Shown here: positions 1 through 64,000 of the stretch, in pieces | Layout of the letters: the number at the start of each line of letters is the position of its first letter | How positions within the stretch are numbered: position 1 is the stretch's first letter | Assembly: GCA_028286885.1 (NCBI GenBank) | Contig: JAQBQS010000016.1 | Span: 2,809-66,808 of the forward strand | Reading direction: 5' to 3' | Origin: Patescibacteria group bacterium | Lineage (GTDB): Bacteria > Patescibacteriota > Minisyncoccia > Phycocordibacterales > UBA1006 | Length of the DNA stretch: 64,000 nucleotides | Made by a program: the position numbers and the translations under genes | The notes under the pieces: model-generated | The model's database searches: none | What the model saw: the letters and a program-made list of their open reading frames with translations, nothing else | What the model was told of the DNA's origin: nothing

Positions 1-1
1 A

Positions 2-211
2 TGCCAGCAGTATAGTCAGGAAAAGTCTTTATCGGGCCACTTCAGAGTTGTCATCGGAATTGACGAAAAAGATGTGATCTTTCACGATCCTAATGATCTT
101 CTTGAAAATGGCGCGTTACAAAAAATGACTCACGAATCTTTTTTCGAGCTGTGGCAGCCGACAGGGGAAAATGTAACAGGCGGAAGATTCGTTTGGATTT
201 CAAATGAATAA
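2..211 (+). CDS. C-terminal fragment of a papain-like/C39-like peptidase domain protein (5' end outside window)
   Basis: Frame-2 translation ...GHFRVVIGIDEKDVIFHDPNDLLENG...WQP ends at TAA 209-211; resembles the C-terminal core of C39-like cysteine peptidase domains. Confidence 0.35.
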   Translation, partial: CQQYSQEKSLSGHFRVVIGIDEKDVIFHDPNDLLENGALQKMTHESFFELWQPTGENVTGGRFVWISNE

Positions 212-223
212 AACTCAAAACAA

Positions 224-278
224 AAAATCCCTCTTGCCGTGCCGAAGCTTTATGCGAAGGCAGGAGAGGGATTTTTTG
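224..278. terminator. bidirectional rho-independent terminator hairpin
   Basis: aaaaaaTCCCTCTTGCC...GGCAGGAGAGGGAttttttg: long GC stem flanked by A-run and T-run, between convergent genes. Confidence 0.6.
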
Positions 279-290
279 TTTGGATATTAT

Positions 291-737
291 TTATTTCTTC
301 ATTCCATGCGCGCATCCGCATGTTCCGTCTGCGCATTCGTTGCAGTTTCGATGCCCAAATCGGCAGATGCTGTATGCTCCGCATCCTGAAAAGAGGACTG
401 CGATCGCTACTGACAAGAGGAGGAGTGGTGCGAATGACATCTCGATTCCGACAGGACCTGTTACCTTGATGATGGCAACGATCATCGTGATAGCAAGGAG
501 GAACGAGAAGAACTTGCTCCAAAGTCCTAGGATGAGGGACGCTCCTCCCAAAATCTCGATAATGGCGACAAGCCATGCGAAGAAAGCTCCGAATCCGAGT
601 GATGCGAAGAACGCGATCGTTCCGTGCATGTCGTTTAATTTCTGAATTCCTTCGTAGAGAAAGATGACACCGGCTACGAATCTGATGATGAAGAGTCCGA
701 GAGCTGGCGAGTGGAAGTGATGACGAATTGATTTCAT
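291..737 (-). CDS. DoxX-family membrane protein
   Basis: Internal start MKSIRHHFHSPALGLFIIRFVAGVIFLYEGIQKL...; 4 predicted TM helices typical of the DoxX fold; upstream part of the ORF (to 899) is likely untranslated. Confidence 0.55.
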   Translation of the reverse strand: MKSIRHHFHSPALGLFIIRFVAGVIFLYEGIQKLNDMHGTIAFFASLGFGAFFAWLVAIIEILGGASLILGLWSKFFSFLLAITMIVAIIKVTGPVGIEMSFAPLLLLSVAIAVLFSGCGAYSICRFGHRNCNECADGTCGCAHGMKK

Positions 738-862
738 GTGAAAATGGCTAGTGGTTAATAGGACAAGTATATCAGGCTTGAAAAAAATTCCAAACCTGCT
801 ATGATGGAAAAACTTCCGCCTTCGCCCCCTTCGCTTACGCTCAGGGCTACGGCGCGATAAAA

Positions 863-933
863 GCGGTGCTAGTTTAGTGGTAGAATAACTGCCTTCCAAG
901 CAGTGGATCAGGGTTCGATTCCCTGGCGCCGCA
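863..933 (+). tRNA. tRNA-Gly (anticodon TCC)
   Basis: Cloverleaf: acceptor GCGGTGC/GCGCCGC (one GU), anticodon stem CTGC/GCAG with loop CTTCCAA, T-arm CAGGG-TTCGATT-CCCTG, discriminator A; no encoded CCA. Confidence 0.85.
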
Positions 934-2599
934 CAGTAAGAGATTTCTCGTCTAGTTTTTCTTCATTTATCTTGAAAATGAAGGTCAGTTTTGGTGTTCG
1001 ACTAACTATTTCTTCGTATGTCGGAAACTCTTCGAAGAAGAGGCTATAAAGTGTGATCTGTTCTCGCTTATTCTCAATGTTTTCAAGTATTTTTGTAGGG
1101 TGTTCCATTAAATCTTTTGTATTTTTTATAAATTCGTGAATTTGGTCTTCGTTGATATCGAGCTTGTTTCTTTCGTTTTGTGCCCGACTCAGTTCAATAT
1201 GGATACTCTCATACTCCTTTTCGAGGTCGGCTTTTACGATTGGAGAATTTGCAGCTTCAATTGCTCTAAGTTTCAACTGTTTTTGTTCTTTTATTTCGAG
1301 AATGCGCTTGCTTATAAAGTTTGATTTGTCAGCAACAGTACCTTCTTCTCGGCGATATTTATAAACTAAAGCCCTCTCAATTATCGAGATAAATTCATCA
1401 GTAAACTTAATAGTTGCAAGGAAATTATTGAAAGTATCCTCGGCTTCCTTTCGAGGAAAGGCATATCTTTCGTGTTTTCTAGAACAATGATACGCAGGAT
1501 ATTTGTTTCCTAATTTTCCTGTCGAAAAACTTCCCAAAAGTGGTTTGCCACAGAGCGGGCATTTTAAGATATTTTTAAAAGGGAAGTCGGGTCGGAAATC
1601 ATGTCTTTTGTCCAAGAATTTTTCAAGCTTTTGGTCATAAAGAATTTCAAACCTATTTTCTCCAAGAGAATTTATGTAGACCTTGCCACGATTGGCTTTA
1701 TTAAAAATATCCATTGAAACAATCCCATTCCATTTTCCTTTAATAGGAAGGTAGTTTGTCCATTTTTCACAAACTATTCCGCAGTAAATTGGTCTTGTTA
1801 TTATTCTTTGGAGAGTTTTAACTGTAAGTCCGAGCGATTCCGTCTTTCCTGTAATTTTTGTTTTTGAATTATTCCATTTCTTGCGAACTTTTGATTTAAA
1901 TCCCATTGCGTTTATCTTCGAAACAATTTCCTCATCAGAGTAAATACCCTCCGCACGAAGTCTAAACATTTCAGAATAGTATTTACTTCTCTCGGGATCA
2001 GGTTCAAGAATGTATCGTTTCTTCATATCAACGTCCACCTTTTTTGAAACATATCCGTCGTTGGCTGGTCCCATATGATAACCGTCCCTCACCAAAAGAA
2101 TTTGTGCCTCGATAAGCTGTCGAAGGATTCTCTTTCGATCCATTTCCGATCGTTTGACTTCCATTAGCTCGCTCGCCTCGCTTGGGCTTTCTGTAGACCA
2201 CTCATACTTTAAATTATATTTATCAAAGTGGTTTTTTTCTGCCTGAATGATACCAGTAACATCTCGTAATTCAGTTCCGTGTTTTAGTAGTTCCGATTTG
2301 ATCTCGTAATAATTGTCTACTTTTCCGCGTGTCATTCGACTGATTATGCGAATAATAAGGAACTTAACTTTCCCGGGATTGTCCTTTAAAATTTGGATTA
2401 TTTCGTTGTAAACAGGGCGTGATTTTGTTTTTCCGCTAAAAGGCTCCTCGAATACTTTGTTATCAGGGAATAGTGTATATCCGTTGCGGTCGCAGTAATT
2501 TCTTATATCTTGCTCCTGTCCTGCAAGACTATCGCCGCCGACTGCTTGTTTTGCAGTGCTTACGCGCGCATATCCAATTACATAAATTGGCTCATTCAT
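908..2599 (-). CDS. large serine recombinase (integrase); its 3' end overlaps the tRNA-Gly 3' end by 26 nt
   Basis: N-terminal resolvase catalytic motif YARVSTAKQ, recombinase domain, Cys-rich zinc-ribbon CPLCGKPL...YHCSRKH, C-terminal coiled-coil; 563 aa. Confidence 0.85.
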   Translation of the reverse strand: MNEPIYVIGYARVSTAKQAVGGDSLAGQEQDIRNYCDRNGYTLFPDNKVFEEPFSGKTKSRPVYNEIIQILKDNPGKVKFLIIRIISRMTRGKVDNYYEIKSELLKHGTELRDVTGIIQAEKNHFDKYNLKYEWSTESPSEASELMEVKRSEMDRKRILRQLIEAQILLVRDGYHMGPANDGYVSKKVDVDMKKRYILEPDPERSKYYSEMFRLRAEGIYSDEEIVSKINAMGFKSKVRKKWNNSKTKITGKTESLGLTVKTLQRIITRPIYCGIVCEKWTNYLPIKGKWNGIVSMDIFNKANRGKVYINSLGENRFEILYDQKLEKFLDKRHDFRPDFPFKNILKCPLCGKPLLGSFSTGKLGNKYPAYHCSRKHERYAFPRKEAEDTFNNFLATIKFTDEFISIIERALVYKYRREEGTVADKSNFISKRILEIKEQKQLKLRAIEAANSPIVKADLEKEYESIHIELSRAQNERNKLDINEDQIHEFIKNTKDLMEHPTKILENIENKREQITLYSLFFEEFPTYEEIVSRTPKLTFIFKINEEKLDEKSLTVRRQGIEP

Positions 2600-2808
2600 A
2601 AATCTATTTTAACATTATCCGTTTGTTTTGACTCATTTTCAAACCAAATTTTATAAGCTGTATTAACAAATATCATAGAAGCTTCATAAATTTTTTGTAC
2701 CTGAAAATCTGAGAACTTTTTCAGCTCCTCATGAGTAAGTACATTCTTTTTGAATTCTTCCAAGCTCATTATTTTGAGATTAAAATCGAGATAACAAAAA
2801 CGCCCCAA
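2596..2808 (-). CDS. small hypothetical protein, translationally coupled upstream of the recombinase (possible directionality factor)
   Basis: 70-aa ORF overlapping the recombinase start by 4 nt (ATGA); no recognizable motif. Confidence 0.3.
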   Translation of the reverse strand: MGRFCYLDFNLKIMSLEEFKKNVLTHEELKKFSDFQVQKIYEASMIFVNTAYKIWFENESKQTDNVKIDL

Positions 2809-3210
2809 TATAAGGGCTTTTTGTAAGCAAATTACCTGTTCGTAGAAATACGTAGAATTGGTAATTAACTAGGCAAAAAGCCTAACGAATTACCAACTCG
2901 ACGCATTTATTTATCCTGAAGTAAACATATCGTAACTTGTAGATTCATCGGAGATCTCTAGTGTTTTTTAGCCACTTTCTAACTTTTTCTAACCTCCAAA
3001 TGAAACAGGATGAGACATAATCAGGGTAAAATGCAATGTTGATCCGTTTTCTCGATATGATCGCTCCCTGCAATAGTTTTTCGAGAAAACTTTATTAAAT
3101 TATCTGGGGCAATGAACTGACTGACTTTATTATAGCAGTTGTTTTGAAAAAATCACCTCCTAGACATTACAGGATTAAAATAGTACGCTTTCTAACATAA
3201 CCTAATAAAA

Positions 3211-3358
3211 GTAGCCTAAACTCGTCTAACGGCGAGCATGGTGAAAGCAATGTCCAGTCAGACATAAAAAACCCATCATATGGGGTTTGTCTGACTGGCT
3301 GCATTTGGAAACGAATGCAGAGGGCGAAAGTCCTCAACCTATGTGGTGGGCTTTTTGT
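3211..3358 (+). ncRNA. conserved structured RNA motif, copy A (unidentified family)
   Basis: ~88% identical to 23134-23279. Stems CCAGTCAGACA/TGTCTGACTGG and TGCATT/AATGCA are replaced in copy B by CCAGTAAAGAT/ATCTTTACTGG and GTATC/GATAC (compensatory). Invariant hairpin CCCATCATATGGG, GGGC-GAAA-G(t/c)(c/t)C tetraloop hairpin, ends GGGCTTTTTG. Confidence 0.6.
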
Positions 3359-3389
3359 ATCTCATTTATTAGAACAGTCAGACTAATTT

Positions 3390-3728
3390 ATGAAATTTAA
3401 TCCTTTTAAGATAATTTTAAGTGTCGCCAGTCTTATTTTAGCTGGAAGTGTGTTTTATTACTTTATTATTTATTTGCCCTCTGAAAAGCAGATGGAACAT
3501 TTTCGAACCGAACAGGGGAATAGTTTGAGAAACTCGGCATTAAATCATTGTTTTCAGGATGTTCAGTCTGAATATCAAGATGATATGACGAAAAACTGTT
3601 TCCAAGAAGGTTTTGATGATTGCTCCCTGAATCCACATGTTGCAGGAAATATGATAGTTGTTTTGAATAATAAATTACAAGCAGATAAGCAAATTTGTAT
3701 TAAAGAGTACGGGACATGGAATCCATAA
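3390..3728 (+). CDS. small membrane-anchored Cys-containing hypothetical protein
   Basis: N-terminal TM helix ILSVASLILAGSVFYYFIIYL; 112 aa; lies immediately downstream of RNA motif copy A. Confidence 0.4.
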   Translation: MKFNPFKIILSVASLILAGSVFYYFIIYLPSEKQMEHFRTEQGNSLRNSALNHCFQDVQSEYQDDMTKNCFQEGFDDCSLNPHVAGNMIVVLNNKLQADKQICIKEYGTWNP

Positions 3729-3732
3729 TAAA

Positions 3733-3778
3733 AACAGCTTAAAACCCCTAATTTAGGGGTTTTAAGCTGTTTTTATTT
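3733..3778. terminator. rho-independent terminator
   Basis: aaaaacAGCTTAAAACCCCTAAtttaGGGGTTTTAAGCTgttttt perfect hairpin with U-tract. Confidence 0.6.
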
Positions 3779-3871
3779 ACTATTTAGAGTGCCCGTATTG
3801 CCTAACTTTTTCTTACCTTGAAACCTTTTTATTTCGCACTTTTTCGTACCAACATTTTTAATTTAAAGTGC

Positions 3872-4165
3872 CTAACTGGCAACATTAAACTTGATATTTC
3901 TTGTTTTTTCCAAAATATCCAAAGTAGCTTTTACAGAAGAATTAGAAGTATTTTTTAAGATTAGCCTATCGCCGTATTTACTGACCAATGGGCTTAAAAA
4001 TTCATCTCCCCATGATGGAGCGAATGTTAAAATTCCAGAAAAATCCAAAATAAGCTCTTCTGAATCAGAAAAGTTTTTTAATTCAGGTTCAAATGCTGTA
4101 AAAGCTTCTCTTCCTCGATCCCGAAATACCGATGTGTTTCCAAATTTAACTAATTGAATTTCCAT
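3872..4165 (-). CDS. STAS-like (DUF4325-type) small protein
   Basis: 97 aa; ...FSGILTFAPSWGDEFLSPLVSKYG...; resembles STAS-like partners encoded next to GHKL ATPases (by recollection of family features). Confidence 0.4.
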   Translation of the reverse strand: MEIQLVKFGNTSVFRDRGREAFTAFEPELKNFSDSEELILDFSGILTFAPSWGDEFLSPLVSKYGDRLILKNTSNSSVKATLDILEKTRNIKFNVAS

Positions 4166-4183
4166 AATGTTTATTATACTAAG

Positions 4184-4915
4184 CTAATATTTAATATAAG
4201 CAACACAGCCGCGTAACCAACGAACGGCAGGCCTAATATCTAAATTTGAAGAGTCATGTTTAATTTCCAGTTCTGCGTTACCACTTTGAAATCTAAGTCC
4301 GATTAGATTATTTGTTACGACAGTCCTTACAAATTTTAATCCGTTCCCACGAGACTCCTGAGTCCTTCCAGAAACAACCTCGGTAAATGCTGTATTTATA
4401 GCACTACCATCATCTATCAGGTCTGGGAGGGCTTGCCTTAATGTTGTTAAGATCCCTAAGCCTCGGTCAGCGAGCACAACCTCTCTTTTGTCTGTGTCGT
4501 ATGCAAAAAATATGCCTGCTTCGTCTGGCCAGCGACCTAAGTTATGATCGAAAGAGTTTCCTCCAATTTCTCCAGAAACCGATACCACCAAAGAAAATAT
4601 ATCTTCGAGGAGAGGTGATTTCAGAAGCTCTTCTTGAAACTTGCCAAGCTTGGTCTGAAAAACTGCACTATTCTCAGCATATGCATATCTAGGGATGTGC
4701 GGTATTTCTTTTGAGTCAGCAGTTGCCCATTCAAAAGCTGTTTGAAAAAGATTGTTTGGAAAGAACTCCAGATCAATCTTTCTGTAAAATCTATCCCCGC
4801 CAGGTGATTTCCTAACGGCTCGCAATTTTCCACTCTCGTCCCAACGCCTTAGCGTTGTTATTGAGACATTTAAAATTTTTGCTGCCTCCCCTACTGGTAA
4901 TAGTTCATTCTCCAT
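4184..4915 (-). CDS. HTH (MerR/excisionase-type) fused to GHKL-family ATPase (RsbW/SpoIIAB-like kinase fold)
   Basis: N-term LPVGEAAKILNVSITTLRRWDESGKL (HTH_17-like); GHKL N-box GEIGGNSFDH, G1 box DRGLGI, G2 box SRGNGLKF. Confidence 0.5.
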   Translation of the reverse strand: MENELLPVGEAAKILNVSITTLRRWDESGKLRAVRKSPGGDRFYRKIDLEFFPNNLFQTAFEWATADSKEIPHIPRYAYAENSAVFQTKLGKFQEELLKSPLLEDIFSLVVSVSGEIGGNSFDHNLGRWPDEAGIFFAYDTDKREVVLADRGLGILTTLRQALPDLIDDGSAINTAFTEVVSGRTQESRGNGLKFVRTVVTNNLIGLRFQSGNAELEIKHDSSNLDIRPAVRWLRGCVAYIKY

Positions 4916-5078
4916 AATTTAAGGTTATATTTTGAATTATACACTAATTTAGGCAAAAACTTGTGTAATACCTACTCATAATATATGCTAAATCTACTCA
5001 TTGCAACAAACATTGATTTTATACCTTTAATCCCTATAAATTGCAATCTGATTAATAGCTTATAATCAAAACATATTT

Positions 5079-5366
5079 ATGGCAGTAAGAATTACTTGTA
5101 TTAACAAAGATAATGGAAATCATTTAAATCCTCATGCAGGGATAACGCACTTCGGATGGGTAAATGAACAAACCAGGGCTACTGGTAAAAGCACGAAAGC
5201 TGTTATGGTTGATTTTTTGACTAAACAAGGAGGGAAGGCATATGTAAAAGATGCTAGAGGGAATATCGCTTATGTTGGCGTTATTACGAATCATATTCCT
5301 CCATATCTTAGAACCTACGCGGATGGTAAGTGGTCGGATAATTTGCTCAGTTTGGGCGAATGTTAA
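5079..5366 (+). CDS. small conserved hypothetical protein (DUF3892-like)
   Basis: MAVRITCINKDNGNHLNPHAGITHFGWVNE...; 95 aa; family assignment by recollection, low certainty. Confidence 0.3.
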   Translation: MAVRITCINKDNGNHLNPHAGITHFGWVNEQTRATGKSTKAVMVDFLTKQGGKAYVKDARGNIAYVGVITNHIPPYLRTYADGKWSDNLLSLGEC

Positions 5367-5369
5367 TTT

Positions 5370-6104
5370 ATGAAGTTGGTTTTTATTGATGAGACAGATC
5401 GGCAGGCAAGTTCCACAGTCCACGCATTCTTTTCGATTTGTGGGTTGGTTATTGATGAGTCTGAAATTATGGCAACGACAAACGAACTTGAAGAAATTAA
5501 GAAAAAATACAATTTTTCGAATCTAAAGGAATCTAGAAAAAGCGGTCTTTCCGAACAGGAAAAAGTTATTATTTCTACAGAAGTATTTGATTGCCTCAAA
5601 AAACATAACGCATCAATTATTTCAATCGTCTTGGGAGATTTTTCCATGAGCTTTAACATGCCCAAAGATGACCTTTACATGGGAGCAATACAATTCTTGA
5701 TGGAGCGTTTCTGTCTTATTTTAATGAAAGTAAATAGTTGTGGTTTGGCAATATTTGATTGTACAGAAAAGAGATTTGAGAAAAAGCTTAGAGAAAAATT
5801 TTACGAATATATTCAGACTCAAACCGTTCATATGGCTTGGGAGTCAAAACCAAGAGGTCCCATGAGAGATTTCATTCAACCAACTTTATTTTTTGCAGAT
5901 GATGAGCAAAGCATTCTTATTCAAGCGGTTGATCTTATTGCTGTTTCTTTAAACAGTGCGATCGTTAATATTACGCAAAGCAACCCAAAAATCATGGTTG
6001 CAGATCTTCCTTCTGGTAATAAGTTTCTAAACATATACTGGCCACTTTTTGCTTCAAGTTCTTCAGGTAAAGTCGAGGGGTGGGGTGTAAAAGTTTGGGA
6101 TTAA
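5370..6104 (+). CDS. DUF3800-like protein (predicted RNase H-like fold)
   Basis: N-terminal MKLVFIDETD... matches the hydrophobic-DESG start typical of DUF3800; 4-nt intergenic gap to the preceding gene suggests an operon. Confidence 0.4.
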   Translation: MKLVFIDETDRQASSTVHAFFSICGLVIDESEIMATTNELEEIKKKYNFSNLKESRKSGLSEQEKVIISTEVFDCLKKHNASIISIVLGDFSMSFNMPKDDLYMGAIQFLMERFCLILMKVNSCGLAIFDCTEKRFEKKLREKFYEYIQTQTVHMAWESKPRGPMRDFIQPTLFFADDEQSILIQAVDLIAVSLNSAIVNITQSNPKIMVADLPSGNKFLNIYWPLFASSSSGKVEGWGVKVWD

Positions 6105-6297
6105 TCAAATGTTTTATGATGGTTCTACAACCATTAAGGTGTTAGTTTAATATTTACAAAACCATAATAAATTGAATCAATAAGGCTTTTGAGTCAATGA
6201 ATATTTTGTTCTCATTGCGGATAAGACTTCGTTCCATGTTAGAATCATATTCTGCAAGGTGTTCCATTCTAGGGACATGATGCGCACCACTTCGCAA

Positions 6298-6333
6298 AAA
6301 AGCCATTCGTCAAAACGAATGGCTTTTTTGCGA
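6298..6333. terminator. rho-independent terminator
   Basis: aaaaaaGCCATTCGTcaaaACGAATGGCttttttg. Confidence 0.6.
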
Positions 6334-6361
6334 AAAATATGAGTATGCTATAGTAACGAAT

Positions 6362-6934
6362 ATGGAACTTGAAACGCAACGATTAATACTTCGAAAAGGC
6401 AAAAGGGGGGACTGGAAAGACATTGTTGAAGGAGCTTCGGATCTGAATGTTTCAAAGAATATGACCACGGTGCCTCATCCCTATGGCAAGTCCGATGCGG
6501 AGTGGTTTATCAATGACTCGATCAAGAAGTGGAATCAAAAGAAAGGATACTCTTTTTTCATTGAATTGAAATCGGAAAAGAAAGTTATCGGTGTGATGAC
6601 TATCGGCGGGATTAGCGAAACCAACGGCACAGCGACAACGGGTTCTTGGGTTAACAAGAAATATTGGAAAAAAGGATATATCACAGAAGCAAAAATAGCG
6701 GTAAATGATTTTGCTTTCAATATGTTAAAACTTCGACGCCTCAACTCGACCGTTTTTACGGAAAATAAAGCATCAAATGCTACTCAGTCAAAAATGGGTT
6801 ACAAGATGGAAGGAATGAGCCGAAAAGCACAAAGATCCAAATCCACCGGCAAGATTCACGATATTAATATTTACGGACTTCTTAAGGAAGACTGGAAAAA
6901 GGCGAGAAAAAATCTTGTCCGAAAAAGTAAATAA
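6362..6934 (+). CDS. GNAT family N-acetyltransferase (RimJ/RimL-like)
   Basis: METQRLILRKGKRGDWKDIVEGASD... N-terminal pattern and length typical of ribosomal-protein-acetyltransferase-like GNATs. Confidence 0.55.
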   Translation: MELETQRLILRKGKRGDWKDIVEGASDLNVSKNMTTVPHPYGKSDAEWFINDSIKKWNQKKGYSFFIELKSEKKVIGVMTIGGISETNGTATTGSWVNKKYWKKGYITEAKIAVNDFAFNMLKLRRLNSTVFTENKASNATQSKMGYKMEGMSRKAQRSKSTGKIHDINIYGLLKEDWKKARKNLVRKSK

Positions 6935-7710
6935 TGAAACGAATATTCACTCCCTACGAACTCGCGCAACTGGCGAAACACACGATTACGGATTTTGACT
7001 TGGAAAAAATTTCAAAAGGACTCGGCGAAACGTTTTTGGATATTCCCGTTGAATACATAACAGGATTCTGCGAGTTTCGGAAACATGATTTCCAAGTAAG
7101 CCGCGATACCCTGATTCCGAGAATAGAAACGGAAGAAATGATTGATATCGGATTAGAATGCGCAGCGGGTATTCTTGAAAAAAACATCGACAAGAAAACA
7201 ATCGCGTTTGCGGATATCGGAACAGGATCGGGAATTATTGGAATTTCATTCGCAAACGAACTGTCCGAGAAGGGAATCATCACCAAAGGCACTCTGTCGG
7301 ATATTTCGCCAAATGCGCTCGAAATTGCAAAGCAAAACGCAAAGCGCATTCTTGGCGAGGAAAACGATCTCGCATTTTTGGAATCGAATTTGCTCGAGAA
7401 TTTTCCAGTCTCGAAATTTGATATTGTGTTCGCAAATTTACCCTACATTCCATCTGGGAATATGAAGGGCTTGGATTCCTCGGTGAAAGACTTTGAGCCT
7501 GTATCGGCACTCGACGGCGGACCCGACGGATTGGACTTGGTCAGGAAGCTCCTACAGCAGGCTCCTGCATTCTTGAACCAAGATGGCATCGTGATTTTAG
7601 AAGTCGATGATTCGCATCTTGATGCAACTGAATTCTTGGAGAACTTTCATGTCGAGATTAGAAAGGATCAGTTTGGAAACAACCGGTTTTGGATCTTGAA
7701 ATTAAAATAA
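6934..7710 (+). CDS. prmC: release factor glutamine N5-methyltransferase PrmC/HemK
   Basis: SAM-binding DIGTGSGIIGIS and catalytic NLPY(IP) = NPPY-type motif; 258 aa. Confidence 0.7.
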   Translation: MKRIFTPYELAQLAKHTITDFDLEKISKGLGETFLDIPVEYITGFCEFRKHDFQVSRDTLIPRIETEEMIDIGLECAAGILEKNIDKKTIAFADIGTGSGIIGISFANELSEKGIITKGTLSDISPNALEIAKQNAKRILGEENDLAFLESNLLENFPVSKFDIVFANLPYIPSGNMKGLDSSVKDFEPVSALDGGPDGLDLVRKLLQQAPAFLNQDGIVILEVDDSHLDATEFLENFHVEIRKDQFGNNRFWILKLK

Positions 7711-7773
7711 GATGAAACATAAAATCCTCCATATGGAGGATTTTATGCGTGTTTGTGAATCGCAAAAAGGAAA

Positions 7774-8055
7774 CTATTTGACTGCGTCCTTCAAAGCCTT
7801 TGCGGCTCGGAACTTTGGAACGGTTGTCGCTGCAACCTGGACTGTCTCGCCCGTCTTCGGGTTTCGAGCTGTTCGTGCTGCGCGCGCTTTCGCTGAGAAG
7901 ATTCCGAGTCCGGCGAGCGAGACTTCACCTCCTTTTTTCAAAGTTGATGTGATCTCGTCGATAAACATCTGGACAACTTCCTCGGCCTGGACCTTGGTTC
8001 CGCCGATTTTCGCGTGGATCAAATCGGCAAGTGCTGCTTTGTTCATGTTCATAGG
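7774..8055 (-). CDS. hup: HU family DNA-binding protein
   Basis: MNMNKAALADLIHAKIGGTKVQAEEVVQMFIDEITSTLKKGGEVSLAGLGIFSAKARAARTARNPKTGETVQVAATTVPKFRAAKALKDAV classic HU/IHF fold sequence. Confidence 0.85.
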   Translation of the reverse strand, partial: PMNMNKAALADLIHAKIGGTKVQAEEVVQMFIDEITSTLKKGGEVSLAGLGIFSAKARAARTARNPKTGETVQVAATTVPKFRAAKALKDAVK

Positions 8056-8178
8056 AACGTGTGCGTCCGTCCCGCCCGTCGGCGGTTCGGACAAAATGAT
8101 TAGGACTTGTAATTAGCTGATCAGCCTTTTGCTTCCAAAAAGCATAATCATTGTAGCATAAGGGTTTTTAGGGACTAC

Positions 8179-8859
8179 TTGACTATAAACTTTATTTATG
8201 ACATGATGTTTTGGAATAAAACCGTTATAATTGAACATTTTAAACTAAAAGACAAGAATATGGCTATAAGAAATCAAGACAAAACAGTCATTGTAACCTA
8301 CGGGGGAAGCTTGATGAAGGACTATTCGCTCATCAGCGAACGGTGTGAATCAGTTTGTGATGCGGTAGAGCAGAGTGAAACCGATAAAACATACATTATT
8401 TTGGCAGCAGGATTTAATCCCAAGGAAAAAACCAATAAGCCGTTCAAAGAGTTAATGGCGGAAGACATTGAGATTATGCTCGAAGGAAAAAGATATGAGC
8501 GTATCGCCGACGGTATGTCAGCTGATTTAGTCAAAGGAGAGCATCTCGTCAAAATTATGCCGACAGCGGGAAACCATTGGGGGACACTCAAACAGACGGA
8601 GGCGATGCTGCATGAAATAGGCCTTCTGAAAGATGTCAAAACAATTCATGTTGTCATCACCGAGGAAAACATTCCTCAGCTGAAATTTATCTGGCGGCTT
8701 TTTTACAAAGGCGATGCCAAGCTTGAATTCTCCGGCAAGCCGCGCGGCGGAAGAAGCCATTACTACAGGTACGTGCTGGAAAATTTGCGCAAGGTGAGAG
8801 CGCTCCTCTACTGGTTCTTCAAAAAGGATCTGGAGCGAACGCTTGATATCGATGAATGA
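8179..8859 (+). CDS. hypothetical protein
   Basis: 226-aa ORF; start uncertain (internal Met at MAIRNQDK); no confident motif. Confidence 0.3.
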   Translation: MTINFIYDMMFWNKTVIIEHFKLKDKNMAIRNQDKTVIVTYGGSLMKDYSLISERCESVCDAVEQSETDKTYIILAAGFNPKEKTNKPFKELMAEDIEIMLEGKRYERIADGMSADLVKGEHLVKIMPTAGNHWGTLKQTEAMLHEIGLLKDVKTIHVVITEENIPQLKFIWRLFYKGDAKLEFSGKPRGGRSHYYRYVLENLRKVRALLYWFFKKDLERTLDIDE

Positions 8860-8917
8860 TTTTAAACACAATATCCGCACATTGCTGTGCGGATTTTTTA
8901 TTTAAAAAACTTCTAAG

Positions 8918-8965
8918 CCACCACACCAAATTTCCTTTCCTTAAAAAGGAAATTTGGTGTGGTGG
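8918..8965. terminator. long perfect inverted repeat, probable bidirectional terminator
   Basis: CCACCACACCAAATTTCCTTTcctTAAAAAGGAAATTTGGTGTGGTGG (about 21-bp arms) between convergent genes; a second hairpin ATCCGCACAttgcTGTGCGGATtttttt at 8872-8902. Confidence 0.5.
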
Positions 8966-8980
8966 CAAGAAAAAAGCAGC

Positions 8981-9316
8981 TTAGGCTGCTTGGGGTTCGA
9001 GAAAGAGAGGTTCGAGTTCCTTGATCACTCCGCAGAAGAATTTGATTTCCGCCTTCGGAACGTCCGAAACGAATTCGGGATAGCGATTCTTGAATACCTC
9101 GTGGTTTTTCCAGAGAATGGTAATTTTGCCGTAGATGAGGTCGATGTTTTTCGGCGGAATACGTTCTTTGTGCAAGGAGACCAAAGTCTCGATTGTTTTG
9201 ATCCGTTCGCAGAAGCCCAGGTGAATAGGATGCGATCCTGATTTCGAATACGACTCCATTTTCTGGGGCAAGTTTGCGAATACGGCTGTTACAGCAATGA
9301 TATAGTCTTGATTCAT
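8981..9316 (-). CDS. hypothetical protein
   Basis: C-terminal 112 aa of the 8981-9754 ORF from MNQDYIIAVTAVF...; the upstream part overlaps the trmB-like gene in another frame. Confidence 0.3.
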   Translation of the reverse strand: MNQDYIIAVTAVFANLPQKMESYSKSGSHPIHLGFCERIKTIETLVSLHKERIPPKNIDLIYGKITILWKNHEVFKNRYPEFVSDVPKAEIKFFCGVIKELEPLFLEPQAA

Positions 9317-9392
9317 AACAGTATTATTTTGTCTTATGAGCGTACTATTCTGCTTTATTTTTGTAAAGCAAAACGCCCCCGGCGTCCTGGTC

Positions 9393-10169
9393 TTATTGCG
9401 CCTGATTCCATGCGATATCAAACAGCATGCGCATGAACATGGCGATGGATCTGTTGGTAATAATGACTGAATGAAGCCCTTTGTCCCAAACAGTAAGCGC
9501 GACATGGTCCGTCCAAACGGACATTTGCAAGTTGGAATTGAAAATCGCCTTGGGGAGGGCGCGCACTTCGCGGAATTTGATGCGCGCTTCGAGGCGTTCG
9601 TCATCAATATCTGGAAATTCAGGCAAGAGAAGTTTTGTTTTGATTTTCCGTTTGATACGAAGCTCGCGATACTCCTTGAGCCTGTCGCGCGCAACCGTAA
9701 ACCGCTCGGGGTCTCCCGACATGCGCAGTACCTCGCCGCCTTTTTCCTGATCAAGGGATTTCATGAAAACCTTAACAAATCCGTCCTCTCCTTCCAAATG
9801 CTCGATGTCGATCTTTTCGGATTCGCCGCGCAATGCAAACAGGCTGCGCAGTTCCGGCATGACGAGTTCGAGCTCGGACACCTTTTTTCTCGTTTCGAGT
9901 TCCTCATGCTCGAGGAACTTCCGTATCTTTTCAGGATTTTCGACATAGAACACGCGGCGTTTGCCGGAAGCTGTTACGCCAAGAACGCCGCGTTCAACAA
10001 GGCTTTCAACAGCAAGGTGAATAGTCGAGCGGGGGAGTTTTACGCCGCCTGCAATCGCGGCAATGCTCGAGATTCCATTTTGGAACAAGAAAAATACTGC
10101 CTGAATTTGAGCCGAGTCCATGCCGATATTCTTGAGTGACGACTTCAATTGTTTCGGTATTTCGATCAT
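9393..10169 (-). CDS. TrmB-family transcriptional regulator
   Basis: N-terminal wHTH ...QIQAVFFLFQNGISSIAAIAGGVKLPRSTIHLAVESLVERGVL... followed by a TrmB-like C-terminal domain. Confidence 0.55.
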   Translation of the reverse strand: MIEIPKQLKSSLKNIGMDSAQIQAVFFLFQNGISSIAAIAGGVKLPRSTIHLAVESLVERGVLGVTASGKRRVFYVENPEKIRKFLEHEELETRKKVSELELVMPELRSLFALRGESEKIDIEHLEGEDGFVKVFMKSLDQEKGGEVLRMSGDPERFTVARDRLKEYRELRIKRKIKTKLLLPEFPDIDDERLEARIKFREVRALPKAIFNSNLQMSVWTDHVALTVWDKGLHSVIITNRSIAMFMRMLFDIAWNQAQ

Positions 10170-10427
10170 GAAACAAGATTATCACAAGTAGTTTGAAATG
10201 ACAAATTTTTATGACACTTTGTACAAAAAACTATAAAAACCAATGAAATTGCCATTTTTACAGAAATAGGTATCAAAATTACTTGTCAAAACTATTGACT
10301 TTTGTTTGCGCGCGTGATACAATGCTTGCAGGAAGATAAGAAATAATTCTTCGAGTTCTTTCAAATCCGCGAGATTGCATCCCATTCTCGAAAGGACCGT
10401 TCCCGATATCATAACGTTTGGTGGTAT

Positions 10428-10810
10428 TTGGAACAGTCCTTTCGAGGAAATATTAATAAGCGGCAGCGACTATCTGCCAGGGTCCCCGTGCTGAAGCGAT
10501 TTGACTTCAGGGCGGGGGTAATAACTTGGAGATCCCCATCCAGGAATCAGACACTTAACGTAAGTTCCTCTGACCAACCAATCTGGCGGGCAAAAAACCA
10601 TTCTGCGGGAACAGAATGCCAACTCTATAGACAAGGTTACAACCCCTACGTTAAATGAGTTAAAGTTTTTATGTACAGAGCCGCGTTTCTCGGCTCGTCC
10701 TTCCTTCATGTTCCTAACCGGGCGCAGGGACATGAGGGGCGTGATTAGGTCACGCAAGAAGGGAAGATCTTTGCATTGCATTTGCAAAGGAAGAAAATGC
10801 GCGTAATAGG
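10428..10810. other. unassigned GC-richer noncoding region with extensive hairpin potential
   Basis: No convincing ORF (10470-10859 minus ORF looks spurious); several stems e.g. GGGAGAGGT...ACCTCTCCC (10808-10866); RNase P, tmRNA and SRP consensus elements were looked for and not found. Confidence 0.3.
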
Positions 10811-10866
10811 GAGAGGTCTGGCAAAGGGGGCCTAGAGGGTCATCCTGAGGACCGGACACCTCTCCC

Positions 10867-10906
10867 TTTCTATCAGGATCTCGAAGAAATTCGAGGTTCT
10901 GTAGAA
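10867..10906 (+). promoter_or_regulatory. repeated intergenic motif copy 1 (TATCAGGATCTCGAA-loop-TTCGAGGTTCTGTAGAAA)
   Basis: Follows the terminator-like hairpin 10808-10866; internal hairpin CTCGAA-GAAA-TTCGAG; 25 nt upstream of gene 10931. Confidence 0.5.
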
Positions 10907-10930
10907 ATTATTCTTTCAAAAAATATAAAG

Positions 10931-11305
10931 ATGTGCGCATGTAAAAGTCACGAGAATAAGAATGTGAAAATTGAAAAATTTACAATTATTCATCATTCAA
11001 AAACTTTTATTATGCAAAACATGTTAGTTGTTACAGCCGCGGTGGGCAGCTTTTTTTACGAGGGACATGATGATCCGAAGACATTTTTCCTAAGCGTAAA
11101 ACCTGGTGATTCTTCGGAAGAGCTTGTTTCTACGGTAGTGGAAAAGTTGTATCGAGTTTTTCGCCCAGAGGATCTTTCCTTCGGGAATGGCTTCGTTGGG
11201 ATAATCCACGACCTCGATCCCCAGGGCGGCCTGATTCGAGAAATCGAACAGAAGTTTAAAGAGCGTTTGGGTAGGGACGAGATCACCGTTCAGGTGAATG
11301 GGTAA
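10931..11305 (+). CDS. hypothetical protein
   Basis: 124-aa ORF directly downstream of motif copy 1. Confidence 0.35.
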   Translation: MCACKSHENKNVKIEKFTIIHHSKTFIMQNMLVVTAAVGSFFYEGHDDPKTFFLSVKPGDSSEELVSTVVEKLYRVFRPEDLSFGNGFVGIIHDLDPQGGLIREIEQKFKERLGRDEITVQVNG

Positions 11306-11334
11306 TACCAAGTATTGGCGAGAGTTTCTCGCCA

Positions 11335-11376
11335 TTTTTATCAGAGTCTTGAATTTAATTCGAGGTTCTGCAGAAA
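11335..11376 (+). promoter_or_regulatory. repeated intergenic motif copy 2 (TATCAGAGTCTTGAA-loop-TTCGAGGTTCTGCAGAAA)
   Basis: Follows hairpin GGCGAGAGTTTCTCGCC + T-run; stem CTTGAAT/ATTCGAG. Confidence 0.5.
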
Positions 11377-11476
11377 GCACATTCAAACAAAATATAAATA
11401 TACGTGCTGTTGTATCCATGCAAAATTATCTATTCAAAGAGTTGGAATAGAAAAAAACAAAACAAAATTTTGCAAG

Positions 11477-11989
11477 ATGGAAAAAACAGTATCACGACGT
11501 TGTTCGCTTAGGTATTGCAATTCCTCGGTAGTGAGCTCACTTCAAGTGATCCACTACGGTGCCAGCAGGTTTGAGTTTTCAAAGTTTAATCCCATTGCGA
11601 ACCACTTCGGTACGTATGGAATTAAACCGAGAAGCGGCGGTCTTTGGACCTCGCCGGTTAACTCAAATCATTCCTGGAGAGGTTTCTGCGAAGGTGAAGA
11701 TTTCAATCTTCATACCTTGAGTTCGTCTTTTCGCCTCTCGTTTCATGGTTGCGCCAAAATCGCAATCATTGACTCGTACGGGGACTTGGAGAACCTTCCG
11801 ATGAGGAGTTTTCCAAAGTCGATGGCTGAAACCGATGTCGATTGGGAGCTTGTTGCTCGCAATGCAGACGCGGTTTGGCTTACGGCGAAAGGCGAGACGA
11901 GGACGAGGCTTTCGGCCCCGTACTTGTTGAACGGATGGGACTGCGAAACAGTTCTCATCATGAATCCGAATTGCTTCTACCTCGTGTAG
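11477..11989 (+). CDS. hypothetical protein (start moved downstream of motif copy 2)
   Basis: ORF 11315-11989; the first ATG after the motif is at 11477 (MEKTVSRR...); no recognized domain. Confidence 0.3.
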   Translation: MEKTVSRRCSLRYCNSSVVSSLQVIHYGASRFEFSKFNPIANHFGTYGIKPRSGGLWTSPVNSNHSWRGFCEGEDFNLHTLSSSFRLSFHGCAKIAIIDSYGDLENLPMRSFPKSMAETDVDWELVARNADAVWLTAKGETRTRLSAPYLLNGWDCETVLIMNPNCFYLV

Positions 11990-12005
11990 AGCAGTTTGTA
12001 TTCAT

Positions 12006-12026
12006 AGGACAAGGAAACTTGTCCTC
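12006..12026 (+). terminator. terminator hairpin preceding motif copy 3
   Basis: AGGACAAGgaaaCTTGTCCT followed by CTTTA. Confidence 0.45.
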
Positions 12027-12066
12027 TTTATCAGGATCTTGAACACGTTCGAGGTTCTGTAGGGAA
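12024..12066 (+). promoter_or_regulatory. repeated intergenic motif copy 3 (TATCAGGATCTTGAA-loop-TTCGAGGTTCTGTAGGGA)
   Basis: Same conserved flanks as copies 1 and 2; stem CTTGAAC/GTTCGAG. Confidence 0.5.
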
Positions 12067-12094
12067 TATTTGATCACCTAAAAATAAATAACGT

Positions 12095-12301
12095 ATGATA
12101 GCTGATATTTTTGACGAACTGCTTGCAAAAATTACTCCCCAGGAAAGTTGGACGGTAAAAAAGTGGTTTATGCACCGCTACGGAGAAAAAGGCTGCATCA
12201 GGAGAACTAAGACGAGACGCATATCTCTCTTTCGTCCGAACGGCCCGAAGGCGAGGAAGAGAAAGTACCCGCAAGGCCATCATCCGGAAGATATCTTTTA
12301 G
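12095..12301 (+). CDS. small basic hypothetical protein
   Basis: 68-aa ORF downstream of motif copy 3. Confidence 0.25.
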   Translation: MIADIFDELLAKITPQESWTVKKWFMHRYGEKGCIRRTKTRRISLFRPNGPKARKRKYPQGHHPEDIF

Positions 12302-12346
12302 TTTAAGTAAACATACGCAAAGAGCGGTCTCTAAAGACCGCTCTTT

Positions 12347-13879
12347 TTATCTCGCATATTCAATCACTCTATTCTCCCGAATCACCGTTACCTTGATTTC
12401 TCCTGGATAGCGGAGCTCCTGTTCGATGCGGATCGCCATGTTGCGAGCCGTTTCGCGCGCCTGCATGTCGGTTAGGACATCGGGGCTTACGAAGACGCGG
12501 ATTTCGCGGCCGGCTTGGAGGGCGAATGATTTCTCGACGCCTGCAAACGTGTTGACGACTGATTCGAGTTCGCGCAAACGCTTCAAGTAATTCTCGAGCG
12601 TATCGCGGCGCGCGCCCGGGCGTGCGCCTGAAATCTGGTCGCAGACCTGGACGATGACGGCCTCGACGGTTTCGTGCGGCCAGTCATCGTGGTGCGATTT
12701 CATGGCGGTGATGACGCGCGGATCAACGCCGAACTTTTCCAAGATGCGGATGCCGATTTCGATATGCGTCCCTTCAACTTCATGATCCAAAGCTTTCCCG
12801 ATGTCATGGACGAGTCCGGCAATCTTGGCGACCACGGGATCAGCTCCGAGTTCTGTTGCGAGCATCTCGGCCAAATGGGCAACCTCGAGCGAGTGCTGCA
12901 GAACATTTTGTCCGTATGACGTTCGATATTTCAATCGTCCCAAGATGGCGATGACGCGCGGATCCAAGGTATAGATTCCGCATTCGTGAACGGCATCTTC
13001 GCCCGCCTTCTTGACCATCTCATTGATTTCGGATTTTGCCTTCTCGAAGAATTCTTCGATTTTTGCAGGTTGGATGCGTCCGTCCTTGATTAGGTTTTCC
13101 AAGGTTACGCGCGCAACCTGGCGGCGGATCGGATCAAATGAGGAGATAATGATTTCATCAGGCGACTCATCAATAATGAGCTCGACGCCGGTGATTCGCT
13201 CGAACGTTCGGATGTTGCGGCCTTCGCGTCCGATGATTTTTCCTTTGACATCGTCTGATTCGATTTCGACTGACGTTGTCGTCATCTCGTGAGCGGTTGA
13301 ACTCGCGAGGCGCTGGATGGAATTTACCAAGATTTCACGCGCGCGGGATTTGTATTTTTCCTCGCCTGTGATTTCAAGTTTTCGGAGCCTTACCAAGATG
13401 TCCTCCGAGTATTTCGCCTCGGCATCTGCAACGAGAAGATCGCGCGCCTCTTCTCGGGTCATGCCGGCGAGCTTGATGAAATCGGATTCCTGCTTTGCCA
13501 AGTTCTCCGTCGCCTTTTCCTTCAGGATCTGAACCTCGGCAACTTTCTTTTTCAGGTCTTCGTATTCGCGGTCGACATCTGATTGGCGGGCATCGAGCGT
13601 CTTTTCCTTGTTCACCAAAAAGTCGCGCGTTTTCTTGAACTCGGTTTCATGGTCTCGTTCGATGTGGCGGAGCTCGTCGGTTCGCGATAGGGCGCGGCGT
13701 TCAGCATCTTCGACAATGCGCGTCGCGTCTTCGCGTGCGCGGAGCATCAATTCTTTGACGTTGGTCTCGAGGCTTCGCTTCTGGAATCGTGCGACGATTT
13801 TGCGGATGAAGTATCCGAGAAACCCGCCGATGACAAGCGCCGCAAAACATGCGGCAAGGGCAATAATATAGTGGCTCAT
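12347..13879 (-). CDS. rny: ribonuclease Y
   Basis: N-terminal TM helix, long coiled-coil, KH domain (GKIIGREGRNIRTFE) and HD domain (HSLEVAHLAEML...VHDIGKA); 510 aa. Confidence 0.85.
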   Translation of the reverse strand: MSHYIIALAACFAALVIGGFLGYFIRKIVARFQKRSLETNVKELMLRAREDATRIVEDAERRALSRTDELRHIERDHETEFKKTRDFLVNKEKTLDARQSDVDREYEDLKKKVAEVQILKEKATENLAKQESDFIKLAGMTREEARDLLVADAEAKYSEDILVRLRKLEITGEEKYKSRAREILVNSIQRLASSTAHEMTTTSVEIESDDVKGKIIGREGRNIRTFERITGVELIIDESPDEIIISSFDPIRRQVARVTLENLIKDGRIQPAKIEEFFEKAKSEINEMVKKAGEDAVHECGIYTLDPRVIAILGRLKYRTSYGQNVLQHSLEVAHLAEMLATELGADPVVAKIAGLVHDIGKALDHEVEGTHIEIGIRILEKFGVDPRVITAMKSHHDDWPHETVEAVIVQVCDQISGARPGARRDTLENYLKRLRELESVVNTFAGVEKSFALQAGREIRVFVSPDVLTDMQARETARNMAIRIEQELRYPGEIKVTVIRENRVIEYAR

Positions 13880-14075
13880 AAAAATTCAAGGTCGCGCTAA
13901 GAAGTAAAAATCAAAAATAAACCAGAGAGGGAAGAAGTGCTGAATAAAAACAAAATAAGAATTTCCCTATGTTTAAAGTATCAGGAAAAACGCACTTTGT
14001 AAAGAAACTTGACGCCTGCTTGAAAGGATGATACGTTCATTCATGATAAAACTCTTTAAACCAAAATAACTAACC

Positions 14076-14495
14076 ATGAGAAAAGCCGTTAACATTTTTG
14101 CCTGGATCTTAACTACGATCATTCTTTTATCAACATTTTTCTTCGCGGTGGGAATACTTCCCGGGCCTTACGAGATCTGGTCTGTCTACGCTGCCTATGT
14201 GATCAGCTTCGGATTCTGCGTATGGGTGATCACGCGAGAAAACGTAAACGAGGTCGTTATGGTCTCGACGAGCGTTCTCTTCGTACTCCTCATCTGCACG
14301 CCATGGATTTTTCCTGCAGGCGTCCTTTTTGCCGATACTATGGATGACAGAATGACCTCGATGGCATTTTGCTACATGCCCTTCGGATGGTTCGGGATCA
14401 AGAGTCTCGCGTTCATGACGGTGCTTCCGGTAATAGTCGTAAGCATTCTTGATTCATATTGTCACGAATCGTCAAAGTCGGAGGAATTGGCATAG
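14076..14495 (+). CDS. integral membrane hypothetical protein
   Basis: 139 aa with 4 hydrophobic helices. Confidence 0.4.
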   Translation: MRKAVNIFAWILTTIILLSTFFFAVGILPGPYEIWSVYAAYVISFGFCVWVITRENVNEVVMVSTSVLFVLLICTPWIFPAGVLFADTMDDRMTSMAFCYMPFGWFGIKSLAFMTVLPVIVVSILDSYCHESSKSEELA

Positions 14496-14618
14496 CCATT
14501 AAAACAGTCCCTACGGGCTGTTTTTTATTTTGATGGAAGGCAAGTAATATTTGACATTCTAGTTTTGAAATGGTAAATTCATTTCAATATCTTTATTCTT
14601 TCATCAAACATTGAAAAC

Positions 14619-15047
14619 ATGAGAAAAGCATTTATTGCCGGCTTGATGATGTTTATGACGGCAGCGCTGATCGCCCAGAATTCATTTCCGGGAGATCTGG
14701 ACGGTATGGATACTTTACAGTATCCGGCTGCTGCGCCATCAAAGTACGTTCTTCGGATCAAGAATCTTTCTTCCAATGCGGTCTTCGCCATTGCGTTTGC
14801 CTGTACCGCCAATACATTCTATGACGGAGATACGATCGTATTGCAGGAAACATTTTTCAAGGATGCGCCGTCCGCTCAGATGAGCATTTGTCTGGAGACG
14901 GTCGAATTCACGAAAAGCTCGGTCTGCCGAAAAGTCGCCAAGGAAGACACGGCGATCATTTACACGAAATGCGTCATTTTGTCCGGAGGCACGGATCCCA
15001 AGAAGCCGTGGCGGTCATATCATTACACGCGCAACAATTCGGGCTAA
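14619..15047 (+). CDS. secreted hypothetical protein, paralog of 15965-16321
   Basis: Signal peptide; shared motifs YDGDT(I/V)V and YTK(C/M)VI(L/M)(S/R)GG with the 15965 gene. Confidence 0.4.
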   Translation: MRKAFIAGLMMFMTAALIAQNSFPGDLDGMDTLQYPAAAPSKYVLRIKNLSSNAVFAIAFACTANTFYDGDTIVLQETFFKDAPSAQMSICLETVEFTKSSVCRKVAKEDTAIIYTKCVILSGGTDPKKPWRSYHYTRNNSG

Positions 15048-15108
15048 AAGCCTTTGAAATCCCGGTTATGCCGGGATTTTTTATCGGGAAAATGCCGTAT
15101 TGGATACT

Positions 15109-15174
15109 TGACATATTATATATATTATGCTAATGTATAAGAGTATTCTTTTAATAACCGCATAAATCAAAAAA
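15109..15174 (+). promoter_or_regulatory. duplicated promoter/leader (copy 1) with TTGACA -35 and TAAT(G/A)T -10
   Basis: ttgacatattatatatattatgctaatgtataagagtattcttttaataaccgcataaa is about 85% identical to 15897-15964. Confidence 0.45.
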
Positions 15175-15810
15175 ATGAAAAAAGTAATGTTCATCGCTAC
15201 GGCGCTTATCGGCCTTTGTCTTGCATCATGCACCCAATCCCAGAAACAGGATCAAACGGCTGAAACCAAGCCCGCCTGCGACTGCAAAGAAAAGTCATGG
15301 ACACAAGACGGCATCGAATACTCGCAGGTGTGCCTCGAAAACTGCAAGTCGGAAGTCGACAAGGAGCAATTCGACACTCTTGTCAAAAACGGCGTGAGCG
15401 TATACATGCACCGCAAATGGGTCTACGGAGATACGGCTTGGGCTGCTTGGTACATTGACCAGGTGGAAGGCAAGAACGTAACCATCACGCCTCAATCCGA
15501 CCAGGATCTCAGGCGCGAACACATCAGGAATGCCCACAAGGATGGAGATCTGGTAGACGTTTCCTTTTGGGGAGATTCGCTTGCAGGCCCTAAGCACTGG
15601 AACGGAGGCTATTTCAAAATCCGCGTTTACAAGAATCGCTTCGAGATTCCGTGTGTGGACCATAACATGTATCCTGACCTGAGCGTCACGCAGATCGATG
15701 AGATGAATGCATTTCTGGCCAAGTACAGATCCCGCTTCACAGCCATGATGCAGGCCGCATCGGATCCGAAGCTGAAGGACTTCCAAGTCCTGTCGCCATT
15801 TACTCTTTAG
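15175..15810 (+). CDS. lipoprotein, hypothetical
   Basis: Lipobox LCLASC after a signal peptide; 211 aa. Confidence 0.45.
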   Translation: MKKVMFIATALIGLCLASCTQSQKQDQTAETKPACDCKEKSWTQDGIEYSQVCLENCKSEVDKEQFDTLVKNGVSVYMHRKWVYGDTAWAAWYIDQVEGKNVTITPQSDQDLRREHIRNAHKDGDLVDVSFWGDSLAGPKHWNGGYFKIRVYKNRFEIPCVDHNMYPDLSVTQIDEMNAFLAKYRSRFTAMMQAASDPKLKDFQVLSPFTL

Positions 15811-15896
15811 AGAGAATCACATTCCTTTAAAGAAAACCCTTCCAATAAATGGAAGGGTTTTTTATTTTTACACGAAAAAAATAGAGATGGATATAA

Positions 15897-15964
15897 TTTG
15901 ACAATTAACATATATTATGCTAATATAAGAACATATTCTTTTAATAACCACATAAACAAACCAA
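15897..15964 (+). promoter_or_regulatory. duplicated promoter/leader (copy 2)
   Basis: ttgacaattaacatatattatgctaatataagaacatattcttttaataaccacataaa. Confidence 0.45.
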
Positions 15965-16321
15965 ATGAGAAAAGTATTTTTCGCAATCGCAATAATCTCG
16001 GCATTGTTTCTCTCAAGCTGCAATTCCAATGATACGCACAACATGATTCGAGTGATGAACTTAAAAGATCTCGCCGATAAGGAAAATCCCTTGGTATCGC
16101 TCCAGCTCAAATCCGATGCACGGCCCCACTATGATGGAGATACTGTCGTAGTCGGCCAAACGATGTCAGGATTCAGCCTTAACTGCTTCATCGAGACCAA
16201 GCCCGTTGTATTTCCGAAAGGAAAGATGGAAGTACAAGAAGACCAGCTGGTCAGCATGATAACGTATACGAAGATGGTTATCATGAGAGGCGGTGACAAA
16301 ATGCCTTCCGTAAATCTCTAG
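15965..16321 (+). CDS. lipoprotein, paralog of 14619-15047
   Basis: Lipobox FLSSC; shared YDGDTVV and YTKMVIMRGG motifs. Confidence 0.45.
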   Translation: MRKVFFAIAIISALFLSSCNSNDTHNMIRVMNLKDLADKENPLVSLQLKSDARPHYDGDTVVVGQTMSGFSLNCFIETKPVVFPKGKMEVQEDQLVSMITYTKMVIMRGGDKMPSVNL

Positions 16322-16407
16322 TTTGCAAATTATGCAAACGCAAAATCCGAATTCATTTTATGAATTCGGATTTTTTCTTGGCACCTATTTTTAAAAACGC
16401 GCCAAGA

Positions 16408-16989
16408 TTACCGCTTCGTAATCACCTTGTCGGCGATGCCGTACTTTACGGCTTCTTCGCCGTGCATCCAGTAGTTGCGGTCGGCATCTTTTTCGATCTG
16501 CGCCAAGGTCTTGCCTGTATTCTTGGCAAGCATCTTGTAGAGCATCGCCTTGTTTTTCAAGATATGTTCTGCGACGATCGCGATGTCGGACGCCTGGCCC
16601 TCGGTTCCGCCGAGCGGCTGATGGATCATGACTTCGGAGTGGGGAAGGACGAATCGTTTTCCTTTCGCTCCTTCCGACAAGATCATTGCGCCCATGCTCG
16701 CCGCCATGCCGACGCAGATCGTCGAGACGTCGCATTTCAAAAAGTTCATCGTGTCGATGATCGCCATTCCTGCGGTGATGACGCCGCCCGGAGAATTGAT
16801 ATAGAGCGTGATGTCTTTCTTGCTATCGTCGTTTTCAAGGAAGATAAGCTGCGCGATGATGATGTTGGCAATCTCGTCGTCGATCGGACCCGCGAGGAAG
16901 ATAATGCGCTCTTTCAGGAGGCGCGAATAGATATCGTATGCGCGCTCGCCTTGGGATGTTTTTTCGAGGACGGTTGGGATTAAATATGA
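16408..16989 (-). CDS. clpP: ATP-dependent Clp protease proteolytic subunit
   Basis: [33 protein letters not shown]...[12 protein letters not shown]...HSEVMIHQP catalytic Ser/His context; start set at MSYLIP. Confidence 0.85.
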
Positions 16990-17184
16990 CATAGGAATAT
17001 TAGAAATTAGGTTAAGTTCGGATTCCTCCCCTGCGAAGGGGAGGTGCCCGTAGGGCGGAGGGGTATGTTCGGATGTGTCTGAGAATCTGAAAAACCCGCT
17101 ATGACTATAGCACAAAAAGAAGGCCTCGACTGAATTCTTGACATATTTATACATCTCTGATAATATGGATCCCCGACGTTCTTT

Positions 17185-17754
17185 TTGAAAACCGCATCAC
17201 CCAATTTGATTTTTAAACCAAACCAACATATCCAAATGGAAGAAACCAAGCCAACAGCAACGGGGAAATCCCCAAAAGCAACCGTCTTGATCGTGATCCA
17301 CGATCATAACTGCCACAAGCCGAGCAAGAAGCTCTTTGGCGAAGCGGTCGAATTCCTGATCGAAAGGTCGGATGCCGACATCGCGTTCACGACGAATGCA
17401 TACGATCACCACGAACTGGTACTCTCAATCACTCCGGAAGGTTCTACCGAAGGCGCCATGCCTGCGGCCGGAATATTCCAGGAAATCGGAGCGGAGCTCA
17501 GATGGATGGGACGGAGCGACCGCGGCGACGCGCATCTCCTCGACTTCAAGCGTGTTCGCGAACCGCACGTCGCATCAAAGACAAGCCTCGAGTTCAATGC
17601 CCTCAAGCATGCCAGATCGATACGCAACTGCGTGCCCGGCATCATGAAGATCGCCGAACTCAAGTATCAGACTATGAAACTCAACAGCGGCGGAATCCCG
17701 CACATGGTCGTGACCGTGCCTGCTGACAAGAAAGTATTGGAGCTTGTCGAGTAA
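17185..17754 (+). CDS. hypothetical protein
   Basis: 189-aa ORF preceded by a TTGACA-17-TAATAT promoter-like sequence at about 17139-17168; alternative start MEETK at 17236. Confidence 0.3.
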
Positions 17755-17842
17755 CGAAAGTTCAAATCCCAATCAGAGCGTCTCTTAGGAGGCGCTTTTT
17801 ATCTTGACAAAATCCATTTTCGTGATAAACTTTTCGCAAATA

Positions 17843-18391
17843 AAATTACAAATGAATAAACATCTAAAAGCAGCATTTCAACTTTTTGTGCTCTTAGCCG
17901 CTGCGACATGGGTTATTACAATACTCATTGGGGCATATGTGGACCTGTTAAACACCATCAAAGCTGTCTTTCTTATCGCCCTTTCTCGATTCCTCATCCC
18001 GTACGTTGTGGCAATTGCGTTAATAATATTTTCTAAATGGATTTCGGAGAAGAATCAAGAAAAAATTTATACTGTTGCAACAACGCCGGTGATCGTGGTG
18101 CTGATAACCGCTTATCAGCGGGATCTATTTCGGAATCGCATCGGGCATAGCCTTTGCGCTCTCGTTATTTTTTCTCTACGGCATTCCGTATTGCAAAAAG
18201 ATATTTCAGAAAACATAATCGCACATCAAAACGCACCTCGTCAGGTGCGTTTTTTATTTTACCTATTTCAATCCTTCCAAGTATTCAAATGCTTTTGCGT
18301 TCGTCAGAATCTGCGTGACATAGGCGCGTACGCGTTCTTCGGAAACATCCTGCGCGTCCTTGTACATCTCGAGAATCTTCGCAGTCTCTGA
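17843..18391 (+). CDS. possible small membrane protein; 3' part likely not translated (overlaps tig and a terminator)
   Basis: N-terminal hydrophobic helices; the ORF runs through the bidirectional terminator at 18228-18258 and into tig on the opposite strand. Confidence 0.2.
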   Translation, partial: KLQMNKHLKAAFQLFVLLAAATWVITILIGAYVDLLNTIKAVFLIALSRFLIPYVVAIALIIFSKWISEKNQEKIYTVATTPVIVVLITAYQRDLFRNRIGHSLCALVIFSLRHSVLQKDISENIIAHQNAPRQVRFLFYLFQSFQVFKCFCVRQNLRDIGAYAFFGNILRVLVHLENLRSL

Positions 18392-19321
18392 CTGGATTTC
18401 TTCCTGATTAGGTTCAAGCTTCTCGTCTTCTGCAACCTTGTCCAAGATGAGCTGCATCTTCGCGCGCTTCTCGGCGTTGATGCGCCATTCGGCTTTCAAT
18501 GCATCTTCTGTCTTCTCGATTCGTTTCAAGTAATCGTCCATCGTCATGCCCGTCATCGAAATGTCGTAGGCGAACTGCGACATCATCTTGTCGAGTTCGA
18601 TGTCGACCAGGAGATCAGGCAAGTCAATCGAAGCTCCTTCGATAATTCCGTCGATCATGGTAATTCGTTTCTTCTCGTTTTCCTGGCGCGTTTTTTCCTT
18701 CGCCAAGTTTTCGCGAAGCTTCGTCTTGAAATCTTCGACTGATTCGAATGCTCCGAGCGTTTTTACAAACTCATCGTCGAGCGCAGGAAGATCTTTTTCT
18801 TCGATGTTCGCATGGTTGTGATCCGTGTGGTCATGTCCGTGCTCGTGCATCAAATGATGCGCGCGCATCTGGCGGAGTTCCTTGATCGAGCCGTCCACCT
18901 CGTCGTCGGTTACCTCGACTGAAATGGTTTCCTTGTTTGTCGACTTGGCAATTTTTTTGTAATCGCCCAAATCGATTTTCGGAACGACAGCCGTGATCAC
19001 GGAAAATTCCAAGTCGTTGCCCTTGGCAATTTTCTTGATATGGATTTCTGGTCGGCCGATTGCCTCGATCTTATTATCAATAATGACCGTTGGATATGCG
19101 TCGGAAATGGCGAGTTCCGCCATTTGTTCAAGGATGCCCATTTCGCCGACGTGTTTTTCGATCATGTTTGCGGGAACCTTGCCTTCGCGGAATCCGTCGA
19201 TTTTGACGCGGCGGCCGATCGCGGCGATGGCGCGGTCGCGGTAGCTCTCGAATTTTTCAGCAGGAACAGTTCCGCTGATCTCGATGCGGGAACGATCCAA
19301 TGGTTTGATTTCGGGTTTCAT
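18263..19321 (-). CDS. tig: trigger factor
   Basis: MKPEIKPLDRSRIEISGTVPAEKFESYRDRAIAAIGRRVKIDGFREGKVP... N-terminal ribosome-binding and PPIase-like middle domain organization; 352 aa. Confidence 0.8.
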   Translation of the reverse strand: MKPEIKPLDRSRIEISGTVPAEKFESYRDRAIAAIGRRVKIDGFREGKVPANMIEKHVGEMGILEQMAELAISDAYPTVIIDNKIEAIGRPEIHIKKIAKGNDLEFSVITAVVPKIDLGDYKKIAKSTNKETISVEVTDDEVDGSIKELRQMRAHHLMHEHGHDHTDHNHANIEEKDLPALDDEFVKTLGAFESVEDFKTKLRENLAKEKTRQENEKKRITMIDGIIEGASIDLPDLLVDIELDKMMSQFAYDISMTGMTMDDYLKRIEKTEDALKAEWRINAEKRAKMQLILDKVAEDEKLEPNQEEIQSETAKILEMYKDAQDVSEERVRAYVTQILTNAKAFEYLEGLK

Positions 19322-19364
19322 AGTGCGGGTATCGTAGCAGATTTCGAGGAAAATAAAAAGCGCC

Positions 19365-19646
19365 TTAGTTGAGCGCTTTCTTGAGGTTCAGTTTGTTTTC
19401 GAGTTCCCGGACCTTCAAATGAATGAAGAATTTCGAGAAGGCGCCGATCGACGGATCAGCCTCCTGCTTCTTGAGAGTTACAAGCTGGGCCGTCATCTGC
19501 GCGACGGGGTCGGCAGAAGTCTCCGTTGAAACAGTCGTTTCAGGGGCTGAAACGGTTGCATCAGCAGAAATGGTTTCTGCATGAGCATGCGCGGCTCCGA
19601 AGGCTACGATTGCGATGGCAAGGCTAAAAATAGCGAGTTTTTTCAT
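19365..19646 (-). CDS. small secreted hypothetical protein
   Basis: Signal peptide MKKLAIFSLAIAIVAFGAAHAHA; 93 aa. Confidence 0.35.
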   Translation of the reverse strand: MKKLAIFSLAIAIVAFGAAHAHAETISADATVSAPETTVSTETSADPVAQMTAQLVTLKKQEADPSIGAFSKFFIHLKVRELENKLNLKKALN

Positions 19647-19709
19647 AACTCTCTTACTGTACCATGAAACGGGTCGGTTGTCAGGTGAGATGTGGATAAC
19701 AAAAAAACG

Positions 19710-20246
19710 CTATTTAGCGTATTTTTCGTCATAAAGCTTAAATGACTCTTCGATATTTTCGAGCGCCGTCTTCTTGTCATGGATTCCGTTGATCGAAACC
19801 GTTCCTTTCTCGCCCTTCTTGAGCTCCTTGTACGTTTCCCAAAAATGCGTGAACTCTCTCAGGTTGTGCTTGTTGATGTCGGCCAAGTCCTGGATGTCTT
19901 CGAACCGCTTGTCATCCACCGGAACGGCGATGATTTTCGCGTCTGATTCCCCGGTGTCGGTCATATCCATCACCGCTACCGGCCGGACGCGTACCAAGAT
20001 TCCCGGCATGATCGGATAGGTCGTGAGCACGATCACGTCGAGCGCGTCGCCGTCGTGCCATAGCGTCTGCGGAACGAATCCGTAATCGAACGGGTAGGGT
20101 GCCGCGGAATAGTTCGCACGGTCGAGCGCGATCAACCCTGTCTCCTTGTCGATTTCGTATTTGTTGCTCGAACCCTTGGGGATTTCGATAATGACGTTCA
20201 ATTCGTTTGCGCTTGTTCCGCGCGAGATGTCGTGCATGAGATTCAT
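19710..20246 (-). CDS. ppa: inorganic pyrophosphatase
   Basis: ELNVIIEIPKGSSNKYEIDKETGLIALDRANYSAAPYPFDYGFVPQTLWHDGDALDVIVL family I PPase signature; start set at MNLMHDIS. Confidence 0.8.
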   Translation of the reverse strand: MNLMHDISRGTSANELNVIIEIPKGSSNKYEIDKETGLIALDRANYSAAPYPFDYGFVPQTLWHDGDALDVIVLTTYPIMPGILVRVRPVAVMDMTDTGESDAKIIAVPVDDKRFEDIQDLADINKHNLREFTHFWETYKELKKGEKGTVSINGIHDKKTALENIEESFKLYDEKYAK

Positions 20247-20369
20247 ATGGACATTACAGTACCATTTCACAGGCATTCTTGCAAAATTATCAAGAAACAA
20301 GAATGCCTTCTTGGCAAGTTGCCAGATTCCCAATAAGGAGTAGATTGAAATCAAGTAAATCTTTAAAAA

Positions 20370-20810
20370 ATGAAAAGAATATATATGTTGGCAATGCTCG
20401 TCGTCATGACGACGGCTGCCATGGCACAGCACTTTCACGGCAACGGCTTCGCCGTCAGAGGCGGATGGAATGTCAGCTTCGGCGTGAGCCGCGGCCTCGG
20501 ATGGGGAACCAATCCCGGATACTACAACAATTTCGGAAGGTTCGGATGCTCAAGTCCGGTTGTCTATGATTATGGATACAACTACCGGTATACCTATAAT
20601 CCGGGCATCTATCTGACGCCGGCCTATTCCGCTCCGACGGTAATCGTACAACAAGCGGCGCCTGCGTCTGTAGTCATCATCCAGCAGCCTGTCGTGATAC
20701 AGGAATCGAACCCTTGCTATTACATTACCGAGTACCACAAGATCGGTGGGCAACAGGTATACGATGCCAACGGCAATCCGGAATCCCGGCGCGTCCTCCG
20801 ATGTGACTAA
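20370..20810 (+). CDS. secreted Gly/Tyr/Asn-rich hypothetical protein
   Basis: Signal peptide MKRIYMLAMLVVMTTAAMA; 146 aa. Confidence 0.4.
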   Translation: MKRIYMLAMLVVMTTAAMAQHFHGNGFAVRGGWNVSFGVSRGLGWGTNPGYYNNFGRFGCSSPVVYDYGYNYRYTYNPGIYLTPAYSAPTVIVQQAAPASVVIIQQPVVIQESNPCYYITEYHKIGGQQVYDANGNPESRRVLRCD

Positions 20811-20965
20811 TGAGTTTTTTAAAAGATCTGCTTCTTGCGGATCTTTTTTATTTTTGCTAGGATGCGAAGGCGAGATTAAGGCGCGGCGGCCGTAACGGGC
20901 CTCCTTCAGGGCAGTAGCGACCGTATCGGCCGCCGCCCAAACGCCCCACGCTCGCGCCAAAACAA

Positions 20966-21040
20966 TCCCCTGTAGCTCAGCGGTAGAGCAATCGACTGTT
21001 AATCGATTGGTCGTAGGTTCGATCCCTACCGGGGGAGCCA
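20966..21040 (+). tRNA. tRNA-Asn (anticodon GTT), CCA encoded
   Basis: Acceptor TCCCCTG/CGGGGGA, D-arm GCTC-AGCGGTA-GAGC, anticodon stem ATCGA/TCGAT with loop CTGTTAA, T-arm GTAGG-TTCGATC-CCTAC, discriminator G, CCA. Confidence 0.85.
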
Positions 21041-21304
21041 GTTAGGGGTACTAGCAAGTTCTAGTACCAAGTTCCAAGGTTCTCGCATTGTAAACTCTAG
21101 GTTTTTTCCATCTACAAGCGGGTTCTGAATGAGATAATTCACAAAAGCTCTTTTTTCATGTGTATCAGAACTTTCAAAAAGTTCAGTTGCATCATGAGCA
21201 AGATTAAGTATTACGCCTACAGTGATTTTGTAAGTGTGATCTGCTTTTGTGTGCTCATCAAGTTCGATAGAAAGTCGCGCCTGTCGGTCTTTAAGCTGTT
21301 GCAA
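21026..21304 (-). pseudogene. C-terminal remnant of a large serine recombinase, overlapping the tRNA-Asn 3' end
   Basis: 92-aa ORF; ...DTHEKRAFVNYLIQNPLVDGKNLEFTMREP... parallels the C-terminal ...NKREQITLYSLFFEEFPTYEEIVSRTPKLTFIFKINE of the intact recombinase at 908-2599; no catalytic domain upstream; same 3' overlap geometry with a tRNA. Confidence 0.5.
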
Positions 21305-21389
21305 CTTTTTGTCATAGTCGTCAGGGGTAATTCGCCACTCCGATCATATTTCAGCCCGTACCGCTTAAAAGGCTCGTTATTGTGCTACA

Positions 21390-21953
21390 TTGATGAATAT
21401 GCAAGAAGATAAAAGGATCGCTACAATGGAAGCTCTGTATGAGAATTCAAAGAGCTTAATAACATCCGCCGACTCTCTTATAGAGTCAAAAATGCCCGTT
21501 GGGCATGCTTTTGCGCTACTTCAAACAGCTTGTGAGGAAATCGGAAGAATGTTGGCAATTTTACAAATCCTTCAGAGTGTTAAAGTTGAGCTTCCAAGGA
21601 ATAGGCATACTGTTAAGCACTCCCATTTTCTTAGATTTATGTCGATTCAGCCTGTAGGGCATCGACCTTACTTTGAGATCATTTCCGAGATTACTGGCTT
21701 TGAAATCAATCAAGAGAACTCAAAGGACGATGTTGTTCTTGATAAAATTCAGAAGTTTAGAGAGTCTTGCTTATATGTAAACGTTAATTTCGATAACAAT
21801 CATACGATTTCATCCCCAACTGAAGAGAGAATACAAGGTAAGGTTGAGCAGGTAAAGGAGCTAAAAGAAATTCTTGTAAATTATATGAATGGCATGCTTA
21901 AACCACTTATAGAAGCTCACAAAAACGGGAAGACGATATTCTCTAAATCTTAA
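21390..21953 (+). CDS. HEPN-like / AbiV-like protein
   Basis: 187 aa, predicted all-alpha; Rx4H motif (RHTVKH) within LPRNRHTVKH; size and composition resemble AbiV-type HEPN proteins (by recollection). Confidence 0.4.
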   Translation: MMNMQEDKRIATMEALYENSKSLITSADSLIESKMPVGHAFALLQTACEEIGRMLAILQILQSVKVELPRNRHTVKHSHFLRFMSIQPVGHRPYFEIISEITGFEINQENSKDDVVLDKIQKFRESCLYVNVNFDNNHTISSPTEERIQGKVEQVKELKEILVNYMNGMLKPLIEAHKNGKTIFSKS

Positions 21954-21959
21954 GGTCTT

Positions 21960-22925
21960 ATGGAAAATCTAAAATCTAAAAAACAAATACTTTTAACAGG
22001 GGCTGGCTTTTCAAAAAATTTCGGAGGCTTTTTAGCCAAGGAAATGTTCGATGAGATCTATAACAGCGACCATCTTAAAAAGTTTCCAACATTAAGAGAT
22101 AAGCTTCTTGCCACAGGTGATTTTGAGTTTTTTTATGCGGAAGCAATGCTCGATAAAAACCTAACTCCCGAAGAAAAAGGTGCTGTTAAAGCTGCAGTGC
22201 AAGAAGCTTACAATAACCTGGATAAAATCTTTCAGAGCTCTTTTATATCCAATGGTGATTTGCTAATGAGCTGGGGTGATTTTCTAAGTAAAAACTTTTC
22301 TGGTAATGGGTCGGCTGTAGGGTTATTTTTTACTCTCAATCAGGATTTGTTGCTGGAAAGAAGTTTTGGGAATGTTTGCCCTGGAGTCAAGTCATTTAGA
22401 ATGAACGGGCTTGGACAAGCAGATTCATTTTCTTCCTCTCATTCGGTAGTTCTACCACAAGACACTAAAAGGGCAGAGGCAGACATTTTAGTGGGTAACC
22501 TTTCCTATTTTAAGTTACATGGTTCCTATGGGTGGAAATCTTCTGACGGTACAGATCAGATGGTTGTAGGAAGTAATAAGTCAGAGCTGATTGAAAAGGA
22601 GCCGATCCTGAAGCTTTATTTCGATGTTTTTAAGAAGGCTATCGCCGAGGGAAACAAAAATATTTTAATAATAGGGTATGGGTTCAGGGACAAGCATATC
22701 AACGATGTCTTGATGGACGGGGTTGAAAACCATGGATTAAAAATAGTTTGTATAGGTAACTCATCAATAGCTGATGTTATTAAAAAAGCGGAAAATGAAT
22801 ACCCAGAATGCGTACCTTTACTAAGAAGGGTTGATAAGTACTTCCCTTACCCTTTAGAAAGAATCTTAAATAATAATGCAGGAGACACAAGCTTTCGAGA
22901 TAGGATCGAGGAAAATATTCGATAA
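21960..22925 (+). CDS. SIR2-like (defense-type sirtuin) NAD-binding domain protein
   Basis: N-terminal KQILLTGAGFSKNFGG (GAGxS NAD-binding loop) and FTLNQDLLLE (TTNYD-like motif of SIR2_2/ThsA-type domains); 321 aa. Confidence 0.55.
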   Translation: MENLKSKKQILLTGAGFSKNFGGFLAKEMFDEIYNSDHLKKFPTLRDKLLATGDFEFFYAEAMLDKNLTPEEKGAVKAAVQEAYNNLDKIFQSSFISNGDLLMSWGDFLSKNFSGNGSAVGLFFTLNQDLLLERSFGNVCPGVKSFRMNGLGQADSFSSSHSVVLPQDTKRAEADILVGNLSYFKLHGSYGWKSSDGTDQMVVGSNKSELIEKEPILKLYFDVFKKAIAEGNKNILIIGYGFRDKHINDVLMDGVENHGLKIVCIGNSSIADVIKKAENEYPECVPLLRRVDKYFPYPLERILNNNAGDTSFRDRIEENIR

Positions 22926-23026
22926 CCTTAGCAATTCTTAGCATTATTTAGAGAATGTTAGATTTTCATATAATCGCAGATCCATCTTAATACTCCTCCA
23001 ATTAAGGGTTCTGAACTTGCTTACGA

Positions 23027-23036
23027 GGGGGAGCCA
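23027..23036 (+). repeat. 10-bp direct repeat of the tRNA-Asn 3' end (GGGGGAGCCA), putative att-type boundary
   Basis: Exact match to 21031-21040; extended imperfect match taccgGGGGGAGCCAgtta vs tacgagGGGGGAGCCAagta. Confidence 0.4.
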
Positions 23037-23133
23037 AGTATTGACGATTTATCGAATATATTGTAATGAAAAATCACCATATTAATATGGTGATTTTTCA
23101 TTTATGTGCTATAAGATAAATACAACTAAATCA

Positions 23134-23279
23134 GTAGCCTAAACTCTTGAGTGATCGAGAGCATGGTGAAATAAACCCAGTAAAGATTAAAAAACCCATC
23201 ATATGGGGCTATCTTTACTGGTCGTATCTGGAAACGGATACGGAGGGCGAAAGCTCTCACCTATGTGGTGGGCTTTTTG
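23134..23279 (+). ncRNA. conserved structured RNA motif, copy B
   Basis: See copy A (3211-3358); compensatory stem substitutions; ends GGGCTTTTTG. Confidence 0.6.
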
Positions 23280-23423
23280 CTTGAATTATTAGTTTTATAT
23301 TTCGACTATATCTTCTAAGAGAAATTATTTTTTGAGCTAAGCCTATAACTTCTCTTTAGAAATAATTTAACTCGCTTTGATAAGGTAATTTACCTATAAA
23401 AAGCCTTCAGTAAATGCATTTTC

Positions 23424-24425
23424 ATGGAAAAAAATAACAAAAAGAGTTCGTTAGGAAAAATTGTTGCGATTATGTTCTTTAGCGGATTTGTTCTTCTGAT
23501 TGGGTGTCTTGTCTTAGGATTCAAATATGTATGCCGGCACGAGGCATGCTCGATTTCTTCCCAGAAGCCCTATGTGGTTTCCATAAAAACTGAGGAAGGG
23601 AAAGGTGTGCATGTTGAAAATAAAGGATCTATTTTCTCGATTTTTTACAAAGTCCAGAATGGAAACGGACCCGCTGAAGATTTTTTTAACGTTGATACAA
23701 GTAAGTTTGCAATTCAGGACTTGTCAGTCGATTTGGAGAGCCCCTTTTTTAGTTGTTCTCAGCGAAGAGAGAAGAAGATTATATATGTCATTTTAGATGT
23801 TTCGAAATCGGTTGTTCAATCGGCAGGCGAGGACTATTTCAGCAGAGTTACTTCTACCATACAAAATATTTTAGCCTCGGACAGTCTTGAGCCTGGCGAT
23901 CAAATTCGAATTAGATTTATGGGAAATAATAATGACGCGCTTGATAATCTTGATTTTACCGGACCTCGTTTCAAATATTCAGTTCAAAAGAATTCAGTTC
24001 AAAAGAAAATAACTCTTACTCTTACGGATTACTCGCGTGATCATTTAACGAAATGTCAAAATACATCAGGCGCGATTTCTCTAGAAGATGTTATTGGTCA
24101 TATTCAAAGTTCATATGAGAAACGCATCCAAACTCCGGATAATACGACGAATATTTCCGGTTTGTTGAAACAGATATCAAATGAAGTTTCTTTGGAACAG
24201 GAGCGATTTGAATCGGTTCGATACATCATCTTTACGGACGGTGACTCTACTGACGAATACGACGGATGCGATTACTTGTCCGCAGATAAATGCGGAACTG
24301 ACATCAAAAGTCTCAACTTGAATCATGACCTTTCAAATCGCGCGTATGTCATCTGGGTCAAGGATTCGTGGACACAAGGAGTGTTTAGAAAACTATTCGA
24401 CGGCATGTCCGTTAATTTCCAATAG
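23424..24425 (+). CDS. membrane-anchored vWA (von Willebrand factor A) domain protein
   Basis: N-terminal TM helix; MIDAS DxSxS = ILDVSKS; downstream IIFTDGDSTDE typical vWA motif; 333 aa. Confidence 0.5.
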   Translation: MEKNNKKSSLGKIVAIMFFSGFVLLIGCLVLGFKYVCRHEACSISSQKPYVVSIKTEEGKGVHVENKGSIFSIFYKVQNGNGPAEDFFNVDTSKFAIQDLSVDLESPFFSCSQRREKKIIYVILDVSKSVVQSAGEDYFSRVTSTIQNILASDSLEPGDQIRIRFMGNNNDALDNLDFTGPRFKYSVQKNSVQKKITLTLTDYSRDHLTKCQNTSGAISLEDVIGHIQSSYEKRIQTPDNTTNISGLLKQISNEVSLEQERFESVRYIIFTDGDSTDEYDGCDYLSADKCGTDIKSLNLNHDLSNRAYVIWVKDSWTQGVFRKLFDGMSVNFQ

Positions 24426-24428
24426 ATT

Positions 24429-25757
24429 ATGAAATTATTTAATTCTGACTACAACAAAGGATACAGGGCTGCCAAAAGCTATGTGCGGATTATCTCGCTT
24501 CCGAAAGACGTTACAAACAATATCAAGTCGTTTCTTGATTCCGTTTATGTAAGTGCTGTGAGCGGACTTGCCCATATCCTCCAAGAAAATCTCAGCTATG
24601 CGGAAAACAGAATACGAACTATTGAAGTAGAATTGAAATCACTGAAAGATCGTAAAGAAAAACTGATTACGGAAGCAAATCAAATCGACGAGAAAGAAGT
24701 AACGGAACTTTTTTTGGGACAGGCTTCTGAGATCGAAGCCCGGATACAGGAATTTAATAGGAACATCGAACTTCTCAATGATCAGCTCAATGAATTAAAA
24801 AAAGAACACATTCAGGTTTCTTCGAAAGAAAAGCCAGTTGAAAAGACAAATAGCAAATCAGCTAGCTTCATCGGAAGTGTTATTCAAAAGTTACAGGAAT
24901 CAGCAAAAGAGTTTTCTACGATCGGACCCTGGTTTCTTCTGGTTTTGGTTGATTATGGGATTGCAGTTTCGTTTTTTAGTCAATATGCTGAAGGGCAGGG
25001 TTTTCTAGTTGAGGTAGTTGTCGGGTATCTTCTTCCTCTTGCTATAACACTTATTTCGATGGTTGCCATGCATATGGTAATAGATGGAGTGAAAAAACTT
25101 CAGTCCGACGATGCAGCTCCATCCACGGCTATATCAACTGTCGCGGCAGTCGTTATTTTGGCTTTGATTTTCTTCGGAATCCTTTTCATGAGAGTTCTGA
25201 ATGATGGTGACAATCTTGTCATGCAAATCGTCATTTGGGTTCTCTTCGTAGGACTTGTTATCGTAGTTGGATACGAACTTCATAAGAAAGGAAAAAGCCC
25301 TGGTGTCATTATCGAATATCCTGCAAAGATGATCGTATGTACATTAGGTCTCATATGCGGAGCAATTGCATGGCCATTCGAGCAGATCCACAATGTAACA
25401 ACGAAACAGAGAAACATAGGTCCCGAAGCGGAACTTAAGAAGAGTATGGTGTACATCCAAGAGCGCATCAATAACCAATTTGCTGAAAAAGCTAGGCTTG
25501 AAGGAAAGCTTACTAATCTTCCGAGAGAGAAAATGCAGTTTACTTCCACGAATATCGCGATTCTGAGACAGCAGAAGATGAACATGGCTGAGAAGGATAT
25601 TCAAGAAATAGATGCAATCATTTACGATAATCAAGCCGAACTTGTAAAATCAAAAGCAGCCGAAAAATCATTAAAAGATCGTTTGATGGAAATACGAACG
25701 GGATCAAACGATGGCGCCATGAAACAGCTTATGAAAAGATTGAGGCAAAAGTCGTAG
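24429..25757 (+). CDS. coiled-coil / 4-TM / coiled-coil membrane protein
   Basis: Long heptad-like N- and C-terminal segments flanking four hydrophobic helices (GPWFLLVLVDYGIAVSFF..., LLPLAITLISMVAM..., VAAVVILALIFFGILF, IVIWVLFVGLVIVVGY); 4-nt gap after the vWA gene. Confidence 0.45.
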   Translation: MKLFNSDYNKGYRAAKSYVRIISLPKDVTNNIKSFLDSVYVSAVSGLAHILQENLSYAENRIRTIEVELKSLKDRKEKLITEANQIDEKEVTELFLGQASEIEARIQEFNRNIELLNDQLNELKKEHIQVSSKEKPVEKTNSKSASFIGSVIQKLQESAKEFSTIGPWFLLVLVDYGIAVSFFSQYAEGQGFLVEVVVGYLLPLAITLISMVAMHMVIDGVKKLQSDDAAPSTAISTVAAVVILALIFFGILFMRVLNDGDNLVMQIVIWVLFVGLVIVVGYELHKKGKSPGVIIEYPAKMIVCTLGLICGAIAWPFEQIHNVTTKQRNIGPEAELKKSMVYIQERINNQFAEKARLEGKLTNLPREKMQFTSTNIAILRQQKMNMAEKDIQEIDAIIYDNQAELVKSKAAEKSLKDRLMEIRTGSNDGAMKQLMKRLRQKS

Positions 25758-25758
25758 T

Positions 25759-25890
25759 ATGTTTGCGTTCATACTCTTTGCTATTTTCTGTTATGGTATC
25801 TACGAGCTTTTCCGTCATGGAAAAATTGGAATTGCGATATTTCTTATTCTCGCATTCCTAGTTTGGGCGTTCTTCAGCTTTTTGTAAAAA
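25759..25890 (+). CDS. small hydrophobic peptide (43 aa), below the ORF-track cutoff
   Basis: ATG at 25759 one nt after the upstream stop; MFAFILFAIFCYGIYELFRHGKIGIAIFLILAFLVWAFFSFL = two TM-like segments; followed by a terminator hairpin at about 25896-25925. Confidence 0.3.
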
Positions 25891-25975
25891 TACATAAATG
25901 CTTGCAAGTGCAGGCATTTGTTTTGAAACTCAGGTGGTTTATCAAAAATTTAACTCTATATGATAAAGTATTAAT

Positions 25976-26221
25976 ATGAAATTTATCAAAAATATATCCC
26001 TCGGGATTATTGCCCTTCTTGTTGTTTTTGCCATGGCGCATCCGGCCTTTGCGAAATCTTCGTATTATACGAATTCATCGCATGTCAAAGTTCATGTTCC
26101 GACATGGGAACAGCGTGTTCCTGTTGGTGCGACGGCGCAGTGCAGAGATCGGTCTTACAGTTACAGTCAGCATCGTCGCGGGACGTGCTCGGGGCATAAA
26201 GGAGTTGCGAGCTGGCTATAA
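25976..26221 (+). CDS. secreted DUF3761-like protein (paralog of 61222-61473)
   Basis: Signal peptide + CRDRSYSYSQHRRGTCSGHKGVASWL, matching the CxDGxYSxSxHRxGTCSxHGGV-type DUF3761 signature. Confidence 0.5.
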   Translation: MKFIKNISLGIIALLVVFAMAHPAFAKSSYYTNSSHVKVHVPTWEQRVPVGATAQCRDRSYSYSQHRRGTCSGHKGVASWL

Positions 26222-26262
26222 CAAAAAATGCCCTCGAGGGCATTTTTTGTTATAGTGCCTAC

Positions 26263-26823
26263 ATGGCAAAGTTCATACTCCACGGAGGCTTCACTCCCGG
26301 AAACACGCATGAAGACAATAGCGATTTCTATTCTGAAATCCTGAAGGATGCTCCTGAAAATGCACGGATCCTCTTGGTTCTGTTCGCGAAAAGTCCTGAC
26401 CGCTGGGCGGCAGGCGAGGAAAAACTCAAGGTGGAATTCAATAATACCCGCCATGCGGGGAATATTTCATTTGAAGTGGCACAGGAGGATGGATTCATGG
26501 AACAGGTCAGGACTTCGGACGTAATTTATCTGAGCGGAGGAGTCAGCAAAAACCTGCTTGATGTTCTTGAAAAGTTTCCTTCATTTGAAAACGCACTTGC
26601 CGGCAAGACGGTTGCAGGAGAATCAGGGGGTGCAAACGTCCTGGCGAAATTTTTCTACAGCCCGTCGGCGAGCCAGGTGTTCGAAGGTCTTGGAATACTT
26701 GCCGTCAAAATAATTCCTCATTATTCAAAAGAAAAAGAAGGATTGCTTGATAACGTAGGAGAGGGCTTGGAAGAATTGTTCCTGTCGGAATATGCTTACA
26801 AAGTTTTCTATAAGGAATATTAA
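26263..26823 (+). CDS. peptidase S51 (PepE/cyanophycinase-like) family protein
   Basis: ILLVLFA... YLSGGVSKNLL...GESGGA resembles the S51 GxSAG nucleophile region; 186 aa. Confidence 0.4.
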   Translation: MAKFILHGGFTPGNTHEDNSDFYSEILKDAPENARILLVLFAKSPDRWAAGEEKLKVEFNNTRHAGNISFEVAQEDGFMEQVRTSDVIYLSGGVSKNLLDVLEKFPSFENALAGKTVAGESGGANVLAKFFYSPSASQVFEGLGILAVKIIPHYSKEKEGLLDNVGEGLEELFLSEYAYKVFYKEY

Positions 26824-26827
26824 AATT

Positions 26828-27445
26828 ATGAAACCTATCAAAGCCATCTGCTTCGACCTCGACGGAGTTTACTTCACTTCGAAGGGCAAGAATTCCTTCC
26901 ATGAAGCGCTTATAAGCGAATACGGAATATCAAAAGAAGTCGTAGATAATTTCATGTACCGAGGTCCCGAAATGGCAGAGCTTGTTCGCGGACAGATCAG
27001 CAACGAGGATTTTTGGAACAAGCTCCGCGAGGCGACAGGCATTACTGCATCGGATCAGGAATTGTCCGAACGATGGGTGCGCGATTACGAAGTGAATCAG
27101 GATGTCCGCAATGCGGTTTTGAAAGCGAAAGAGCTTGGCTATAAAACATGCGTCTGCACGAACAATAATGCAATCAGATTGCCGATCCTTTCCAAGCGCT
27201 TCAACTTGAATAATGATTTTGACGTTATTGTTTCATCGCACGAGGTCGGACATACAAAGCCCAACAAAGAAATATTCGAAGCACTTATCAGCAGATTGAA
27301 TGTTGAGCCGGAAGAACTTGTCTATTCCGACGATAATCCCGATCGGCTGCAAGGCGCTACGGACTTGGGAATTCGAACCTTCGTCTACGAAAGTTTTGAA
27401 CAATTTCTGACAGACTTGAAAAGTTTTGGAGTCGAGTTGCATTAA
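26828..27445 (+). CDS. HAD-family hydrolase
   Basis: Motif I ICFDLDGVYF at the N-terminus; start set at MKPIKA (track ORF begins 26792). Confidence 0.55.
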   Translation: MKPIKAICFDLDGVYFTSKGKNSFHEALISEYGISKEVVDNFMYRGPEMAELVRGQISNEDFWNKLREATGITASDQELSERWVRDYEVNQDVRNAVLKAKELGYKTCVCTNNNAIRLPILSKRFNLNNDFDVIVSSHEVGHTKPNKEIFEALISRLNVEPEELVYSDDNPDRLQGATDLGIRTFVYESFEQFLTDLKSFGVELH

Positions 27446-27511
27446 GAAAGAAAAAACACCGGCCGGTGTTTTTTCTTTGGCGAGAACAGAAAGTATTCAA
27501 AAGATTATGGA

Positions 27512-28015
27512 TTATTCACCTGTCTCCATCTGCGCCGCTTTCAAGCTTTTCTTCATGGCCGCCGTCAGAACCTTGTCCGCATGCTCTTCCTCGGCAAGCG
27601 TTTCCGAAAGAAGTTTTGCGGCATCAGTAAGTCCGAGCGCTTTGGCTTCCTCGATGGCGGTCATATAGCCGGCCATCTCATAATGCTCGGCATAGCGCGC
27701 GGCACCTGCGATCATGCTGTCCTTGATAGTATCAGGAGCTTCCTGCTTCGTTGCCCACTGGCCGTCTTCGATAATGCCGCGGATTCCCTCGCATGTCGTC
27801 TTGCGGGAACTCGTTCCTAATATTTCGAAAATCTGATCAAGTCGCGCGCTGTGGTTTTTCGTTTCCTCGAGATGGTCCAAGAATCCATGGGCGAGTTCGG
27901 GGTCGGATGATGCCTTTGCAAGTTTCGGTAGCGCCTTTTCAAGTTGCTTTTCGATGTCGTAGAGTGCCTGGATCTTGAGCGTAAATGCTTTTGTCGGAGT
28001 TGTAATCGTTTTCAT
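27512..28015 (-). CDS. ferritin-like DUF892 (YciE/YciF-type) protein
   Basis: ...ALYDIEKQLEKALPKLAKAS...ELAHGFLDHLEETKNHSARLDQIF... four-helix-bundle pattern of the DUF892 family. Confidence 0.45.
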   Translation of the reverse strand: MKTITTPTKAFTLKIQALYDIEKQLEKALPKLAKASSDPELAHGFLDHLEETKNHSARLDQIFEILGTSSRKTTCEGIRGIIEDGQWATKQEAPDTIKDSMIAGAARYAEHYEMAGYMTAIEEAKALGLTDAAKLLSETLAEEEHADKVLTAAMKKSLKAAQMETGE

Positions 28016-28207
28016 AATGTTCTTAATGTGATTAAGCTGGTAATTATGATAGAGACGGGCAGGGGTCCTGCCACTCTTAATTATAACTCCGGCATAAATT
28101 ACTCTTCAAGGGTCCGGTGTGCACTAAAAAAAGCCTGTGAGAGGCTGTACAAAATCTTTCTGCCTTCTTTCCACAAAAAATGCGATCTGTCGGGATCGCA
28201 TCAGAAC

Positions 28208-29536
28208 CTAGCTTTTCTTCCACTTCCATTCCTTCATCGGCCCGTTGATAAATCCGACGAGCCGTTCCGAGAGCGGGGGTTGGAATGCGTAGGGAGCTAC
28301 TTGGTCAATTGAAATTGCGCCGCTGTTTAAATTTCTGACGATGTCTGAAAACTCGGACTCGTGTCGTTTGAAATTGCTGTCGAGCCAAATGACGCCTTGC
28401 GGATCAATATGACAATCGGCTTTCAAAAGCAACGAGTCCCAATCGCAGCTGTCGATGAACGGGAACCAGCACAGTCCGTGAAATGCAATGCCTGATTCCG
28501 AAAGCATGTCTTGAAGCTTTATGCATTCTTGGTACATATATATGAACCAAGAAATCCTGTCCGTAATCGTTCCGCGAATGTTCGTCTCGCTGATCATGAT
28601 CGGCAGCCGGTAACGCTCCGCATATTGCATTGCAACCTGTGCGCAGCCGATCGGCTGTTCGTTCTCTCGCCGGCGCACGCCTGACGGATCGTTTGCATCC
28701 TCGACATATTCGAATTCGCAGTGGGCATAGTAATCAAGTCCCAGCACGTCGATGATTACGGGCGAATGCGCGAAGCTTTCGATTTCCTCGCCGCTCATTC
28801 CTTTCCTGAACTGCTCGTACAATAGATGTTCATGATTTACTCTTCCAAGAAGCAGGTCGAGCAGTTGGAATCTTGTGTTGTTGCGATGTTCGGCGTACGC
28901 TGATGATTTCTCATCGAAGCCCCTGTGATATTCCGATGCATCAATGTAGACATGCGTGCAGCCGCGGTCTCGCAGCACATGACTGATGTCCCTGATCGCG
29001 AACGCCACGTTCCGAAGGCTTTTGTAAAAATGATCATCGTCCGCGTGGAACGGATACCAGATTCCCGCACGTTCGCAGAAAAATGTCGTGACCAAGGGTT
29101 CATTAATAATTGTGTATTTTTTTGCCCAAGGATACCTCGTCAGTAGGTGCTTGATGAAGCGCTCGTAGAGTTTGGGAAATCCGGAATTTGAAAATCCGCC
29201 CACGAGCCATCTTGGAAATGACGTGTGATGCAACGGATCCATGATGGGATCGAGCCCGAGCTCGCGTATCGCGTGCATATAGTTGTCGAGCCATGTCCAA
29301 TCATATCTGCCCGGCGCATATTCAATCCGATGCCAGGGAATTCCTGCACGGAATGTCGAGATTCCCGTTTTAGAGAGCAGTTTCAAATCTTCGGAATAAT
29401 ATTCGTAATGAAGCGTTTCCTCTAAAACGTCGCGCACGCCTTTGCGCGGTTCGCCCCTTTGGATAATGCGTGTTGTTTCAAAGCCTGTAATTATCGGGAA
29501 TGCGGGCTTTTTCTGTGGTGCCGTAGTATGTCTCAT
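28208..29536 (-). CDS. glycoside hydrolase family 1-like (divergent beta-glucosidase fold) protein
   Basis: TIINEP (acid/base Glu NEP motif) and later ISETNI (nucleophile region analogous to ITENG); 442 aa. Confidence 0.45.
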   Translation of the reverse strand: MRHTTAPQKKPAFPIITGFETTRIIQRGEPRKGVRDVLEETLHYEYYSEDLKLLSKTGISTFRAGIPWHRIEYAPGRYDWTWLDNYMHAIRELGLDPIMDPLHHTSFPRWLVGGFSNSGFPKLYERFIKHLLTRYPWAKKYTIINEPLVTTFFCERAGIWYPFHADDDHFYKSLRNVAFAIRDISHVLRDRGCTHVYIDASEYHRGFDEKSSAYAEHRNNTRFQLLDLLLGRVNHEHLLYEQFRKGMSGEEIESFAHSPVIIDVLGLDYYAHCEFEYVEDANDPSGVRRRENEQPIGCAQVAMQYAERYRLPIMISETNIRGTITDRISWFIYMYQECIKLQDMLSESGIAFHGLCWFPFIDSCDWDSLLLKADCHIDPQGVIWLDSNFKRHESEFSDIVRNLNSGAISIDQVAPYAFQPPLSERLVGFINGPMKEWKWKKS

Positions 29537-29709
29537 AATATTTTATTTTAATGGTACTGTTCTTTTTTAACTTATAAAAAGATGGATTTTTTGTCAAGAT
29601 TACTCGCAATTTATTGACATAAATCATTCCAAGTGCTACTTTAATATCAAGATAGTTGTTTAACATGCCAAACTGAACTGTCATTTCTTTACCTTCAATC
29701 CAGTTACTG

Positions 29710-30519
29710 ATGAAAAAATCACTCAGCCTTTTTGTTCTCGCGCTTGCCGGAGGAATATTCTTTTCCTCGTGCAGCAATAATGCCAACAGCTCATCGTATC
29801 AGTCGAGCACTGTCGCTCTCGATACGCCGCCGACCATTTCCCCGATTCCGCAAGAGCACGACAGGGCGAAGCTTTTTCAAAGAATGAGCGCGGCAAGGCG
29901 GTGCGCACTGCGCCTACTCGAAGAATACAAGCGCGATTCTGCCCTGAATCCGCAAATCGAAACAGTCGTAAAGTATGCCACGTTCTATAACGGGGAAATG
30001 CTTCCGGGAAGCACGAACATGGTTTATCATCCGCTTGATTCGTTTCGCACGCCGATGATGGTTGTTGCCGTTGACCCTTCCGGCATAGCAACTGTTAAAG
30101 GGTCAGACGCTTCCGCGGTGCTAATGCTTACTGTCGGGCCGTTTAAAACGGACATGTCGCCTCAAAGCATGAGCATACTAATCAACAGGCAATTGCTTTT
30201 TGAATTCGACACGCTCTATCTGGGTTCCGCACTGATCCACGAGGCCATCCATGTTCTCCAAGGACCTAATCGGGCAAGCATGGGAGACTTAGAGTTTGAG
30301 CCCTACGCGATTCAAACAAGAATACTGAAACATCACTTGTCTGTTGAGCAAAAAAAGATCTACGAACTACATTTGGCGGCACAGAAAAAGCTGCCTTATA
30401 ACGTGGCTCAACTAGACAAAGATAATTCTGGATGGATCACGGAGGTGTTCGGTTCCGCGAACGGATACATCGACAAGTTCGGCTTTGATGTTTACGGAAG
30501 CCGGTGGTACACCCACTGA
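29710..30519 (+). CDS. lipoprotein with HExxH zinc-metallopeptidase motif
   Basis: Lipobox FFSSC; LIHEAIHVLQG contains HEAIH. Confidence 0.4.
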   Translation: MKKSLSLFVLALAGGIFFSSCSNNANSSSYQSSTVALDTPPTISPIPQEHDRAKLFQRMSAARRCALRLLEEYKRDSALNPQIETVVKYATFYNGEMLPGSTNMVYHPLDSFRTPMMVVAVDPSGIATVKGSDASAVLMLTVGPFKTDMSPQSMSILINRQLLFEFDTLYLGSALIHEAIHVLQGPNRASMGDLEFEPYAIQTRILKHHLSVEQKKIYELHLAAQKKLPYNVAQLDKDNSGWITEVFGSANGYIDKFGFDVYGSRWYTH

Positions 30520-30799
30520 CCGTGCTGAACGAAAGGAGATTATCACAAGAATAGCTCCCCCAAACCCGTCGGTTGTCGACGGGTTTTTATTTATCTTCCA
30601 ACGATCTCCACAGCATTTCAAACTTCGCTCGAACAGGTTGAATTTAAGAAGACGGAGCAAGATTGACAAAACGAATTATTATTGATAATGTCAACTCAAT
30701 TATAAGTTCCTTGTCATGGGGAATTATTCGTTGCGTCTTTCTTGCATTTCTTATGCAAGCGGAGATGGTGCGATTTTTTCAAACAATTAAAAAATAACA

Positions 30800-32353
30800 A
30801 TGGAAAAAGCATTACGAGGAGGAAAGGAGCTAGGTCTTCTTGAACTTCAACAACACGCCCAAAAGTTCGGTTATTCCATACCTGAATTCTTTGTATTGCC
30901 AGAAAGTGGCAACGAAGAGGAAATAGCTGGAATTTCCGATCACTTCAACGGCAAGAACGTTATTGTCCGGTCCAATTCTCTTATGGAGAATGCCGAGTTC
31001 GGCTTCGATGGAATCTACAAAACTATCGTTGTCGAAAACTGCAACCTGTCGAAACTCAAAGAAGCATGCAAAGAAGTCTCGGATTCACTGTTCTCCGAAA
31101 CTGCCATCGCATATCGCAGCAAGGCTGGGATTGCGCATGACTCCATAAGAGTAATCGTGCAAAAATTTATCGACCAGAGCGAAACCGGTTCCGGCAAGGA
31201 ACTGAAATATTTCGTTATGGAAACGTCGGTAAACGCTCAAGGTGATATTTCGATTGTAACAGGCAGCGAATACGACTTCGTTAATAGCGGTGCCGATTAC
31301 GAAGAAATGCTGCTTGATAAGGACGGAGAAACAATTATGGCCCCTAACAAATTCCTTCTTTTCGGAACAGAGCGAGTATTAACTAAGCTGCAGCAAATCG
31401 CAGCGGGACTTAATGGAGTATTCGGGCCTGTCTCCTTAGAGGGTTCATGCATCAGGAACAAAGAAACTCGCAATGTAGAAATCTTTTTGTTTCAGCGCAG
31501 GTTGCTGCCGAAAGAAATTTACCATGCGCAGCCGGAAACGGTCCCGGCCAAGTATGCCGACAGGGACATTTTATTCCGCTCAAGTACCTACAGAGGGGCG
31601 GGAAAGCTGGAAAACCTTCCCGTTATCGTGATGCCCGGAATAGACAAGGTGAGCGTTTGGGAAAACGAACTGCGCAGCCGCATCAGCCAATTCAAGTCTG
31701 ATGTGATTCTCTTCGTGCCATCGATGGCATTGGGCGTGCTGAGCGTAAAGATTCTCAATGACTACTCGGTATTGACGGGCGTCAAAGCGATTATCTCCCG
31801 CGAAAAAATCGATTATTCCTCCCACGCATTCAAAGTCGCATCTCTGGCGCGCATTCCGTTTGTCTCGATAGGAGATTTTTCTCGCGTTGAAACCGTTAGC
31901 GCCGGCTCCCTGTTTTTCACTGAAAACGAAGCCGTGTTCTGCATAGACGAGATACGGGATGAATTTAACTTTGTTCGCATCAAAAAGTCCGCTGCGGCAT
32001 CGCTGGCGACATTGCTGAAAAGGAAAGGAATCACGGTAAAATTTTCGGAAGAGGAACGAAAGCTCGGATTTCAGCTCGATCTTAATCATTTTTCGTTTGA
32101 CGAGCTCAAGGTCTCATTCCACAGACTGTTGGAGGACGTTTCCGGGGAGGTATGGCTATTAACCGGAAACGGCGTAAACATAGGCTTCGTGTGCGAGAAC
32201 TCAAAAGGCCACGTCATCAGGTATTCCGGATGGGCCAATTACCTCCACAAGGAAGGGCATATGAGGTTAGACAATTTCGACGAACGTTTTGAAAATAACC
32301 GGATTGAATGGAATCTGATTCAGAAGATCGCCGTGCAGCTTGATGGAGCCTGA
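30800..32353 (+). CDS. PEP-utilizing enzyme N-terminal (PPDK_N-like) domain protein
   Basis: VIVRSNSLMENAEFGFDGIYKT resembles the VRSSA(T/E)EDxxxxSFAGQ nucleotide-binding region of PEP synthase/PPDK; 517 aa. Confidence 0.35.
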   Translation: MEKALRGGKELGLLELQQHAQKFGYSIPEFFVLPESGNEEEIAGISDHFNGKNVIVRSNSLMENAEFGFDGIYKTIVVENCNLSKLKEACKEVSDSLFSETAIAYRSKAGIAHDSIRVIVQKFIDQSETGSGKELKYFVMETSVNAQGDISIVTGSEYDFVNSGADYEEMLLDKDGETIMAPNKFLLFGTERVLTKLQQIAAGLNGVFGPVSLEGSCIRNKETRNVEIFLFQRRLLPKEIYHAQPETVPAKYADRDILFRSSTYRGAGKLENLPVIVMPGIDKVSVWENELRSRISQFKSDVILFVPSMALGVLSVKILNDYSVLTGVKAIISREKIDYSSHAFKVASLARIPFVSIGDFSRVETVSAGSLFFTENEAVFCIDEIRDEFNFVRIKKSAAASLATLLKRKGITVKFSEEERKLGFQLDLNHFSFDELKVSFHRLLEDVSGEVWLLTGNGVNIGFVCENSKGHVIRYSGWANYLHKEGHMRLDNFDERFENNRIEWNLIQKIAVQLDGA

Positions 32354-32397
32354 AAGCTCTTTGAACCGACTCATTCGTGAGCGGTTTTTTATTTCCT

Positions 32398-33321
32398 TCA
32401 ACCAATCCCAAGAAGCTCGGAAAGCTTTTTCTTGGACCGTTCGTACTTGTCTTGTTGATTTGAATACGCGTAGAAGCTCAGGCTTCCGAGTCCGATGTAC
32501 GCCTGGTAGCACAGTACGCGCTTGCGGAAATCGGGAATGTCTTCTTCCTTCAGGTTATGAAAATCCAGATATGCCTGTTCGTAATCGAAATCTTTCGTGA
32601 AGAACTGCATCCATGAGACGTCGTAAAGGAAGTCTCCGTACATCGAGTTCGCCCAGTCGATCACCCCCGTTACTTTTCCGTCCTTGGCCAGCACGTTGTC
32701 AAAGTTGTAATCCGAGTGGACGAGATATCTGACTTCGGGGCAGGCCGGAACCAGCTCCGCGTATTTGCCGTAGGCTTCGTTCCAGAAGTCTTTCTCCAAG
32801 ATGGAATTTTCAAAAAGACTTTCGGCGAATTCATCGACGTCGAGCAAGACGCCTTTCCATGTCTTATGCTTCGCCTTTCCGTCGGCGTCCCAATCGCCGT
32901 ATCCTTCGCTCTCGGATATGTCGGTCTTGTGAACGGAGTCGAGCGTTCCCAAGAGGCTCGGAAGCGACTCGTCGAATTCTTGATCCGAAAGATCTTTGAA
33001 AAGGGAACCTTCGATTTTTTGGGATATCGCGAAATGGTTGCCGTCCGGCAAGGTTCCGATCTCCTTGATTTCCGGAATCGGAAGCGCCGCCGACTTGAAA
33101 TGAACATAAGCGTAGAGGTCTTTCTTGAATGCGCGATCGCCATGCTTGTTTACGCGAAGGATGAGATGTTCTCCGTCGATTGCGAAGCTGAAGGCCTGCG
33201 AGCCTTCGCCCCCTGAAATGGCAGAAAGGTCGGAAACGGGCTTTCCGTAATGAGAAGCTAAAAAAGACTCGGCTTCGTCGAGGCTTACGCGCGTTTTATG
33301 GGTAGATGATGATGTGTCCAT
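32398..33321 (-). CDS. phosphotransferase (APH/choline-kinase-like) family protein
   Basis: Brenner motif HSDYNFDNVL and IDW (DFG-equivalent) in VTGVIDWANS. Confidence 0.55.
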   Translation of the reverse strand: MDTSSSTHKTRVSLDEAESFLASHYGKPVSDLSAISGGEGSQAFSFAIDGEHLILRVNKHGDRAFKKDLYAYVHFKSAALPIPEIKEIGTLPDGNHFAISQKIEGSLFKDLSDQEFDESLPSLLGTLDSVHKTDISESEGYGDWDADGKAKHKTWKGVLLDVDEFAESLFENSILEKDFWNEAYGKYAELVPACPEVRYLVHSDYNFDNVLAKDGKVTGVIDWANSMYGDFLYDVSWMQFFTKDFDYEQAYLDFHNLKEEDIPDFRKRVLCYQAYIGLGSLSFYAYSNQQDKYERSKKKLSELLGIG

Positions 33322-33351
33322 ATGGATTTCTTTTAGAAATAAGAATTGCTT

Positions 33352-33603
33352 TTATCGATGAATGCATCCCGCCCAGCAGCACGGCCGGCGCATACCTTTG
33401 CGCATCTTGTCGAGTCCGACTTCAATGCGGTGGGCGCGGGTCTCTTCCTTCTTTGCGGAAGTAACCCAGCAAATCCATTCGTTGCGGGCCAAGGGAGTTA
33501 TGTCCTGCCATACGTCCTTCACCTTGGAGTCCGAAGCGATAGCCTTCTTGAAATCATTCGGCAGCGTATGGACAGTTCCGTTCGGAAGAGAATTCTTGGT
33601 CAT
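33352..33603 (-). CDS. YdeI/OmpD-associated (OmdA) family protein
   Basis: ...DITPLARNEWICWVTSAKKEETRAHRIE... matches the OmdA domain core. Confidence 0.45.
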   Translation of the reverse strand: MTKNSLPNGTVHTLPNDFKKAIASDSKVKDVWQDITPLARNEWICWVTSAKKEETRAHRIEVGLDKMRKGMRRPCCWAGCIHR

Positions 33604-33669
33604 GGACGCAGTTTAGCAGGAAAAGGCTTTCTTGAAAATTTGTAATAAATGGCATAAGAAAAACAGCCC

Positions 33670-34314
33670 CTACGTCGGGACTGCTTCAAGTACTTCGATC
33701 GCCGTTGTAATCTTGGCAACGAGCGTTTCCATCGTCTCGCTTTGAATCTTGGAAAACATCGGCAGATAGATTGATGTCGTCTCGAGAATCTGGCTGGCTG
33801 CCCATTTCGTCTGGGGAGGAAGCGTGCGCAAGTTGTGCAGGCGGTCGACGGCTTTCAGAATCTGTGCATCCCCATCCTTGGCAAGTTCTGTGATATAGAA
33901 CTGGTACCATTCCTCTTTCGTATGGAAACGGATCTTGTCTTCCGACGGCTTGGTCAATGTCGTAACAAGTTTTGCAACGCGTTCTCCGAAGACGAGCGTG
34001 ATGCGGAACGTTGCAATTCTGATGAACTCGTCATATGAGCCTTTCACGTTTCCGAGAAGCGGCGAATCCTCGCCAACGTCATGTAGGAGAAATGCAATCA
34101 ACAAATCGCGATCATAGATTCCAAGTTCGTCCATGAGGATGATGCATCCAGCGCGAGGGTGTTCGAAATAACGACCACCGAGTTTGCGACTGTGCGTGCG
34201 GTGCGCTTCCTTGGACAAATCGTAGGCGAACATGATCAAGTCGATGTCATGTGCGGACATCTTGCTGATCAGGCGATCCATAAATGTTTGTCGTGTTTCG
34301 TTGATTTTTTTCAT
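33670..34314 (-). CDS. HD-domain phosphohydrolase, (p)ppGpp-hydrolase-like
   Basis: ...AHRTHSRKLGGRYFEHPRAGCIIL...AFLLHDVGEDS: His...HD motif arrangement of RelA/SpoT-type HD domains; 214 aa. Confidence 0.5.
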   Translation of the reverse strand: MKKINETRQTFMDRLISKMSAHDIDLIMFAYDLSKEAHRTHSRKLGGRYFEHPRAGCIILMDELGIYDRDLLIAFLLHDVGEDSPLLGNVKGSYDEFIRIATFRITLVFGERVAKLVTTLTKPSEDKIRFHTKEEWYQFYITELAKDGDAQILKAVDRLHNLRTLPPQTKWAASQILETTSIYLPMFSKIQSETMETLVAKITTAIEVLEAVPT

Positions 34315-34553
34315 ACATGTGTTGGGTTAGAGGTTGTTAATAGAGGGCACCATGTCGGGACTTCTGATTCGTTGCGAGTGTTGTAAGGCCTGCATGCGGT
34401 TGTGATGTTCTGGTTTGCCTTCGTGCAGTAGACCCTTACATCGTCGTCGCAGAACCAATCGTCAGGATCCGGATCGGCAAGCACCTTGTGGAAGGGGCAG
34501 TCCATGCAGTTGCTGATGTTGAGCGTTGCTTGCGGCTGTTGTTTTTCTTGCAT
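34311..34553 (-). CDS. small Cys-rich hypothetical protein
   Basis: 80 aa; CMDCPFHKV...WFCDDDVRVYCTKA...TACRP...WCP; 4-nt overlap with the HD gene. Confidence 0.3.
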   Translation of the reverse strand: MQEKQQPQATLNISNCMDCPFHKVLADPDPDDWFCDDDVRVYCTKANQNITTACRPYNTRNESEVPTWCPLLTTSNPTHV

Positions 34554-34729
34554 AGTTAGTTTTTTTGTTGAAAGAATGGGTTACGTTTTCACTCTAACAG
34601 TAAAAAACAACTTGTAATCAAGAAAAGTACAGTTTTTAGCCGGCGCATTAAAAAACTATTTACTTATATAGGTAGATAAGTTATATTATAAGTATCATTT
34701 TGTAAAAAAACATTTACAAACTATTACTT

Positions 34730-35485
34730 ATGAAATACTTGGAATCATTTAAAAAGCTTGGAATGACAGCCGATCAATCAAAGATCTATGAGGTTTTGGT
34801 TGCAATTCCGCTTGCGCCTGCGCGCATGATCGCGCAGAAAGCTCGCGTGGGCAGGGAGCTGACGTACGTTGTCCTCGGCCAGCTCGAGAATCTCGGACTT
34901 GTTGAGCGTTCAACGCAAGGCAAGATTATCTTGTTTCGCGCCAAGAATCCGCGGACGATTAAAAAACTTGTCGAAGAGAAGGAAGAAGAGGCATCAAGCG
35001 CACACAAAGCCTATCAAGATATCATCGGAAACTTGGTGAGCGATTACAACATGAACCACGGCAAGCCGTTCATTCGGTTTTACGAAGGCCTCGACGGACT
35101 GCAGAAAACATACGAGCATATCTTGAAGCATGCCAAGACGGTGTATGTGATCCGTTCGCTCTTTGATTATGAGCATGCCGAAATTCGGTCTGCGGTCGTT
35201 GCGCAGCTCGAAGCCCAGGCGAAAAAGGGAATCAGATCGTACGTCATCAGTCCGAAGCTCGACCACATGGGCTCTGAAAAAGTGACCCATAACATGACGC
35301 GCAACATCACGCGAAAGGTCGTTCCAAAGGAAAAGCTGACGCTGCCTTCGCAGATCGTGATTTATAACAATACCGTCAGTATTACCTCCATGAAAAAAGA
35401 AATCATTACTACAGTGATTGAAAACGACGATATTGCCCAAACATTCAAGAAGCTGTTCGATTATTTGTGGGAATCGGAAGTTTAA
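34730..35485 (+). CDS. TrmB-family transcriptional regulator
   Basis: N-terminal wHTH MTADQSKIYEVLVAIPLAPARMIAQKARVGRELTYVVLGQLENLGLVERS. Confidence 0.5.
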   Translation: MKYLESFKKLGMTADQSKIYEVLVAIPLAPARMIAQKARVGRELTYVVLGQLENLGLVERSTQGKIILFRAKNPRTIKKLVEEKEEEASSAHKAYQDIIGNLVSDYNMNHGKPFIRFYEGLDGLQKTYEHILKHAKTVYVIRSLFDYEHAEIRSAVVAQLEAQAKKGIRSYVISPKLDHMGSEKVTHNMTRNITRKVVPKEKLTLPSQIVIYNNTVSITSMKKEIITTVIENDDIAQTFKKLFDYLWESEV

Positions 35486-35537
35486 TATAACGACATATAT
35501 TTATTGTTTTACGATAAACTATATGCTACAGTATTCT

Positions 35538-36023
35538 TGTATGAAACAAAAATCAACCCTTTTCCTCAAAGCCGTCATTGTCATCTTTGGTCTTGCCGTG
35601 CTCGCATTGTGCGTTTTTGCCTTGCCGACCCTGTTCCATGGTCCGGTTGCGGCATATCCCGGTATGCCGTATGCCGAAACGTTTATCGGAATCATCATGT
35701 ATGCCGCGGCGATCCCGTTTTACATCGCGCTTTATCAAGGTTTCAAGTTATTAAACTATATCGATGCCAACAAGGCGTTTTCCGAATGGTCCGTCAAATC
35801 CCTCGGAATCATCAAGTACTGCGCGATTGCGGTCAGCGTTTTGTATTTTGGAATGCTGCCATTCCTGTATCCGATGGTCCAAGTCGAGGACTCGCCGGGC
35901 CTCATGCTGTTTGCGACGGTGTTTGCGACCGCGCCGCTCGTGATTGCGGTATTTGCGGCGGTTTTGCAAAAGTTGTTGCGAAGCGCGATTGATCTGAAAT
36001 CAGAGAACGATCTAACCGTTTAA
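35538..36023 (+). CDS. DUF2975-like membrane protein
   Basis: MKQKSTLFLKAVIVIFGLAVLALCVFALP... 4 TM helices; forms the known DUF2975 + XRE-HTH pair with the next gene. Confidence 0.4.
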   Translation, partial: CMKQKSTLFLKAVIVIFGLAVLALCVFALPTLFHGPVAAYPGMPYAETFIGIIMYAAAIPFYIALYQGFKLLNYIDANKAFSEWSVKSLGIIKYCAIAVSVLYFGMLPFLYPMVQVEDSPGLMLFATVFATAPLVIAVFAAVLQKLLRSAIDLKSENDLTV

Positions 36024-36027
36024 TTTT

Positions 36028-36237
36028 ATGGCAATCATCATCAATATCGACGTCATGCTCGCAAAAAGAAAGATGAGCGTTACCGAACTTGCAGAGAGAG
36101 TCGGAATAACCATGGCTAACATTTCGATTCTCAAAAATGCGAAGGCAAAGGCGATTCGGTTATCGACTTTGGAATCTATCTGCCGGGCATTGGAATGCCA
36201 GCCGGGAGACATTTTGGAGTACAAGCCGAATATATAA
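36028..36237 (+). CDS. XRE-family HTH transcriptional regulator (YozG-like)
   Basis: MLAKRKMSVTELAERVGITMANISILKNAKAKAIRLSTLESICRALECQPGDILEY. Confidence 0.6.
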   Translation: MAIIINIDVMLAKRKMSVTELAERVGITMANISILKNAKAKAIRLSTLESICRALECQPGDILEYKPNI

Positions 36238-36255
36238 ATATGCTATCCTAAAAGC

Positions 36256-37029
36256 ATGGAAAAAGAACCTAAAAAGCAAGGGAGAGATTTGATCAAGAAG
36301 GCAACGCTCTTCGTACCGACGATACTTGCCATGCATAATATAGAAGAGGCGAAAACAGTGCCTACACATCTCGATAATATGAATCCGTCGCATAATGAGG
36401 CGGCTTCAACGTACATCGAAAAGAGATCCGAGAAAGATGTTCCCTATCAGGAGGCGCTCGCGGCGCATGGACCTGATTCATTGCATATTGAAAAACAGGA
36501 TACGCATGCACAAGAGGGACAGACCGCAAATAGCAATACAGCTGAGACACACAACCCGCAGCCGGAGAGCACAGCTACAACTCCTGATGTTTCCAAGACG
36601 CCAGAACCTTCCCCTGCGCGAGCTGTTGAATCGCATCCTTCGGTTGAGATTGCTCCAAACGAAGTTCTCGGCTATCTCACGAAAATCATCAAGAAGGAGC
36701 TTCCGTTTATCTGCAAGCTCAAGGACATAACCGTCGAAGGATCCGACAACGGCAACAGCCTCAAGATCAAAGTCGTCGTCGGAGCTTTTGGAACAGAAGC
36801 GACCTATACGGGAGATTTGATAGGAAACAAAACTCTTGCCATCCAAAACGGTGTGCTTTTGCCGCAATCTGCCGAAAATACAGCAGGAAACACCGTCAGG
36901 TCCAAGCTCGCAAAAGCGCTCGAAGAACTTACGCGCCAGCTCAAGGAAAAGTACACAGGATCGCATCCGGGCTCGATTGCCGGACTTACGACAAGGGACG
37001 GAAAGCTCGCGATTGATTTTGAAAAATAA
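36256..37029 (+). CDS. hypothetical protein with low-complexity acidic/Thr-Pro-rich middle region
   Basis: 257-aa ORF. Confidence 0.3.
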   Translation: MEKEPKKQGRDLIKKATLFVPTILAMHNIEEAKTVPTHLDNMNPSHNEAASTYIEKRSEKDVPYQEALAAHGPDSLHIEKQDTHAQEGQTANSNTAETHNPQPESTATTPDVSKTPEPSPARAVESHPSVEIAPNEVLGYLTKIIKKELPFICKLKDITVEGSDNGNSLKIKVVVGAFGTEATYTGDLIGNKTLAIQNGVLLPQSAENTAGNTVRSKLAKALEELTRQLKEKYTGSHPGSIAGLTTRDGKLAIDFEK

Positions 37030-37118
37030 AAAAGCTAATTTGAAAAGAAAACGCTCGGGATTTTCCTTGAGCGTTTTCTTGTTCCTAAGGGAGGCAACGT
37101 TTGTGTTATGATTTAATC

Positions 37119-37679
37119 ATGAATAAAAAAACCGGCGGAGTTATTATCGCACTATTAGTAATCCTGATCGCGCTTGTTGCGTACGGGGTATTCAAGCCTA
37201 AACAGGTCAGTGTAAGTCCGGTTTTTGATGTTCCGACACAGGAAACGCCTATGATTCCCGCACAGCCGCAGACAGCTACCATTGTAGCTCCCTCTACTCC
37301 GTCCGCCGCAATTGCGCAAAACGCAAAGTTGTACAAAGCTTCGGGATTCTCGTTTCAATACGACAAGGACGCGACAGTCGAAGTTCAGTCGTATTCGTCA
37401 GGCTCCCTGTTTTATAACGTCTTCAAAGTCGGCGGCGTCATGGAATGGACGAGGTTGTTCAATGAAAAAATTACGTCATACGAATCATTCTGCGGTCCCG
37501 GAAATCCTACTCACACGTTTATCGCCAACAACAAGACATTTACCTACTGCGATTCGAGAGGCGAGCCGGGACGAACCTATTTCTACGAGAAAAACGGCAA
37601 GACCGTCATGATCAGCACGCAGGGAACCAACGGAAAGGCGTATTCCAACATCATTCCGGAATCTGTAGAGATAGATTAA
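37119..37679 (+). CDS. membrane-anchored extracytoplasmic hypothetical protein
   Basis: N-terminal TM helix GGVIIALLVILIALVAYGVF; start set at MNKKTGG. Confidence 0.35.
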   Translation: MNKKTGGVIIALLVILIALVAYGVFKPKQVSVSPVFDVPTQETPMIPAQPQTATIVAPSTPSAAIAQNAKLYKASGFSFQYDKDATVEVQSYSSGSLFYNVFKVGGVMEWTRLFNEKITSYESFCGPGNPTHTFIANNKTFTYCDSRGEPGRTYFYEKNGKTVMISTQGTNGKAYSNIIPESVEID

Positions 37680-37712
37680 GTTATTTATTCAAATTAAGAT
37701 CATTACATTCTT

Positions 37713-38618
37713 ATGCAAAAAATCATTCCTCATCTTTGGTTCGACAAGGAAGCCAAAGAAGCCGCAGAGTTTTACGTTTCCGTTTTCCCCGATTCGAAAA
37801 TCACGTCCGCAACCGTTTTGCACAACACTCCTTCGGGCGATTGCGACATGCTGTCGTTTGATTTGTGGGGATATTCGTTCATGGCGATCAGCGCGGGACC
37901 GATCTTCAAACTCAATCCGTCGATTTCGTTCATGGTTAATTTTGATCCGTCGCGCGATCCTGACGCCGCGAAGCATCTTGGTGAAATGTGGGAGAAATTA
38001 TCCGAAGGAGGAAAGGCACTCATGCCTCTCGGCGAATATCCGTTCAGCAAGAAATACGGATGGATACAGGACAGATATGGCGTGACGTGGCAGCTCATTC
38101 TGACGAATCCGAATGGCGAGCCTCGTCCGAATATTGTACCCTCGATCATGTTTGTCGGCGACAACACAGGCAAGGCGGAAGCCGCGACTTATTTCTACAT
38201 GTCGGTGTTCAAGGATTCAAAGCGCGGAACGCTTGCGCATTATCCCGCGGGAATGAAGCCTGATCCGGAAAGCTCGGTAATGTTTACGGACTTCCAGATC
38301 CTCGGCCAGTGGTTTGCCGCAATGGACAGCGGACGAAATCATGATTTCAAATTGAACGAAGCGATTTCATTCTTGGTAAATTGCGAAACGCAGGAAGAAA
38401 TCGATTACTACTGGGACAAGCTGTCCAATGTGCCCGAATCCGAGATGTGCGGATGGTGCAAGGACGCGTACGGATTGTCATGGCAGATTAATCCGGCCAT
38501 CATGAACGAGATTTTCAAAAACGGGACCGAGGAACAGATTGCTCGCGTTACCCAGGCATTCTTGAAAATGAAGAAATTCGATCTCGCGGAGATTGAGCGC
38601 GCTTATCGAGAAGGGTAG
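37713..38618 (+). CDS. tandem VOC-family (PhnB-like / 3-demethylubiquinone-9 3-methyltransferase-domain) protein
   Basis: MQKIIPHLWFDKEAKEAAEFYVSVFPDSKI... typical PhnB-like start, repeated in the second half (NIVPSIMFVGDNTGKAEAATYFYMSVFKDS). Confidence 0.55.
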   Translation: MQKIIPHLWFDKEAKEAAEFYVSVFPDSKITSATVLHNTPSGDCDMLSFDLWGYSFMAISAGPIFKLNPSISFMVNFDPSRDPDAAKHLGEMWEKLSEGGKALMPLGEYPFSKKYGWIQDRYGVTWQLILTNPNGEPRPNIVPSIMFVGDNTGKAEAATYFYMSVFKDSKRGTLAHYPAGMKPDPESSVMFTDFQILGQWFAAMDSGRNHDFKLNEAISFLVNCETQEEIDYYWDKLSNVPESEMCGWCKDAYGLSWQINPAIMNEIFKNGTEEQIARVTQAFLKMKKFDLAEIERAYREG

Positions 38619-38693
38619 ATATAAACTCTTGACAATATATTTTAAATATGATATATCAGTCAGGTAAGTTATTTAAAAACAAAATAAACCAAT

Positions 38694-39068
38694 ATGAACT
38701 TAAACCCGCAAACAATCAACATTTTTGTCCTAAGGAAAGGATTCTACGAGGCGGTCATATCGACCAAGGATGACATCAGCCGCAGCCATGAAGAAAAACT
38801 GACGCTCGAGCTCGAATCTGCAAAACCGTGGAAGCGCGGCCTTCACTCGGGCCAGTTCGGTTCCTTCAGCGCCCCAAACGAAGAGATACCAAAGTACAAT
38901 GATGATGACTATTACTTCCTCAACATTAAGGATATCTTAGGAGAGAAGAAACCTATTTATCTGGCGCTCGAAAAGCAGCATGTAGAAGATGGAGGCGAGC
39001 ACTTCGCGAGCGATATCAGAAGTTCTCTGGGAAACCATAGGTCAAGAATGCTTCTCTTTGTGGACTAA
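38694..39068 (+). CDS. hypothetical protein
   Basis: 124-aa ORF; followed by two terminator hairpins at about 39091-39122 and 39137-39172. Confidence 0.3.
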   Translation: MNLNPQTINIFVLRKGFYEAVISTKDDISRSHEEKLTLELESAKPWKRGLHSGQFGSFSAPNEEIPKYNDDDYYFLNIKDILGEKKPIYLALEKQHVEDGGEHFASDIRSSLGNHRSRMLLFVD

Positions 39069-39170
39069 AAGCTGATGCAACAAACAGAAACCCTTGCTTT
39101 TCAAGCGAGGGTTTTTTATTTGCATTTCCAAATTAAAAAACGCACAAGACAATCCTTGTGCGTTTGTGTT

Positions 39171-40412
39171 TTACAGGAAGGTGAACTTGCCGTTCTCGTA
39201 GATGACCACCTTTGATCCGTCTTCGAGCGTAGCCGTCACCTTGCGATTGGCGGTGCTTATGATGTCGGTATGGACTTTCAGGCATTTGTTGAAGCCTCTT
39301 TCTTCCCATTCCTCGTCGCTTACATTGATGATCGGACCGTTGAGCGTATCATGGTACGACATGCCTACGGCGATGTGGGTGTTTCCGAACTCGCCTCCGA
39401 TGTTTTCATCGTAGAGCGTCACGGCCATGAATTTTTCGATTTGCGAGTGCCTGCTGTCAGTGAGCGAGAATTCGCCGAGCTTATTGGCTCCTTCGTTCGC
39501 GATCATTTGCAGGAGCGCGTCTTGGTTTTCCGTCGCGGTTGCCTGGGTGATGACGCCGTTTTTGAAATAGAGTTCGATGCCCGAGATGCGGTTGCCTGAC
39601 CAATAGAGCGGCTGGTTGAACCTGATCCAGCCTTCCGTGCCGCGCCAATCCGGCGAGGTGAAGACCTCGAAGCTCGGGATGTTTTTCCCGCTGCCCGCGT
39701 TCCATTTCCGGTCGGAACCGATCTTGATCTTCAGATCGGCGTCCTCGCCTTCGATATGCACCCACTGGATTTTCATGTCGGTGAGCTTTTGCTTTACCTC
39801 GGACATTTCTACTTGCAGGCGCTTCCATGTGCCGACAGGATCTTCATCCTTGAGGTAGCAGGCCTTGATGATCTGGTCCCAGTACTCTTCTGTCGACATG
39901 CCGGCTTCTTTTGCCATGGACTCGCTTCCATAGAGGCAGAGCGTCCAGTCCTGTTTGCCTTCGGCTTCTTTTTCCTGGCGCCACTTCATGAAGGGGGATG
40001 CCACGCTTGATAGTTTCGCAACTTTCTCGGCAGGCAGCCCTTCTGTGTTGTGGACGTCCGGCTCGCAGATGATGAACATGATATGATCGGCCTCGTCGCA
40101 GACGCCTTTCCATACCTTGTTTGCGAAAAATCCGAGCTGCTCGTCGCTTCCGAGCTCGATGAGCTCACGCGAAAGACCGTAGCGGCCGATCTCGTTCGGC
40201 AGGTAGCTTGTGATCGCATTTCCCCCCGATCTCCATATTTCCTTCAAAACGGCCATGAAAAGCGGCTTGGTATATTCGCATCCGGAAAGCCAGACGGTTT
40301 CGCCGGGCTTGAGGCCTTTGCCTCCGCCCATGGCATAGTGCACCATGACCTTGGCATATTTATCAAGAATGTCTTGGTCGGGAGTGTAAGCACCCAGTAG
40401 TTGTTTCTGCAT
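39171..40412 (-). CDS. aminopeptidase, M29 (AmpS/aminopeptidase T)-like
   Basis: 413 aa; N-terminal ...YAKVMVHYAMGGGKGLKPGETVWLSG... pattern of M29 thermophilic-metalloprotease family. Confidence 0.5.
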   Translation of the reverse strand: MQKQLLGAYTPDQDILDKYAKVMVHYAMGGGKGLKPGETVWLSGCEYTKPLFMAVLKEIWRSGGNAITSYLPNEIGRYGLSRELIELGSDEQLGFFANKVWKGVCDEADHIMFIICEPDVHNTEGLPAEKVAKLSSVASPFMKWRQEKEAEGKQDWTLCLYGSESMAKEAGMSTEEYWDQIIKACYLKDEDPVGTWKRLQVEMSEVKQKLTDMKIQWVHIEGEDADLKIKIGSDRKWNAGSGKNIPSFEVFTSPDWRGTEGWIRFNQPLYWSGNRISGIELYFKNGVITQATATENQDALLQMIANEGANKLGEFSLTDSRHSQIEKFMAVTLYDENIGGEFGNTHIAVGMSYHDTLNGPIINVSDEEWEERGFNKCLKVHTDIISTANRKVTATLEDGSKVVIYENGKFTFL

Positions 40413-40503
40413 TGTTATTTGTTTTTGGTTAAGAATTCATATGCGGTTGTATCATTCTAAAATAATAAAGTCAACATATAGTGCGGGTCATTTCAGAATT
40501 CAT

Positions 40504-41094
40504 CTAACCATCATTGATATCAGGATGAAGCTCCCTGATATTGCCGTTTTGCAAATGGCTTAATGCCTTAAGGTACGCCGCGTAATCTTCTTTGGAAAAA
40601 GTAACGAGAAAGCCGGAATGATTATTCTGCAGATGCTGGTATTCTTCGCGAAAATGTTCGAAGTCCCTCTCCATCTCGTCAAAAAACCACGTTACGATGA
40701 TCAGCATTTCCTCGCGGGTCTTCTTGTCGGTTTCATTTTTTTGAAACACGCCAAAAACGGATTTGAACGAAGAGAGAACGAATATTGTATGTTGCTGCGA
40801 GCTCAATTCGGCGAGCTTGGCCCGGTATTTGGCCATAGACGGAATATCGTCCGCGTCGCTGTTCATTTCGGAAAGAGTTTCTTGGCTCGGAGAAAACAAG
40901 TCTTCAAATCCAATCGTTTCGAATGTCGCGTTTTCGAATTTGCCGCTCTCTGCCATCGCTTTCAGCAAAGCATCATTCGCAATCTCCGAAACCATCGTGC
41001 AAAAACCGGCGCGGCTTATTTTCCGCGCGATCGTGCTTATTACCAAAGGATCAGTGCGTTCCTGATTATTTTTAGGACCGATCCATTCTTTCAT
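40504..41094 (-). CDS. hypothetical protein
   Basis: 196-aa ORF. Confidence 0.3.
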   Translation of the reverse strand: MKEWIGPKNNQERTDPLVISTIARKISRAGFCTMVSEIANDALLKAMAESGKFENATFETIGFEDLFSPSQETLSEMNSDADDIPSMAKYRAKLAELSSQQHTIFVLSSFKSVFGVFQKNETDKKTREEMLIIVTWFFDEMERDFEHFREEYQHLQNNHSGFLVTFSKEDYAAYLKALSHLQNGNIRELHPDINDG

Positions 41095-41206
41095 TGAGTT
41101 GATGATACCACGCGGAAATCAGATTTCATAAATCGCACTATTGACTTAATCAGAAAATATGCTATTCTTGCATCGATTTGTATTTTTGAAAATTAAATAA
41201 AAAAGA

Positions 41207-42283
41207 ATGGCAGATTTTGAAGAAATTAAAAAAGCTATAGAAGAGAAAAGATTTGTTCCAGCAAAGCCTAAGGAAAGACCAAATGAAAAAGAAGTAGAGA
41301 TCATCAAAAGTCTTGATGAGGCAAAAAAGTTAAGAACAACAAAAAAAGCTGACGGCAACGGATATGTTTTCGTAAACGGAAACAGACCTGCCGAGATCGA
41401 ACTCTATACGCTTGGCATGAATCCATCGGGCAATAAATATCCCAGTATTATCAAAGATTTGGGCTCCCTCGTATTTCCTCCTCAAACGATCATTTGCGGA
41501 GAGATAGCATTTGAGGTCGATGGGAAGCAGAGGCGCTCCGAAATAGGGAGGATCAACAGCTCTGGGTTAAAAAATGCGTTGAGGCTTCAGGAGTCCAAGG
41601 AAATCATTCCCGAGCTTTTCCTATTCAATCCATTAATGTGGAACGGCAAAGACATTACTAACTGGTCGTATGACGACCGTTTCGAATGCCTTGCCGAACA
41701 TCTTGCGAAGAAACGTTTTGATTACGTCAAACTGATCGAACTTTTAAAATGCTCATTGGCTGATGCCCGCGCAATGGCAAAAGAAAAAGAATGGGAAGGC
41801 CTTGTTTTGGCCGATGCAGAATCCATGACCGGTTTTTCTATCAAGGAAACAGCGGATGAGGATGCACCAATTCCGCGGACGAAAGGCCTTTGGAAAGACA
41901 AAGAAGGATTACTTCTTGATTTCGTCGCGTATGACGTTAGGTTCAGTACTGCAAAATCTCGCCTCGGTGCAATAAAGGATTTCAAAATCGGCATCATCGA
42001 TCCGTTTACGAAAGAGATCATTCCTTGCGGGAATTGCGGAAAGCTTCGAGTGTCGGATGCCTTTGCATATGCTGATCCGAAAAAGCTACCTGTAGCCGTC
42101 GAGGTTAGATTTGAGATGTGGTCACATAACGGTGTCCCGCTCACTGCAAGCGTCGAACGCATTCGCGAACCAAAAGACAAGCATTACACACAGTGCTTTG
42201 CGTCAGAAGAAGACATGGCGGAAATTCTTTTCAAGAATACAAGAAAGAGAATCCCTCTCTCATCGATCAAACCGAAAAAGTAA
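41207..42283 (+). CDS. small ATP-dependent DNA/RNA ligase-like nucleotidyltransferase
   Basis: Motif I KADGNGY (KxDG), motif III IICGEIAF, motif V WEGLVLAD (EGlvlK-like); 358 aa. Confidence 0.4.
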   Translation: MADFEEIKKAIEEKRFVPAKPKERPNEKEVEIIKSLDEAKKLRTTKKADGNGYVFVNGNRPAEIELYTLGMNPSGNKYPSIIKDLGSLVFPPQTIICGEIAFEVDGKQRRSEIGRINSSGLKNALRLQESKEIIPELFLFNPLMWNGKDITNWSYDDRFECLAEHLAKKRFDYVKLIELLKCSLADARAMAKEKEWEGLVLADAESMTGFSIKETADEDAPIPRTKGLWKDKEGLLLDFVAYDVRFSTAKSRLGAIKDFKIGIIDPFTKEIIPCGNCGKLRVSDAFAYADPKKLPVAVEVRFEMWSHNGVPLTASVERIREPKDKHYTQCFASEEDMAEILFKNTRKRIPLSSIKPKK

Positions 42284-42384
42284 CACTTACATCCTCTGGT
42301 ACGCCAGGGGATTTTTCTTTGTAAGATTTGATCTTTTAATGCATACTGCTCGGCATAAACCCTTCGCCTAAAAAATATTACCCC

Positions 42385-43395
42385 TTGCTTGACGCCGTGC
42401 GCATATTCGCGGCGTTTTGGGTGATGAATTTCCATTATTTCGGCGAGATTGGAATATCCAATAGTGTCACATGGTACCGGTATGGAAATCTTGGCGTGCA
42501 GCTCTTTTTCATCGTCAGCGGATTCGTAATCGTCCAGTCGCTCGAAGGCAAAACGTTCAAGGAATTTGCGAAGGGCAGATTCGTGCGCCTGTTTCCGCTG
42601 TTTTGGTTTTTGTGCACGATTACGTTTTTGCTCACTCTTGTCGTGCCCTATGCGGATCATGTGAACATTGGCGGATACCTGACGAACATGACCATGCTTC
42701 CGGATCTTATCAATAAGTTTTCGCACGGCACTCTGGTCGATGCGTCGTACTGGACGCTGACGGTTGAACTTTTATTCTACGTTGGCATCGGATTATTTTG
42801 CTCGTTGTTTTCTTATAAAAATATTCGCATCTTTTTGGGCGGATGGCTTCTTGTCAGTATTGCTGCGTTTGCGTTTCATGCGGATCAGAACTTTTACGTA
42901 AAGCTGCTGTTGGTTCGCCATGCGTCCTATTTCATCTTCGGAAGCTCCCTTGCGTTGATTGCGACGAAGCATGCTAAGAATGCTTTTGAAAAGTATTTCG
43001 ATTGGATGTTATTGGGCGGGAGTGCCTTATACTCTCTGGTTATCAATACAGTCGCCATTCCTCCGTATATAAACGTAAATTCGCACGACAGCATTATTGT
43101 CACATGTCTTCTTATTATATTCTTTGCGGGAATTCCGCTTCTGGTCTATGTGTCGTCACGAATAAAAAATAAAAATATGATTGGATGGCTTGCGCTTCTC
43201 GGCGGGCTGACGTATCCGGTGTACTTGCTGCACCAACGAATCGGAACGCTCGCTATTAATTATTTCACGGGCAGGTTTGCCGTTTCTCGCACTGTGTTTG
43301 TCATTTTGTTTGAAGTCATCGTCATCCTTCTTGCATACGTGATCTATCGCCAAGACAAAAAAGTGCGCGCGTGGCTCGGCAAAAAAATCGGCTAG
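42385..43395 (+). CDS. acyltransferase 3 family membrane protein
   Basis: Multi-TM; ...AVRIFAAFWVMNFHYFGE... typical acyltransferase_3 start; N-terminus may extend upstream. Confidence 0.45.
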   Translation: MLDAVRIFAAFWVMNFHYFGEIGISNSVTWYRYGNLGVQLFFIVSGFVIVQSLEGKTFKEFAKGRFVRLFPLFWFLCTITFLLTLVVPYADHVNIGGYLTNMTMLPDLINKFSHGTLVDASYWTLTVELLFYVGIGLFCSLFSYKNIRIFLGGWLLVSIAAFAFHADQNFYVKLLLVRHASYFIFGSSLALIATKHAKNAFEKYFDWMLLGGSALYSLVINTVAIPPYINVNSHDSIIVTCLLIIFFAGIPLLVYVSSRIKNKNMIGWLALLGGLTYPVYLLHQRIGTLAINYFTGRFAVSRTVFVILFEVIVILLAYVIYRQDKKVRAWLGKKIG

Positions 43396-43471
43396 AGGAT
43401 TTGCAATTCTCGCAATTTGATTGTATGATCACTCGTGAGTTTTTTCTTGTATAACCAAATAATTAAACAGC

Positions 43472-44794
43472 ATGAAGACAAAAGTCCTCGTTATTGGTGC
43501 CGACGGGCGCGCAGACGCGCTGGCACGCCAAGCAAGCCTTGGAATCCATTTTTCACATCTGTACGCATTGCCCGGCAATCCGGGAACCAAGCGATGGGCG
43601 ACAACCATCAGCGGTTCGATAACTGATTTCGTAGCCATCGAAAAGGAATGCCTCAAGCACGGCATCACGACGATCGTAGTCGGTCCGGAAGATCCGCTTG
43701 TAAAAGGCATCTCGGAGTATTTTGCAGCCAGCCAATCGTCTGCCCATATCAAAATCGTGGGACCATCTGCCAAGAATGCAAAGATCGAAGGCAGCAAGGC
43801 GCATGCGAAACAATTTATGGATCGCCACGGCATACCGACAGCGCCTTTCCAGATTTTCAAGGAAGACCAGCTGGAACTGGCCAAGCTGTACATCGAACAG
43901 CTGACTGTATTTCCTACTGTCATCAAGGCCGACGGCCTGGCTGCAGGAAAGGGAGTCCTCATCTGTCATACGCCCGAAGAAGCGCTTGCGGCAGTAGAAG
44001 GCATGCTCTCCGGTGCCAAGTTCGGCGATGCGGGAAAGACGATCGTCGTCGAGGAATTCCTTCCGGGAAAAGAAAGCTCGTTCATCGTCATCACTGACGG
44101 AACGGGCGCGTGGAAACTTCTGCCTTTGGCACGCGATTACAAACGCGCGGGCGTTGGCGACACAGGTCTCAACACAGGCGGCATGGGTGTCATCTCGACG
44201 CCGTCTCTCGTGACGGAATCATTCAAGCAGATTGTCACTGAACGCGTCATCGAGCCTACGATCCAAGGATTTATCGCCGATGGAACTCCCTACAAAGGAT
44301 TCCTTTACATTCAGCTCATGGAAGTAGAGGGACAACCGTTTGTTGTCGAGTACAACTGCCGCCTGGGAGATCCTGAAACGGAAGGCATCCTGCCTCTGAT
44401 CAAGAGCGACTTCAGCGAACTTCTCGCGGCGTGCGCAAACGGAACTCTCAAGTATACGAACCTGGAATTCCATGAAGAATGTTCGGCTGTGATCGCGATT
44501 GTTTCAGGAGGCTATCCCGGGGACTTCGAGAAAGACAAGAAGATCATGATTAATAAGTATGCGATCGGCCGCATCGGATGCAACATTTTCTTCGCAGGCG
44601 CGAAAGAGGAACATGGCGAACTTGTTACAAGCGGCGGCAGGGTTCTGTATCTGCAGGCCAATGCCCCTACTCTCAAGGAAGCGTTGAACCGCTGCTATGA
44701 AGCTGCCAAGCATGTCTTCTTCGACAATATGTACTTCCGTACCGACATCGGCGCCGAGGTGCTTGCGCTTGAAGCGATCGGACAGGAAGCATAA
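43472..44794 (+). CDS. purD: phosphoribosylamine--glycine ligase
   Basis: MKTKVLVIGADGRADALA... ATP-grasp PurD architecture; 440 aa. Confidence 0.85.
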   Translation: MKTKVLVIGADGRADALARQASLGIHFSHLYALPGNPGTKRWATTISGSITDFVAIEKECLKHGITTIVVGPEDPLVKGISEYFAASQSSAHIKIVGPSAKNAKIEGSKAHAKQFMDRHGIPTAPFQIFKEDQLELAKLYIEQLTVFPTVIKADGLAAGKGVLICHTPEEALAAVEGMLSGAKFGDAGKTIVVEEFLPGKESSFIVITDGTGAWKLLPLARDYKRAGVGDTGLNTGGMGVISTPSLVTESFKQIVTERVIEPTIQGFIADGTPYKGFLYIQLMEVEGQPFVVEYNCRLGDPETEGILPLIKSDFSELLAACANGTLKYTNLEFHEECSAVIAIVSGGYPGDFEKDKKIMINKYAIGRIGCNIFFAGAKEEHGELVTSGGRVLYLQANAPTLKEALNRCYEAAKHVFFDNMYFRTDIGAEVLALEAIGQEA

Positions 44795-44894
44795 TGAGCA
44801 TCTTCGAATCCGCCTTAACCGGTGGATTTTTTAATGGCATTATCCGACCTCATGGCATTTTACCCCCGCTCCTTTTCGTGATAGCATCAATGGT

Positions 44895-47501
44895 ATGAAT
44901 CTCAATCCTAAAAACTGGTTCGAACTCCAGCAGAAGCGCAAGGCGGTGCGGGCGGACTTGGCCAAGGAAACCGGCATGCGATCCTCCGAGGCTCTCGACA
45001 AAAGCGCGGAAGCCGACGGCATGAACGACCTTCTCGGTGCAATTGCGAGCGGAAACCTCGCGAATGTTTCGCTCGACACCGGAGCCGTCGACGGCGTCGC
45101 AAAATCGGAATATGTCAGGCATCTGCAGGAAACGCTGCGGCAATTGAACGAGGAAGCCGAGAAGTTCGGCCCGGTGACCGAAGAGTCGGTCGAAACCTAC
45201 CGCCAGCAGTCAGGCGAGCATTACGCCTATAAGAAAGTGAACCAGGAACTGCTGAAGCTCGACACTCTGCGCGAGGAGACGGACCGCGCGATTTTCGAAA
45301 TTTTGAAAAACGGCAAGGGCGAAGGCTTTACGCGCATGGACGAAGCGAAGCTCGCCGAGTACGAGAAGATCAAGGGCGCGATCACGAACCGGACGGCGTC
45401 GCTCGAACAGAATCCGGAAACGGCGCTGTTCGTGCGCATGCACACGCTCGACTCGTACCACGATCAGCTCGTCAAGGAAAACTACATCGAGACGCCGTCG
45501 CGAACGGAATACATCGACTGGATCAAGGACCAGATGAAGAACCACCGCGCGGTGCTTCTTGAAGGCGCGACGGGAACCGGAAAAACGGAGCTTCTGATCC
45601 ATACGTCAAAGTCGCTTCTCGGCAAGAACAATCCCGAGATATTGGCCGGAAATCCGCACGTTACGAAATACGATCTCTTGGGAAGCCAGGGATTGGAATC
45701 CGACGAGCATGGAACGAAAACCGTCGACAAGCCTGGATGCCTGCCGCGAGCGATGAAGGACGGCAACCTGCTGATCCTCGACGAGATGAACCAGATCGAA
45801 ACCAAGGTCCGATTCGCGCTCAAGCCGTTTTACCGCTACTCGGGAGTCCGCGGCGGCGAGGTTTCCGTCGAAGGCGTGAACTATCCGGTCAACGACGGAT
45901 TCCTGATCGCGGCTACCGCGAACCTCAAGAGCGAAAAGCACAAGGACCGCTTCGACCTGGACGCGGCCGAGTCGCGCGTATTCGCGATGAAGCGCATCGA
46001 GTACCCTCCGCAAAACGAGCTGTACGACATGGCGCTCGCGGCGCTCCGCAGGAACGACGGAACGTACCTCGTCTCCGAAGGTTCGGCGAAATCGACGCTG
46101 AAGTATCTGGTGGACGCGGCGCGCGACATTCAGGAAGGCTACGAGAAAGCGCTGTCCGCGGGATTTGACCCGTCATCCGGAAAGAAGACGTCGCTTGAAA
46201 AAGCGGTGCTCGATCCCGGCGAATTCATGGCAATGGTCAAGTCGTACACGGCATCCTACGCGTCCGGAAAAACATTCGAGGACCACATCGACGCGCGATT
46301 GGCCGATTTCGTCGCCAAAGGATCGTACCCGGAAAAAGACCGCGTGCTTCTCGCGAAAATTCTGACGTCGAAGGGATTCCTCTTGAAAAACTTTGATCCC
46401 GAAATGCTCCATTTGACGGACGACACGCTGCGAGATTCCCTTGCCCAGTGGCCGATGCCGGCGCAAGACACCCTTGTCCGCGAGCGCGGCACGATGACGG
46501 AACGCGAAGCGGCGATGCTCGATCCGTACGAACTGCGCAAGGAAATGATCGCGAAAACGACCGACAGCTTCGTCGGTATGATTCCCGAGGAAGAAAAGCA
46601 GATGATCCTCAACGCGGCGGAGCGCGGCATCAATTATCTCGAAGCCAAGGAAGCGATCGGGAAAGAAAATTTCCTCGGTCCCGACGAGATCAAGTTCCGA
46701 TTCTCGATCGACGTCAAGAACGCTCCGAAGGTTCCGTTTTCAAAACAGGAACTCATGGACGCGAAAAAGCTCGGCCAGCAGCTGGTTCTGTACGTCGACA
46801 AGACGAAAGACGGCAAGCCCCTGACGATTTCCGCCATGCGCGAGCAGACGAAAAACAAGACGAGCCAGGCAACCGGACTCTTCGCGGACGGCGACGATTA
46901 TTTCAAGAACAACGGGCTTGATCAGGAAACGCCGCGCGTCGGCTGGCGCCTGACTTCCAAGGAGTGCCTGCCGAATTCGGAAAACAAGAACTATTTCGGA
47001 CAGACGCAGGTTGCCGTCGATTACTTGAAAAACGAAGTCTTCAAGGGAACTAAAATTCCCAAGGAATACGCCGAAGCGTTCGACGAATGGGAAGCGGTCA
47101 AGAAAACGAATCTCAAGGAGCAGTCCGAATCGGGCGACAGCGCGAAATGGATGGCCGCGTCGCAGCAGCTCGCGAATCTCAAGATTACGCAGCTGACCCG
47201 CGAGCGATTGTCCGAAGTCATGTACCGCCTCGCGATTCAGGAATCGAAAAACAAAGAGCGTTTGCTCGATTCCGCGGGCCGCACGGTCTACTATACGTGG
47301 ACGAGCTCCCGTGGTTCCGATGGCGACTTGGCTCTCGCCGGCCGCTTCGATTCCGACGGCGTGGATGTGTGCGCGGGTGGGAGCCGAGGGATTCCGGCTC
47401 GCGCATCGGGGTTTGTCTCTCTCGCAGTTGAATTTAGGATATCAGGAATTTTTGAATCATGCGGAACAAACCGCCCGGATAGGGCGGTTTGTGGCGAATG
47501 A
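44895..47501 (+). CDS. AAA+ ATPase (AAA_5/MoxR-like) with long C-terminal extension ending in a DGR variable region; VR is frameshifted as assembled
   Basis: Walker A GATGTGKT, Walker B LLILDEMN; C-terminal ...YYTWTSSRGSDGDLALAGRFDSDGVDV... overlaps VR; in the TR-matching frame the protein would end ...IGVCLSRS* at 47431. Confidence 0.6.
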   Translation: MNLNPKNWFELQQKRKAVRADLAKETGMRSSEALDKSAEADGMNDLLGAIASGNLANVSLDTGAVDGVAKSEYVRHLQETLRQLNEEAEKFGPVTEESVETYRQQSGEHYAYKKVNQELLKLDTLREETDRAIFEILKNGKGEGFTRMDEAKLAEYEKIKGAITNRTASLEQNPETALFVRMHTLDSYHDQLVKENYIETPSRTEYIDWIKDQMKNHRAVLLEGATGTGKTELLIHTSKSLLGKNNPEILAGNPHVTKYDLLGSQGLESDEHGTKTVDKPGCLPRAMKDGNLLILDEMNQIETKVRFALKPFYRYSGVRGGEVSVEGVNYPVNDGFLIAATANLKSEKHKDRFDLDAAESRVFAMKRIEYPPQNELYDMALAALRRNDGTYLVSEGSAKSTLKYLVDAARDIQEGYEKALSAGFDPSSGKKTSLEKAVLDPGEFMAMVKSYTASYASGKTFEDHIDARLADFVAKGSYPEKDRVLLAKILTSKGFLLKNFDPEMLHLTDDTLRDSLAQWPMPAQDTLVRERGTMTEREAAMLDPYELRKEMIAKTTDSFVGMIPEEEKQMILNAAERGINYLEAKEAIGKENFLGPDEIKFRFSIDVKNAPKVPFSKQELMDAKKLGQQLVLYVDKTKDGKPLTISAMREQTKNKTSQATGLFADGDDYFKNNGLDQETPRVGWRLTSKECLPNSENKNYFGQTQVAVDYLKNEVFKGTKIPKEYAEAFDEWEAVKKTNLKEQSESGDSAKWMAASQQLANLKITQLTRERLSEVMYRLAIQESKNKERLLDSAGRTVYYTWTSSRGSDGDLALAGRFDSDGVDVCAGGSRGIPARASGFVSLAVEFRISGIFESCGTNRPDRAVCGE
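47304..47428 (+). repeat. DGR variable repeat (VR)
   Basis: 125 nt matching TR 47696-47818; all 16 substitutions fall at TR adenines, plus a 2-nt length difference (VR TGCGCG vs TR AACA). Confidence 0.85.
47469..47497 (+). other. GC hairpin downstream of VR (DGR homing-associated stem-loop)
   Basis: ACAAACCGCCC-ggata-GGGCGGTTTGT about 40 nt after the VR 3' end, position typical of the hairpin/cruciform that enhances DGR retrohoming. Confidence 0.5.
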
Positions 47502-47695
47502 AAGTGTGCTAGAATGATCCGCACCGGGAATGCGAAGGCATCAATGATGCCTTTCCCCGAAACATACATTACTGCTTGCCTTCCTCTTCGCGCGAGTATT
47601 TCGACAGCCGCGGCGCGCGCGAAAAAATGACATCCTCGACCTTCTTATGATAATTAAGAACGAAGAAGAACTGACCCGGACGGGGGAAGGCAACA

Positions 47696-47818
47696 AGCTC
47701 CCGTGATTCCGATGGCAACTTGGCTCTCGCCGGCAACTTCGATTCCGACGGCGTGAATGTGAACAGGTGGAAGCCGAGGAATTCCGACTCGAACATCGGG
47801 GTTTGTCTCTCTCGAAGT
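47696..47818 (+). repeat. DGR template repeat (TR)
   Basis: Adenine-rich counterpart of VR, with AAC codons at the variable positions; shared 3' IMH-like end CATCGGGGTTTGTCTCTCTCG. Confidence 0.85.
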
Positions 47819-47837
47819 GATAACATGTCAAACGAAA

Positions 47838-47880
47838 ACGGAGCGGGCCCTTCAGGGCCGCGCTCCGTTTTCACTCTCTA
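47838..47880. terminator. GC hairpin with flanking A- and T-runs just 3' of TR and 3' of avd
   Basis: aaaacGGAGCGGGCCCttcaGGGCCgCGCTCCgtttt. Confidence 0.5.
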
Positions 47881-48184
47881 TTTTTTTAATCCAACCGCCG
47901 ATGATTTTTCCAAGTTCCGCCAAGTGTTCCGAGAGGATCACATGCGCCCGGTCGGGAAGGCATTTCGCGTCGTTTGCGATGCGCAGCCGAAGCTGGATGC
48001 TTTTGAGTTCGACGTCGATTTTATTAACCAGCAACAACTGGCTTGCACCCTTCTTGGACCGCGCGAGCATTCCCATCTCGAGCGCTTCGAAGGCCTTGGG
48101 GATGATCGGAAGTCCGAGGGCGTACCGGTCGAATTTTGGCATTTTGCCTACATACATATGCAACGCGACAATGAACTTGCACAT
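47852..48184 (-). CDS. avd: DGR accessory variability determinant (Avd)-like four-helix-bundle protein
   Basis: 110 aa: MCKFIVALHMYVGKMPKFDRYALGLP...HVILSEHLAELGKIIGGWIKKIESE; resembles bAvd (…SIPRKHG… and …LIAEVGRILGSWIARV…); it is the 3' end of the long antisense ORF 47852-50584. Confidence 0.5.
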   Translation of the reverse strand: MCKFIVALHMYVGKMPKFDRYALGLPIIPKAFEALEMGMLARSKKGASQLLLVNKIDVELKSIQLRLRIANDAKCLPDRAHVILSEHLAELGKIIGGWIKKIESENGARP

Positions 48185-48216
48185 TTTGGCCGCGAAAGCG
48201 CTCGACGCCAAAATTC

Positions 48217-48230
48217 GGGGGGGGGGGGGG
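48217..48230. repeat. homopolymeric G14 tract between divergent avd and RT starts
   Basis: aaattcGGGGGGGGGGGGGGtgattcag. Confidence 0.8.
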
Positions 48231-49279
48231 TGATTCAGGACACCTATTCTAACATCATCTCGCTCAAAAACTTGTTCACCGCGTGGAAGGAATTTATCAT
48301 CGGCAAGAAAAATAAAGCGGACGTTCTTGAATTCGGCACGATGTACGAGCAGGAATTGATCGCGCTCCACGCTTCGCTCGATCTCGGACGGTATTCGCAC
48401 GGCGGCTACCACGCGTTCATGGTCTGCGATCCGAAGCGCAGATCGATCAACAAGGCCCGGGTGCGCGACCGCGTTTTGCATCACGCGATCCACAGGCTTC
48501 TCGTTCCGATATTCGAGCCCGGGTTCATTTTCGATTCCTATTCGTCGAGAAAAGCCAAAGGCGTCCATGCGGCGCGCGAGCGATTCCGCGAATTCGCGCG
48601 CGTGCTGTCGCGGAACAATACGAAAACAGTCTGGGTTCTCAAATGCGACATCAGGAAATTTTTCGATTCGGTCGACCATGCGGTTCTTATGGGCCTTCTC
48701 GCGCGCAGGCTGAAGTGCCCGCGGACGCTCGCGCTTCTCGGCAATATCATCCGAAGCTACGACTCCGGCGCGGGGAAGGGAATACCGCTCGGCAACCTGA
48801 CAAGCCAGCTGTTTTCGAACGTCTACATGGATCCGTTCGACCAGTTCATGAAAAGGATCGTCCGCGCGAAATGCTATATAAGGTACGCGGACGATTTCGT
48901 GATCCTTTCCCGCGACCGCGACTATTTGGCACGCCTGATTCCGACGATCAACGCCTTCCTGGACAAAGACCTCAAGCTCCGGATGCATCCGAACAAAGTC
49001 GAGATCAAGAAATGGCATTCCGGAATCGATTTTCTGGGGGCGACGATGTTCCCGCATTTTCGCGTTCTGCGCACCAAGACCAAAAGGCGCGCGTTCAGAA
49101 AAATCAGGAAGAACATTATTTTTTACAAGAACGGACTCATCCAATACGAGGATCTTGTTTCGATCATCCGTTCGTATCTGGGAATCATGCAGCACGTGGA
49201 CTCGTTCGGCGTCAGGCGAGACCTCTTGTCGATGATCAGGAGCATGGGATCCGCAGGTGTGGAATTCTCGAAATTGTGA
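48230..49279 (+). CDS. DGR reverse transcriptase
   Basis: RT motifs IRKFFDSVDH (motif 2), IPLGNLTSQLFSNVYMDPFD (DGR-specific [I/L]GxxxSQ in place of QGxxxSP), YADDFVIL (YxDD); about 349 aa from the GTG at 48230; the track ORF starts upstream at 47720 inside TR. Confidence 0.8.
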   Translation: MIQDTYSNIISLKNLFTAWKEFIIGKKNKADVLEFGTMYEQELIALHASLDLGRYSHGGYHAFMVCDPKRRSINKARVRDRVLHHAIHRLLVPIFEPGFIFDSYSSRKAKGVHAARERFREFARVLSRNNTKTVWVLKCDIRKFFDSVDHAVLMGLLARRLKCPRTLALLGNIIRSYDSGAGKGIPLGNLTSQLFSNVYMDPFDQFMKRIVRAKCYIRYADDFVILSRDRDYLARLIPTINAFLDKDLKLRMHPNKVEIKKWHSGIDFLGATMFPHFRVLRTKTKRRAFRKIRKNIIFYKNGLIQYEDLVSIIRSYLGIMQHVDSFGVRRDLLSMIRSMGSAGVEFSKL

Positions 49280-49291
49280 TAGTCTTGGCAC

Positions 49292-51319
49292 ATGAAAGGC
49301 CCCGTTTTCAAGATCGAACAACAAGACGCCGGCGATAAAAACGCGAAGCAAGAAGGCAAAGCCGCCCGGGTATTTGAGACCCATAAGGACTTTTTCGCCA
49401 ATTACACGAAACACGGCAACTTGGAAATCAAGCCCGCAACCGACGCGGGACTTGAAACGTCGGCGATCGATTTGTCGGATCCGAAGCGTCCGAAAATATT
49501 CCTCCACGACGATTTTCTCGAGGAAAAAAGCGGCGGAAGCGACATCGCGGGACTGTGGGCCGCGTCGCACGAGTGCGAGCATCTCGTGGAACTTTTGGGG
49601 CTCTTGAACGAAAAGGACGGGCCGGGAATCTGGCGCGACCGGCAGGCGGCGATCGATGCCGATCCGAGCTTGCACATTCTGGACAATTGCCTGGACGACG
49701 TGAAAATGAACCGAAGCGTCGTTGCGAAGGCTCCGGTCACGCGCGGCAGCTTCCATGAAATTTACGACAAGAAGCTTTTTGCGGACACGGATTTTACCAA
49801 GATCCCGAAACATCTGCAGTTTGCGTACGCGTTGCTGAACGAAGACCCGATCAACGGAGGGCGCGCGTGCACCGTTTCGCCCGACGTGCGCCAGGAAATT
49901 ACGCGCCTCCGGGCCGTTCAAAACGGGCAAAAGCAAAATTTGTTCAACTTCATGACCAATCCCGATGTCGGAATGAAGGACCGCCTGAAGCTGCAGGAAA
50001 TGTTTTTCGAGCCGGTCTATAAAAAATTCAAGCGGGACGACGACAAGAATTGGGAGCCGCCCAAAGACGGCGACAAGAAAGAAGGCGAGGGAAGCCCCGA
50101 TCAGAATCAAGGACAGCAAGGCGAAGGGCAGGATCAAGAAGGCGGCCAGCCTCCAAAGTCCCAAGACCAAAAACCTTCCGGCGACGGAAAAGGCAAGCCG
50201 GAGAAAAAAGAAGGTCCGTCCGAAAACGGCGATCCGAAAGATTCCGAATCCGAACCCGGAGACGGCAAGAAAACGGATGAAAAATACAAGGAGCTCTACG
50301 ACAAGTTCAACGAGGCGATGAAGCAGGCCGTCCCGAAAGATCTCGAGGAAAAAGCCGTCGAGGAATTCATCGACAACAAATCCGATCGGAAAAGCTACGA
50401 GGAGCAATCGCTCGAAGCGTACGCGCTCGCCGAAGGCGTGACGGTCGAAGATTTGAAAGGCTATCGCCGCTACATCGACCGCGTCGAGGAATTGCGCAAT
50501 CCCGAGACCGACGAACTGCTGATCGAGGAAATCCGCAACATTTTCCGCCGCATCATCGCCGAGCGCACCGCAAAGCTGCCGCAATCTAAAATGCCGCAGA
50601 GCGAAGGCGTCACGATCCGGTTTCCCGCCCAGGCCGTCGTCCAGACCAAAGCCGGAAATCCCGAACCCGAAGTCTGGCAGACGATCGAAGAGAAGGAGGC
50701 GGTCAAGGAATTGATCGGCAAGTTCGACGTGACGCTGGTGTGCGACCGGTCCCGCTCCATGGGTTCAGGCGGAAAACTGGAAGCCCAGCGGACGACGTCG
50801 GCTCTGGTTTTGGAAGCTTTGCGCGAGTTCGGCACGGACCTCGAGGACGCGGCGGCGGATTTGGAATCGAATCTCGAAATCAGGACGGAAGTTTGGTCGT
50901 TCGGCGACGACGCGCAGTGCGAACTTTTGAAAGCACTGTCTCCGACGCTCTCCGAAAAAGAACGGGTGCTCGTCTATCAGAAGCTGTCGCAGGTGCCCGG
51001 AAACTCGACCAAGGATTACCAGACCCTCGAAAAGCTGCTGAAGAGTTTGGACCCGAAAGATCTGGACGCGATCGCCGAGAAGAAGCTGCGCAAAATCGTC
51101 TTTGTCGTTTCCGACGGCGAGAGCAGCGACGTCGCCGCAACGAAACGGATTCTCGCGAAGCTTCGCGAAAAAGGAATTCTCGTCTACGGAATCGGCGTCA
51201 CGAACGAAGCGCGATCGATCGAGACGACCTATGCGCCCTCCGGCCGCGTCTGTCCCGACCAGAACCAGCTCCCGGTTGTCATGGGCGAACTCTTGAAAGA
51301 GCAGCTGGAGACCGTCTGA
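49292..51319 (+). CDS. vWA-domain protein (MoxR-partner type) with acidic/Gln/Gly-rich low-complexity linker
   Basis: MIDAS VCDRSRSMGSGGK (DxSxS), later IVFVVSDGESSDV; 675 aa; sits where the vWA partner of a MoxR-type ATPase is expected. Confidence 0.6.
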   Translation: MKGPVFKIEQQDAGDKNAKQEGKAARVFETHKDFFANYTKHGNLEIKPATDAGLETSAIDLSDPKRPKIFLHDDFLEEKSGGSDIAGLWAASHECEHLVELLGLLNEKDGPGIWRDRQAAIDADPSLHILDNCLDDVKMNRSVVAKAPVTRGSFHEIYDKKLFADTDFTKIPKHLQFAYALLNEDPINGGRACTVSPDVRQEITRLRAVQNGQKQNLFNFMTNPDVGMKDRLKLQEMFFEPVYKKFKRDDDKNWEPPKDGDKKEGEGSPDQNQGQQGEGQDQEGGQPPKSQDQKPSGDGKGKPEKKEGPSENGDPKDSESEPGDGKKTDEKYKELYDKFNEAMKQAVPKDLEEKAVEEFIDNKSDRKSYEEQSLEAYALAEGVTVEDLKGYRRYIDRVEELRNPETDELLIEEIRNIFRRIIAERTAKLPQSKMPQSEGVTIRFPAQAVVQTKAGNPEPEVWQTIEEKEAVKELIGKFDVTLVCDRSRSMGSGGKLEAQRTTSALVLEALREFGTDLEDAAADLESNLEIRTEVWSFGDDAQCELLKALSPTLSEKERVLVYQKLSQVPGNSTKDYQTLEKLLKSLDPKDLDAIAEKKLRKIVFVVSDGESSDVAATKRILAKLREKGILVYGIGVTNEARSIETTYAPSGRVCPDQNQLPVVMGELLKEQLETV

Positions 51320-51521
51320 TTTCTTGGGTAAGGGATGCGGATAAAATAAGCAAGAATAAAAGCCTTTCGATTGGATCGAAAGGCTTTTTTGTTGAGGCTC
51401 TGCTTCCTCGAGGCTCACCGTTTAGTATTTATTTGTCAAGTACTCTTGATTAAGCCTTTAATTGCAAAGGAATGCTCCCCATGGTACTGTTTGCAAAATC
51501 ATTCACTCTTAAAACAACATA

Positions 51522-52487
51522 ATGATACAACTCATCAACGCTATTTTTGTCATGGGCTGGTATATCGGCGCCGGACTTTTTGTACTGCAGTCGTACAAGC
51601 TCTATAAATCCAAGGATGCAAACGGCGTTTCGATAATCGCAGCCGTCGGATTTTTTATTCTCAATCTCAATTCGAGCTTCTGGATGTATTTCCATCACGA
51701 GTATCTGACGATCATCGGAACGATGGGAATCGCGCTTGCCAACTTGGCCAATGCAATCCTTGCGTGGAACTACGGAGGAAGGCCAAAGTACGACGCCGTT
51801 ATTTTTGATCTGGACGGAACAATTTTTGACACGCAGACGCCTGTTCATGCGACGGCCGAATGCAGCATCCTCGCGACCCATGGAATTATTCTTGAACCGG
51901 CAGAAATTTCGGAGCGCTTCGCGGGCATGTCCACGCTCAAAGTCTTCAAGGATCTCGCGCCGCATCTTGACGAACATGAACTCTTCGACCAGAAGTGGAA
52001 CATGATACGCGAGATGCTCGAATCGAAGCATCCTGAACCGATTAAAGGGATGGACCGACTGCTCGCGCATCTGCGACTCAAGAAAACATTGACTGCCGTC
52101 GCGTCTGCATCACCTCGGTGGTACATCGAACTCATGATGAAGAAAAATATCGGCAAGCGCATTTCCGAAGCGGTAGGTCCTGTTTTCAGAGATACGCCGC
52201 TCGGATATTATTTCCAGCAGAATTATGTTTCAGCCGACGAAGTCGAGAATCCAAAGCCGGCACCCGATGTATTCCTAGAAGCCGCAAAACGTCTCGGTGT
52301 CGATCCTCAAAGATGTCTCGTCATCGGCGACGGCATGTCGGACGTTCGTGGCGGAACGGCTGCGGGGATGGATGTCATCTTCTTGGGCAAGGCGAGCGAA
52401 GAACTTGAAAAGCTTGATAATGTCATTTCATTTTCAAACAGCGAGGACTTGGTTTCGTATCTGATCAAGCAGAAGAATTTCTTTTGA
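51522..52487 (+). CDS. HAD-family hydrolase with N-terminal 3-TM segment
   Basis: AVIFDLDGTIFDT motif I, ...VIGDGMSDVRGG motif IV; about 85 aa of N-terminal hydrophobic helices. Confidence 0.5.
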   Translation: MIQLINAIFVMGWYIGAGLFVLQSYKLYKSKDANGVSIIAAVGFFILNLNSSFWMYFHHEYLTIIGTMGIALANLANAILAWNYGGRPKYDAVIFDLDGTIFDTQTPVHATAECSILATHGIILEPAEISERFAGMSTLKVFKDLAPHLDEHELFDQKWNMIREMLESKHPEPIKGMDRLLAHLRLKKTLTAVASASPRWYIELMMKKNIGKRISEAVGPVFRDTPLGYYFQQNYVSADEVENPKPAPDVFLEAAKRLGVDPQRCLVIGDGMSDVRGGTAAGMDVIFLGKASEELEKLDNVISFSNSEDLVSYLIKQKNFF

Positions 52488-52577
52488 AAGCAAATCACAC
52501 TGGAAGGTGTGATTTTTTATTTGGAAAGTAAAAAACTGCGCTCGCCGTGAAGGCTGCGCAGTTTGAATGCTGGATGA

Positions 52578-54161
52578 TTATTCAAATTCAGTGGTAGCAG
52601 GGGGCTTGGGAGTGTAATCCCAGAACACCCTGTTGACCAGCGTATGCTTGGTAATCTCGTTCGTGATTCTCTCCATCACGTGCGGCGCCAGATACATGGG
52701 CTTGACCGTCATGAAGTCCGACGTGGTGATCGGACGAACGATGATGGAATAGGCGAGCGATCTCGCGTCTCCTTTGACTCCCGTTGTCTTGGTTCCGTCG
52801 AGCGCGACAACCAGCTGCGATATCTCATCGTAGCAGTTCTCATCTTTGAGGATCGCGGTGACGATCTTGTCAGCCCATTGGACCGTCTTGATCAGGTTTC
52901 GCGTTGCCGGTATGCCAAGAATGCGCAGATACAGTCCCGGTCCCGGAAAGGGTTTCCGTTCCGCGATCATCGCGTCAAGGTTGAGGCTGCGCGCGATGGC
53001 GCGGATCTCATGCTTGAAGAGATGAGACAGCGGTTCGACCTTCGGTATCGAGAAGTCCACGATGTTGTGGTGCGACTTGATCAAGGCGGATTTTCCTTTC
53101 TTTCCCGACTCGATCAAATCCGTTGCGAGCGTTCCCTGGATCATGTGGGTGATCCGGTATTTTGAAATGATCCGTTCGAATGTCTCGCGATAGGCCTTCA
53201 TGAATCGCTTGCGCTTTTCTTCGGGATCGGTCGCCTTGCCGATGGTTTTAAGAAACCGGCTGCTTGCCTTGACGACATTGATCGGGATCCCCGCCCGCGC
53301 CATGGTGGCTTGGACTTCTTCGATCTCGCCTTCTCTCATCCCGCCGTGATCAATGATGAACGAGACGAGGTTGTCGCCCATGATAGGCGCCAAGATGGCG
53401 GCGAGCGTCGTGGAATCAACTCCTCCGCTTAAGCCGAGGAGTGCGCGACCGCCGCCGACCTCTGTCAGAACGTGGTTTCTTATTTCATCGATCGCGTTTT
53501 CGGAATTCCAGTCAGGGACGCATTTTGCAATACCTGCGAAATTTTTCAGGATCGAGTTGTCATCGTCGGTTTGGATAACCTCGGGATGAAACTGGAGCGC
53601 GATAATTTTTCCGAGAGGTGAAATGATTCCCTCGATGACTTTTCCTCCGTCCGTTCCTGATGATGCGATTTCTTCGAATCCGTTTGGAAGATTTGCAACG
53701 ATGTCGCCGTGGCTTGTCCACGCGTTCAAATGCGTTTGGAGATCTGCAAAAATCCGTTCTTCGTTGTTGATGCGGATTTTCATCGGGCCGTAGCCTTTCT
53801 GATCCGTATTTCCTTTTTGCACCGATGAAGAATCTAAAAGGTGTGCAATGAGCTGCATGCCGTAGCAGATGCCGAGGACGTAGTAGTCGCCGTTTAAAAG
53901 TTCTACGGGAATGGTCGGCGCATTCTCGTCGTAGACGCTCGCGTTTCCTCCGGAGAGGATGAGCGCTTTCGGAGAATTTTCTGCCAGGCATTCTTTCAGT
54001 TTTTCAGGGCTTGTGATAACCGATCTGAATCCGAGAAGCGCAAGAGTCCTTGCGATGATGGTCGTGTACTGCGAGCCGAAATCGATAATGACGAATTGTG
54101 GTTTATTCATGTTGTTAATGTTTGTTTGCGCGAGCGTATCATTGTTTTGGAACAGTGTCAA
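52578..54161 (-). CDS. guaA: GMP synthase (glutamine-hydrolyzing)
   Basis: GATase domain FVIIDFGSQYTTIIARTLALLGF...GICYGMQL; ATP-PPase domain SGGVDSTTLAAIL; 527 aa. Confidence 0.85.
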   Translation of the reverse strand: MTLFQNNDTLAQTNINNMNKPQFVIIDFGSQYTTIIARTLALLGFRSVITSPEKLKECLAENSPKALILSGGNASVYDENAPTIPVELLNGDYYVLGICYGMQLIAHLLDSSSVQKGNTDQKGYGPMKIRINNEERIFADLQTHLNAWTSHGDIVANLPNGFEEIASSGTDGGKVIEGIISPLGKIIALQFHPEVIQTDDDNSILKNFAGIAKCVPDWNSENAIDEIRNHVLTEVGGGRALLGLSGGVDSTTLAAILAPIMGDNLVSFIIDHGGMREGEIEEVQATMARAGIPINVVKASSRFLKTIGKATDPEEKRKRFMKAYRETFERIISKYRITHMIQGTLATDLIESGKKGKSALIKSHHNIVDFSIPKVEPLSHLFKHEIRAIARSLNLDAMIAERKPFPGPGLYLRILGIPATRNLIKTVQWADKIVTAILKDENCYDEISQLVVALDGTKTTGVKGDARSLAYSIIVRPITTSDFMTVKPMYLAPHVMERITNEITKHTLVNRVFWDYTPKPPATTEFE

Positions 54162-54202
54162 TTAATTAAAATGCGGATCCGTAATTATGGTATTCTTCTA
54201 TC

Positions 54203-54823
54203 ATGAAAAAACTTCCCTCAGATTTCAAAGAGCTTTCTTCAAATCCGGAACTCTGGAACGAGGTCATGGAATACAATTGTTCGTCAGGAACCTACGAACA
54301 ATGGGAAGGAAAGAGAAAATTCATCGCGGGTGCGATCAACGGCGACGGCACAATATTGGATATCGGGTGCGCGGGCGGAATGTTTTTGAAGTCTCTTCAA
54401 AACTGGTCGCAGTTTGAACTTGTTCCGTATGGAATCGATATCGACGAATCGTACATCGAAGCCGCAAAGAATCTGTTTCCGGAATGTCCGGATCATTTCG
54501 CCGTGCGCGGACTCGCGGATGCGGGAAACCTCGCATCGGCTGGACTTCCCGAGCGTTACGACTTCGTATATGTCAGCGTCATCTACAACGTAAAATGGGT
54601 TGAATTTATCAAGAATACGCTGTTGCCGATGGCCAAGAAGCGACTGGTTCTTGGATTTTATGCGCCGAATAAATTCGAGTTCGAAAGCGAAGGATGGAAA
54701 CAGGAGCGCGCATGGCTTGCCGAGATTATCCAAAGCCTTAAGGATGCAGGTTTGGAATGCTCGGAACCCGTATTTAATCCTGACAGGTTCAACCAGTCGT
54801 ATGTCTGGATCGACAAGGAATAG
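54203..54823 (+). CDS. class I SAM-dependent methyltransferase
   Basis: ILDIGCAGGMF glycine-rich SAM-binding motif. Confidence 0.5.
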   Translation: MKKLPSDFKELSSNPELWNEVMEYNCSSGTYEQWEGKRKFIAGAINGDGTILDIGCAGGMFLKSLQNWSQFELVPYGIDIDESYIEAAKNLFPECPDHFAVRGLADAGNLASAGLPERYDFVYVSVIYNVKWVEFIKNTLLPMAKKRLVLGFYAPNKFEFESEGWKQERAWLAEIIQSLKDAGLECSEPVFNPDRFNQSYVWIDKE

Positions 54824-54912
54824 GGCAGCGGGATACTTGACTTTTAAGCATATATATGCTATCGTTGCTTTGACAGCATTTTATAGTTCACTCATAAAAT
54901 CCAATAAATAAT

Positions 54913-55539
54913 ATGTATTCAGCAAAGCAAAAATTCTGGACAATATTTCTTGCGTACCTTTGTTACAAAATCGAGAAGAAGGTTCAGAACCTCGAAGACG
55001 TGAAGTATGTTCTTCCTATCTGGAATGAGCTCGGTCCTAAAATCATGGAACAATGGCTAAACTCAGGCGACATTTTTCCGGAACATCACCATCAGACGTA
55101 TCTTCATTTTAATTATGGAGGCACATATAACGGCACGATTTTTGGCAAGGTGTTCGGCGAGAAGCTGGAAGAAGCCTACGGCCAGCACGTCATATCGCCA
55201 GGGATGAGAGATGTCTCAATCAAATTTGAGACTGACATCGCCCCGTTTCCTGAACGTGAAAAGAATCTGTACGAGAATCTCCGTCTTGAAATCAGGGAAG
55301 ACGATCGTGTCACCCAGTTCAGTGAAAACGGCGGATTCGCTGCATATTACGACATCCCGCATATGACTACGGTCATGACGGAGTCAAAAAAGGAAGCATT
55401 CAGGGAAGGCTGCAAAACCAGCTTCAACGATGACTTCATGGATTTCTTCGAGAAGAACATCGGTCTCGAGTTTGAAAAGGCACTGATCTTCTTCTGTGAT
55501 GTAATTCCCAGAAGACTGAAGCAGGAAGTTCCTGCTTAA
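54913..55539 (+). CDS. hypothetical protein
   Basis: 208-aa ORF; followed by a bidirectional terminator CCACCCTCTCTAgcaaTGGAGAGGGTGttttt at about 55548-55580. Confidence 0.3.
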   Translation: MYSAKQKFWTIFLAYLCYKIEKKVQNLEDVKYVLPIWNELGPKIMEQWLNSGDIFPEHHHQTYLHFNYGGTYNGTIFGKVFGEKLEEAYGQHVISPGMRDVSIKFETDIAPFPEREKNLYENLRLEIREDDRVTQFSENGGFAAYYDIPHMTTVMTESKKEAFREGCKTSFNDDFMDFFEKNIGLEFEKALIFFCDVIPRRLKQEVPA

Positions 55540-55607
55540 AACATTCGCCACCCTCTCTAGCAATGGAGAGGGTGTTTTTTACTTTCAAATAAAAGAGCCT
55601 TTTAAGG

Positions 55608-56570
55608 CTAATTTATCATTGCACCCATATTCTGCCTAAAGGTTATTCTATCCCTTCCTTTTACAATTCCTCCCATGAGAGTGTTGGCGACTACCTTACC
55701 GCCGGGTTCTATGGTTATTATCCCTCCCATCAGTTTGTCGAGAATAAGCGTAACGCCTGACTTCACTGTAACCATTCCGCCCATAATTTTATTGATGGTT
55801 ACGGTCCCGGTTCCGTTAAGTACGGTGTTTCCTCCCATTATCTTGTCCAAGCTTGGTGACGTACTAGCATCAATCGTTTTACTACCCATAGCTTCGGAAT
55901 AATTTCCCTGTGAAGAGGAAGTAAACGTTGAAGAATAGGTTGTTGATTTGCCGTAGGATACGTCTCCGGACGACGTCTGCGTTGTTTTTATTTTCCCCTT
56001 TTCAAATGTGATAGCCGAGGTGCCATTCATATCGAAACTGGTTGCTCCGAACACGATCGATCCTCCCGTGCGGACCGGCTGGGGCACGCCCGCATCTTGG
56101 GCCATTTTTTCGGAAATCGGTTTTTTGTTGGAATCGAAATAGTGCACCTGTCCGTCCTTGATCAGGACATAGACAGTGGCATTTGGAGCTCCTTCGCGGT
56201 TCGGCTCCCGTCTCGGCTCTTCTTTCCTTTCGCGCCGAGGCTCCTCTCTGGTTGCTTCCTGTTTCGGCGGATTTGCGAGTATTTTTTCAATTTTGTCGAG
56301 CATCACTGCCTGATCTGAATTGTTCTCTACGAGAACAGCTTGGATCGCCAACAGAAGGGGCGTCAGTTGTGCCTGCATAGAGGGCCGTTTCTCGTATTCA
56401 TCGGTAACGAGATCAGTTGCTTGGTAAATGTATGCGACGCGCTTGCGAAGTTCTTCGGGGAGCCTGTCTTGGTGAAGACGCTTCCAAAAGAGTCTTCGGA
56501 ATTCTTTCATGCTGAAGTCTTCCATATTATTCTTCGGTTGGCCGAAATTTGAATCGCCTGGCATTTTCAT
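55608..56570 (-). CDS. hypothetical protein with C-terminal (L/I)MGG beta-repeat region (bactofilin-like?)
   Basis: Five repeats ...KIMGGNTV..., KIMGGMVTV, KLMGGIITI, TLMGGIVKG, QNMGAMIN. Confidence 0.3.
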   Translation of the reverse strand: MKMPGDSNFGQPKNNMEDFSMKEFRRLFWKRLHQDRLPEELRKRVAYIYQATDLVTDEYEKRPSMQAQLTPLLLAIQAVLVENNSDQAVMLDKIEKILANPPKQEATREEPRRERKEEPRREPNREGAPNATVYVLIKDGQVHYFDSNKKPISEKMAQDAGVPQPVRTGGSIVFGATSFDMNGTSAITFEKGKIKTTQTSSGDVSYGKSTTYSSTFTSSSQGNYSEAMGSKTIDASTSPSLDKIMGGNTVLNGTGTVTINKIMGGMVTVKSGVTLILDKLMGGIITIEPGGKVVANTLMGGIVKGRDRITFRQNMGAMIN

Positions 56571-56677
56571 GGTTCCACTATACGCGAGGAACGGATGCTT
56601 GGAAAGTTCTCTTGACTTTATTTGATTATAATGTCATTATAATCCCGAGAATAATTCAAAACCAAAATCAAAACAGA

Positions 56678-56830
56678 TGAAAAGAATACTATGTACATAC
56701 ATCGTGCTTGCCATTCTGGCTTCGGGATGTTCGACGGGCTATCGTCCGTACGGAAAGGCGAAACAGCAAAAGGCATTTGAGAGCTATCAAAGAAGCGAAA
56801 AGCGCAGGAATGCGCATTCAGGCAGATGAT
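56678..56830 (+). CDS. small lipoprotein (50 aa, entericidin-like size), below ORF-track cutoff
   Basis: MKRILCTYIVLAILASGCSTGYRPYGKAKQQKAFESYQRSEKRRNAHSGR; lipobox LASGC; followed by the terminator AAAGCCGGTaaaAGCCGGTTTTTCTTTT. Confidence 0.35.
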
Positions 56831-56948
56831 CCAAAGGAATGTTTTTAAAGCCGGTAAAAGCCGGTTTTTCTTTTGAACAAAGTCTTGACTTAAATTGTTT
56901 ATTATGTCACTATAACCTCGAAACATATTTAACAACCAAATAAAAAAC

Positions 56949-57503
56949 ATGAAGAAAATAACAAACCTTCAGATCGCCCTCTGGATGGAATTGCTTCCGG
57001 CAGAGGTTTCCGGAATGATACGCCAGAGCAATGAAGATGATCTGGTGAAATTTCTAAAAGGGGACTCGGTCGATACGCTGTTGCTTCTCGATATATGCAA
57101 AGAAGGAGTTGCACAATCCTACGCAGCGGAACTGCAGCTTGTAGAAATGCTCCCTGCATTCTTGGAGCAGGAAAAGAAACTCACAGCGCAGGTTGCGGAA
57201 CTGAAATTCGGCATACCTCATCCGGACGAAAAATTTTGGAACACTGGATGTGGCTTGGTCAAACTGCTCTGCGAGACATGCAAAGTAAAAGAATGGAACA
57301 CTGCCGGAGGTCATAAAGTCGCTAGTCTCTTCGAGACAAAAGATTTTTATGTTGAGTTTCAGCCAACATGGATAAGTATGGTCGTAGGAGGCGGAATATT
57401 CTTCAAACCTCCAACTTCAAAACTTGGGCTCCTAGAAATTCTCGTAGCCGTAGAGAATTTGAAAGAGCTCGGAATGACGGGAATAAGACAGCGAGGAAAC
57501 TAA
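56949..57503 (+). CDS. hypothetical protein
   Basis: 184-aa ORF. Confidence 0.3.
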   Translation: MKKITNLQIALWMELLPAEVSGMIRQSNEDDLVKFLKGDSVDTLLLLDICKEGVAQSYAAELQLVEMLPAFLEQEKKLTAQVAELKFGIPHPDEKFWNTGCGLVKLLCETCKVKEWNTAGGHKVASLFETKDFYVEFQPTWISMVVGGGIFFKPPTSKLGLLEILVAVENLKELGMTGIRQRGN

Positions 57504-57559
57504 CTTTTTCAAACCAATCACAAACGTGTGATTGGTTTTTTATTTTTCTTCAAATTGGT

Positions 57560-58060
57560 ATGATGAAGCATATGCCAAACATCAACGTAACCCCGTTCCT
57601 CTGGTTCAACGACAACGCCGAGGAGGCCGTGAACCTGTACATGTCGCTGTTCCCAAACTCAAAACTTGTCAGCATTGCCAAGTATCCAGACACATTCCCA
57701 AGTCCGTCGATGGCCGGAAAAGTTCTGACAGCAGTCTTTGAGTTAAACGGTCGCGAATTCCGCGCAATGGACGCGGGTCCGCACGCGGAGTTTACCGATG
57801 CAATCTCGCTTCAGGTTGATGTCGATACCCAAGAAGAAGTCGACCATTTGTGGAACGGGCTGACTGCGAACGGCGGAGCTGAAAGCCGGTGCGGATGGTG
57901 CAAAGACAAGTTCGGCGTTTCTTGGCAGATCATTCCAAGAATGCTGCCAAAGCTTATCGGAGATTCTGACCGCGAAAAGTCAGCGCGCGCCATGGCTGCG
58001 ATGATGACGATGGGCAAGATCGACATTGCCAAGATTCAGGCGGCGTACGACGGGCAGTAA
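57560..58060 (+). CDS. VOC-family PhnB-like protein
   Basis: MMKHMPNINVTPFLWFNDNAEEAVNLYMSLFPNSK...CGWCKDKFGVSWQI, same family as 37713-38618. Confidence 0.55.
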   Translation: MMKHMPNINVTPFLWFNDNAEEAVNLYMSLFPNSKLVSIAKYPDTFPSPSMAGKVLTAVFELNGREFRAMDAGPHAEFTDAISLQVDVDTQEEVDHLWNGLTANGGAESRCGWCKDKFGVSWQIIPRMLPKLIGDSDREKSARAMAAMMTMGKIDIAKIQAAYDGQ

Positions 58061-58072
58061 GCCCGTTTTGTT

Positions 58073-58546
58073 TTGGAAAGCTGGTATACTTCTAGCATGA
58101 ACGAACAACTTCCCGCGAATAATCCGATCGAGAGCCTTGAGAAAAGGAAAGAGAGAAAGGAGAAACTGCGTCTCGAGATAACGTCTTTTGCCGCGGAGAT
58201 CATCGCAAGCGGCGAGACATTTCCGTTTCCCGGGCTCGACAATGAAACGTATGTGAAATGGAAGGAAAGCGAAGAATTCATCCCTTCGGAATTTGCTTTC
58301 ACTTCGATCGACGAGATTCTTGAAAAATTCAAAACCGAGGGAATGAAGCTTTCTCTCGGCGACGTATATCCCGCGGATGCGAAGCATAACGGTGCGGTCT
58401 ATGTCCTGCCGGTTTCAAGCACGAGCGTGAAAGAGGACGGATTGCTTTTGAAAAAGATAATCATCGACGGGTCGGCAGATCCTCGCATTAAAAATCTTTT
58501 CTCGAAGGTCGAAGAATATGAGAAAATAAATGTAAGAGCTGACTAG
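58073..58546 (+). CDS. hypothetical protein
   Basis: 157-aa ORF. Confidence 0.3.
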   Translation: MESWYTSSMNEQLPANNPIESLEKRKERKEKLRLEITSFAAEIIASGETFPFPGLDNETYVKWKESEEFIPSEFAFTSIDEILEKFKTEGMKLSLGDVYPADAKHNGAVYVLPVSSTSVKEDGLLLKKIIIDGSADPRIKNLFSKVEEYEKINVRAD

Positions 58547-58552
58547 TTTTCT

Positions 58553-58948
58553 ATGCAATCAAAAAATAAACTTATTGGCGTGAGCATTCTGTCGCTTGTC
58601 ATCGGGGTTCTCATAGGTTGGCTGATCTGGCACGGAGTTTCTTCAAGTCAGAGTGATCATATGACAACCCATGTTATGCCGGACGGTACCGTTATGAATC
58701 AAGATGGCAGCATGGCTATGCAGATGGACGCTATGACGAACGGGCTTGCCGGCAAAATCGGCGACGAGTTCGACCGCGCATTCCTGACAGAAATGATTGC
58801 TCATCACGAAGGGGCTGTTGCAATGGCGAACCTCGTTCTCAAAAATTCCAAGCGTCCGGAAATGATCGCGTTTGCGCACCGCATTATCGACGCGCAAAGC
58901 GGCGAAATTATCCAGATGAAGGAATGGCTGGCGCAGTGGTATCGTTAA
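58553..58948 (+). CDS. DUF305 family protein
   Basis: Signal/TM N-terminus; FDRAFLTEMIAHHEGAVAMA and KRPEMIAFAHRIIDAQSGEIIQMKEWL match the DUF305 repeat. Confidence 0.5.
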   Translation: MQSKNKLIGVSILSLVIGVLIGWLIWHGVSSSQSDHMTTHVMPDGTVMNQDGSMAMQMDAMTNGLAGKIGDEFDRAFLTEMIAHHEGAVAMANLVLKNSKRPEMIAFAHRIIDAQSGEIIQMKEWLAQWYR

Positions 58949-59348
58949 TTGGATAAATATAAAAATCCCTTTTTGGGATTTTTATATTTCAAGAAAAGCT
59001 TTATTGTAATTCTTCGTCTTGGTTGGAATCATCAGCATCCGAAGACGATGATGCTTGAGAATTTTCATTTTGTTCAGATGGATGATATCCGTTTGGATGG
59101 TCTGTTCGTCGTTCTTCGTCAGTCATTGAATCATTTCGCCTCTCTCCGTTCATAGTTGTATTCATAAAATGCAATAAAATAACCTGATAAGAATTCGACT
59201 CGAAAGTGTGGCGCGCCACACTTTCATTGTAAATCCCTTTTTAATCAGTGTCAGGAGGGACGGTGGATAAAAAAGCGGATTAAAATCCTTTTAAAAATAA
59301 AGGCTTAATATGGAGTTTCTCTTCGTACGTTCGTGCTAGAATTGGCTC

Positions 59349-60014
59349 ATGAATATTTTCGAACGACTTTGTTACAAGTTGCCGAGGGCGTTACAAAGTC
59401 TTGTTACGTTTCGCGCGATCGCGTGGTATTTGCTCGCCGTTGCCGCAACGTACGCGATCGTCATGTTCGGACTCGATGCGAACTATTTTATGTGGGCACA
59501 GACGAGTTCGCTCTACGGATTTTTCTCGCTCGCGGGATTCCTTGGATTTTTTATTCCGTTTTTCATCTTCCTTATATTTTTGGTTGTCGGATCAGTAACG
59601 AAAAACAAGCGCACGATGATGGCCGCATGGATGTCGGCGCAGGCGGGAATACTCGGCTTCGGGCTTTCATCATTCGTCAAGATTTTCACGGGGCGCATCC
59701 AGCCGCCGCACGGAATCGTTTCGAATGTTTTGCAAGTAAGCCACGGGTTCCGGTTCGGGATTCTCGAAGGCGGAGTCTTCTGGGGCTGGCCGTCATCGCA
59801 CACGGCGACCGCATTCGCGATTTCAGTTGCGATCGCTGTCTATTACAAGGACAAGAAATGGCTCGGCGTCATCGCAATCTTGTATGCGCTCTATATCGGC
59901 ATCGGCGCGTCGATGAGTTTTCATTGGCTTTCCGACGTTGTTGCGGGACTTATCTTGGGATGCGTGATCGGGGTTGCGGCGGGAAGGAATTTTCGAGAAA
60001 GTAAGAAATTATAG
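59349..60014 (+). CDS. PAP2-family phosphatase
   Basis: Motifs K..TGRIQPP (KxxxxxxRP-like), WPSSHTATAF (PSGH), SFHWLSDVVAG (SRxxxxxHxxxD-like); 6 TM. Confidence 0.55.
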   Translation: MNIFERLCYKLPRALQSLVTFRAIAWYLLAVAATYAIVMFGLDANYFMWAQTSSLYGFFSLAGFLGFFIPFFIFLIFLVVGSVTKNKRTMMAAWMSAQAGILGFGLSSFVKIFTGRIQPPHGIVSNVLQVSHGFRFGILEGGVFWGWPSSHTATAFAISVAIAVYYKDKKWLGVIAILYALYIGIGASMSFHWLSDVVAGLILGCVIGVAAGRNFRESKKL

Positions 60015-60147
60015 TTGACAAGAAAACGCCTGAAGGGAGAGATAACGAGTTAGAAAATATCTTTTCATTAATAAAAGTAATATAAATATTCAAAAACAGC
60101 GATTTCCAAATCGCTGTTTTTATGTTACTGTAATTTCGTACCCCATA

Positions 60148-60292
60148 GACCTTAGAATGCTCACCTTTCCCGAAGGATGGCTGCTTTTATTATCTGTTAT
60201 TGATAAACAAGGGCAGTCGAGTTCCGTAACAGGACCTCTTTCGGGAGGAGCACTGTCTATGGGGTACAGCTCGGCTGCCCCTTTTTGTTTTG
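60148..60292 (+). other. nested inverted-repeat element in the 5' region of gene 60340 (riboswitch/attenuator-like RNA or MITE-like element)
   Basis: Perfect 13-bp terminal inverted repeats GTACCCCATAGAC (60148-60160) and GTCTATGGGGTAC (60254-60266); inner stems TTTCCCGAAGG/CCTCTTTCGGGAGG; alternative stem GGGCAGTCGAG/CTCGGCTGCCC followed by CCTTTTTGTTTTG. Confidence 0.35.
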
Positions 60293-60339
60293 TTCGAAAT
60301 GAAAATGCGCGAGCTATTACTTAATTAGTTTTTCGTATT

Positions 60340-61083
60340 ATGTTTGCGATTTTTGGATGGGGAAGAAAATCAAAAAGTTGGCTCCTGCCGGACGGCAGCC
60401 ATGTCCTGGCTTATTGGCGTTATTTTCATATATTTTGGTGTCCTCTTGCATTTAACATTAAATGGCATTTGGTCGGTGATAATCGTTCCGAAGACAAGGT
60501 AATTACTCATGAAAAAGTAAAAGAACTGATGCCACACAATACTCCCGACTTGAATGCTTGGCAGCGATACGGGCTTCTCATGGCGGCGGGAGTTTGCATT
60601 CTTATAGCAATCATTTCCGGAGCAACATCCCAAGACACATCTTTTGCATCTTCCAACGCTCAGCAGAGCCAAGCTTCCTACAACTCACTTCCGACCGGTA
60701 CAGTTCTTTTGAAGTTGCCTAGTTATTTTGAAGGAAGTGGAAGGTTTACTATTAAAAACGGCACCAGTGACGATGCAGTTGTAAAACTTGTAGATAATTC
60801 TGCCAATACGTCCATATATTCGGTATATTTAAAGGCGAATAGTAATTATACAGTTGAAAGTATTTTAGATGGGAATTATAAAGTCATATTTACTTCGGGT
60901 AAGAATTGGGATGCGAGCAGTAACAAGTTTCTCGTGAGTCCTGATTATGAGAAGTTTGAAGATATTCTTAATTTTGAAACTACAGACGATCAGTTGACGC
61001 ATTATTCGTTGACTCTCAACCCAGTAGTAGGGGGTACTGCTGAAACTGCTACGATTAATCCATCAGAATTTAATAGTTATTGA
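60340..61083 (+). CDS. membrane-anchored extracytoplasmic hypothetical protein
   Basis: 247-aa ORF with an internal TM helix (YGLLMAAGVCILIAIISGA); the real start may be later. Confidence 0.3.
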   Translation: MFAIFGWGRKSKSWLLPDGSHVLAYWRYFHIFWCPLAFNIKWHLVGDNRSEDKVITHEKVKELMPHNTPDLNAWQRYGLLMAAGVCILIAIISGATSQDTSFASSNAQQSQASYNSLPTGTVLLKLPSYFEGSGRFTIKNGTSDDAVVKLVDNSANTSIYSVYLKANSNYTVESILDGNYKVIFTSGKNWDASSNKFLVSPDYEKFEDILNFETTDDQLTHYSLTLNPVVGGTAETATINPSEFNSY

Positions 61084-61221
61084 TTATCGTAATTACTCTT
61101 TCTTCCTGGCCTGGTTTTTTATACAGTCCGATGGTATATAGTATCTATGTCTTGTTTTCTTCTCTCGACAGTTTAATGCAAGAACTTAATAATCAATTCG
61201 AAGTAAGAAGCATTATTTGAA

Positions 61222-61473
61222 ATGAAAAAAATTCTCAGAAATCTTGTAATCGGAATGGCTGCATTTGTTGTCGCATTCGCAATGGCGAGTCCGGCATTCG
61301 CATCCAAATCGTATTACTACACGAATTCGTCGCACAACCGCGTTCATGTTCCTACATATCAGAACACGGTTCCGGCAGGAGCTTCGGCGCATTGCCGCGA
61401 CGGATCGTACAGCTATAGCCAGCATCGACGCGGGACATGTTCCGGGCATCATGGAGTTGCGTCGTGGTTATAA
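61222..61473 (+). CDS. secreted DUF3761-like protein (paralog of 25976-26221)
   Basis: Signal peptide + CRDGSYSYSQHRRGTCSGHHGVASWL; followed by the terminator AAAAAATCCTGCCCATGCAGGGTTTTTTG. Confidence 0.5.
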   Translation: MKKILRNLVIGMAAFVVAFAMASPAFASKSYYYTNSSHNRVHVPTYQNTVPAGASAHCRDGSYSYSQHRRGTCSGHHGVASWL

Positions 61474-61570
61474 TATCTAAAACAAAAAATCCTGCCCATG
61501 CAGGGTTTTTTGCCAGCTGTTTTCTTGACAAAAATTTCCAATTCAAGTACGGTGTTTTAAAATCACAACA

Positions 61571-62209
61571 ATGAATAGAAAGAAGCATATATTCTTCGAT
61601 TTCGACGGAATGAAATTCGATACGATACCCAAGCAAGTTGAATATCTGAACCAGCGTTACGGGCTGAACCTCACGGTTGACGATCATACGGACGGACTTT
61701 TTCTCGATGAAATCCTGAACAAGCATCTTCCCGCTGATAAGCACGTGACTCGGATCGATGCCTATCGCGACGTTTCAAAGTATTTCCTCGAGTCGCATGA
61801 GTGGCACGAGGGCATCATGCCGATGGAAGGAATGGCTGAAACGCTCGAAGCGTTATCCAAGGAGTATGTTCTTTGGACCGTAACGGCGCGCCAGATAGGC
61901 GGGATAGATGTCATCAAGCAGGTGCTCGACAGGCACGTGCCCAACTGCATCGAGGATATCCATTGCGTATGGAGGTACCAGGATGGAGATTTCAAGGCCG
62001 TTAGCAAGCGAGAATTCATCGAAAGTATCGACGGAGAAAAAGTCGGGTTTCTCGATGATTCGCCGTCGGAAGTGGAGCAGATTCAGGACATCGTTCCGTC
62101 ATGGCTCTTCGATCCGACCGGCAAGCATGACTCGAATACGAAAATCAAGAATCGCGTGCGCAGCTGGAGGGAGATCAAGGGCCTATTCCTCAAAAACCCA
62201 GACAATTAA
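61571..62209 (+). CDS. HAD-like hydrolase (5'-nucleotidase-like)
   Basis: N-terminal IFFDFDGM motif I. Confidence 0.45.
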   Translation: MNRKKHIFFDFDGMKFDTIPKQVEYLNQRYGLNLTVDDHTDGLFLDEILNKHLPADKHVTRIDAYRDVSKYFLESHEWHEGIMPMEGMAETLEALSKEYVLWTVTARQIGGIDVIKQVLDRHVPNCIEDIHCVWRYQDGDFKAVSKREFIESIDGEKVGFLDDSPSEVEQIQDIVPSWLFDPTGKHDSNTKIKNRVRSWREIKGLFLKNPDN

Positions 62210-62274
62210 TACAACCCGCTCGAAAGGGCGGTTTTTTATTTTCTAAAAGATCCAGTATGTGTTAATGTCATTGC

Positions 62275-63177
62275 ATGTGGCAGCTCTACGTCTTGGGATC
62301 GCTCTTCGCGTCCGCAACTGAAAACGTGATCGAGAAGGCTTCGATCATCAAAAATATTGCCGTTGATTTTTTCATCGCGTCATTCTGGCGGCCTTTTCTT
62401 TTCTTCGTCGTGACGGCATTGATCGGGATTATCGGCGTTGTCGGTCCGCTTCACTTTTCGTTTCATTGGACAATCTTGCTTCTTGCTCCTTTTGGGGCGA
62501 CAGCGTCGTTGTTTTACACCTACACGCTCAAGCATGTGGAAATTACGAATGCTTCCGCGATCGCATATGCGGCGCCGATCGTATTTTTATTCATCGATTC
62601 GAAAATCTTCCATAACGGATTTCCGTTTGCCGTGGTCGCCGGAATTTTCCTTTTGGTTCTCGGAGGAATCGGTTTCTCTCTTGATGCGACGACGAGAAAA
62701 CTAAAGTCCGAACTGACGCCGAAGGTATGGGGAATCCTGCTGTTCGGATTGGTTTGGACGGGCTTTGAAGCGTACGCGTTCAAATATTTAAACAGTATCC
62801 AAGGAGTAAACGGCGTCAGCTTCTTCGCAAGCATGTGGCTTCTTGTCTCGGCAATTCTCTTCGTCGTTGTCATCGCGAAAGGGAAAGCGAACCTTCTTGC
62901 CAGCAAGGCGACATTCGCATACGTGAAGCAGTCCCTGATGAGCAAGACGCTCGACGCGACAAGCACGGTACTGTGGGCTCAGGCGATTGCATTTGCAACG
63001 GTTGCCCAAGTCAGCGCGCTCGATGCGCTCTATCCGCTGATCATCTTTGCAATGGCGGCTATCGTGCAGGGAATCTTCCGCGTGAAGCTCGACGAGAAAT
63101 TGGACCGGCGTCATGTCTTCTTGAAGATAATTGCGACGATTATGCTGGTTGCCGGAGCGTTTCTGATCGGCGCGTAA
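62275..63177 (+). CDS. EamA/DMT-superfamily transporter
   Basis: 10 predicted TM helices in two homologous halves. Confidence 0.5.
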   Translation: MWQLYVLGSLFASATENVIEKASIIKNIAVDFFIASFWRPFLFFVVTALIGIIGVVGPLHFSFHWTILLLAPFGATASLFYTYTLKHVEITNASAIAYAAPIVFLFIDSKIFHNGFPFAVVAGIFLLVLGGIGFSLDATTRKLKSELTPKVWGILLFGLVWTGFEAYAFKYLNSIQGVNGVSFFASMWLLVSAILFVVVIAKGKANLLASKATFAYVKQSLMSKTLDATSTVLWAQAIAFATVAQVSALDALYPLIIFAMAAIVQGIFRVKLDEKLDRRHVFLKIIATIMLVAGAFLIGA

Positions 63178-63265
63178 TTTTTGAAAAAATTCCGCAATAG
63201 ATACATGGCCGCATTTTTATCGAACATGCTAAAATGGCCATACTAACAATTAACCAACCAAACCT

Positions 63266-63658
63266 ATGAATCCAGTCGTCCATTTTGAAATGCCCTATGA
63301 AGATCGCGATCGTGCCAGCACTTTTTACGAGAAGACATTCGGCTGGAAGATGAACAAGCTCGGCGCGGACATGGGCGATTACGTCGTCGCGCATACCGGT
63401 GAGACCGATGAGAAGAATATGCTGAAAGTACCTAACATGATCAACGGCGGATTTTGGAACAAGACGATGAGTCCCGCAACTGCTGTGCCGTCAGTCGTCA
63501 TTGCCGTTACCGACATGGACAAGGCGGTTGCGGACGTGAAGGCAAATGGCGGAACAATGCTCGGCGAACCGCAGGAGATTCCGGGCGTCGGACTTCACGC
63601 AGGATTTACCGATACCGAAGGCAACCGCGTAAGCTTGCTCAAGCCGAACCAGATGTAA
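63266..63658 (+). CDS. VOC/glyoxalase-family protein
   Basis: MNPVVHFEMPYEDRDRASTFYEKTFGWKM...VTDMDKAVADVKANGGTMLGEPQEIPGVG. Confidence 0.55.
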   Translation: MNPVVHFEMPYEDRDRASTFYEKTFGWKMNKLGADMGDYVVAHTGETDEKNMLKVPNMINGGFWNKTMSPATAVPSVVIAVTDMDKAVADVKANGGTMLGEPQEIPGVGLHAGFTDTEGNRVSLLKPNQM

Positions 63659-63746
63659 AACCCGAAAGGGTTTTTATTCTTGACAAATTATCATTAAAAA
63701 GTATAATCCTTCTTAATATTTCTTAACTAAACTAAATAATCAATCA

Positions 63747-64000
63747 TGAACGGCGGAATATTTTTTAACGGAAAAGCGGTAGGTATCTTGGGATGCTGCG
63801 TATTGGCATTGGGTCTTCTTGTATGTACTACGATCTGGAGCGATAAAACGTCTGATTATAATCCATCCTATGAGAATCGTGGCGGAAAAATCGCGAAGCT
63901 GTACATCGAAAACGGATGCAGAGTCGCCCTGGTGCAGGACAAAGTCGATACTCTTCAGTATATGAAACTGTCTTCATGCGATCAGACATTCGGAGACGTC
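63747..64000 (+). CDS. partial membrane-anchored protein (3' end outside window)
   Basis: MNGGIFFNGKAVGILGCCVLALGLLVC... runs to the window end. Confidence 0.3.

What the first reader, a model, noticed from the sequence alone, without database searches (positions are those of the whole stretch)
863..6340. tRNA-Gly-associated integrative island: serine recombinase plus AT-rich cargo of uncharacterised modules
An intact large serine recombinase (YARVSTAKQ catalytic Ser, zinc ribbon) overlaps the 3' end of tRNA-Gly(TCC) by 26 nt. It is followed by visibly AT-richer DNA (about 2.6-6.1 kb) encoding RNA motif copy A, a small TM protein, a STAS-like/HTH-GHKL ATPase pair, and a DUF3892-like/DUF3800-like operon. 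The composition shift and tRNA adjacency argue for an integrated mobile element carrying accessory, possibly defense or regulatory, cargo. The distal boundary was not located.
Basis: partly seen in the sequence, partly recalled or inferred. Interest (0 to 1): 0.65.

Follow-up and report, generated by a model that had tools for sequence, protein, structure and literature searches.

The report
Serine-recombinase island at tRNA-Gly end
A 5.35-kb mobile element sits at the last bases of a tRNA-Gly gene in a Patescibacteria genome; its large serine recombinase gene spans the element's own attachment site, so insertion swaps the enzyme's tail, and the element carries the orphan LOOT RNA.

Summary
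The element is window 935-6287 (GC 0.358; host 5.35-kb windows never fall below 0.436).

- **attL** is the core CGCAC at 930-934, covering the last acceptor bases, the discriminator and C74 of tRNA-Gly.
- **attR** is the same core at 6283-6287. It is followed by the displaced CCA, the trailer and a host terminator.
- **Empty site:** a relative (L082) has DoxX, tRNA-Gly, then PrmC 15 nt later.

Joining the two ends extends the recombinase from 563 to 591 aa. The added tail (…EWNTLQNMILTWNEV…) is homologous to the tail of family members that are not next to a tRNA. This pattern runs through the family:

- 54 of 69 related loci end inside an antisense tRNA in one fixed register.
- 31 related loci, plus the window, carry the detached tail 3-10 kb away.

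The recurring parts are the recombinase, a small upstream ORF in at least 24 of 32 bounded elements, and LOOT RNA (Rfam RF03000) in 18 of 32. The rest of the cargo varies.

A second, decayed island at tRNA-Asn (21.0 to about 25.9 kb) has a recombinase remnant from another family, AbiV, SIR2 and a second LOOT copy.

Excision, the effect of the tail swap, and what LOOT does are all untested.

The parts
863..934 (+). tRNA-Gly(tcc). It is the target gene and the B arm of attL, and it stays intact through the discriminator base.
   Evidence: ARAGORN; Rfam tRNA 67.7 bits; orthologous tRNA in L081 and L082.
930..934 (.). attL core CGCAC: acceptor positions 70-72, discriminator A73 and C74. It contains the crossover.
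   Evidence: Shared with 6283-6287. Sequence diverges immediately after GCAC in the window/L086 and window/L085 comparisons.
908..2599 (-). Large serine recombinase in its integrated form, 563 aa. The last 7 codons (RRQGIEP) and the stop codon are read from the antisense strand of the tRNA.
   Evidence: Pfam; 88 homologues; conserved C-terminal register.
2596..2808 (-). Small conserved ORF with a core of about 57 aa, probably starting at 2769 (MSLEEFKK...). Its stop overlaps the recombinase start (ATGA). It is a candidate accessory or directionality factor.
   Evidence: Homologous ORF directly upstream of the recombinase in at least 24 of 32 bounded elements. No Pfam or PADLOC hit.
3213..3335 (+). 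LOOT RNA copy A. A conserved 3' extension with a T-run reaches about 3356.
   Evidence: Rfam RF03000, 81.3 bits against a gathering score of 46.4. Covariation on 25 copies. The 3' extension is identical in copy B.
3390..3728 (+). 112-aa protein with a hydrophobic N-terminal segment; cargo of unknown function.
   Evidence: ORF list; no family hit.
3727..3777 (.). Perfect 25-nt inverted repeat, a likely bidirectional terminator between convergent genes.
3872..4165 (-). DUF4325 (STAS-like) protein, 97 aa; cargo.
   Evidence: Pfam PF14213, 6.2e-7.
4184..4915 (-). 243-aa protein with an N-terminal MerR-type helix-turn-helix. Its C-terminal domain matches phrog_3364 (unknown function). A GHKL fold is not shown.
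   Evidence: Pfam MerR 9.8e-11; phrog_3364 1.3e-10; no ATPase hit.
5079..5366 (+). DUF3892 protein, 95 aa; cargo.
   Evidence: Pfam PF13031, 1.7e-9; phrog_8224.
5370..6104 (+). DUF3800 protein, 244 aa; cargo, in an operon with DUF3892.
   Evidence: Pfam PF12686, 3e-11.
6180..6284 (-). Detached 3' end of the recombinase gene (P arm of attR). In the circular form it would encode ...RIMSLEWNTLQNMILTWNEVLSAMRTKYSLTQKPY*.
   Evidence: In-frame reconstruction gives 591 aa. It is the only significant hit of the tail HMM in the 64-kb six-frame translation, E=1.1e-5. L085 has a homologous tail.
6283..6287 (.). attR core CGCAC.
6288..6334 (.). Host B' arm: the displaced CA of the encoded CCA (its first C is the last base of the core), the trailer CTTCGC, and a 20-bp terminator hairpin (6291-6334).
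   Evidence: 13-nt exact match CGCACCACTTCGC to the tRNA-Gly end in L082. Hairpin I5.

Best explanation
Window 935-6287 is a small integrative element that carries no replication, conjugation or capsid genes. It is moved by a large serine recombinase.

**How integration works.** The chromosomal site is the extreme 3' end of tRNA-Gly(tcc). The crossover falls within CGCAC, at the discriminator/CCA boundary. The tRNA body is therefore kept, and only the genome-encoded CCA and the trailer are pushed 5.35 kb away.

**The recombinase gene spans attP.** The site lies in the codons for a flexible linker near the protein's C-terminus.
- The free circle would encode a 591-aa enzyme ending in a conserved amphipathic helix (EWNTLxxxILxWxxV).
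- The integrated copy encodes a 563-aa enzyme whose last seven residues are read from the antisense strand of the tRNA.

**What is shown.** The two junctions, the empty site, the in-frame detached tail, the same architecture in dozens of relatives, and the recurrent parts: the recombinase, a small upstream ORF in most elements, and LOOT RNA in about half.

**What is inferred.** The tail exchange changes the enzyme's activity or directionality, by analogy with phage Mx8 IntP/IntX. The small ORF and LOOT RNA serve the element's own life cycle rather than its cargo. The element can still excise.
For: **This element**
- Empty site: in L082, tRNA-Gly ends ...GCGCCGCACCACTTCGC and the PrmC ATG follows 15 nt later. 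In the window, homology to L081 and L082 resumes only at the PrmC ATG at 6934.
- Junctions: CGCAC occurs at both ends. The 13-mer CGCACCACTTCGC is unique in the window, at 6283-6295.
- Independent copy: L085/L086 carry a 69%-identical recombinase at the same tRNA-Gly/DoxX locus. Their P and P' arms are conserved, the sequence after GCAC is unrelated, and the cargo is different.
- Tail: the reconstruction is in frame. An HMM built from tails of other family members hits only 6347-6180 on the minus strand, E=1.1e-5.
- Composition: GC is 4.4 sd below host windows.

**The family**
- In 54 of 69 loci an antisense tRNA has its 3' end 22-25 nt before the position aligned to residue 563. The same register is implied in 8 loci where tblastn stopped earlier, since their ORF stops fall inside the tRNA. 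One locus (L052) departs: its ORF stop overlaps the tRNA by only 4 nt.
- 31 related loci, plus the window, have a detached tail (E up to 0.02) 3-10 kb upstream of the recombinase start.
- The shared core is at the tRNA terminus and 21-24 nt before the W codon.
- Conserved tail residues use many synonymous codons, for example L8 with 6 codons and V13 with 4.
- An AlphaFold model of a full-length relative places the junction in a low-confidence linker (552-570), followed by a helix at 571-589.
- LOOT RNA lies inside the element in 17 of 18 related loci with defined ends, and in the three closest relatives.
Against: - No read or contig with the attP or attB junction of this element was found: two exact metagenome scans returned nothing. 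Current mobility is therefore unproven.
- The empty-site relatives are only 65-67% identical in PrmC, so they are different species.
- Beyond the core, only 8 nt of the B' arm are shared with L082.
- GNAT (6362-6934) also lies in the variable slot between the tRNA and PrmC. Its history is unclear.
- The P and P' arms show no clear dyad symmetry.
- The tail helix has low model confidence (pLDDT about 59).
- Nothing here tests any functional effect of the tail swap, of the small ORF or of LOOT RNA.
Confidence: 0.85

Rival explanations
1. The element is a fixed, no longer mobile remnant. It integrated once by the mechanism described and is now inherited vertically as ordinary accessory DNA.
For: No attP or attB junction was found in metagenome scans. 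The only other contig carrying these genes has the same arrangement. The neighbouring tRNA-Asn island shows that such elements do decay in this genome.
Against: The recombinase is full length with all invariant residues. The detached tail is still an open, in-frame, conserved reading frame. Composition has not drifted toward the host value. Ten related contigs break within about 50 nt of the end of the recombinase match, that is inside or at the tRNA, which fits presence/absence variation in populations.
Confidence: 0.25
2. The element is a phage satellite, comparable to phage-inducible chromosomal islands. It would excise and be packaged by a helper phage, with LOOT RNA or the small ORF acting in that hijacking.
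For: It has no replication, conjugation or capsid genes of its own. Nine related elements carry a protein matching the small terminase subunit (phrog_4102, 2.2e-12). Sizes are small, 3-10 kb.
Against: The window element has no terminase-like gene. Only 2 relatives of the recombinase were found among 2.9 million viral contigs. No helper phage is known.
Confidence: 0.2
3. The overlap of the recombinase ORF with the tRNA is a coincidence of reading through to the next stop codon, and the tail-like segment at 6180-6284 is a chance match. On this view attP lies outside the gene.
For: Only 5 nt are shared between the two ends in the window. The tail segment is short.
Against: The register is fixed in 54 of 69 loci across 11 tRNA identities. 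A tail HMM that excluded the window gives one hit in 64 kb, exactly abutting the core and in frame. The same layout occurs in 31 related loci and in L085.
Confidence: 0.03

Closest known systems
Large serine integrases of phages and integrative elements (phiC31, Bxb1, A118, TP901-1, SCCmec Ccr, TnpX)
   Same: Resolvase catalytic domain with a Ser nucleophile, recombinase domain, zinc ribbon and long coiled-coil helices. The shared core is very short rather than a long direct repeat. The gene sits at the edge of the element.
   Different: The target is the terminal nucleotides of tRNA genes. [quoted passage not shown] Here attP lies inside the recombinase coding sequence. There is also a family-specific C-terminal domain (MEHP...TPKL) plus a tail helix.
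Myxophage Mx8 integrase IntP/IntX
   Same: attP lies within the 3' part of the integrase gene, so integration gives the gene a new 3' end and alters the enzyme's properties (PMC6070905). From memory, its target is also a tRNA gene end (tRNA-Asp).
   Different: Mx8 Int is a tyrosine recombinase of a complete phage. Here the enzyme is a serine recombinase on a 3-10 kb element with no phage genes. A functional consequence is documented for Mx8 and only inferred here.
SSV1-type archaeal integrases (from memory)
   Same: The integrase gene contains attP and is partitioned on integration into a tRNA gene.
   Different: They are tyrosine recombinases from archaea, and the gene is split into two large, inactive parts. 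Here only the last 35 codons are exchanged.
phiRSM-type small serine recombinases
   Same: Serine-family enzymes acting as site-specific integrases (mentioned in PMC7192596). From memory, their site is the 3' end of a tRNA-Ser gene.
   Different: They are small resolvase-like proteins lacking the recombinase and zinc-ribbon domains, they belong to filamentous phages, and their gene does not span attP.
LOOT RNA motif (Rfam RF03000; Weinberg et al. 2017, PMC5737381)
   Same: Both window copies match the whole model well above the gathering score. The structure shows strong covariation.
   Different: From memory, the motif was described only from metagenomes, with no assigned organism or function. 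Here it is placed in Patescibacteria, inside recombinase-bounded elements next to tRNA genes.

Membership tests
Large serine recombinase | N-terminal resolvase catalytic domain with a serine nucleophile | tested here: met
   PF00239, 5.9e-16. S14 lies in YARVSTAKQ. R12, S14, R88 and R91 are invariant across 37 homologues.
Large serine recombinase | Recombinase domain and zinc ribbon, with a coiled-coil insertion | tested here: met
   PF07508 4.4e-8 and PF13408 9e-6. C347, C350 and C372 are invariant. Helices at 406-480 appear in the model of homologue P0065.
Large serine recombinase | Recombination at a short central dinucleotide, so attL and attR share only a few bases | tested here: inconclusive
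   The shared core is 5 nt in the window and 4-9 nt in relatives. This is compatible, but the cleaved dinucleotide cannot be mapped by computation.
Large serine recombinase | Catalyses attP x attB recombination | not testable with these tools
   Requires an in vitro or in vivo assay.
Integrative genetic element (attL, attR and int; definition of PMC7192596) | Identifiable attL, attR and a contained integrase gene | tested here: met
   attL 930-934, attR 6283-6287, integrase gene 908-2599.
Integrative genetic element (attL, attR and int; definition of PMC7192596) | Uninterrupted attB in a related genome | tested here: met
   L082 has tRNA-Gly followed 15 nt later by PrmC. The relative is only 65% identical in PrmC.
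LOOT RNA (RF03000) | Score above the Rfam gathering threshold over the full model | tested here: met
   81.3 and 92.6 bits against 46.4, model positions 1-121 of 121.
LOOT RNA (RF03000) | Conserved secondary structure supported by compensatory changes | tested here: met
   25 copies: 96.4% of cells paired, 32 of 36 pairs changed on both sides, 0 of 500 shuffles as high, slid controls at 32-42%. The alignment was fitted to the model, which favours the structure.
Mx8-type integration-dependent integrase remodelling | attP inside the integrase coding sequence, so integration creates a new 3' end | tested here: met
   Reconstruction gives 563 aa integrated and 591 aa circular. The detached tail is conserved in 31 related loci plus the window.
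Mx8-type integration-dependent integrase remodelling | Tyrosine recombinase | tested here: not met
   The enzyme is a serine recombinase. This is therefore an analogy, not membership.
Anti-phage defence island | Contains recognised defence genes | tested here: not met
   For the tRNA-Gly island, PADLOC found only a helix-turn-helix match (mad1). The separate tRNA-Asn island does have AbiV (Pfam 6.8e-14) and SIR2 (PADLOC 1.6e-14).
Prophage or phage satellite | Capsid, terminase or packaging genes | tested here: not met
   None in the window element. A protein like the small terminase subunit occurs in 9 related elements only.

The most novel reading that the evidence does not exclude
Patescibacteria may host a widespread class of minimal integrative elements whose recombinase is reprogrammed by its own integration. 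Crossing over inside the gene's linker codons would remove a conserved C-terminal helix. The integrated enzyme would then differ from the free-form enzyme in activity or direction. The conserved small ORF and the structured LOOT RNA would act as cofactors of this cycle, for example in directionality, in maintenance of the circle, or in helper-dependent transfer. If so, this would be a self-contained directionality switch for a serine integrase and the first function for LOOT RNA.
Probability: 0.35. Interest if true: 0.85.

Novelty: new variant of a known kind. Interest (0 to 1): 0.7.

Why it matters
- **Unusual target for this enzyme class.** Large serine integrases are prized genome-engineering tools and were thought to avoid tRNA genes (PMC7192596). 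Here a whole clade uses the last bases of at least 12 tRNA identities in one fixed register. That gives a natural series for studying how target choice evolves in these enzymes.
- **A possible built-in switch.** Placing attP inside the enzyme's own gene makes the integrated and free forms encode different proteins. This could control direction, and it is directly testable with two constructs.
- **A home for an orphan RNA.** LOOT RNA now has a host phylum and a genetic context.
- **A route for gene flow.** The elements show how small-genome Patescibacteria exchange accessory genes, including defence genes.

Tried and rejected
- **Long repeat of the tRNA 3' end.** A 23-mer with up to 3 mismatches matched only the tRNA itself. 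The best blastn-short hits in 17 kb were 9 nt, which is chance level. The real shared core is 5 nt. Six relatives do have 15-23 nt repeats of the tRNA end. In L002 and L075, the two compared, the repeat lies about 170 nt beyond the detached-tail codons, so it is not the junction there and remains unexplained.
- **LOOT as a guide RNA for the att sites.** The longest identity or complementarity runs to an element's own att regions (mean 7.58 nt) are no longer than runs to other elements' att regions (7.43). Rejected for simple contiguous pairing.
- **The 92-aa ORF at tRNA-Asn as a remnant of the same recombinase family.** Neither BLASTP nor hhalign found similarity. It is the C-terminus of a different recombinase family of about 500 aa.
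- **Free forms in viral contigs.** Only 2 relatives were found, with no called tRNA (L083) and no LOOT.
- **Exact attP and attB junctions in metagenome contigs.** No matches.
- **GHKL ATPase fold for the 243-aa protein.** Nothing by Pfam or PDB sequence search.
- **Defence annotation of the island-1 cargo.** None.
- **Dyad symmetry between the P and P' arms.** Inspected by eye; not convincing.
- **Tandem-array explanation for full-length recombinases with a tRNA 3-7 kb downstream.** No remnant of this family lies between them. Left open.


Full report
**What is at the coordinates**

The window comes from a Patescibacteria metagenome-assembled genome: the recombinase is 100% identical to an NCBI protein from a 'Patescibacteria group bacterium'. 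ARAGORN and Rfam both find tRNA-Gly(tcc) at 863-934.

A 563-aa ORF on the minus strand (908-2599) matches Pfam Resolvase, Recombinase and Zn_ribbon_recom. It carries the catalytic serine in YARVSTAKQ. Its last seven codons and stop codon are read from the antisense strand of the tRNA's acceptor and T arm.

GC falls to 0.358 over 935-6287. Host 5.35-kb windows average 0.481 and never fall below 0.436.

- LOOT RNA (Rfam RF03000) at 3213-3335
- a protein with a hydrophobic N-terminus at 3390-3728
- DUF4325 (STAS-like) at 3872-4165
- a protein with a MerR helix-turn-helix at 4184-4915
- DUF3892 at 5079-5366 and DUF3800 at 5370-6104

The one label I could not confirm is 'GHKL ATPase' for the 243-aa protein.

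**Boundaries**

Two relatives of the host, 65-67% identical in PrmC, keep the neighbourhood DoxX, tRNA-Gly(tcc), PrmC, HU.
- In L082 the tRNA ends ...GCGCCGCA-CCA-CTTCGCCTTTCGGTT, and the PrmC start codon follows 15 nt after the tRNA. This is an empty site.
- In L081 a SET-domain gene lies between the tRNA and PrmC.
- In the window, homology to both relatives resumes only at the PrmC ATG at 6934.

Window 6283-6295 reads CGCACCACTTCGC. This is an exact 13-nt match to the last three acceptor bases, the discriminator, the CCA and the trailer of the L082 tRNA. It is unique in the window. A 20-bp terminator hairpin (6291-6334) follows it directly.

The two junctions are:
- attL: ...GGCGC[CGCAC]AGTAAGAG...
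- attR: ...ACATGATG[CGCAC]CACTTCGCAAAAAAGCC...

The element is therefore 935-6287, 5.35 kb. GNAT (6362-6934) lies outside it, though still in the variable slot between the tRNA and PrmC. It is not the orthologue of the GNAT in L081.

**The recombinase gene crosses attP**

Joining the two ends as in a circle continues the recombinase reading frame across the core into the minus strand of 6284-6180. The result is a 591-aa protein ending ...SLTVRIMSLEWNTLQNMILTWNEVLSAMRTKYSLTQKPY.

Family members that do not abut a tRNA end in the same motif, for example FSWNTIVETIRQW, LKWNTIESWIMKW and NWNTLQEEIARWQ. An HMM built from ten such tails, with the window excluded, finds one significant hit in the six-frame translation of all 64 kb. 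That hit is this exact segment (E=1.1e-5; the next best hit is 0.06).

**The pattern holds across the family**

The C-termini of most of the 37 aligned homologues read ...VTLRGIEP(RLQP), GVEPGFRA or RVELRLPA, which are antisense translations of tRNA acceptor and T arms.

Among 79 loci from species-representative genomes:
- 69 extend at least 80 nt past the recombinase match.
- 54 of those 69 have an antisense tRNA next to the recombinase end. In 45 its 3' end lies 22-25 nt before the position aligned to residue 563. In 8 more the tblastn match simply stopped earlier, and the ORF stop codon falls inside the tRNA as in the others.
- One locus (L052) departs: its ORF stop overlaps the tRNA by only 4 nt.
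- The targets are Glu (29), Lys (5), His, Tyr and Arg (4 each), Trp (3), Val (2), and Ile, Gln and Asp.
- Ten further contigs break within about 50 nt of the end of the recombinase match.

In 31 of these loci the tail HMM finds the detached tail on the recombinase strand, upstream of the recombinase start. Where a tRNA is called, the elements measure about 3.0-10.2 kb. The frame-consistent shared core lies at the tRNA terminus and 21-24 nt before the tryptophan codon. Examples are TGTGGGCGA, AGGGCGGCT, TTGGTGACC, TTGTCCGC, and GTGA in many tRNA-Glu elements.

Conserved tail residues are encoded by many synonymous codons. The separated tail is therefore kept as protein-coding sequence, which makes sense only if the circular form is expressed.

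An AlphaFold model of a full-length relative (mean pLDDT 86) puts the junction in a disordered linker (552-570), ahead of a terminal helix at 571-589. That helix has low confidence.

**An independent copy at the same site**

The closest relative of the recombinase (69% identity) sits at the same tRNA-Gly/DoxX locus in another organism (L085, L086).
- Its P arm is nearly identical: AAGGTGTTCCAgTCTAGGGACATGATGtGCAC.
- The host sequence after GCAC is unrelated.
- It has its own LOOT copy.
- Its cargo is different: a SEC-C protein and an HTH_31/Peptidase_M78 pair.

This narrows the crossover to the discriminator/C74 position.

**Recurrent parts and cargo**

I clustered the ORFs of 32 bounded elements, counting the window. 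Apart from the recombinase itself, which that ORF extraction did not capture, only two protein families are widespread.
- A small ORF of about 55-70 aa lies directly upstream of the recombinase in at least 24 of 32 elements. In the window it is at 2596-2808, and its stop overlaps the recombinase start. Its consensus is M(S/T)LEEFKK.LG....SDEEIE....LAD..FD.W.
- A protein matching the small terminase subunit occurs in nine elements but not in the window.

No replication, conjugation or capsid genes were seen.

LOOT RNA findings:
- It was found in 23 of the 79 loci, always on the element side.
- It lies inside the boundaries in 17 of 18 related loci with defined ends.
- 18 of the 32 bounded elements carry it.
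- All three closest relatives of the window element carry it.
- Its structure is well supported: 96.4% of cells paired and 32 of 36 pairs with changes on both sides.
- It shows no excess complementarity to its own element's att sites, so a simple guide role is unlikely.

The window's cargo has no hit to known defence systems.

**A second island**

Directly 3' of tRNA-Asn (20966-21040) lies another AT-rich block, from about 21.04 to 25.9 kb, with GC 0.380. It contains:
- a 92-aa ORF at 21026-21304 (minus strand) that ends inside the tRNA
- HEPN_AbiV, SIR2 and LOOT copy B (23136-23258)
- two unknown membrane or coiled-coil proteins

The 92-aa ORF is the C-terminal remnant of a different recombinase family of about 500 aa with Resolvase, Recombinase and Zn_ribbon domains. 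LOOT is therefore linked to tRNA-end islands of two recombinase lineages. Its two window copies are 87% identical and share a further identical 21-nt 3' extension, while their flanks are unrelated.

**How it most likely works**

- *Shown:* the anatomy of the junctions, the empty site, the split gene, and the family-wide register.
- *From established knowledge of large serine recombinases:* dimers bound to attP and attB cut at a central dinucleotide, rotate and religate. This needs no long homology, which fits the 5-nt core.
- *Inferred:* the B arm is the tRNA acceptor/T arm and the B' arm is the variable trailer. The tRNA stays functional if the host adds CCA. The tail exchange alters activity or directionality, as happens when phage Mx8's tyrosine integrase acquires a new 3' end on integration (PMC6070905). 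The small ORF and LOOT serve the element's cycle.

I give about 0.85 to the structural account and about 0.35-0.45 to a functional switch.

**Comparison with what is known**

The enzyme meets the domain definition of a large serine recombinase, and the element meets the attL/attR/int definition of an integrative genetic element. A survey of such elements states that this integrase group was not known to target tRNA genes. It found 14 of 297 cases and called for experimental proof (PMC7192596).

I found no paper linking serine recombinases, tRNA genes and Patescibacteria. I also found no description of LOOT beyond its discovery list. An attP inside the integrase gene is known for tyrosine enzymes: Mx8 and, from memory, SSV1. 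I do not know of a case for serine integrases.

I therefore file this as a new variant of a known kind.

**Limits**

- There is no evidence of current excision.
- The relatives used for the empty site are distant.
- The labels on some loci (Verrucomicrobiia, Saprospiraceae, Alphaproteobacteria and others) were taken as written. Several of these hold full-length recombinases with no adjacent tRNA, which may represent the ancestral, unsplit arrangement.

Noticed in passing
window 20966-25900: A second AT-rich island (GC 0.380) lies directly 3' of tRNA-Asn. It holds a 92-aa remnant of a different large serine recombinase family ending inside the tRNA (21026-21304, minus strand), HEPN_AbiV (21390-21953), SIR2 (21960-22925), LOOT RNA copy B (23136-23258), and unknown 333-aa and 442-aa proteins. 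Its distal end was not located; a hairpin at about 25900-25925 may be the host terminator.
   Followed up: partly
window 6362-6934; L081 7492-7923: The short slot between tRNA-Gly and PrmC varies independently of the recombinase element. It holds a GNAT gene in the window, a SET-domain gene in L081 and nothing in L082. The GNAT stop codon overlaps the PrmC start by one base.
   Followed up: partly
L030, L015, L048, L060 (recombinase at about 10001-11800 or equivalent; tRNA 3-7 kb downstream): L030 carries a full-length recombinase with its own WN-type tail and no adjacent tRNA, with an antisense tRNA 3.5 kb further on and no remnant of this family in between. L015, L048 and L060 show the same spacing, but their tails do not carry the WNT motif. 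Tandem arrays with another element type are possible.
   Followed up: partly
L002 4771-4785, L013 2624-2642, L018 2472-2487, L031 912-928, L066 61-83, L075 5683-5700 and 5471-5489: In six relatives a 15-23 nt copy of the tRNA 3' end occurs on the element side. In L002 and L075 it lies about 170 nt beyond the detached-tail codons (the other four were not compared with the junction), so there it is not the junction itself. These copies could be traces of earlier integrations.
   Followed up: no
L003 2974-3094: A LOOT copy lies about 2.8 kb outside the mapped distal end of the L003 element. This hints at a neighbouring decayed element.
   Followed up: no
window 10848-12090: Three copies of a 45-65 nt direct repeat (AGGAC...TATCAGGATCT.GAA.A..TTCGAGGTTCTGTAG...) occur in intergenic DNA at spacings of 469, 689 and 1158 nt.
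   Followed up: no
window 15108-15192 and 15898-15982: An 85-nt direct repeat (79% identity) starts with a promoter-like TTGACA...TATTATGCTAAT and ends at an ATG. It looks like duplicated upstream regions of paralogous small genes.
   Followed up: no
L040 3777-4268 and eight other elements: A protein of about 131 aa matching the small terminase subunit (phrog_4102, 2.2e-12) sits next to the distal end of nine related elements. This hints at phage-satellite behaviour in part of the family.
   Followed up: partly

Follow-up and report, generated by a model that had tools for sequence, protein, structure and literature searches.

The element of about 146 nt that occurs twice in the window, the whole stretch of 64,000 nt analysed here, is LOOT: the two copies are members of this catalogued RNA family (Rfam RF03000). 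We consider it an even call that LOOT is a cis-acting attenuator leader of prophage cargo genes. The proposal builds on what we observed of the family identity of the copies, the co-orientation and spacing of the gene that follows, a long-range helix (T), complementarity to the translation start region and the genomic context.

Two LOOT RNAs in the window

Copy A matched RF03000 with 81.3 bits (E = 1e-13, 3213-3335, + strand) and copy B with 92.6 bits (E = 2e-16, 23136-23258, + strand), both over positions 1-121 of the 121-position Rfam model, whose gathering score is 46.4 bits. The hallmarks of LOOT are present in both: helices P1-P5, GAAA loops on P4 and P5, and CCUAAAC / GCAUGG. At the level of membership, the window copies do not differ from the family. 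A sequence-only reading had matched the element to no known family; the two full-length Rfam matches correct this, and the novelty of the element, which that reading had itself tied to the Rfam result, falls with it. The LOOT motif stems from the Weinberg/Breaker survey of 224 motifs (NAR 2017, PMC5737381) and was taken into Rfam from ZWD (PMC7779021), where RF03000 now bears the label 'Gene; sRNA'. By itself, the find rediscovers an orphan RNA family that was already catalogued and is hence ordinary. Beyond the Rfam entry, the analysis contributes the 3' tail with helix T, a stretch added on the 5' side up to a putative transcription start, a downstream gene that is obligately co-oriented, surroundings with prophage and recombinase genes, and Patescibacteria as hosts. 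The Rfam-covered parts are laid out as follows:

3213..3335, + strand: LOOT copy A, P1-P5; RF03000 match, all helices paired
3214-16/3240-42, + strand: copy A P1, fully paired
3221-26/3231-36, + strand: copy A P2, fully paired
3254-64/3288-98, + strand: copy A P3, 11/11 positions paired; encloses the A-rich L1 and the apex
3300-07/3312-19, + strand: copy A P4, fully paired
3320-25/3330-35, + strand: copy A P5, fully paired
23136..23258, + strand: LOOT copy B, RF03000 match
23177-87/23211-21, + strand: copy B P3, fully paired
23223-30/23235-42, + strand: copy B P4, fully paired
23243-48/23253-58, + strand: copy B P5, fully paired

Two copies had been reported at 3211-3358 and 23134-23279 (both + strand), and both are real. 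The compensatory changes described between them are genuine as well, with eight double changes (five in P3, three in P4) and no disruptive one; two wobble changes fall in P5, and P2 is of unequal length in A and B, yet paired in both. The identity of ~88% reported for the pair was wrong, as global identity over the same coordinates is 78% (119/152 columns). The stretches listed as invariant are present, and the described U-tract is there, both copies ending in CUUUUUG. On the + strand, copies A and B folded at -63.2 and -58.1 kcal/mol (z = -6.6 and -7.0), and 0/200 shuffles folded as well; the - strand folded more weakly (-47.5 and -44.7 kcal/mol). Many G.U pairs work on the + strand alone, which upholds the earlier view that selection acts on an RNA-level structure and not on a DNA repeat.

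The outer stem of P3 is 9-14 bp long in all 67 copies. The inner P3 hairpin of the Rfam model was 70% and 42% paired on alignment A2, and we set it aside because helix T explains those nucleotides better; it may be a folding intermediate. A minimum-free-energy pairing of 5' AGCCU with 3' GGGCU was dropped, as the 5' end does not vary and yet many copies carry GAGC opposite it. Inspection also spoke against a leader peptide that would begin at the AUG, itself invariant, within GCAUGG, since frames and stops were inconsistent among copies.

The internal loop between P1 and P2 resembles a known tertiary contact:

3214..3242, + strand: P1/P2 with the internal loop CCUAAAC...GCAUGG, resembling the 11-nt GAAA-tetraloop receptor as read from the sequence

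The wild-type 11-nt receptor is CCUAAG_UAUGG, and functional variants include CCUAAC_CAUGG (bioRxiv 10.1101/2024.03.11.584472). LOOT likewise has CCUAAA(C)...(G)CAUGG flanking P2, together with two GAAA loops, but it replaces the G.U position of the receptor (CCUAAG...UAUGG) by A.C. The GAAA loops of P4/P5 may dock into this receptor-like loop, and the two tetraloops and the loop together would probably compact LOOT.

A co-oriented gene follows LOOT

We gathered 153 non-identical LOOT copies from MAGs and metagenomes by one strict pattern (GCCTAAAC...GCATGG...GAAA N14 GAAA); the pattern motifs are therefore invariant by construction in these copies, and divergent LOOTs lie outside the sample. 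All 18 of 18 related loci were confirmed as LOOT. With ORFs called heuristically, the downstream gene was co-oriented in 58/61 copies, the three exceptions being artefacts of the ORF caller, so that a co-oriented ORF follows every copy with enough flanking sequence (62/62, plus 74/74 new metagenome copies). Genes upstream were co-oriented in just 24/64 copies. The cargo start codon, an ATG in ~90%, lies 40-70 nt past P5 and ~35 nt past the U-run, and its median position in the metagenome replicate (74 copies) was +56 nt. A start ~55 nt after P5 leaves no space for a second promoter. LOOT is thus placed as riboswitches are, a conserved structured element standing steadily in the 5' leader of co-oriented genes. 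Shine-Dalgarno strength did not differ between LOOT-led and other genes.

The units led by the two window copies, with their putative promoter signals, comprise:

3176..3181, + strand: -10-like TAAAAT before copy A, putative promoter of the LOOT-led unit
3390..3728, + strand: LOOT-led ORF of copy A, 112 aa, with an N-terminal hydrophobic segment; no Pfam/PHROG family
3729..3775, + strand: strong hairpin and U-run terminator closing the LOOT-ORF unit, 20-bp stem (terminator scan)
23112..23127, + strand: -10-like TAAGAT (23112-23117) and conserved ACAACU motif (23122-23127) before copy B, putative promoter signals
23424..24425, + strand: LOOT-led ORF of copy B, 333 aa, with an N-terminal hydrophobic segment

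A -10-like hexamer was present upstream of 52/67 copies, followed in many by a conserved ACAAC motif 5-7 nt later, and a scan for consensus -35/-10 elements called no promoter upstream of copy A. The ORF of copy B starts 144 nt past the U-run and could for that reason have its own promoter. It had been named a 'vWA' gene, for which we found no support (no Pfam match at E<=0.01).

The proteins share a class. An N-terminal hydrophobic segment was found in 89/136 (65%) LOOT-led proteins versus 83/508 (16%) neighbouring ORFs (p = 1e-27), so the reported position of both copies upstream of genes for N-terminally anchored proteins holds and generalises to the family. The LOOT-led gene usually encodes a small membrane protein. 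Pfam families among the cargo are mixed and include Imm_superinfect, SNase and a DNA methylase; the hydrophobic segment is the sole property common to the cargo, and a shared pathway that would point to a ligand did not emerge.

These data bear on the Rfam label. If LOOT were a free-standing, trans-acting sRNA, helix T and the U-run would be its terminator and the downstream gene would be expressed incidentally or independently. Rfam types RF03000 in this way, a stem plus U-run does end every copy, and 80% of copies have no complementarity to their own downstream gene. We nevertheless find such an sRNA unlikely: co-orientation is 100%, with the start ~35 nt past the U-run and no room for a promoter, in 62 + 74 copies, upstream genes have no such orientation bias, the downstream genes are enriched for N-terminal hydrophobic segments at the p value given above, and no trans target is known.

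A long-range helix ends in the U-run

Beyond the 121-position Rfam model, the 3' tail of LOOT pairs with the interior of P3 in helix T:

3265..3284, + strand: 5' strand of helix T in copy A, L1 UAAAAA (3265-3270) and apex CCCAUCAUAUGGG (3272-3284); pairs with 3338-3350 and 3352-3357
3338..3357, + strand: copy A 3' tail, CCUAUGUGGUGGG (3338-3350), C, UUUUUG (3352-3357); terminator-like
23260..23279, + strand: copy B 3' tail, CCUAUGUGGUGGG, C, UUUUUG; pairs with 23188-23207

In copy A, 13/13 and 6/6 positions of the tail pair with the P3 interior, and in copy B a local tail hairpin was flagged as terminator-like. Across alignment A2, the T core was 99.1% paired, and 6/8 of its pairs had changed on both sides. 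Of the 30 distinct variants of this core, 28 were fully paired. The extension of T formed by L1 and the U-run was 90.3% paired, with one position changing between AU (40), CG (12) and GU (8), a covariation based on few independent lineages. Taken as a whole, the LOOT structure was 90% paired compared with 70% in shuffles (0/500 reached 90%) and 37-46% in slid controls; these pairing statistics come from a MAFFT alignment that was not fitted to any structure. The duplex of interior and tail was stronger in matched than in mismatched pairs (-24.7 versus -14.3 kcal/mol), which was replicated in the metagenome copies (-24.6 versus -14.1 kcal/mol).

Helix T has the form of an intrinsic terminator in both window copies, with 13 bp and a 6-bp A:U extension followed by CUUUUUG, in the same style (A-run, stem, U-run) as the canonical terminators of the window. 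Stem and U-run are conserved over the 67 copies. The stem is non-local, its loop holding a' (the 3' strand of P3), P4 and P5. Both P3 and T covary, and the full T of 19-20 bp exceeds what a closed outer P3 allows. The two folds, closed P3 and full helix T, are close to isoenergetic: across the 67 copies, state I averaged -54.5 and state II -53.6 kcal/mol (difference 0.9 +/- 3.5), with -54.5 / -51.9 for copy A and -51.2 / -54.1 for copy B, in nearest-neighbour energies that leave out pseudoknots and tertiary contacts. With two states so near in energy, the leader would choose between termination and read-through.

LOOT might instead be static, a compact pseudoknotted 5' UTR in which P3 and the T core exist together and which protects or tunes the cargo mRNA independently of any signal, by 5' stabilisation or by fixed partial termination. 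We think this improbable, more so than a trans-acting sRNA. A T core of 8-13 bp could be accommodated beside P3 as an H-type pseudoknot through the 6-7-nt A-rich L1 linker, the tetraloop and receptor elements suggest a single rigid fold, and the cargo genes have no common pathway. The pairing of L1 with the U-run in 90% of cases is, however, incompatible with a closed outer P3 once the helix reaches its full 19-20 bp, the near-equal energies in 67 sequences speak against one fixed fold, and a P3 strand repeated where the cargo gene starts would be pointless unless a' became unpaired at times.

Start-region complementarity in a fifth of copies

That repeat is present downstream of copy A:

3375..3383, + strand: 'a-copy' CAGUCAGAC, repeats the P3 5' strand and is thus complementary to its 3' strand; 6 nt separate it from the ATG

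The duplex of a' with the start region of copy A reached -16.3 kcal/mol, where the 1% quantile of mismatched pairs was -11.3 kcal/mol. Pairing beyond this quantile was found in 11/61, 10/74 and 19/93 copies (~20%), and the P3 5' strand, used as a control against the start region, gave nothing. About 80% of copies, copy B included, lack complementarity to the start region; before the ORF of copy B there is just a 7-nt match (CAGUAAA, 23408-23414) to the P3 5' strand, which is not significant. We found no complementarity of the 5' leader, P4 or P5 to the spacer and start region, nor of the 5' leader to the tail. Complementarity between tail and spacer was weakly significant and is confounded by composition and a 4-nt overlap.

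The order a, a', a-copy recalls phage immunity RNAs. The P1/P7 c4 and P4 CI RNAs are prophage-encoded and share a promoter with their target; target-like repeats lie on both sides of the antisense segment, and the downstream repeat overlaps the ribosome-binding region. LOOT would resemble them in its prophage encoding and, in the ~20% of copies with an a-copy, in a target under the same promoter and an antisense segment between target-like repeats. We see little chance, all the same, that LOOT is an antisense RNA of this type, processed from the same transcript so that a' blocks the downstream ribosome-binding site. In its favour are the prophage, integrase-adjacent context and the order of the three segments in ~20% of copies, where 1-6 nt separate the a-copy from the ATG. 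Against it, the window holds no Rfam C4 match at the gathering threshold and LOOT shares no sequence or model similarity with these RNAs, its antisense segment is base-paired inside the 11-bp stem of P3 and not in a loop, the target is missing in 80% of copies, and the downstream genes are membrane or accessory genes and not antirepressor or replication genes.

LOOT units probably ride integrative elements

Both copies lie in tRNA-associated, low-GC islands, as had been noted from the sequence:

908..2599, - strand: large serine recombinase, divergent from copy A (Pfam Resolvase, Recombinase, Zn_ribbon_recom)
20966-21040: tRNA-Asn, low-GC island of copy B
21390-21953, + strand: AbiV-type HEPN gene, low-GC island of copy B
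21960-22925, + strand: SIR2-like gene, low-GC island of copy B

The recombinase matched the phrog_95 integrase (E = 1e-42), and its 3' end overlaps tRNA-Gly (863-934). A 92-aa ORF overlapping tRNA-Asn was considered as an integrase remnant and rejected (comparison not significant, E = 0.22), and no repeats of at least 12 nt from the tRNA-Gly or tRNA-Asn region occur elsewhere in the window. A serine recombinase, mostly divergent, was found near 32/67 LOOT copies and near 17/31 metagenome copies with at least 2.5 kb of upstream sequence. It thus lies within 5 kb of about half of the copies, with a tRNA or tmRNA gene overlapping it at the 3' end. Genes of phage type near LOOT copies include the terminase large subunit (E = 9e-78), the terminase small subunit and primase. 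A strict LOOT pattern search of IMG/VR returned two matches, both of which fail the helix check, and blastn against 50,697 GenBank phages gave no match, so the prophage context rests on the neighbouring genes.

To our knowledge, LOOT has been described solely from marine metagenomes or unclassified organisms. The validated copies do not fit that description, since the MAGs that carry them bear labels such as Saccharibacteria, Paceibacteria and Nomurabacteria. Patescibacteria are the main hosts, while the label of some LOOT-bearing MAGs is Gammaproteobacteria, Bdellovibrionales or Omnitrophota. In the window itself, RNase Y shares 100% identity with a protein filed at NCBI under 'Patescibacteria group bacterium'.

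LOOT might be suspected to act at the DNA level, as a MITE-like repeat, as a recombination (att) site or as guide RNA to the serine recombinase nearby. The window has two copies, both placed in islands with a tRNA and close to a recombinase now or in the past, and copy B is identical from P3 to tail with that of a different MAG (L049), which suggests mobility. This reading is largely refuted and very hard to believe: many conserved G.U pairs (UG 55 and UG 59 in T) would turn into A.C mismatches in the - strand, which also folds far less well, the helices are free to vary in sequence as long as they pair, no terminal inverted repeats or target duplications were seen, LOOT shows no excess match to the tRNA/att region (the longest exact match to its own tRNA/att averages 6.9 nt versus 7.4 nt in mismatched pairs), and the orientation to the next gene is fixed.

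A split-terminator model for LOOT

In the attenuator model, LOOT would head a self-contained unit of the 'moron' type, made of its own promoter, LOOT, a cargo gene and a terminator, and such units would ride integrative elements or prophages of Patescibacteria that carry a large serine recombinase and insert at tRNA/tmRNA genes. The 3' tail and apical P3 would form the 13-20 bp helix T with the U-run directly after it, in effect an intrinsic terminator that keeps its 5' half hidden in the P3 loop. While the outer P3 is closed, T could form partially at most, and full T would need P3 to open. We infer from this arrangement that the leader decides between two outcomes: termination, with a ~150-nt RNA that would have been taken for an sRNA, or read-through that reaches the cargo gene. 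In the ~20% of copies that include copy A, opening of P3 would free its 3' strand to pair with the translation start of the cargo gene, and the 3' strand on the start region would provide an added translational off-state. The switch might be triggered by a ligand, by tertiary folding that depends on Mg2+ or by a protein from the element itself. One family of small element-encoded proteins, 81-106 aa long, recurs at 9 loci on the upstream side.

The fluoride and ZTP riboswitches act by transcription attenuation, with a pseudoknot that competes with a terminator. LOOT is like these classes in its structured 5' leader and its long-range or pseudoknot helix by a U-run, and probably also in two folds that exclude each other and in add-on platforms, variable among copies, that would occlude the start region. 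It is unlike them in that the long-range helix is itself the terminator stem, with no separate competing hairpin, that no conserved ligand pocket was seen, and that its genes share a protein class (membrane or secreted) and not a pathway. Classical riboswitch regulons do not have cargo of such heterogeneous function. We suggest only tentatively that LOOT is a signal-responsive riboregulator, a new riboswitch-like or factor-dependent class of attenuator with a split terminator stem that gates surface and membrane 'lysogenic conversion' genes of CPR mobile elements.

Phage morons are independent promoter-gene-terminator units in prophages. LOOT units are like them in that each is autonomous, stands with the integrase on one side and other phage genes on the other, in many cases on the opposite strand, and has a terminator behind it, and in a cargo that includes a superinfection-immunity domain, nucleases and methylases. 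Morons are not known to have a common structured leader RNA that is conserved over hundreds of cargo genes unrelated to one another.

For the family, these results add a host range (mainly Patescibacteria) and a niche, in cargo units beside serine integrases on elements that integrate at tRNA/tmRNA genes, and they extend its structure by a long-range helix with strong covariation that the Rfam model lacks. The 'sRNA' label in Rfam is worth reconsidering in favour of a cis-acting leader, and an orphan family has been turned into a concrete, testable model. Should LOOT respond to a signal, mobile elements of Patescibacteria would have their first defined mechanism of regulation by RNA. The split-terminator switch, if real, would be an unusual attenuator design and would open a way to study the control of membrane-protein genes by prophages of these bacteria, which are uncultured and depend on hosts.

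Two copies of LOOT RNA

The element of about 146 nt occurs twice in the window on the + strand, at 3211-3358 (copy A) and 23134-23279 (copy B). Its helices (P1-P5) are complete in both copies, with all positions paired. Comparing the two revealed five double compensatory changes in P3 and three in P4, two wobble changes in P5 and no disruptive change, while P2 is of unequal length with pairing kept in each copy. Folding energies of the + strand are -63.2 kcal/mol for copy A and -58.1 kcal/mol for copy B (z about -6.6 and -7.0), and the opposite strand folds less stably, at -47.5 and -44.7 kcal/mol. These eight double changes and the fold scores confirm the structured, covarying motif proposed by the sequence-only reading as real and not due to chance, and it is under selection at the RNA level. 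The identity of the copies is 78% (119/152 columns) rather than the 88% or so first claimed. Readings as a DNA-level element or a recombinase guide are essentially excluded by the strand-specific G.U pairs, the weaker fold of the opposite strand and the lack of any excess match between LOOT and its tRNA/att region.

The sequence-only reading recognised no known family and had named an Rfam hit as a result that would count against it. Scanning the entire window with Rfam 15 overturned this claim, with full-length matches to RF03000 (LOOT RNA; gathering score 46.4) of 81.3 bits at 3213-3335 and 92.6 bits at 23136-23258. Both copies are therefore further members of an already known family. The remaining Rfam matches are two tRNAs only:

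863-934, tRNA-Gly
20966-21040, tRNA-Asn

LOOT goes back to the Weinberg/Breaker survey of 224 motifs (PMC5737381); Rfam took it over from ZWD, classed as a 'metagenomic-based' RNA (PMC7779021). Other mentions concern covariation statistics only (PMC7657543; PMC11701678). No functional study of LOOT was found in the literature searched.

Relatives and hosts

Relatives were retrieved with the strict pattern GCCTAAAC N10-22 GCATGG N50-80 GAAA N14 GAAA, which yielded 110 genome loci. Pairing in P2, P4 and P5, checked independently, held in 68 copies including both window copies (67 non-identical), and Rfam confirmed 18 of 18 loci tested (55-97 bits; one copy per 8 kb). A metagenome scan gave 86 more non-identical copies, used as a replication set. 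As all copies come from a single pattern, its fixed motifs cannot vary among them, and the sample leaves out divergent LOOTs. The hosts, as labelled, are overwhelmingly Patescibacteria MAGs (Saccharibacteria, Paceibacteria, Nomurabacteria, Vogelbacteria and Moraniibacteriota, among others), with a minority labelled Gammaproteobacteria, Bdellovibrionales, Omnitrophota or Bacteroidetes. The window is likewise Patescibacteria: its RNase Y matches a protein of an NCBI 'Patescibacteria group bacterium' MAG at 100% identity, and its contig is also present in a Logan assembly of SRR13312974. The strict pattern turned up no LOOT in IMG/VR, and GenBank phages gave none either.

From P3 through the conserved tail 3' of P5 (23175-23279), copy B is 100% identical to the LOOT of MAG ELA064 (locus L049, 1330-1434), while P2 and the downstream gene are unlike. 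The RNase Y proteins of the window and ELA064 are only 78% identical, which suggests recent transfer or modular recombination of LOOT.

Recombinase-bearing islands

In an all-against-all clustering of neighbouring ORFs one family dominated, that of a large serine recombinase. It was found close to 32 of the 67 copies, nearly always upstream and divergent at 0.1-4.7 kb, and in the replication set close to 17 of the 31 copies having at least 2.5 kb of upstream sequence. Copy A fits this arrangement exactly:

908-2599, - strand, large serine recombinase (Pfam Resolvase, Recombinase, Zn_ribbon_recom; phrog_95 integrase)

At its 3' end the recombinase gene runs into a tRNA or tmRNA gene, both in the window and at 17 or more loci, so that the 3' ends of the two genes overlap. 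tRNA overlaps were seen in the window (863-2599) and at L005, L006, L013, L021, L022, L024, L042, L064, L090, L095, L096, L097, L102, L105 and L109, the last with two recombinase-tRNA pairs back to back; a tmRNA takes this place at L070 and L076. The overlaps suggest that serine-integrase elements inserting at tRNA or tmRNA genes form a widespread class in Patescibacteria. Other recurring neighbours are the terminase large subunit (phrog_38, E = 9e-78), the terminase small subunit, a primase/polymerase and DNA methylases. Together with the recombinase, these phage genes place LOOT units in integrative elements or prophages. There they are typically 'moron'-like cargo, with the integrase on one side and other phage genes on the other.

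The proposed tRNA-associated islands were borne out for both copies. The copy A island (about 934-6100) is of low GC and includes, besides the recombinase, DUF4325, MerR/excisionase-like and DUF3800 genes. A further low-GC island, past tRNA-Asn, holds copy B along with AbiV-HEPN and SIR2 genes; it lacks an intact recombinase. GC is 0.36-0.39 in the two islands, 0.51-0.56 at 44000-54000 and about 0.45-0.49 in the other backbone.

Several further observations were made in and around these islands. DUF3892 and DUF3800 genes occupy 5079-6104 in the copy A island; none of the several DUF3800-associated RNA motifs in Rfam was found in the window at gathering threshold. Between tRNA-Asn and copy B, an AbiV-type HEPN gene is directly followed by a SIR2-like gene (21390-22925), likely an anti-phage defence pair. 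A 92-aa ORF (21026-21304, - strand) overlaps the 3' end of tRNA-Asn and is 53% identical to an ORF beside tRNA-Asn in a Saccharibacteria LOOT locus (L108, 5913-6221). It may be a C-terminal recombinase remnant; its similarity to intact recombinases was not significant (E = 0.22). A family of 81-106 aa proteins is encoded repeatedly on the strand opposite LOOT, 0.3-2.8 kb upstream of it (L006, L011, L015, L027, L034, L064, L066, L093, L105); the family has no Pfam or PHROG match and is a candidate element-encoded regulator. Elsewhere in the window, a 352-aa trigger factor homologue (18263-19321, - strand) matched Pfam Trigger_N and Trigger_C only, and no PPIase (FKBP) domain was reported by the Pfam search.

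Position upstream of cargo genes

The next downstream gene is co-oriented with LOOT in 58/61 copies, the three exceptions being ORF-caller artefacts, versus only 24/64 for the upstream gene. An ORF of at least 45 aa follows in all 62 copies with enough flank, starting mostly 40-70 nt past P5 and about 35 nt beyond the U-run, nearly always with ATG. The replication set behaved alike (74/74, median +56 nt, ATG 88%). This tight spacing leaves no space for a separate promoter, and by its position LOOT reads as the leader of the following gene rather than as a free-standing gene.

Most copies carry a -10-like hexamer, a 5-7 nt gap and a conserved ACAAC(U) motif 8-25 nt 5' of GCCUAAAC, which suggests that the LOOT unit has its own putative promoter and a transcript exceeding the Rfam model. 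Within the window, scanning for consensus -35/-10 pairs returned none of these promoters. The fuller motif, ACAAC(U)NAAUA, lies outside the Rfam model and is conserved in most loci, 8-25 nt 5' of LOOT; it probably marks the transcription start and showed no complementarity to the other LOOT parts tested. Copy B starts directly after the hairpin and U-run that terminate the SIR2 gene.

3390-3728, LOOT-led ORF of copy A, closed by a terminator
3729-3775, terminator of the copy A unit, 20-bp stem
23122-23127, conserved ACAACU motif of copy B, past the -10-like hexamer

An N-terminal hydrophobic segment was found in 89/136 LOOT-led proteins (65%) compared with 83/508 other ORFs of the same loci (16%; odds ratio 9.7, p = 1e-27). 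Both window ORFs carry one, so the membrane-anchored character noticed for these two genes holds and is general. Pfam matches of LOOT-led proteins are few and diverse (SNase, DUF6804, DUF4352, SHOCT, zinc ribbons, DNA methylase, trypsin-like peptidase, T5orf172, and Imm_superinfect in one protein). The gene after copy B had been called vWA; a Pfam search of its 333-aa ORF gave neither vWA nor any other domain.

A long-range helix absent from the Rfam model

The 20-24 nt 3' of P5 (the tail) are conserved and covary with the P3 apex. In a MAFFT alignment of the 67 copies, built independently of any structure, the 8-bp core of this pairing, helix T, is 99.1% paired, with six pairs altered on both sides (sample positions: AU 33, CG 15, GC 13; AU 39, GC 27). 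Its 3' extension is 87-95% paired and its 5' extension, joining the A-rich stretch L1 to the 'U-tract', 90.3%. The whole structure is 90% paired, versus 70% in shuffles (reached by 0/500) and 37-46% in slid controls. By comparison, the inner P3 hairpin that Rfam draws from the same nucleotides is only 70% and 42% paired. The core has 30 distinct variants, 28 of them fully paired. Alignment-free duplexes of interior and tail averaged -24.7 kcal/mol when matched and -14.3 when mismatched (replication set, -24.6 and -14.1). Positions in copy B equivalent to helix T of copy A also pair.

3272-3284 with 3338-3350, helix T of copy A, 13/13 paired
3265-3270 with 3352-3357, helix T extension of copy A

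Helix T is bordered by an A-run and a U-run, as in the ordinary terminators of the window. It resembles an intrinsic terminator with P4, P5 and a', the 3' strand of outer P3, in the loop and with its own 5' strand lying within the P3 loop.

Two states and pairing at the start region

On geometric grounds, a 19-20 bp helix T and a closed 11-bp outer P3 would be mutually exclusive, because no linker nucleotides would be left. With a shorter core of 8-13 bp, T and P3 could both be formed, giving an H-type pseudoknot; a static pseudoknotted UTR is one rival reading of LOOT. Constrained folding of the 67 copies gave -54.5 kcal/mol for the state in which P3 is closed and the tail unpaired, and -53.6 for open P3 with T in place, a gap of 0.9 +/- 3.5 kcal/mol (copy A, -54.5 and -51.9; copy B, -51.2 and -54.1).

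In a subset of copies, the region directly before the start codon repeats the P3 5' strand and so is complementary to a'. This pairing passed the 1% quantile of mismatched controls in 11/61, 10/74 and 19/93 copies; the P3 5' strand, used as control against the start region, gave no signal. The start region of copy B has a mere 7-nt match to the P3 5' strand, which was not significant, and copy A has a repeat of that strand:

3375-3383, CAGUCAGAC, 6 nt before the ATG at 3390, -16.3 kcal/mol

Other pairings were seen elsewhere. At L017, L023, L007, L047 and L081 the U-run and next bases (e.g. CUUUUUGCGU) are complementary to a pre-ATG ACGCAAAAG, and at L036, L043 and L108 the complement of the pre-ATG segment is instead formed by the 3' strand of P5 and the tail. 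These may be alternative expression platforms, on weak statistics.

LOOT as a possible attenuator

The mechanism proposed, at about even odds, is that LOOT is a cis-acting attenuator leader. With P3 closed, probably stabilised by docking of a GAAA tetraloop in a CCUAAA/CAUGG receptor-like loop, T would be incomplete, transcription would go on and the start region would be accessible. With T formed, transcription would terminate at the U-run and release an sRNA-like species of about 150 nt; a purely trans-acting sRNA is a further rival. In about 20% of loci, the a' released when T forms would also cover the start site, and a c4/CI-like antisense RNA acting on the same transcript is the remaining rival to the attenuator.

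Beyond the database entry, the analysis adds host and niche, leader position, a split-terminator helix and start-site complementarity, and with these additions the orphan LOOT family becomes approachable by experiment.

Follow-up and report, generated by a model that had tools for sequence, protein, structure and literature searches.

RiboJ-type synthetic insulators consist of a hammerhead ribozyme and a hairpin placed upstream of a ribosome-binding site. In phage T7, the R1.1 site of Dunn and Studier is said to be an RNase III signal between consecutive early genes, at which the cut leaves a protective hairpin on the 3′ end of the upstream RNA. In bacteria and prophages, clustered type III hammerheads are found flanking single genes, an arrangement read as a sign that long transcripts are processed (PMC3088659; Perreault et al. 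2011). In the boxB-boxA elements of rRNA operons, in lambda nut and in the boxA of CRISPR arrays, a GYUCUUUAA-type sequence comes directly after a hairpin, both at the start of long, largely untranslated transcripts and within them (PMC5725501, PMC7665894, PMC3177189). Integron attC sites fold as imperfect hairpins in which one base is extrahelical and the loop varies, and such a site follows each of several unrelated small genes.

The locus described here lies in a 64,000-nucleotide stretch of a Patescibacteria contig (hereafter the window), where a conserved hairpin, P2, recurs between small genes, each time behind a GC-rich hairpin, P1. Judged from its sequence, P2 with P1 is a conserved and previously undescribed RNA double hairpin, predicted to occupy the gene junctions of one long transcript. 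Like T7 R1.1, P2 is a hairpin of about 20 bp between polycistronic genes, with upper and lower stems split by an unpaired element. The T7 sites, however, have an asymmetric internal loop rather than a single invariant bulged U and form no cross-host sequence family, and P2 has the extra P1 hairpin and a putative cutting enzyme. The modules of relatives run in RiboJ order, from ribozyme or P2 through box and hairpin to the start codon, but are natural, and in most copies a non-catalytic hairpin stands in for the cleaving part. With the hammerhead arrays (PMC3088659), P2 shares the slot, the strand, the preceding hairpin, the box, the downstream gene and the implied role of cutting a long transcript into units, although it lacks the catalytic core CUGANGA...GAAA. 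The hairpin-boxA order recalls boxB-boxA and nut systems, from which P2 differs in being repeated at every junction, much longer and sequence-conserved; moreover, the window's own P2 copies have no good boxA, and Nus binding is putative. Finally, P2 shares with attC its imperfect hairpin, extrahelical base, variable loop and place after unrelated small genes, but its consensus has no R''/R' core sites (RYYYAAC ... GTTRRRY), its pairing is that of the sense strand, and hammerheads and boxA occur in the same slots.

A recurrent hairpin between the genes of a small array

The features of the locus, in window positions, are as follows.

9393-10169, minus strand: gene for a TrmB-like winged-helix regulator, 258 aa, divergent from the array; Pfam TrmB 21.2 bits
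10196-10216, no strand assigned: AAATGACAAAT...ATGACA motif in the upstream region of the regulator gene, conserved in four type-A loci and unlike P2
10295-10323, plus strand: sigma-70-type promoter at the array head, TTGACT-17-TACAAT with TG extension, 10/12 consensus matches, conserved in loci L092, L096 and L107
10330-10867, plus strand: leader or non-coding RNA, about 540 nt, no credible ORF, z = -4.75; its 3′ end is P1 of copy 1
10365-10375, plus strand: boxA-like GTTCTTTCAAA, read from the sequence, about 35-40 nt past the predicted transcription start
10808-10867, plus strand: P1 of copy 1, a long GC-rich hairpin abutting P2; 24 pairs, -33 kcal/mol
10865-10909, plus strand: P2 copy 1, 61.1 bits; by its fold, bulged U 10873, upper stem 10874-10885 / 10890-10901, loop GAAA
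10931-11305, plus strand: ORF1, 124 aa, putative start codon, no family match
11316-11334, plus strand: P1 of copy 2, from the fold; the sole P1 of the three that passes a terminator scan
11333-11378, plus strand: P2 copy 2, 55.5 bits; upper stem 11342-11370
11415-11481, plus strand: long hairpin P3, after P2 copy 2 and before the ORF2 start codon; z = -2.6
11477-11989, plus strand: ORF2, 170 aa, hypothetical-protein family with 41 homologues
12006-12025, plus strand: P1 of copy 3, from the fold
12023-12067, plus strand: P2 copy 3, 61.6 bits; upper stem 12032-12059
12095-12301, plus strand: ORF3, 68 aa, basic, no family match
12319-12346, no strand assigned: terminator, a plain hairpin, that ends the array and is not followed by P2; covariance model negative
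12347-13879, minus strand: rny (RNase Y; Pfam RNase_Y_N, KH, HD), convergent with the array end

The original prediction described three copies of a cassette, each made of a GC hairpin and a conserved box just upstream of a plus-strand ORF, and this observation was confirmed, with two corrections, to the inverted repeat and to the T-run, that are given below. The pattern ATCAGRRTCTYGAA-N(2-6)-TTCGAGGTTCTGYAG matches three times in a scan of the window, always on the plus strand (10872-10904, 11340-11373, 12030-12062), and matched in none of 100 shuffles. A covariance model, run with filters off over the whole 64-kb window, returned the three copies at 55-62 bits and no others. A GC-rich hairpin precedes every copy, at the P1 positions listed above, and the ORFs begin 21-98 nt downstream of the P2 copies (10931, 11477, 12095). 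Fold energies of the three copies are -54.8, -27.5 and -29.2 kcal/mol on the plus strand versus -38.2, -18.8 and -15.7 on the minus strand. Such clustering, with three copies inside 1.2 kb and no other in the 64 kb, is not the pattern of a dispersed repeat (REP or MITE), and in relatives, too, P2 copies cluster in one array. Absence of the box from orthologous loci had been named as grounds for doubt; the element is present in L092, L096 and L107.

We assembled 37 distinct P2 copies from 17 CPR loci, in which the upper stem of P2 measures 12 bp in almost all copies, a bulged U is invariant in 37/37 copies and flanked by likewise invariant pairs, and the basal stem has 6-8 bp, with zero nucleotides between the upper and basal 3′ strands. 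The CTCGAA/TTCGAG inverted repeat noted originally does pair, but as part of this longer structure rather than as a 6-bp repeat. Pairing holds in 92.5% of cells across the 37 copies, and both sides have changed in 14 of 20 pairs; none of 500 shuffles reached the observed pairing and covariation, and slid controls gave 37-55% pairing. The basal stem, which played no part in selecting the sequences, covaries among CG, UA and AU. In the upper stem we counted 362 Watson-Crick pairs, 76 G-U, one A-C and one other non-pair, and the six inner basal pairs hold 37 G-U versus 7 non-pairs of any kind. Loop length ranges from 3 to 10 nt. A G-U to A-C ratio of 76:1, covariation and a variable loop together fit an RNA formed by the sense strand and not a double-stranded DNA operator. 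The strand-neutral G/T versus A/C deviations expected of a double-stranded DNA palindrome are not seen in P2.

P1 is variable and GC-rich, abuts P2 in 35 of 37 copies and has a median energy of -13.2 kcal/mol. The T-run reported after the GC hairpin is present as YCUUUAU, with 3-5 U, but it is the covarying 5′ strand of the P2 basal stem and pairs with TAGARA. The claim that P1 terminates the previous gene is at best partly true, because hammerheads in the same slot of relatives require transcription through the junction. Among the three P1 hairpins the terminator scan passes copy 2 alone.

The P2 family is new, being absent from Rfam and from the literature searched. Rfam gave no match on 10150-12400, either at E<=10 or by gathering mode, and none for P2 in the whole window; its twister, twister-sister, pistol, hatchet, HDV-like and glmS models had no match in the window. 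Literature searches on the motif, on promoters in Saccharibacteria and on hammerheads in CPR returned nothing relevant, and the box sequence matched solely primers. Among the collections scanned, the family is restricted to Patescibacteria (CPR), here uncultivated bacteria of ultra-small size.

P2 copies stand at the junctions of arrays in which small genes and non-coding RNAs all run in one direction, with 1-7 copies per locus (2-7 in most loci above about 4 kb) and one orientation per locus. Canonical sigma-70 promoters stand at the array heads of eight or nine loci, these being loci whose sequence includes the head; a promoter scan of the window's junctions found none comparable in quality to the head promoter. 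The leader RNA has no Rfam match; its conserved 5′ domain is a hairpin at 10387-10446, with homologous domains in L092, L107, L111, L093 and L096, and no homology was found between the leader and the long gap that precedes the motif in L097. The rny neighbourhood recurs in L093, L095, L096 and L102. Three ORF2 homologues that we looked up all lie among small-gene arrays, two of them beside recognisable phage early genes; neither P2 nor a hammerhead was found with ORF2 homologues in other taxa. ORF3 was considered as a relative of the recurrent 52-55-aa basic protein of L092 and L102, but no homology was found.

Hammerheads and a boxA-like sequence in the same arrays

Type III hammerheads with complete cores occur in 8 of the 17 loci, in the same arrays, on the same strand and in the slot of P2, with scores of 30-46 bits, all below the Rfam gathering threshold of 48.5. 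They sit directly downstream of P1-equivalent hairpins, GC-rich in most cases by eye, and the same GTTCTTT box follows. In L092, the box and P3 behind a P2 copy share 91% identity, over 65 nt, with the box and P3 behind a hammerhead. The position of the hammerheads argues for at least partial read-through of P1. An Rfam scan of the whole window found no hammerhead. P2 does not have the type III (RF00008) core CUGANGA ... GAAA with three stems around an NUH site, so it cannot cleave by the hammerhead mechanism. We rejected the idea that P2 is a hammerhead with a lost core: the bulge-adjacent pair is A-U where U16.1 is needed, and CUGUAGA is an invalid core.

In most relatives a boxA-like GYUCUUURA follows the slot, and hairpins comparable to P3 come after the box. 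Over the relatives' loci, GYTCTTTRA occurs 29 times on the array strand against once antisense (expected 2.15). It begins 1-5 nt past the P2 stem in 25 of 37 copies, with a spacing of 32-41 nt in some copies, and its G and C are each invariant in 24/25. The box lies 6-9 nt upstream of the downstream hairpins and 17-35 nt upstream of start codons. It agrees with the published boxA search pattern GYTCTTTAANA (PMC5725501), from which the head sequence GTTCTTTCAAA differs by one mismatch; a boxA-like sequence also follows the head promoter in L107, L092 and L122. In the window, P2 copy 1 is followed by a degenerate box (ATTCTTTCAAA), copies 2 and 3 by none. The box is a candidate NusB/NusE site; neither the window nor the loci of the relatives contain an rRNA operon whose own boxA could be compared.

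Several further identities were tried and rejected. A viral origin was considered, but a scan of viral contigs with 15-mers gave chance single matches, with YGAA a few bases upstream in 2 of 91 loci; neither of these two resembles the full motif, and the full degenerate pattern had 0 matches in the viral contigs. A Y RNA or Ro60 site was considered, since in L097 and L102 the motif is followed by Ro60 genes, but there were no YrlA or Y RNA matches and most P2 copies are not beside Ro60; P2 loosely resembles the published GNCGAAN(0-1)G motif (PMC4201824). A LexA box (GAAC-N4-GTTC) in the tail is inconsistently spaced by eye, and a peptide conserved across P2 would be shifted out of frame by the variable loop length.

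Readings of the junction module

There are several possible explanations for these modules. The one we favour, which we hold at about even confidence, is that the three cassettes are RNA junction modules in one long transcript, probably protein-dependent cleavage sites and not promoters or operators. An RNA-cutting signal is most likely because self-cleaving hammerheads fill the position of P2 in relatives. Transcription would begin at the sigma-70 promoter (10295-10323), and the polymerase would cross the boxA-like sequence (10365-10375), the non-coding RNA of about 540 nt and ORF1-ORF3, reading through each P1, as far as the terminator (12319-12346). The RNA would fold at each junction as it is made, with P1 stacked directly on P2, and P2 would then most likely serve as the recognition site of an endoribonuclease, either of the RNase III type or some other enzyme that recognises structure and cuts at the bulge or close to it. 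The units would thereby be separated, with the upstream RNA keeping P1 as a protective 3′ hairpin and the downstream RNA starting with a structured 5′ end. In relatives, the type III hammerhead would do the equivalent job in the same slot, and a boxA-like Nus-factor site past the slot may aid the polymerase through long untranslated stretches.

Cleavage of P2 is proposed here by analogy with the hammerhead in the equivalent position, and the enzyme and the cut site are likewise putative. P2 has the shape of an RNase III signal, a double-stranded hairpin of about two turns split by an unpaired element, and the head promoters, the co-orientation of copies and the hammerheads in the same slots suggest, by sequence context, that it lies inside a polycistronic transcript. 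Several points count against the processing role. The invariant pairs around the bulge and the cross-phylum sequence conservation exceed what a generic RNase III site needs. P1 with its pyrimidine run resembles an intrinsic terminator, which would argue for separate transcription units. The window has no hammerhead, the hammerhead matches in relatives all score below Rfam's gathering threshold, and boxA is degenerate or absent after the window's P2 copies. Processing also leaves the strong linkage to a TrmB-like gene unexplained.

A second reading, unlikely although with evidence on its side, is that P2 supplies the hairpin, and the box the boxA, of a repeated antitermination signal of the nut type, which would load Nus factors or an antiterminator for read-through of P1 and of Rho, and would not be cleaved. 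It would fit the short distance from P2 stem to box in 25 of 37 copies, the strong strand bias of the box and its presence about 40 nt past head promoters. Yet P2 is fully conserved in the window, where two of three copies have no recognisable boxA and the third a degenerate one (ATTCTTTC), and in some copies the spacing reaches 32-41 nt. Moreover, the hammerhead that replaces P2 has a maintained core, implying selection for cleavage.

The reading first proposed was that P1 terminates transcription and P2 with the box is a reiterated promoter or operator, a palindrome bound by the TrmB-like regulator, with each gene its own unit; we now regard this as improbable. The regulator gene is indeed where it was placed, at 9393-10169 on the minus strand, although its Pfam TrmB match (21.2 bits) is weak, below the cut-off of 25.6. 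L096, L092 and L107 have orthologues (49-70% identity) in the equivalent place, other loci have a second TrmB-like paralogue group, and 12 of 17 independent loci have a TrmB-like gene no more than a few kb away, so that the linkage of element and regulator is borne out. P1 is terminator-like, and the GTTCTTT box stands in a -10-like position 17-35 nt before start codons. Binding of P2 as DNA is not supported by the comparison: the arms and the basal stem covary with 76 G-U versus 1 A-C, and the loop varies from 3 to 10 nt, so that the spacing of half-sites would change where an operator has it fixed. The box has no -10 consensus (its second position is T, not A) and occurs also within the transcript, downstream of canonical promoters, and hammerheads upstream of it would be pointless if it were a transcription start. 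The scan of the window's junctions found no promoter to match that at the head, and a sigma-70 promoter inside P2 plus box was rejected for want of a consistent -35/-10 pair and for its variable spacing. The TrmB upstream region, in turn, has different conserved motifs, and its AAATGACAAAT...ATGACA sequence is a candidate operator of the regulator gene. The original prediction also offered an attenuator RNA, which was right in one respect, in that it places the element at the RNA level.

In another reading, which we rate as a poor prospect, P1 and P2 would form a tandem intrinsic terminator or attenuator, the U-rich GUUCUUU after P2 stopping most transcription and downstream genes depending on regulated read-through. 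P2 is a long hairpin with a U-rich tract within 1-5 nt, and P1 is GC-rich and followed by a pyrimidine run. However, the invariant G and C of this 'U-tract' (24/25 each) mark a specific site and not a generic U-run, the AU/GU-rich base of P2 is poor for termination, and a hammerhead occupies the same slot. We found no competing antiterminator pairing. An alternative fold or pseudoknot in which the GUUCUUU box pairs with the P1 5′ arm was tried and is inconsistent across copies.

A more unusual idea, and one we would call a long shot, is that P2 stacked on P1 is a new type of cleavage mark: a minimal RNA that cleaves itself, or else an imitation of a tRNA minihelix, cut by RNase P or Z. In its narrower form, P2 (with or without P1) would be a new small self-cleaving ribozyme, or a minihelix-like mark cut by RNase P at the bulged U; to this we assign a slimmer chance still. 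P2 is associated with hammerheads in the same arrays, and it was by such association that twister-sister, pistol and hatchet came to light (PMC6765202). Neither the bulged U nor the pairs flanking it vary, the bulge lies 12 bp below the loop, which is the helix length of acceptor plus T-arm, and it topologically matches the hammerhead cut position. The conserved positions are nevertheless nearly all in ordinary base pairs, with no internal loop, junction or conserved loop for an active site; the loop is not T-loop-like, there is no CCA, and leader-trailer pairing is normally a hindrance to RNase P.

A role of the repeats in recombination, as attC-like folded single strands or homology tracts that shuffle cassettes in a hotspot beside rny, is very improbable: the arrays do hold unrelated small genes, with cargo that differs across loci between conserved TrmB-like gene and rny flanks, and L092 modules share a left or right flank with other modules, but attC core sites are absent, a non-systematic look at the loci noticed no recombinase or integrase, and hammerheads and boxA indicate that the element works as RNA. 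Any shuffling through homologous recombination could be a side effect.

Meaning for Patescibacteria

P2 is a conserved RNA motif of Patescibacteria, which make up a large share of bacterial diversity and whose control of gene expression is almost uncharted, and it can be annotated with a covariance model. The apparent principle is that one promoter feeds a chain of small accessory genes and non-coding RNAs, whose units are separated by hairpins or self-cleaving ribozymes and accompanied by a boxA in the style of rRNA operons. If the tRNA-minihelix mimic were true, these accessory-gene transcripts would be punctuated in the manner of mitochondrial tRNA punctuation, with hammerheads and hairpins interchangeable. 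A slot that takes either a hammerhead or a hairpin is a natural experiment on the purpose of bacterial hammerheads. P2 itself could guide the search for a nuclease or binding protein whose structural target is defined, and it offers natural parts for insulators.

Tandem hairpins at the gene junctions

The array of small genes in the window carries three copies of a conserved hairpin (P2), each directly following a variable GC hairpin (P1).

Features of the window array.
9393-10169, divergent from the array, TrmB-like regulator gene (weak Pfam TrmB match)
10295-10323, + strand, strong canonical array-head promoter (promoter scan)
10865-10909, + strand, P2 copy 1, before ORF1 (10931)
11333-11378, + strand, P2 copy 2, before ORF2 (11477)
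12023-12067, + strand, P2 copy 3, before ORF3 (12095)

The original prediction described three hairpin-plus-box copies between small genes, and this description is borne out by pattern search, shuffles and covariance model. The pattern ATCAGRRTCTYGAA-N(2-6)-TTCGAGGTTCTGYAG has three matches in the window (10872-10904, 11340-11373 and 12030-12062), all on the + strand, and no match in 100 dinucleotide shuffles. A covariance model of P2, run with filters off over the whole 64 kb, recovered the three copies only, at 55-62 bits, with a runner-up of 21.6 bits on the reverse strand of copy 1. A GC hairpin precedes each copy and a + strand ORF starts 21-98 nt downstream. The inverted repeat is present as predicted, but the real repeat extends further.

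Folding of the + strand gives two abutting hairpins at each copy, with energies of -54.8, -27.5 and -29.2 kcal/mol for copies 1-3 (z = -5.7, -4.7 and -4.8), whereas the - strand folds are far weaker (-38.2, -18.8 and -15.7 kcal/mol). P1 is GC-rich, with a variable sequence and many purines in its 5' arm. The upper stem of P2, CAGGAUCUCGAA / UUCGAGGUUCUG, is 12 bp long and closed by a loop; below it come one bulged U and then a 6-8-bp basal stem, in which YCUUUA pairs with UAGARA. The 5' strand of this base is what had been taken for a T-run after the GC hairpin.

In one scan of species-representative genomes, the P2 motif occurred solely in Patescibacteria MAGs (Saccharibacteria, Nomurabacteria and Paceibacterota); one metagenome scan added 26 further contigs, and the same degenerate pattern, run once over viral contigs, gave 0 matches. 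Duplicate removal left 37 distinct copies in 17 loci, with 1-7 copies per locus (2-7 in most loci above about 4 kb), uniform orientation within every locus, and P1 directly abutting P2 in 35 of the 37. Rfam gave no match to P2 in either search mode, and literature searches found no description of the motif.

In the model-fitted alignment of the 37 copies, 92.5% of cells are paired and both-side changes occur at 14 of 20 pairs, values reached by none of 500 shuffles; slid controls gave 37-55% pairing. The search patterns partly selected the upper stem for pairing, but the basal stem, which was not selected, also switches among C-G, U-A and A-U. The bulged U is kept in all 37 copies and the loop varies from 3 to 10 nt. 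Upper-stem pairs comprise 362 Watson-Crick, 76 G-U, 1 A-C and 1 other non-pair. The presence of G-U without A-C, together with the variable arm spacing, argues for a hairpin in the sense-strand RNA and against the predicted operator, where a protein dimer would bind duplex DNA.

Array head, boxA-like sequence and cargo

After the window head promoter, about 540 nt lack a credible ORF (10330-10867, +). At the 5' end of this stretch lies a hairpin domain (10387-10446, CUCGAAAGGA...UCCUUUCGAG) conserved in five other loci (L092, L107, L111, L093 and L096), with compensatory changes across relatives. The stretch has no Rfam match and is likely a new non-coding RNA. In L093 and L111, the conserved domain itself has a P2-box module upstream. 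Elsewhere in the window, Rfam LOOT RNA gives two strong matches, at 3213-3335 and 23136-23258 (+; 81 and 93 bits).

L096, L092 and L107 have orthologues of the regulator at the corresponding place, with 49-70% identity. In other loci, the gene upstream of the array comes from a second TrmB-like paralogue group (type B), and a TrmB-like gene is found within a few kb in 12 of the 17 loci. Between regulator and array promoter, AAATGACAAAT-N4-ATGACA is conserved at window positions 10196-10216 and at aligned positions of L092, L096 and L107, alongside other conserved blocks; these blocks are stronger candidates than P2 for the regulator's operator. Type-B heads in five loci (L097, L102, L099, L122 and L094) have a canonical TTGACA-17/18-TATAAT-like promoter (CTTGACA in context), about 500-700 nt past the type-B gene and, in loci checked, a few hundred nt before the first module, with a terminator before it and conserved GGAACAUUGAAA after it.

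Of the 37 P2 copies, 25 have a boxA-like (U)GUUCUUU(R)AAA after them, mostly 1-5 nt past the stem, and this box recurs about 40 nt after head promoters (window 10365-10375, L107, L092 and L122). The array strand carries GYTCTTTRA 29 times, the antisense strand once (expected 2.15). The box fits GYTCTTTAANA, a boxA search pattern for NusB/NusE sites (PMC5725501) that was derived from gamma-proteobacteria and on which its naming as boxA-like rests. Long untranslated transcripts can be shielded from Rho by boxA (PMC7665894), and the strand-biased sequence suggests Nus-factor antitermination of non-ribosomal arrays. Long hairpins with conserved arms UUGGUUA / UAACCAA (P3) begin 6-9 nt past the box and stop just before the start codon, a layout resembling synthetic ribozyme-hairpin insulators.

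P3 hairpins in other loci.
L092: 5760-5815, 2210-2265 and 7181-7232
L094: near 120-175, - strand
L119: 290-345

Cargo varies from locus to locus between conserved flanks, and rny (RNase Y) adjoins the array in five loci (window, L093, L095, L096 and L102; protein identity 51-84%). In the window, array and rny (12347-13879, -) are convergent; gene calls in relatives are crude ORF maps, and rny orientation there was read from hit coordinates and these maps. The array resembles a variable island whose chromosomal position is conserved. The window, L102 and L094 also have HU nearby. ORF3, the last window gene, ends in an ordinary terminator without P2, so P2 goes with junctions that have a downstream unit.

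The ORF2 product (11477-11989) falls in a hypothetical-protein family with 41 members. Three homologues in other taxa were looked up (L123, L124 and L125), and all lie among arrays of small genes, where no P2 or hammerhead was found; two of these loci carry phage early genes (Cro, ERF, NinG and a Tad2-like protein; Phage_rep_O and an S24 repressor) and the third only unannotated small genes, which hints at phage-derived accessory cargo. Recurrent cargo in relatives includes a CxxC protein and a small basic protein. Ro60 genes (TROVE plus vWA) lie directly 3' of modules in L102 (4819-6420, -) and L097 (about 2066-3376, -), and another in L095 (5931-7481, -); no known Y RNA was detected near them. 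Modules of L092 at 5698-5742, 6312-6356 and 4682-4726 have either the left flank (P1 and upstream) or the right flank (box and downstream) in common with other modules, which suggests recombination within P2.

Hammerheads in the P2 slot and the role of P2

Of the 17 loci, 8 yielded type III hammerheads in E-value-mode Rfam searches and a core-motif scan, all on the array strand.

Hammerheads in the arrays, each at the place that P2 otherwise takes.
L092: 3020-3075 and 7111-7166
L096: 5757-5811, - strand
L099: 7165-7219; L100 (counted with L099): 3702-3756 and about 2150-2185
L102: 2716-2770, - strand
L104: 418-472, - strand
L108: 796-850
L119: 1131-1186
L122: 6583-6647

Scores of 30-46 bits all fall below 48.5, the Rfam gathering score, but each match is full-length and keeps the CUGAUGAG...CGAAA core intact, along with a valid cleavage triplet. 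The hammerhead at 7111-7166 of L092 occupies the exact P2 position, with a GC hairpin before it and GTTCTTTGAAAAAG plus a long hairpin directly after. Nearly all array hammerheads have an upstream hairpin; after 6 of 9 comes the GTTCTTT box, exact or with one base changed, and after the other 3 come looser variants. In L092, box and hairpin after a P2 copy and after a hammerhead are 91% identical over 65 nt, and L119 has similar downstream units in the same pattern, so either element can precede the same unit. Where Ro60 and the products of hammerhead cleavage (with 5'-OH and cyclic phosphate ends) occur in one array, the two may have linked functions.

A hammerhead is sensible only where the junction itself is transcribed, so P1 is probably not a complete stop for the previous gene, and the arrays are probably multi-unit transcripts. 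Clusters of hammerheads around single genes were read earlier as splitting long transcripts into units (PMC3088659). By analogy with the hammerhead in its slot, we give about even odds that P2 is a cleavage signal. Such a P2 would work similarly to T7-type RNase III signals and clustered hammerheads, belonging to neither by sequence or tested defining features.

The foremost alternative, a nut-like hairpin acting with boxA and without cleavage, is a distinctly weaker contender: P2 plus box resembles boxB-boxA of rRNA operons, again without membership by sequence or tested defining features, and in the window copies the box is degenerate (ATTCTTTCAAA) or absent, so P2 conservation is independent of it. 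The originally predicted terminator plus operator is improbable, and equally so a tandem terminator or attenuator. A new ribozyme or RNase P mark is slightly less probable still, and a recombination site, for all the flank mosaic of L092, is very unlikely.

If P2 is a cleavage signal, one promoter would drive a transcript on which Nus factors might load at boxA, and which would continue through the non-coding RNA and then the small genes. P1-P2 would fold at each junction, where an endoribonuclease, at best guess of the RNase III type from P2 geometry, may recognise P2. The cut would part the units, with P1 staying behind as a protective 3' hairpin, as a hammerhead in the same slot would do autonomously.
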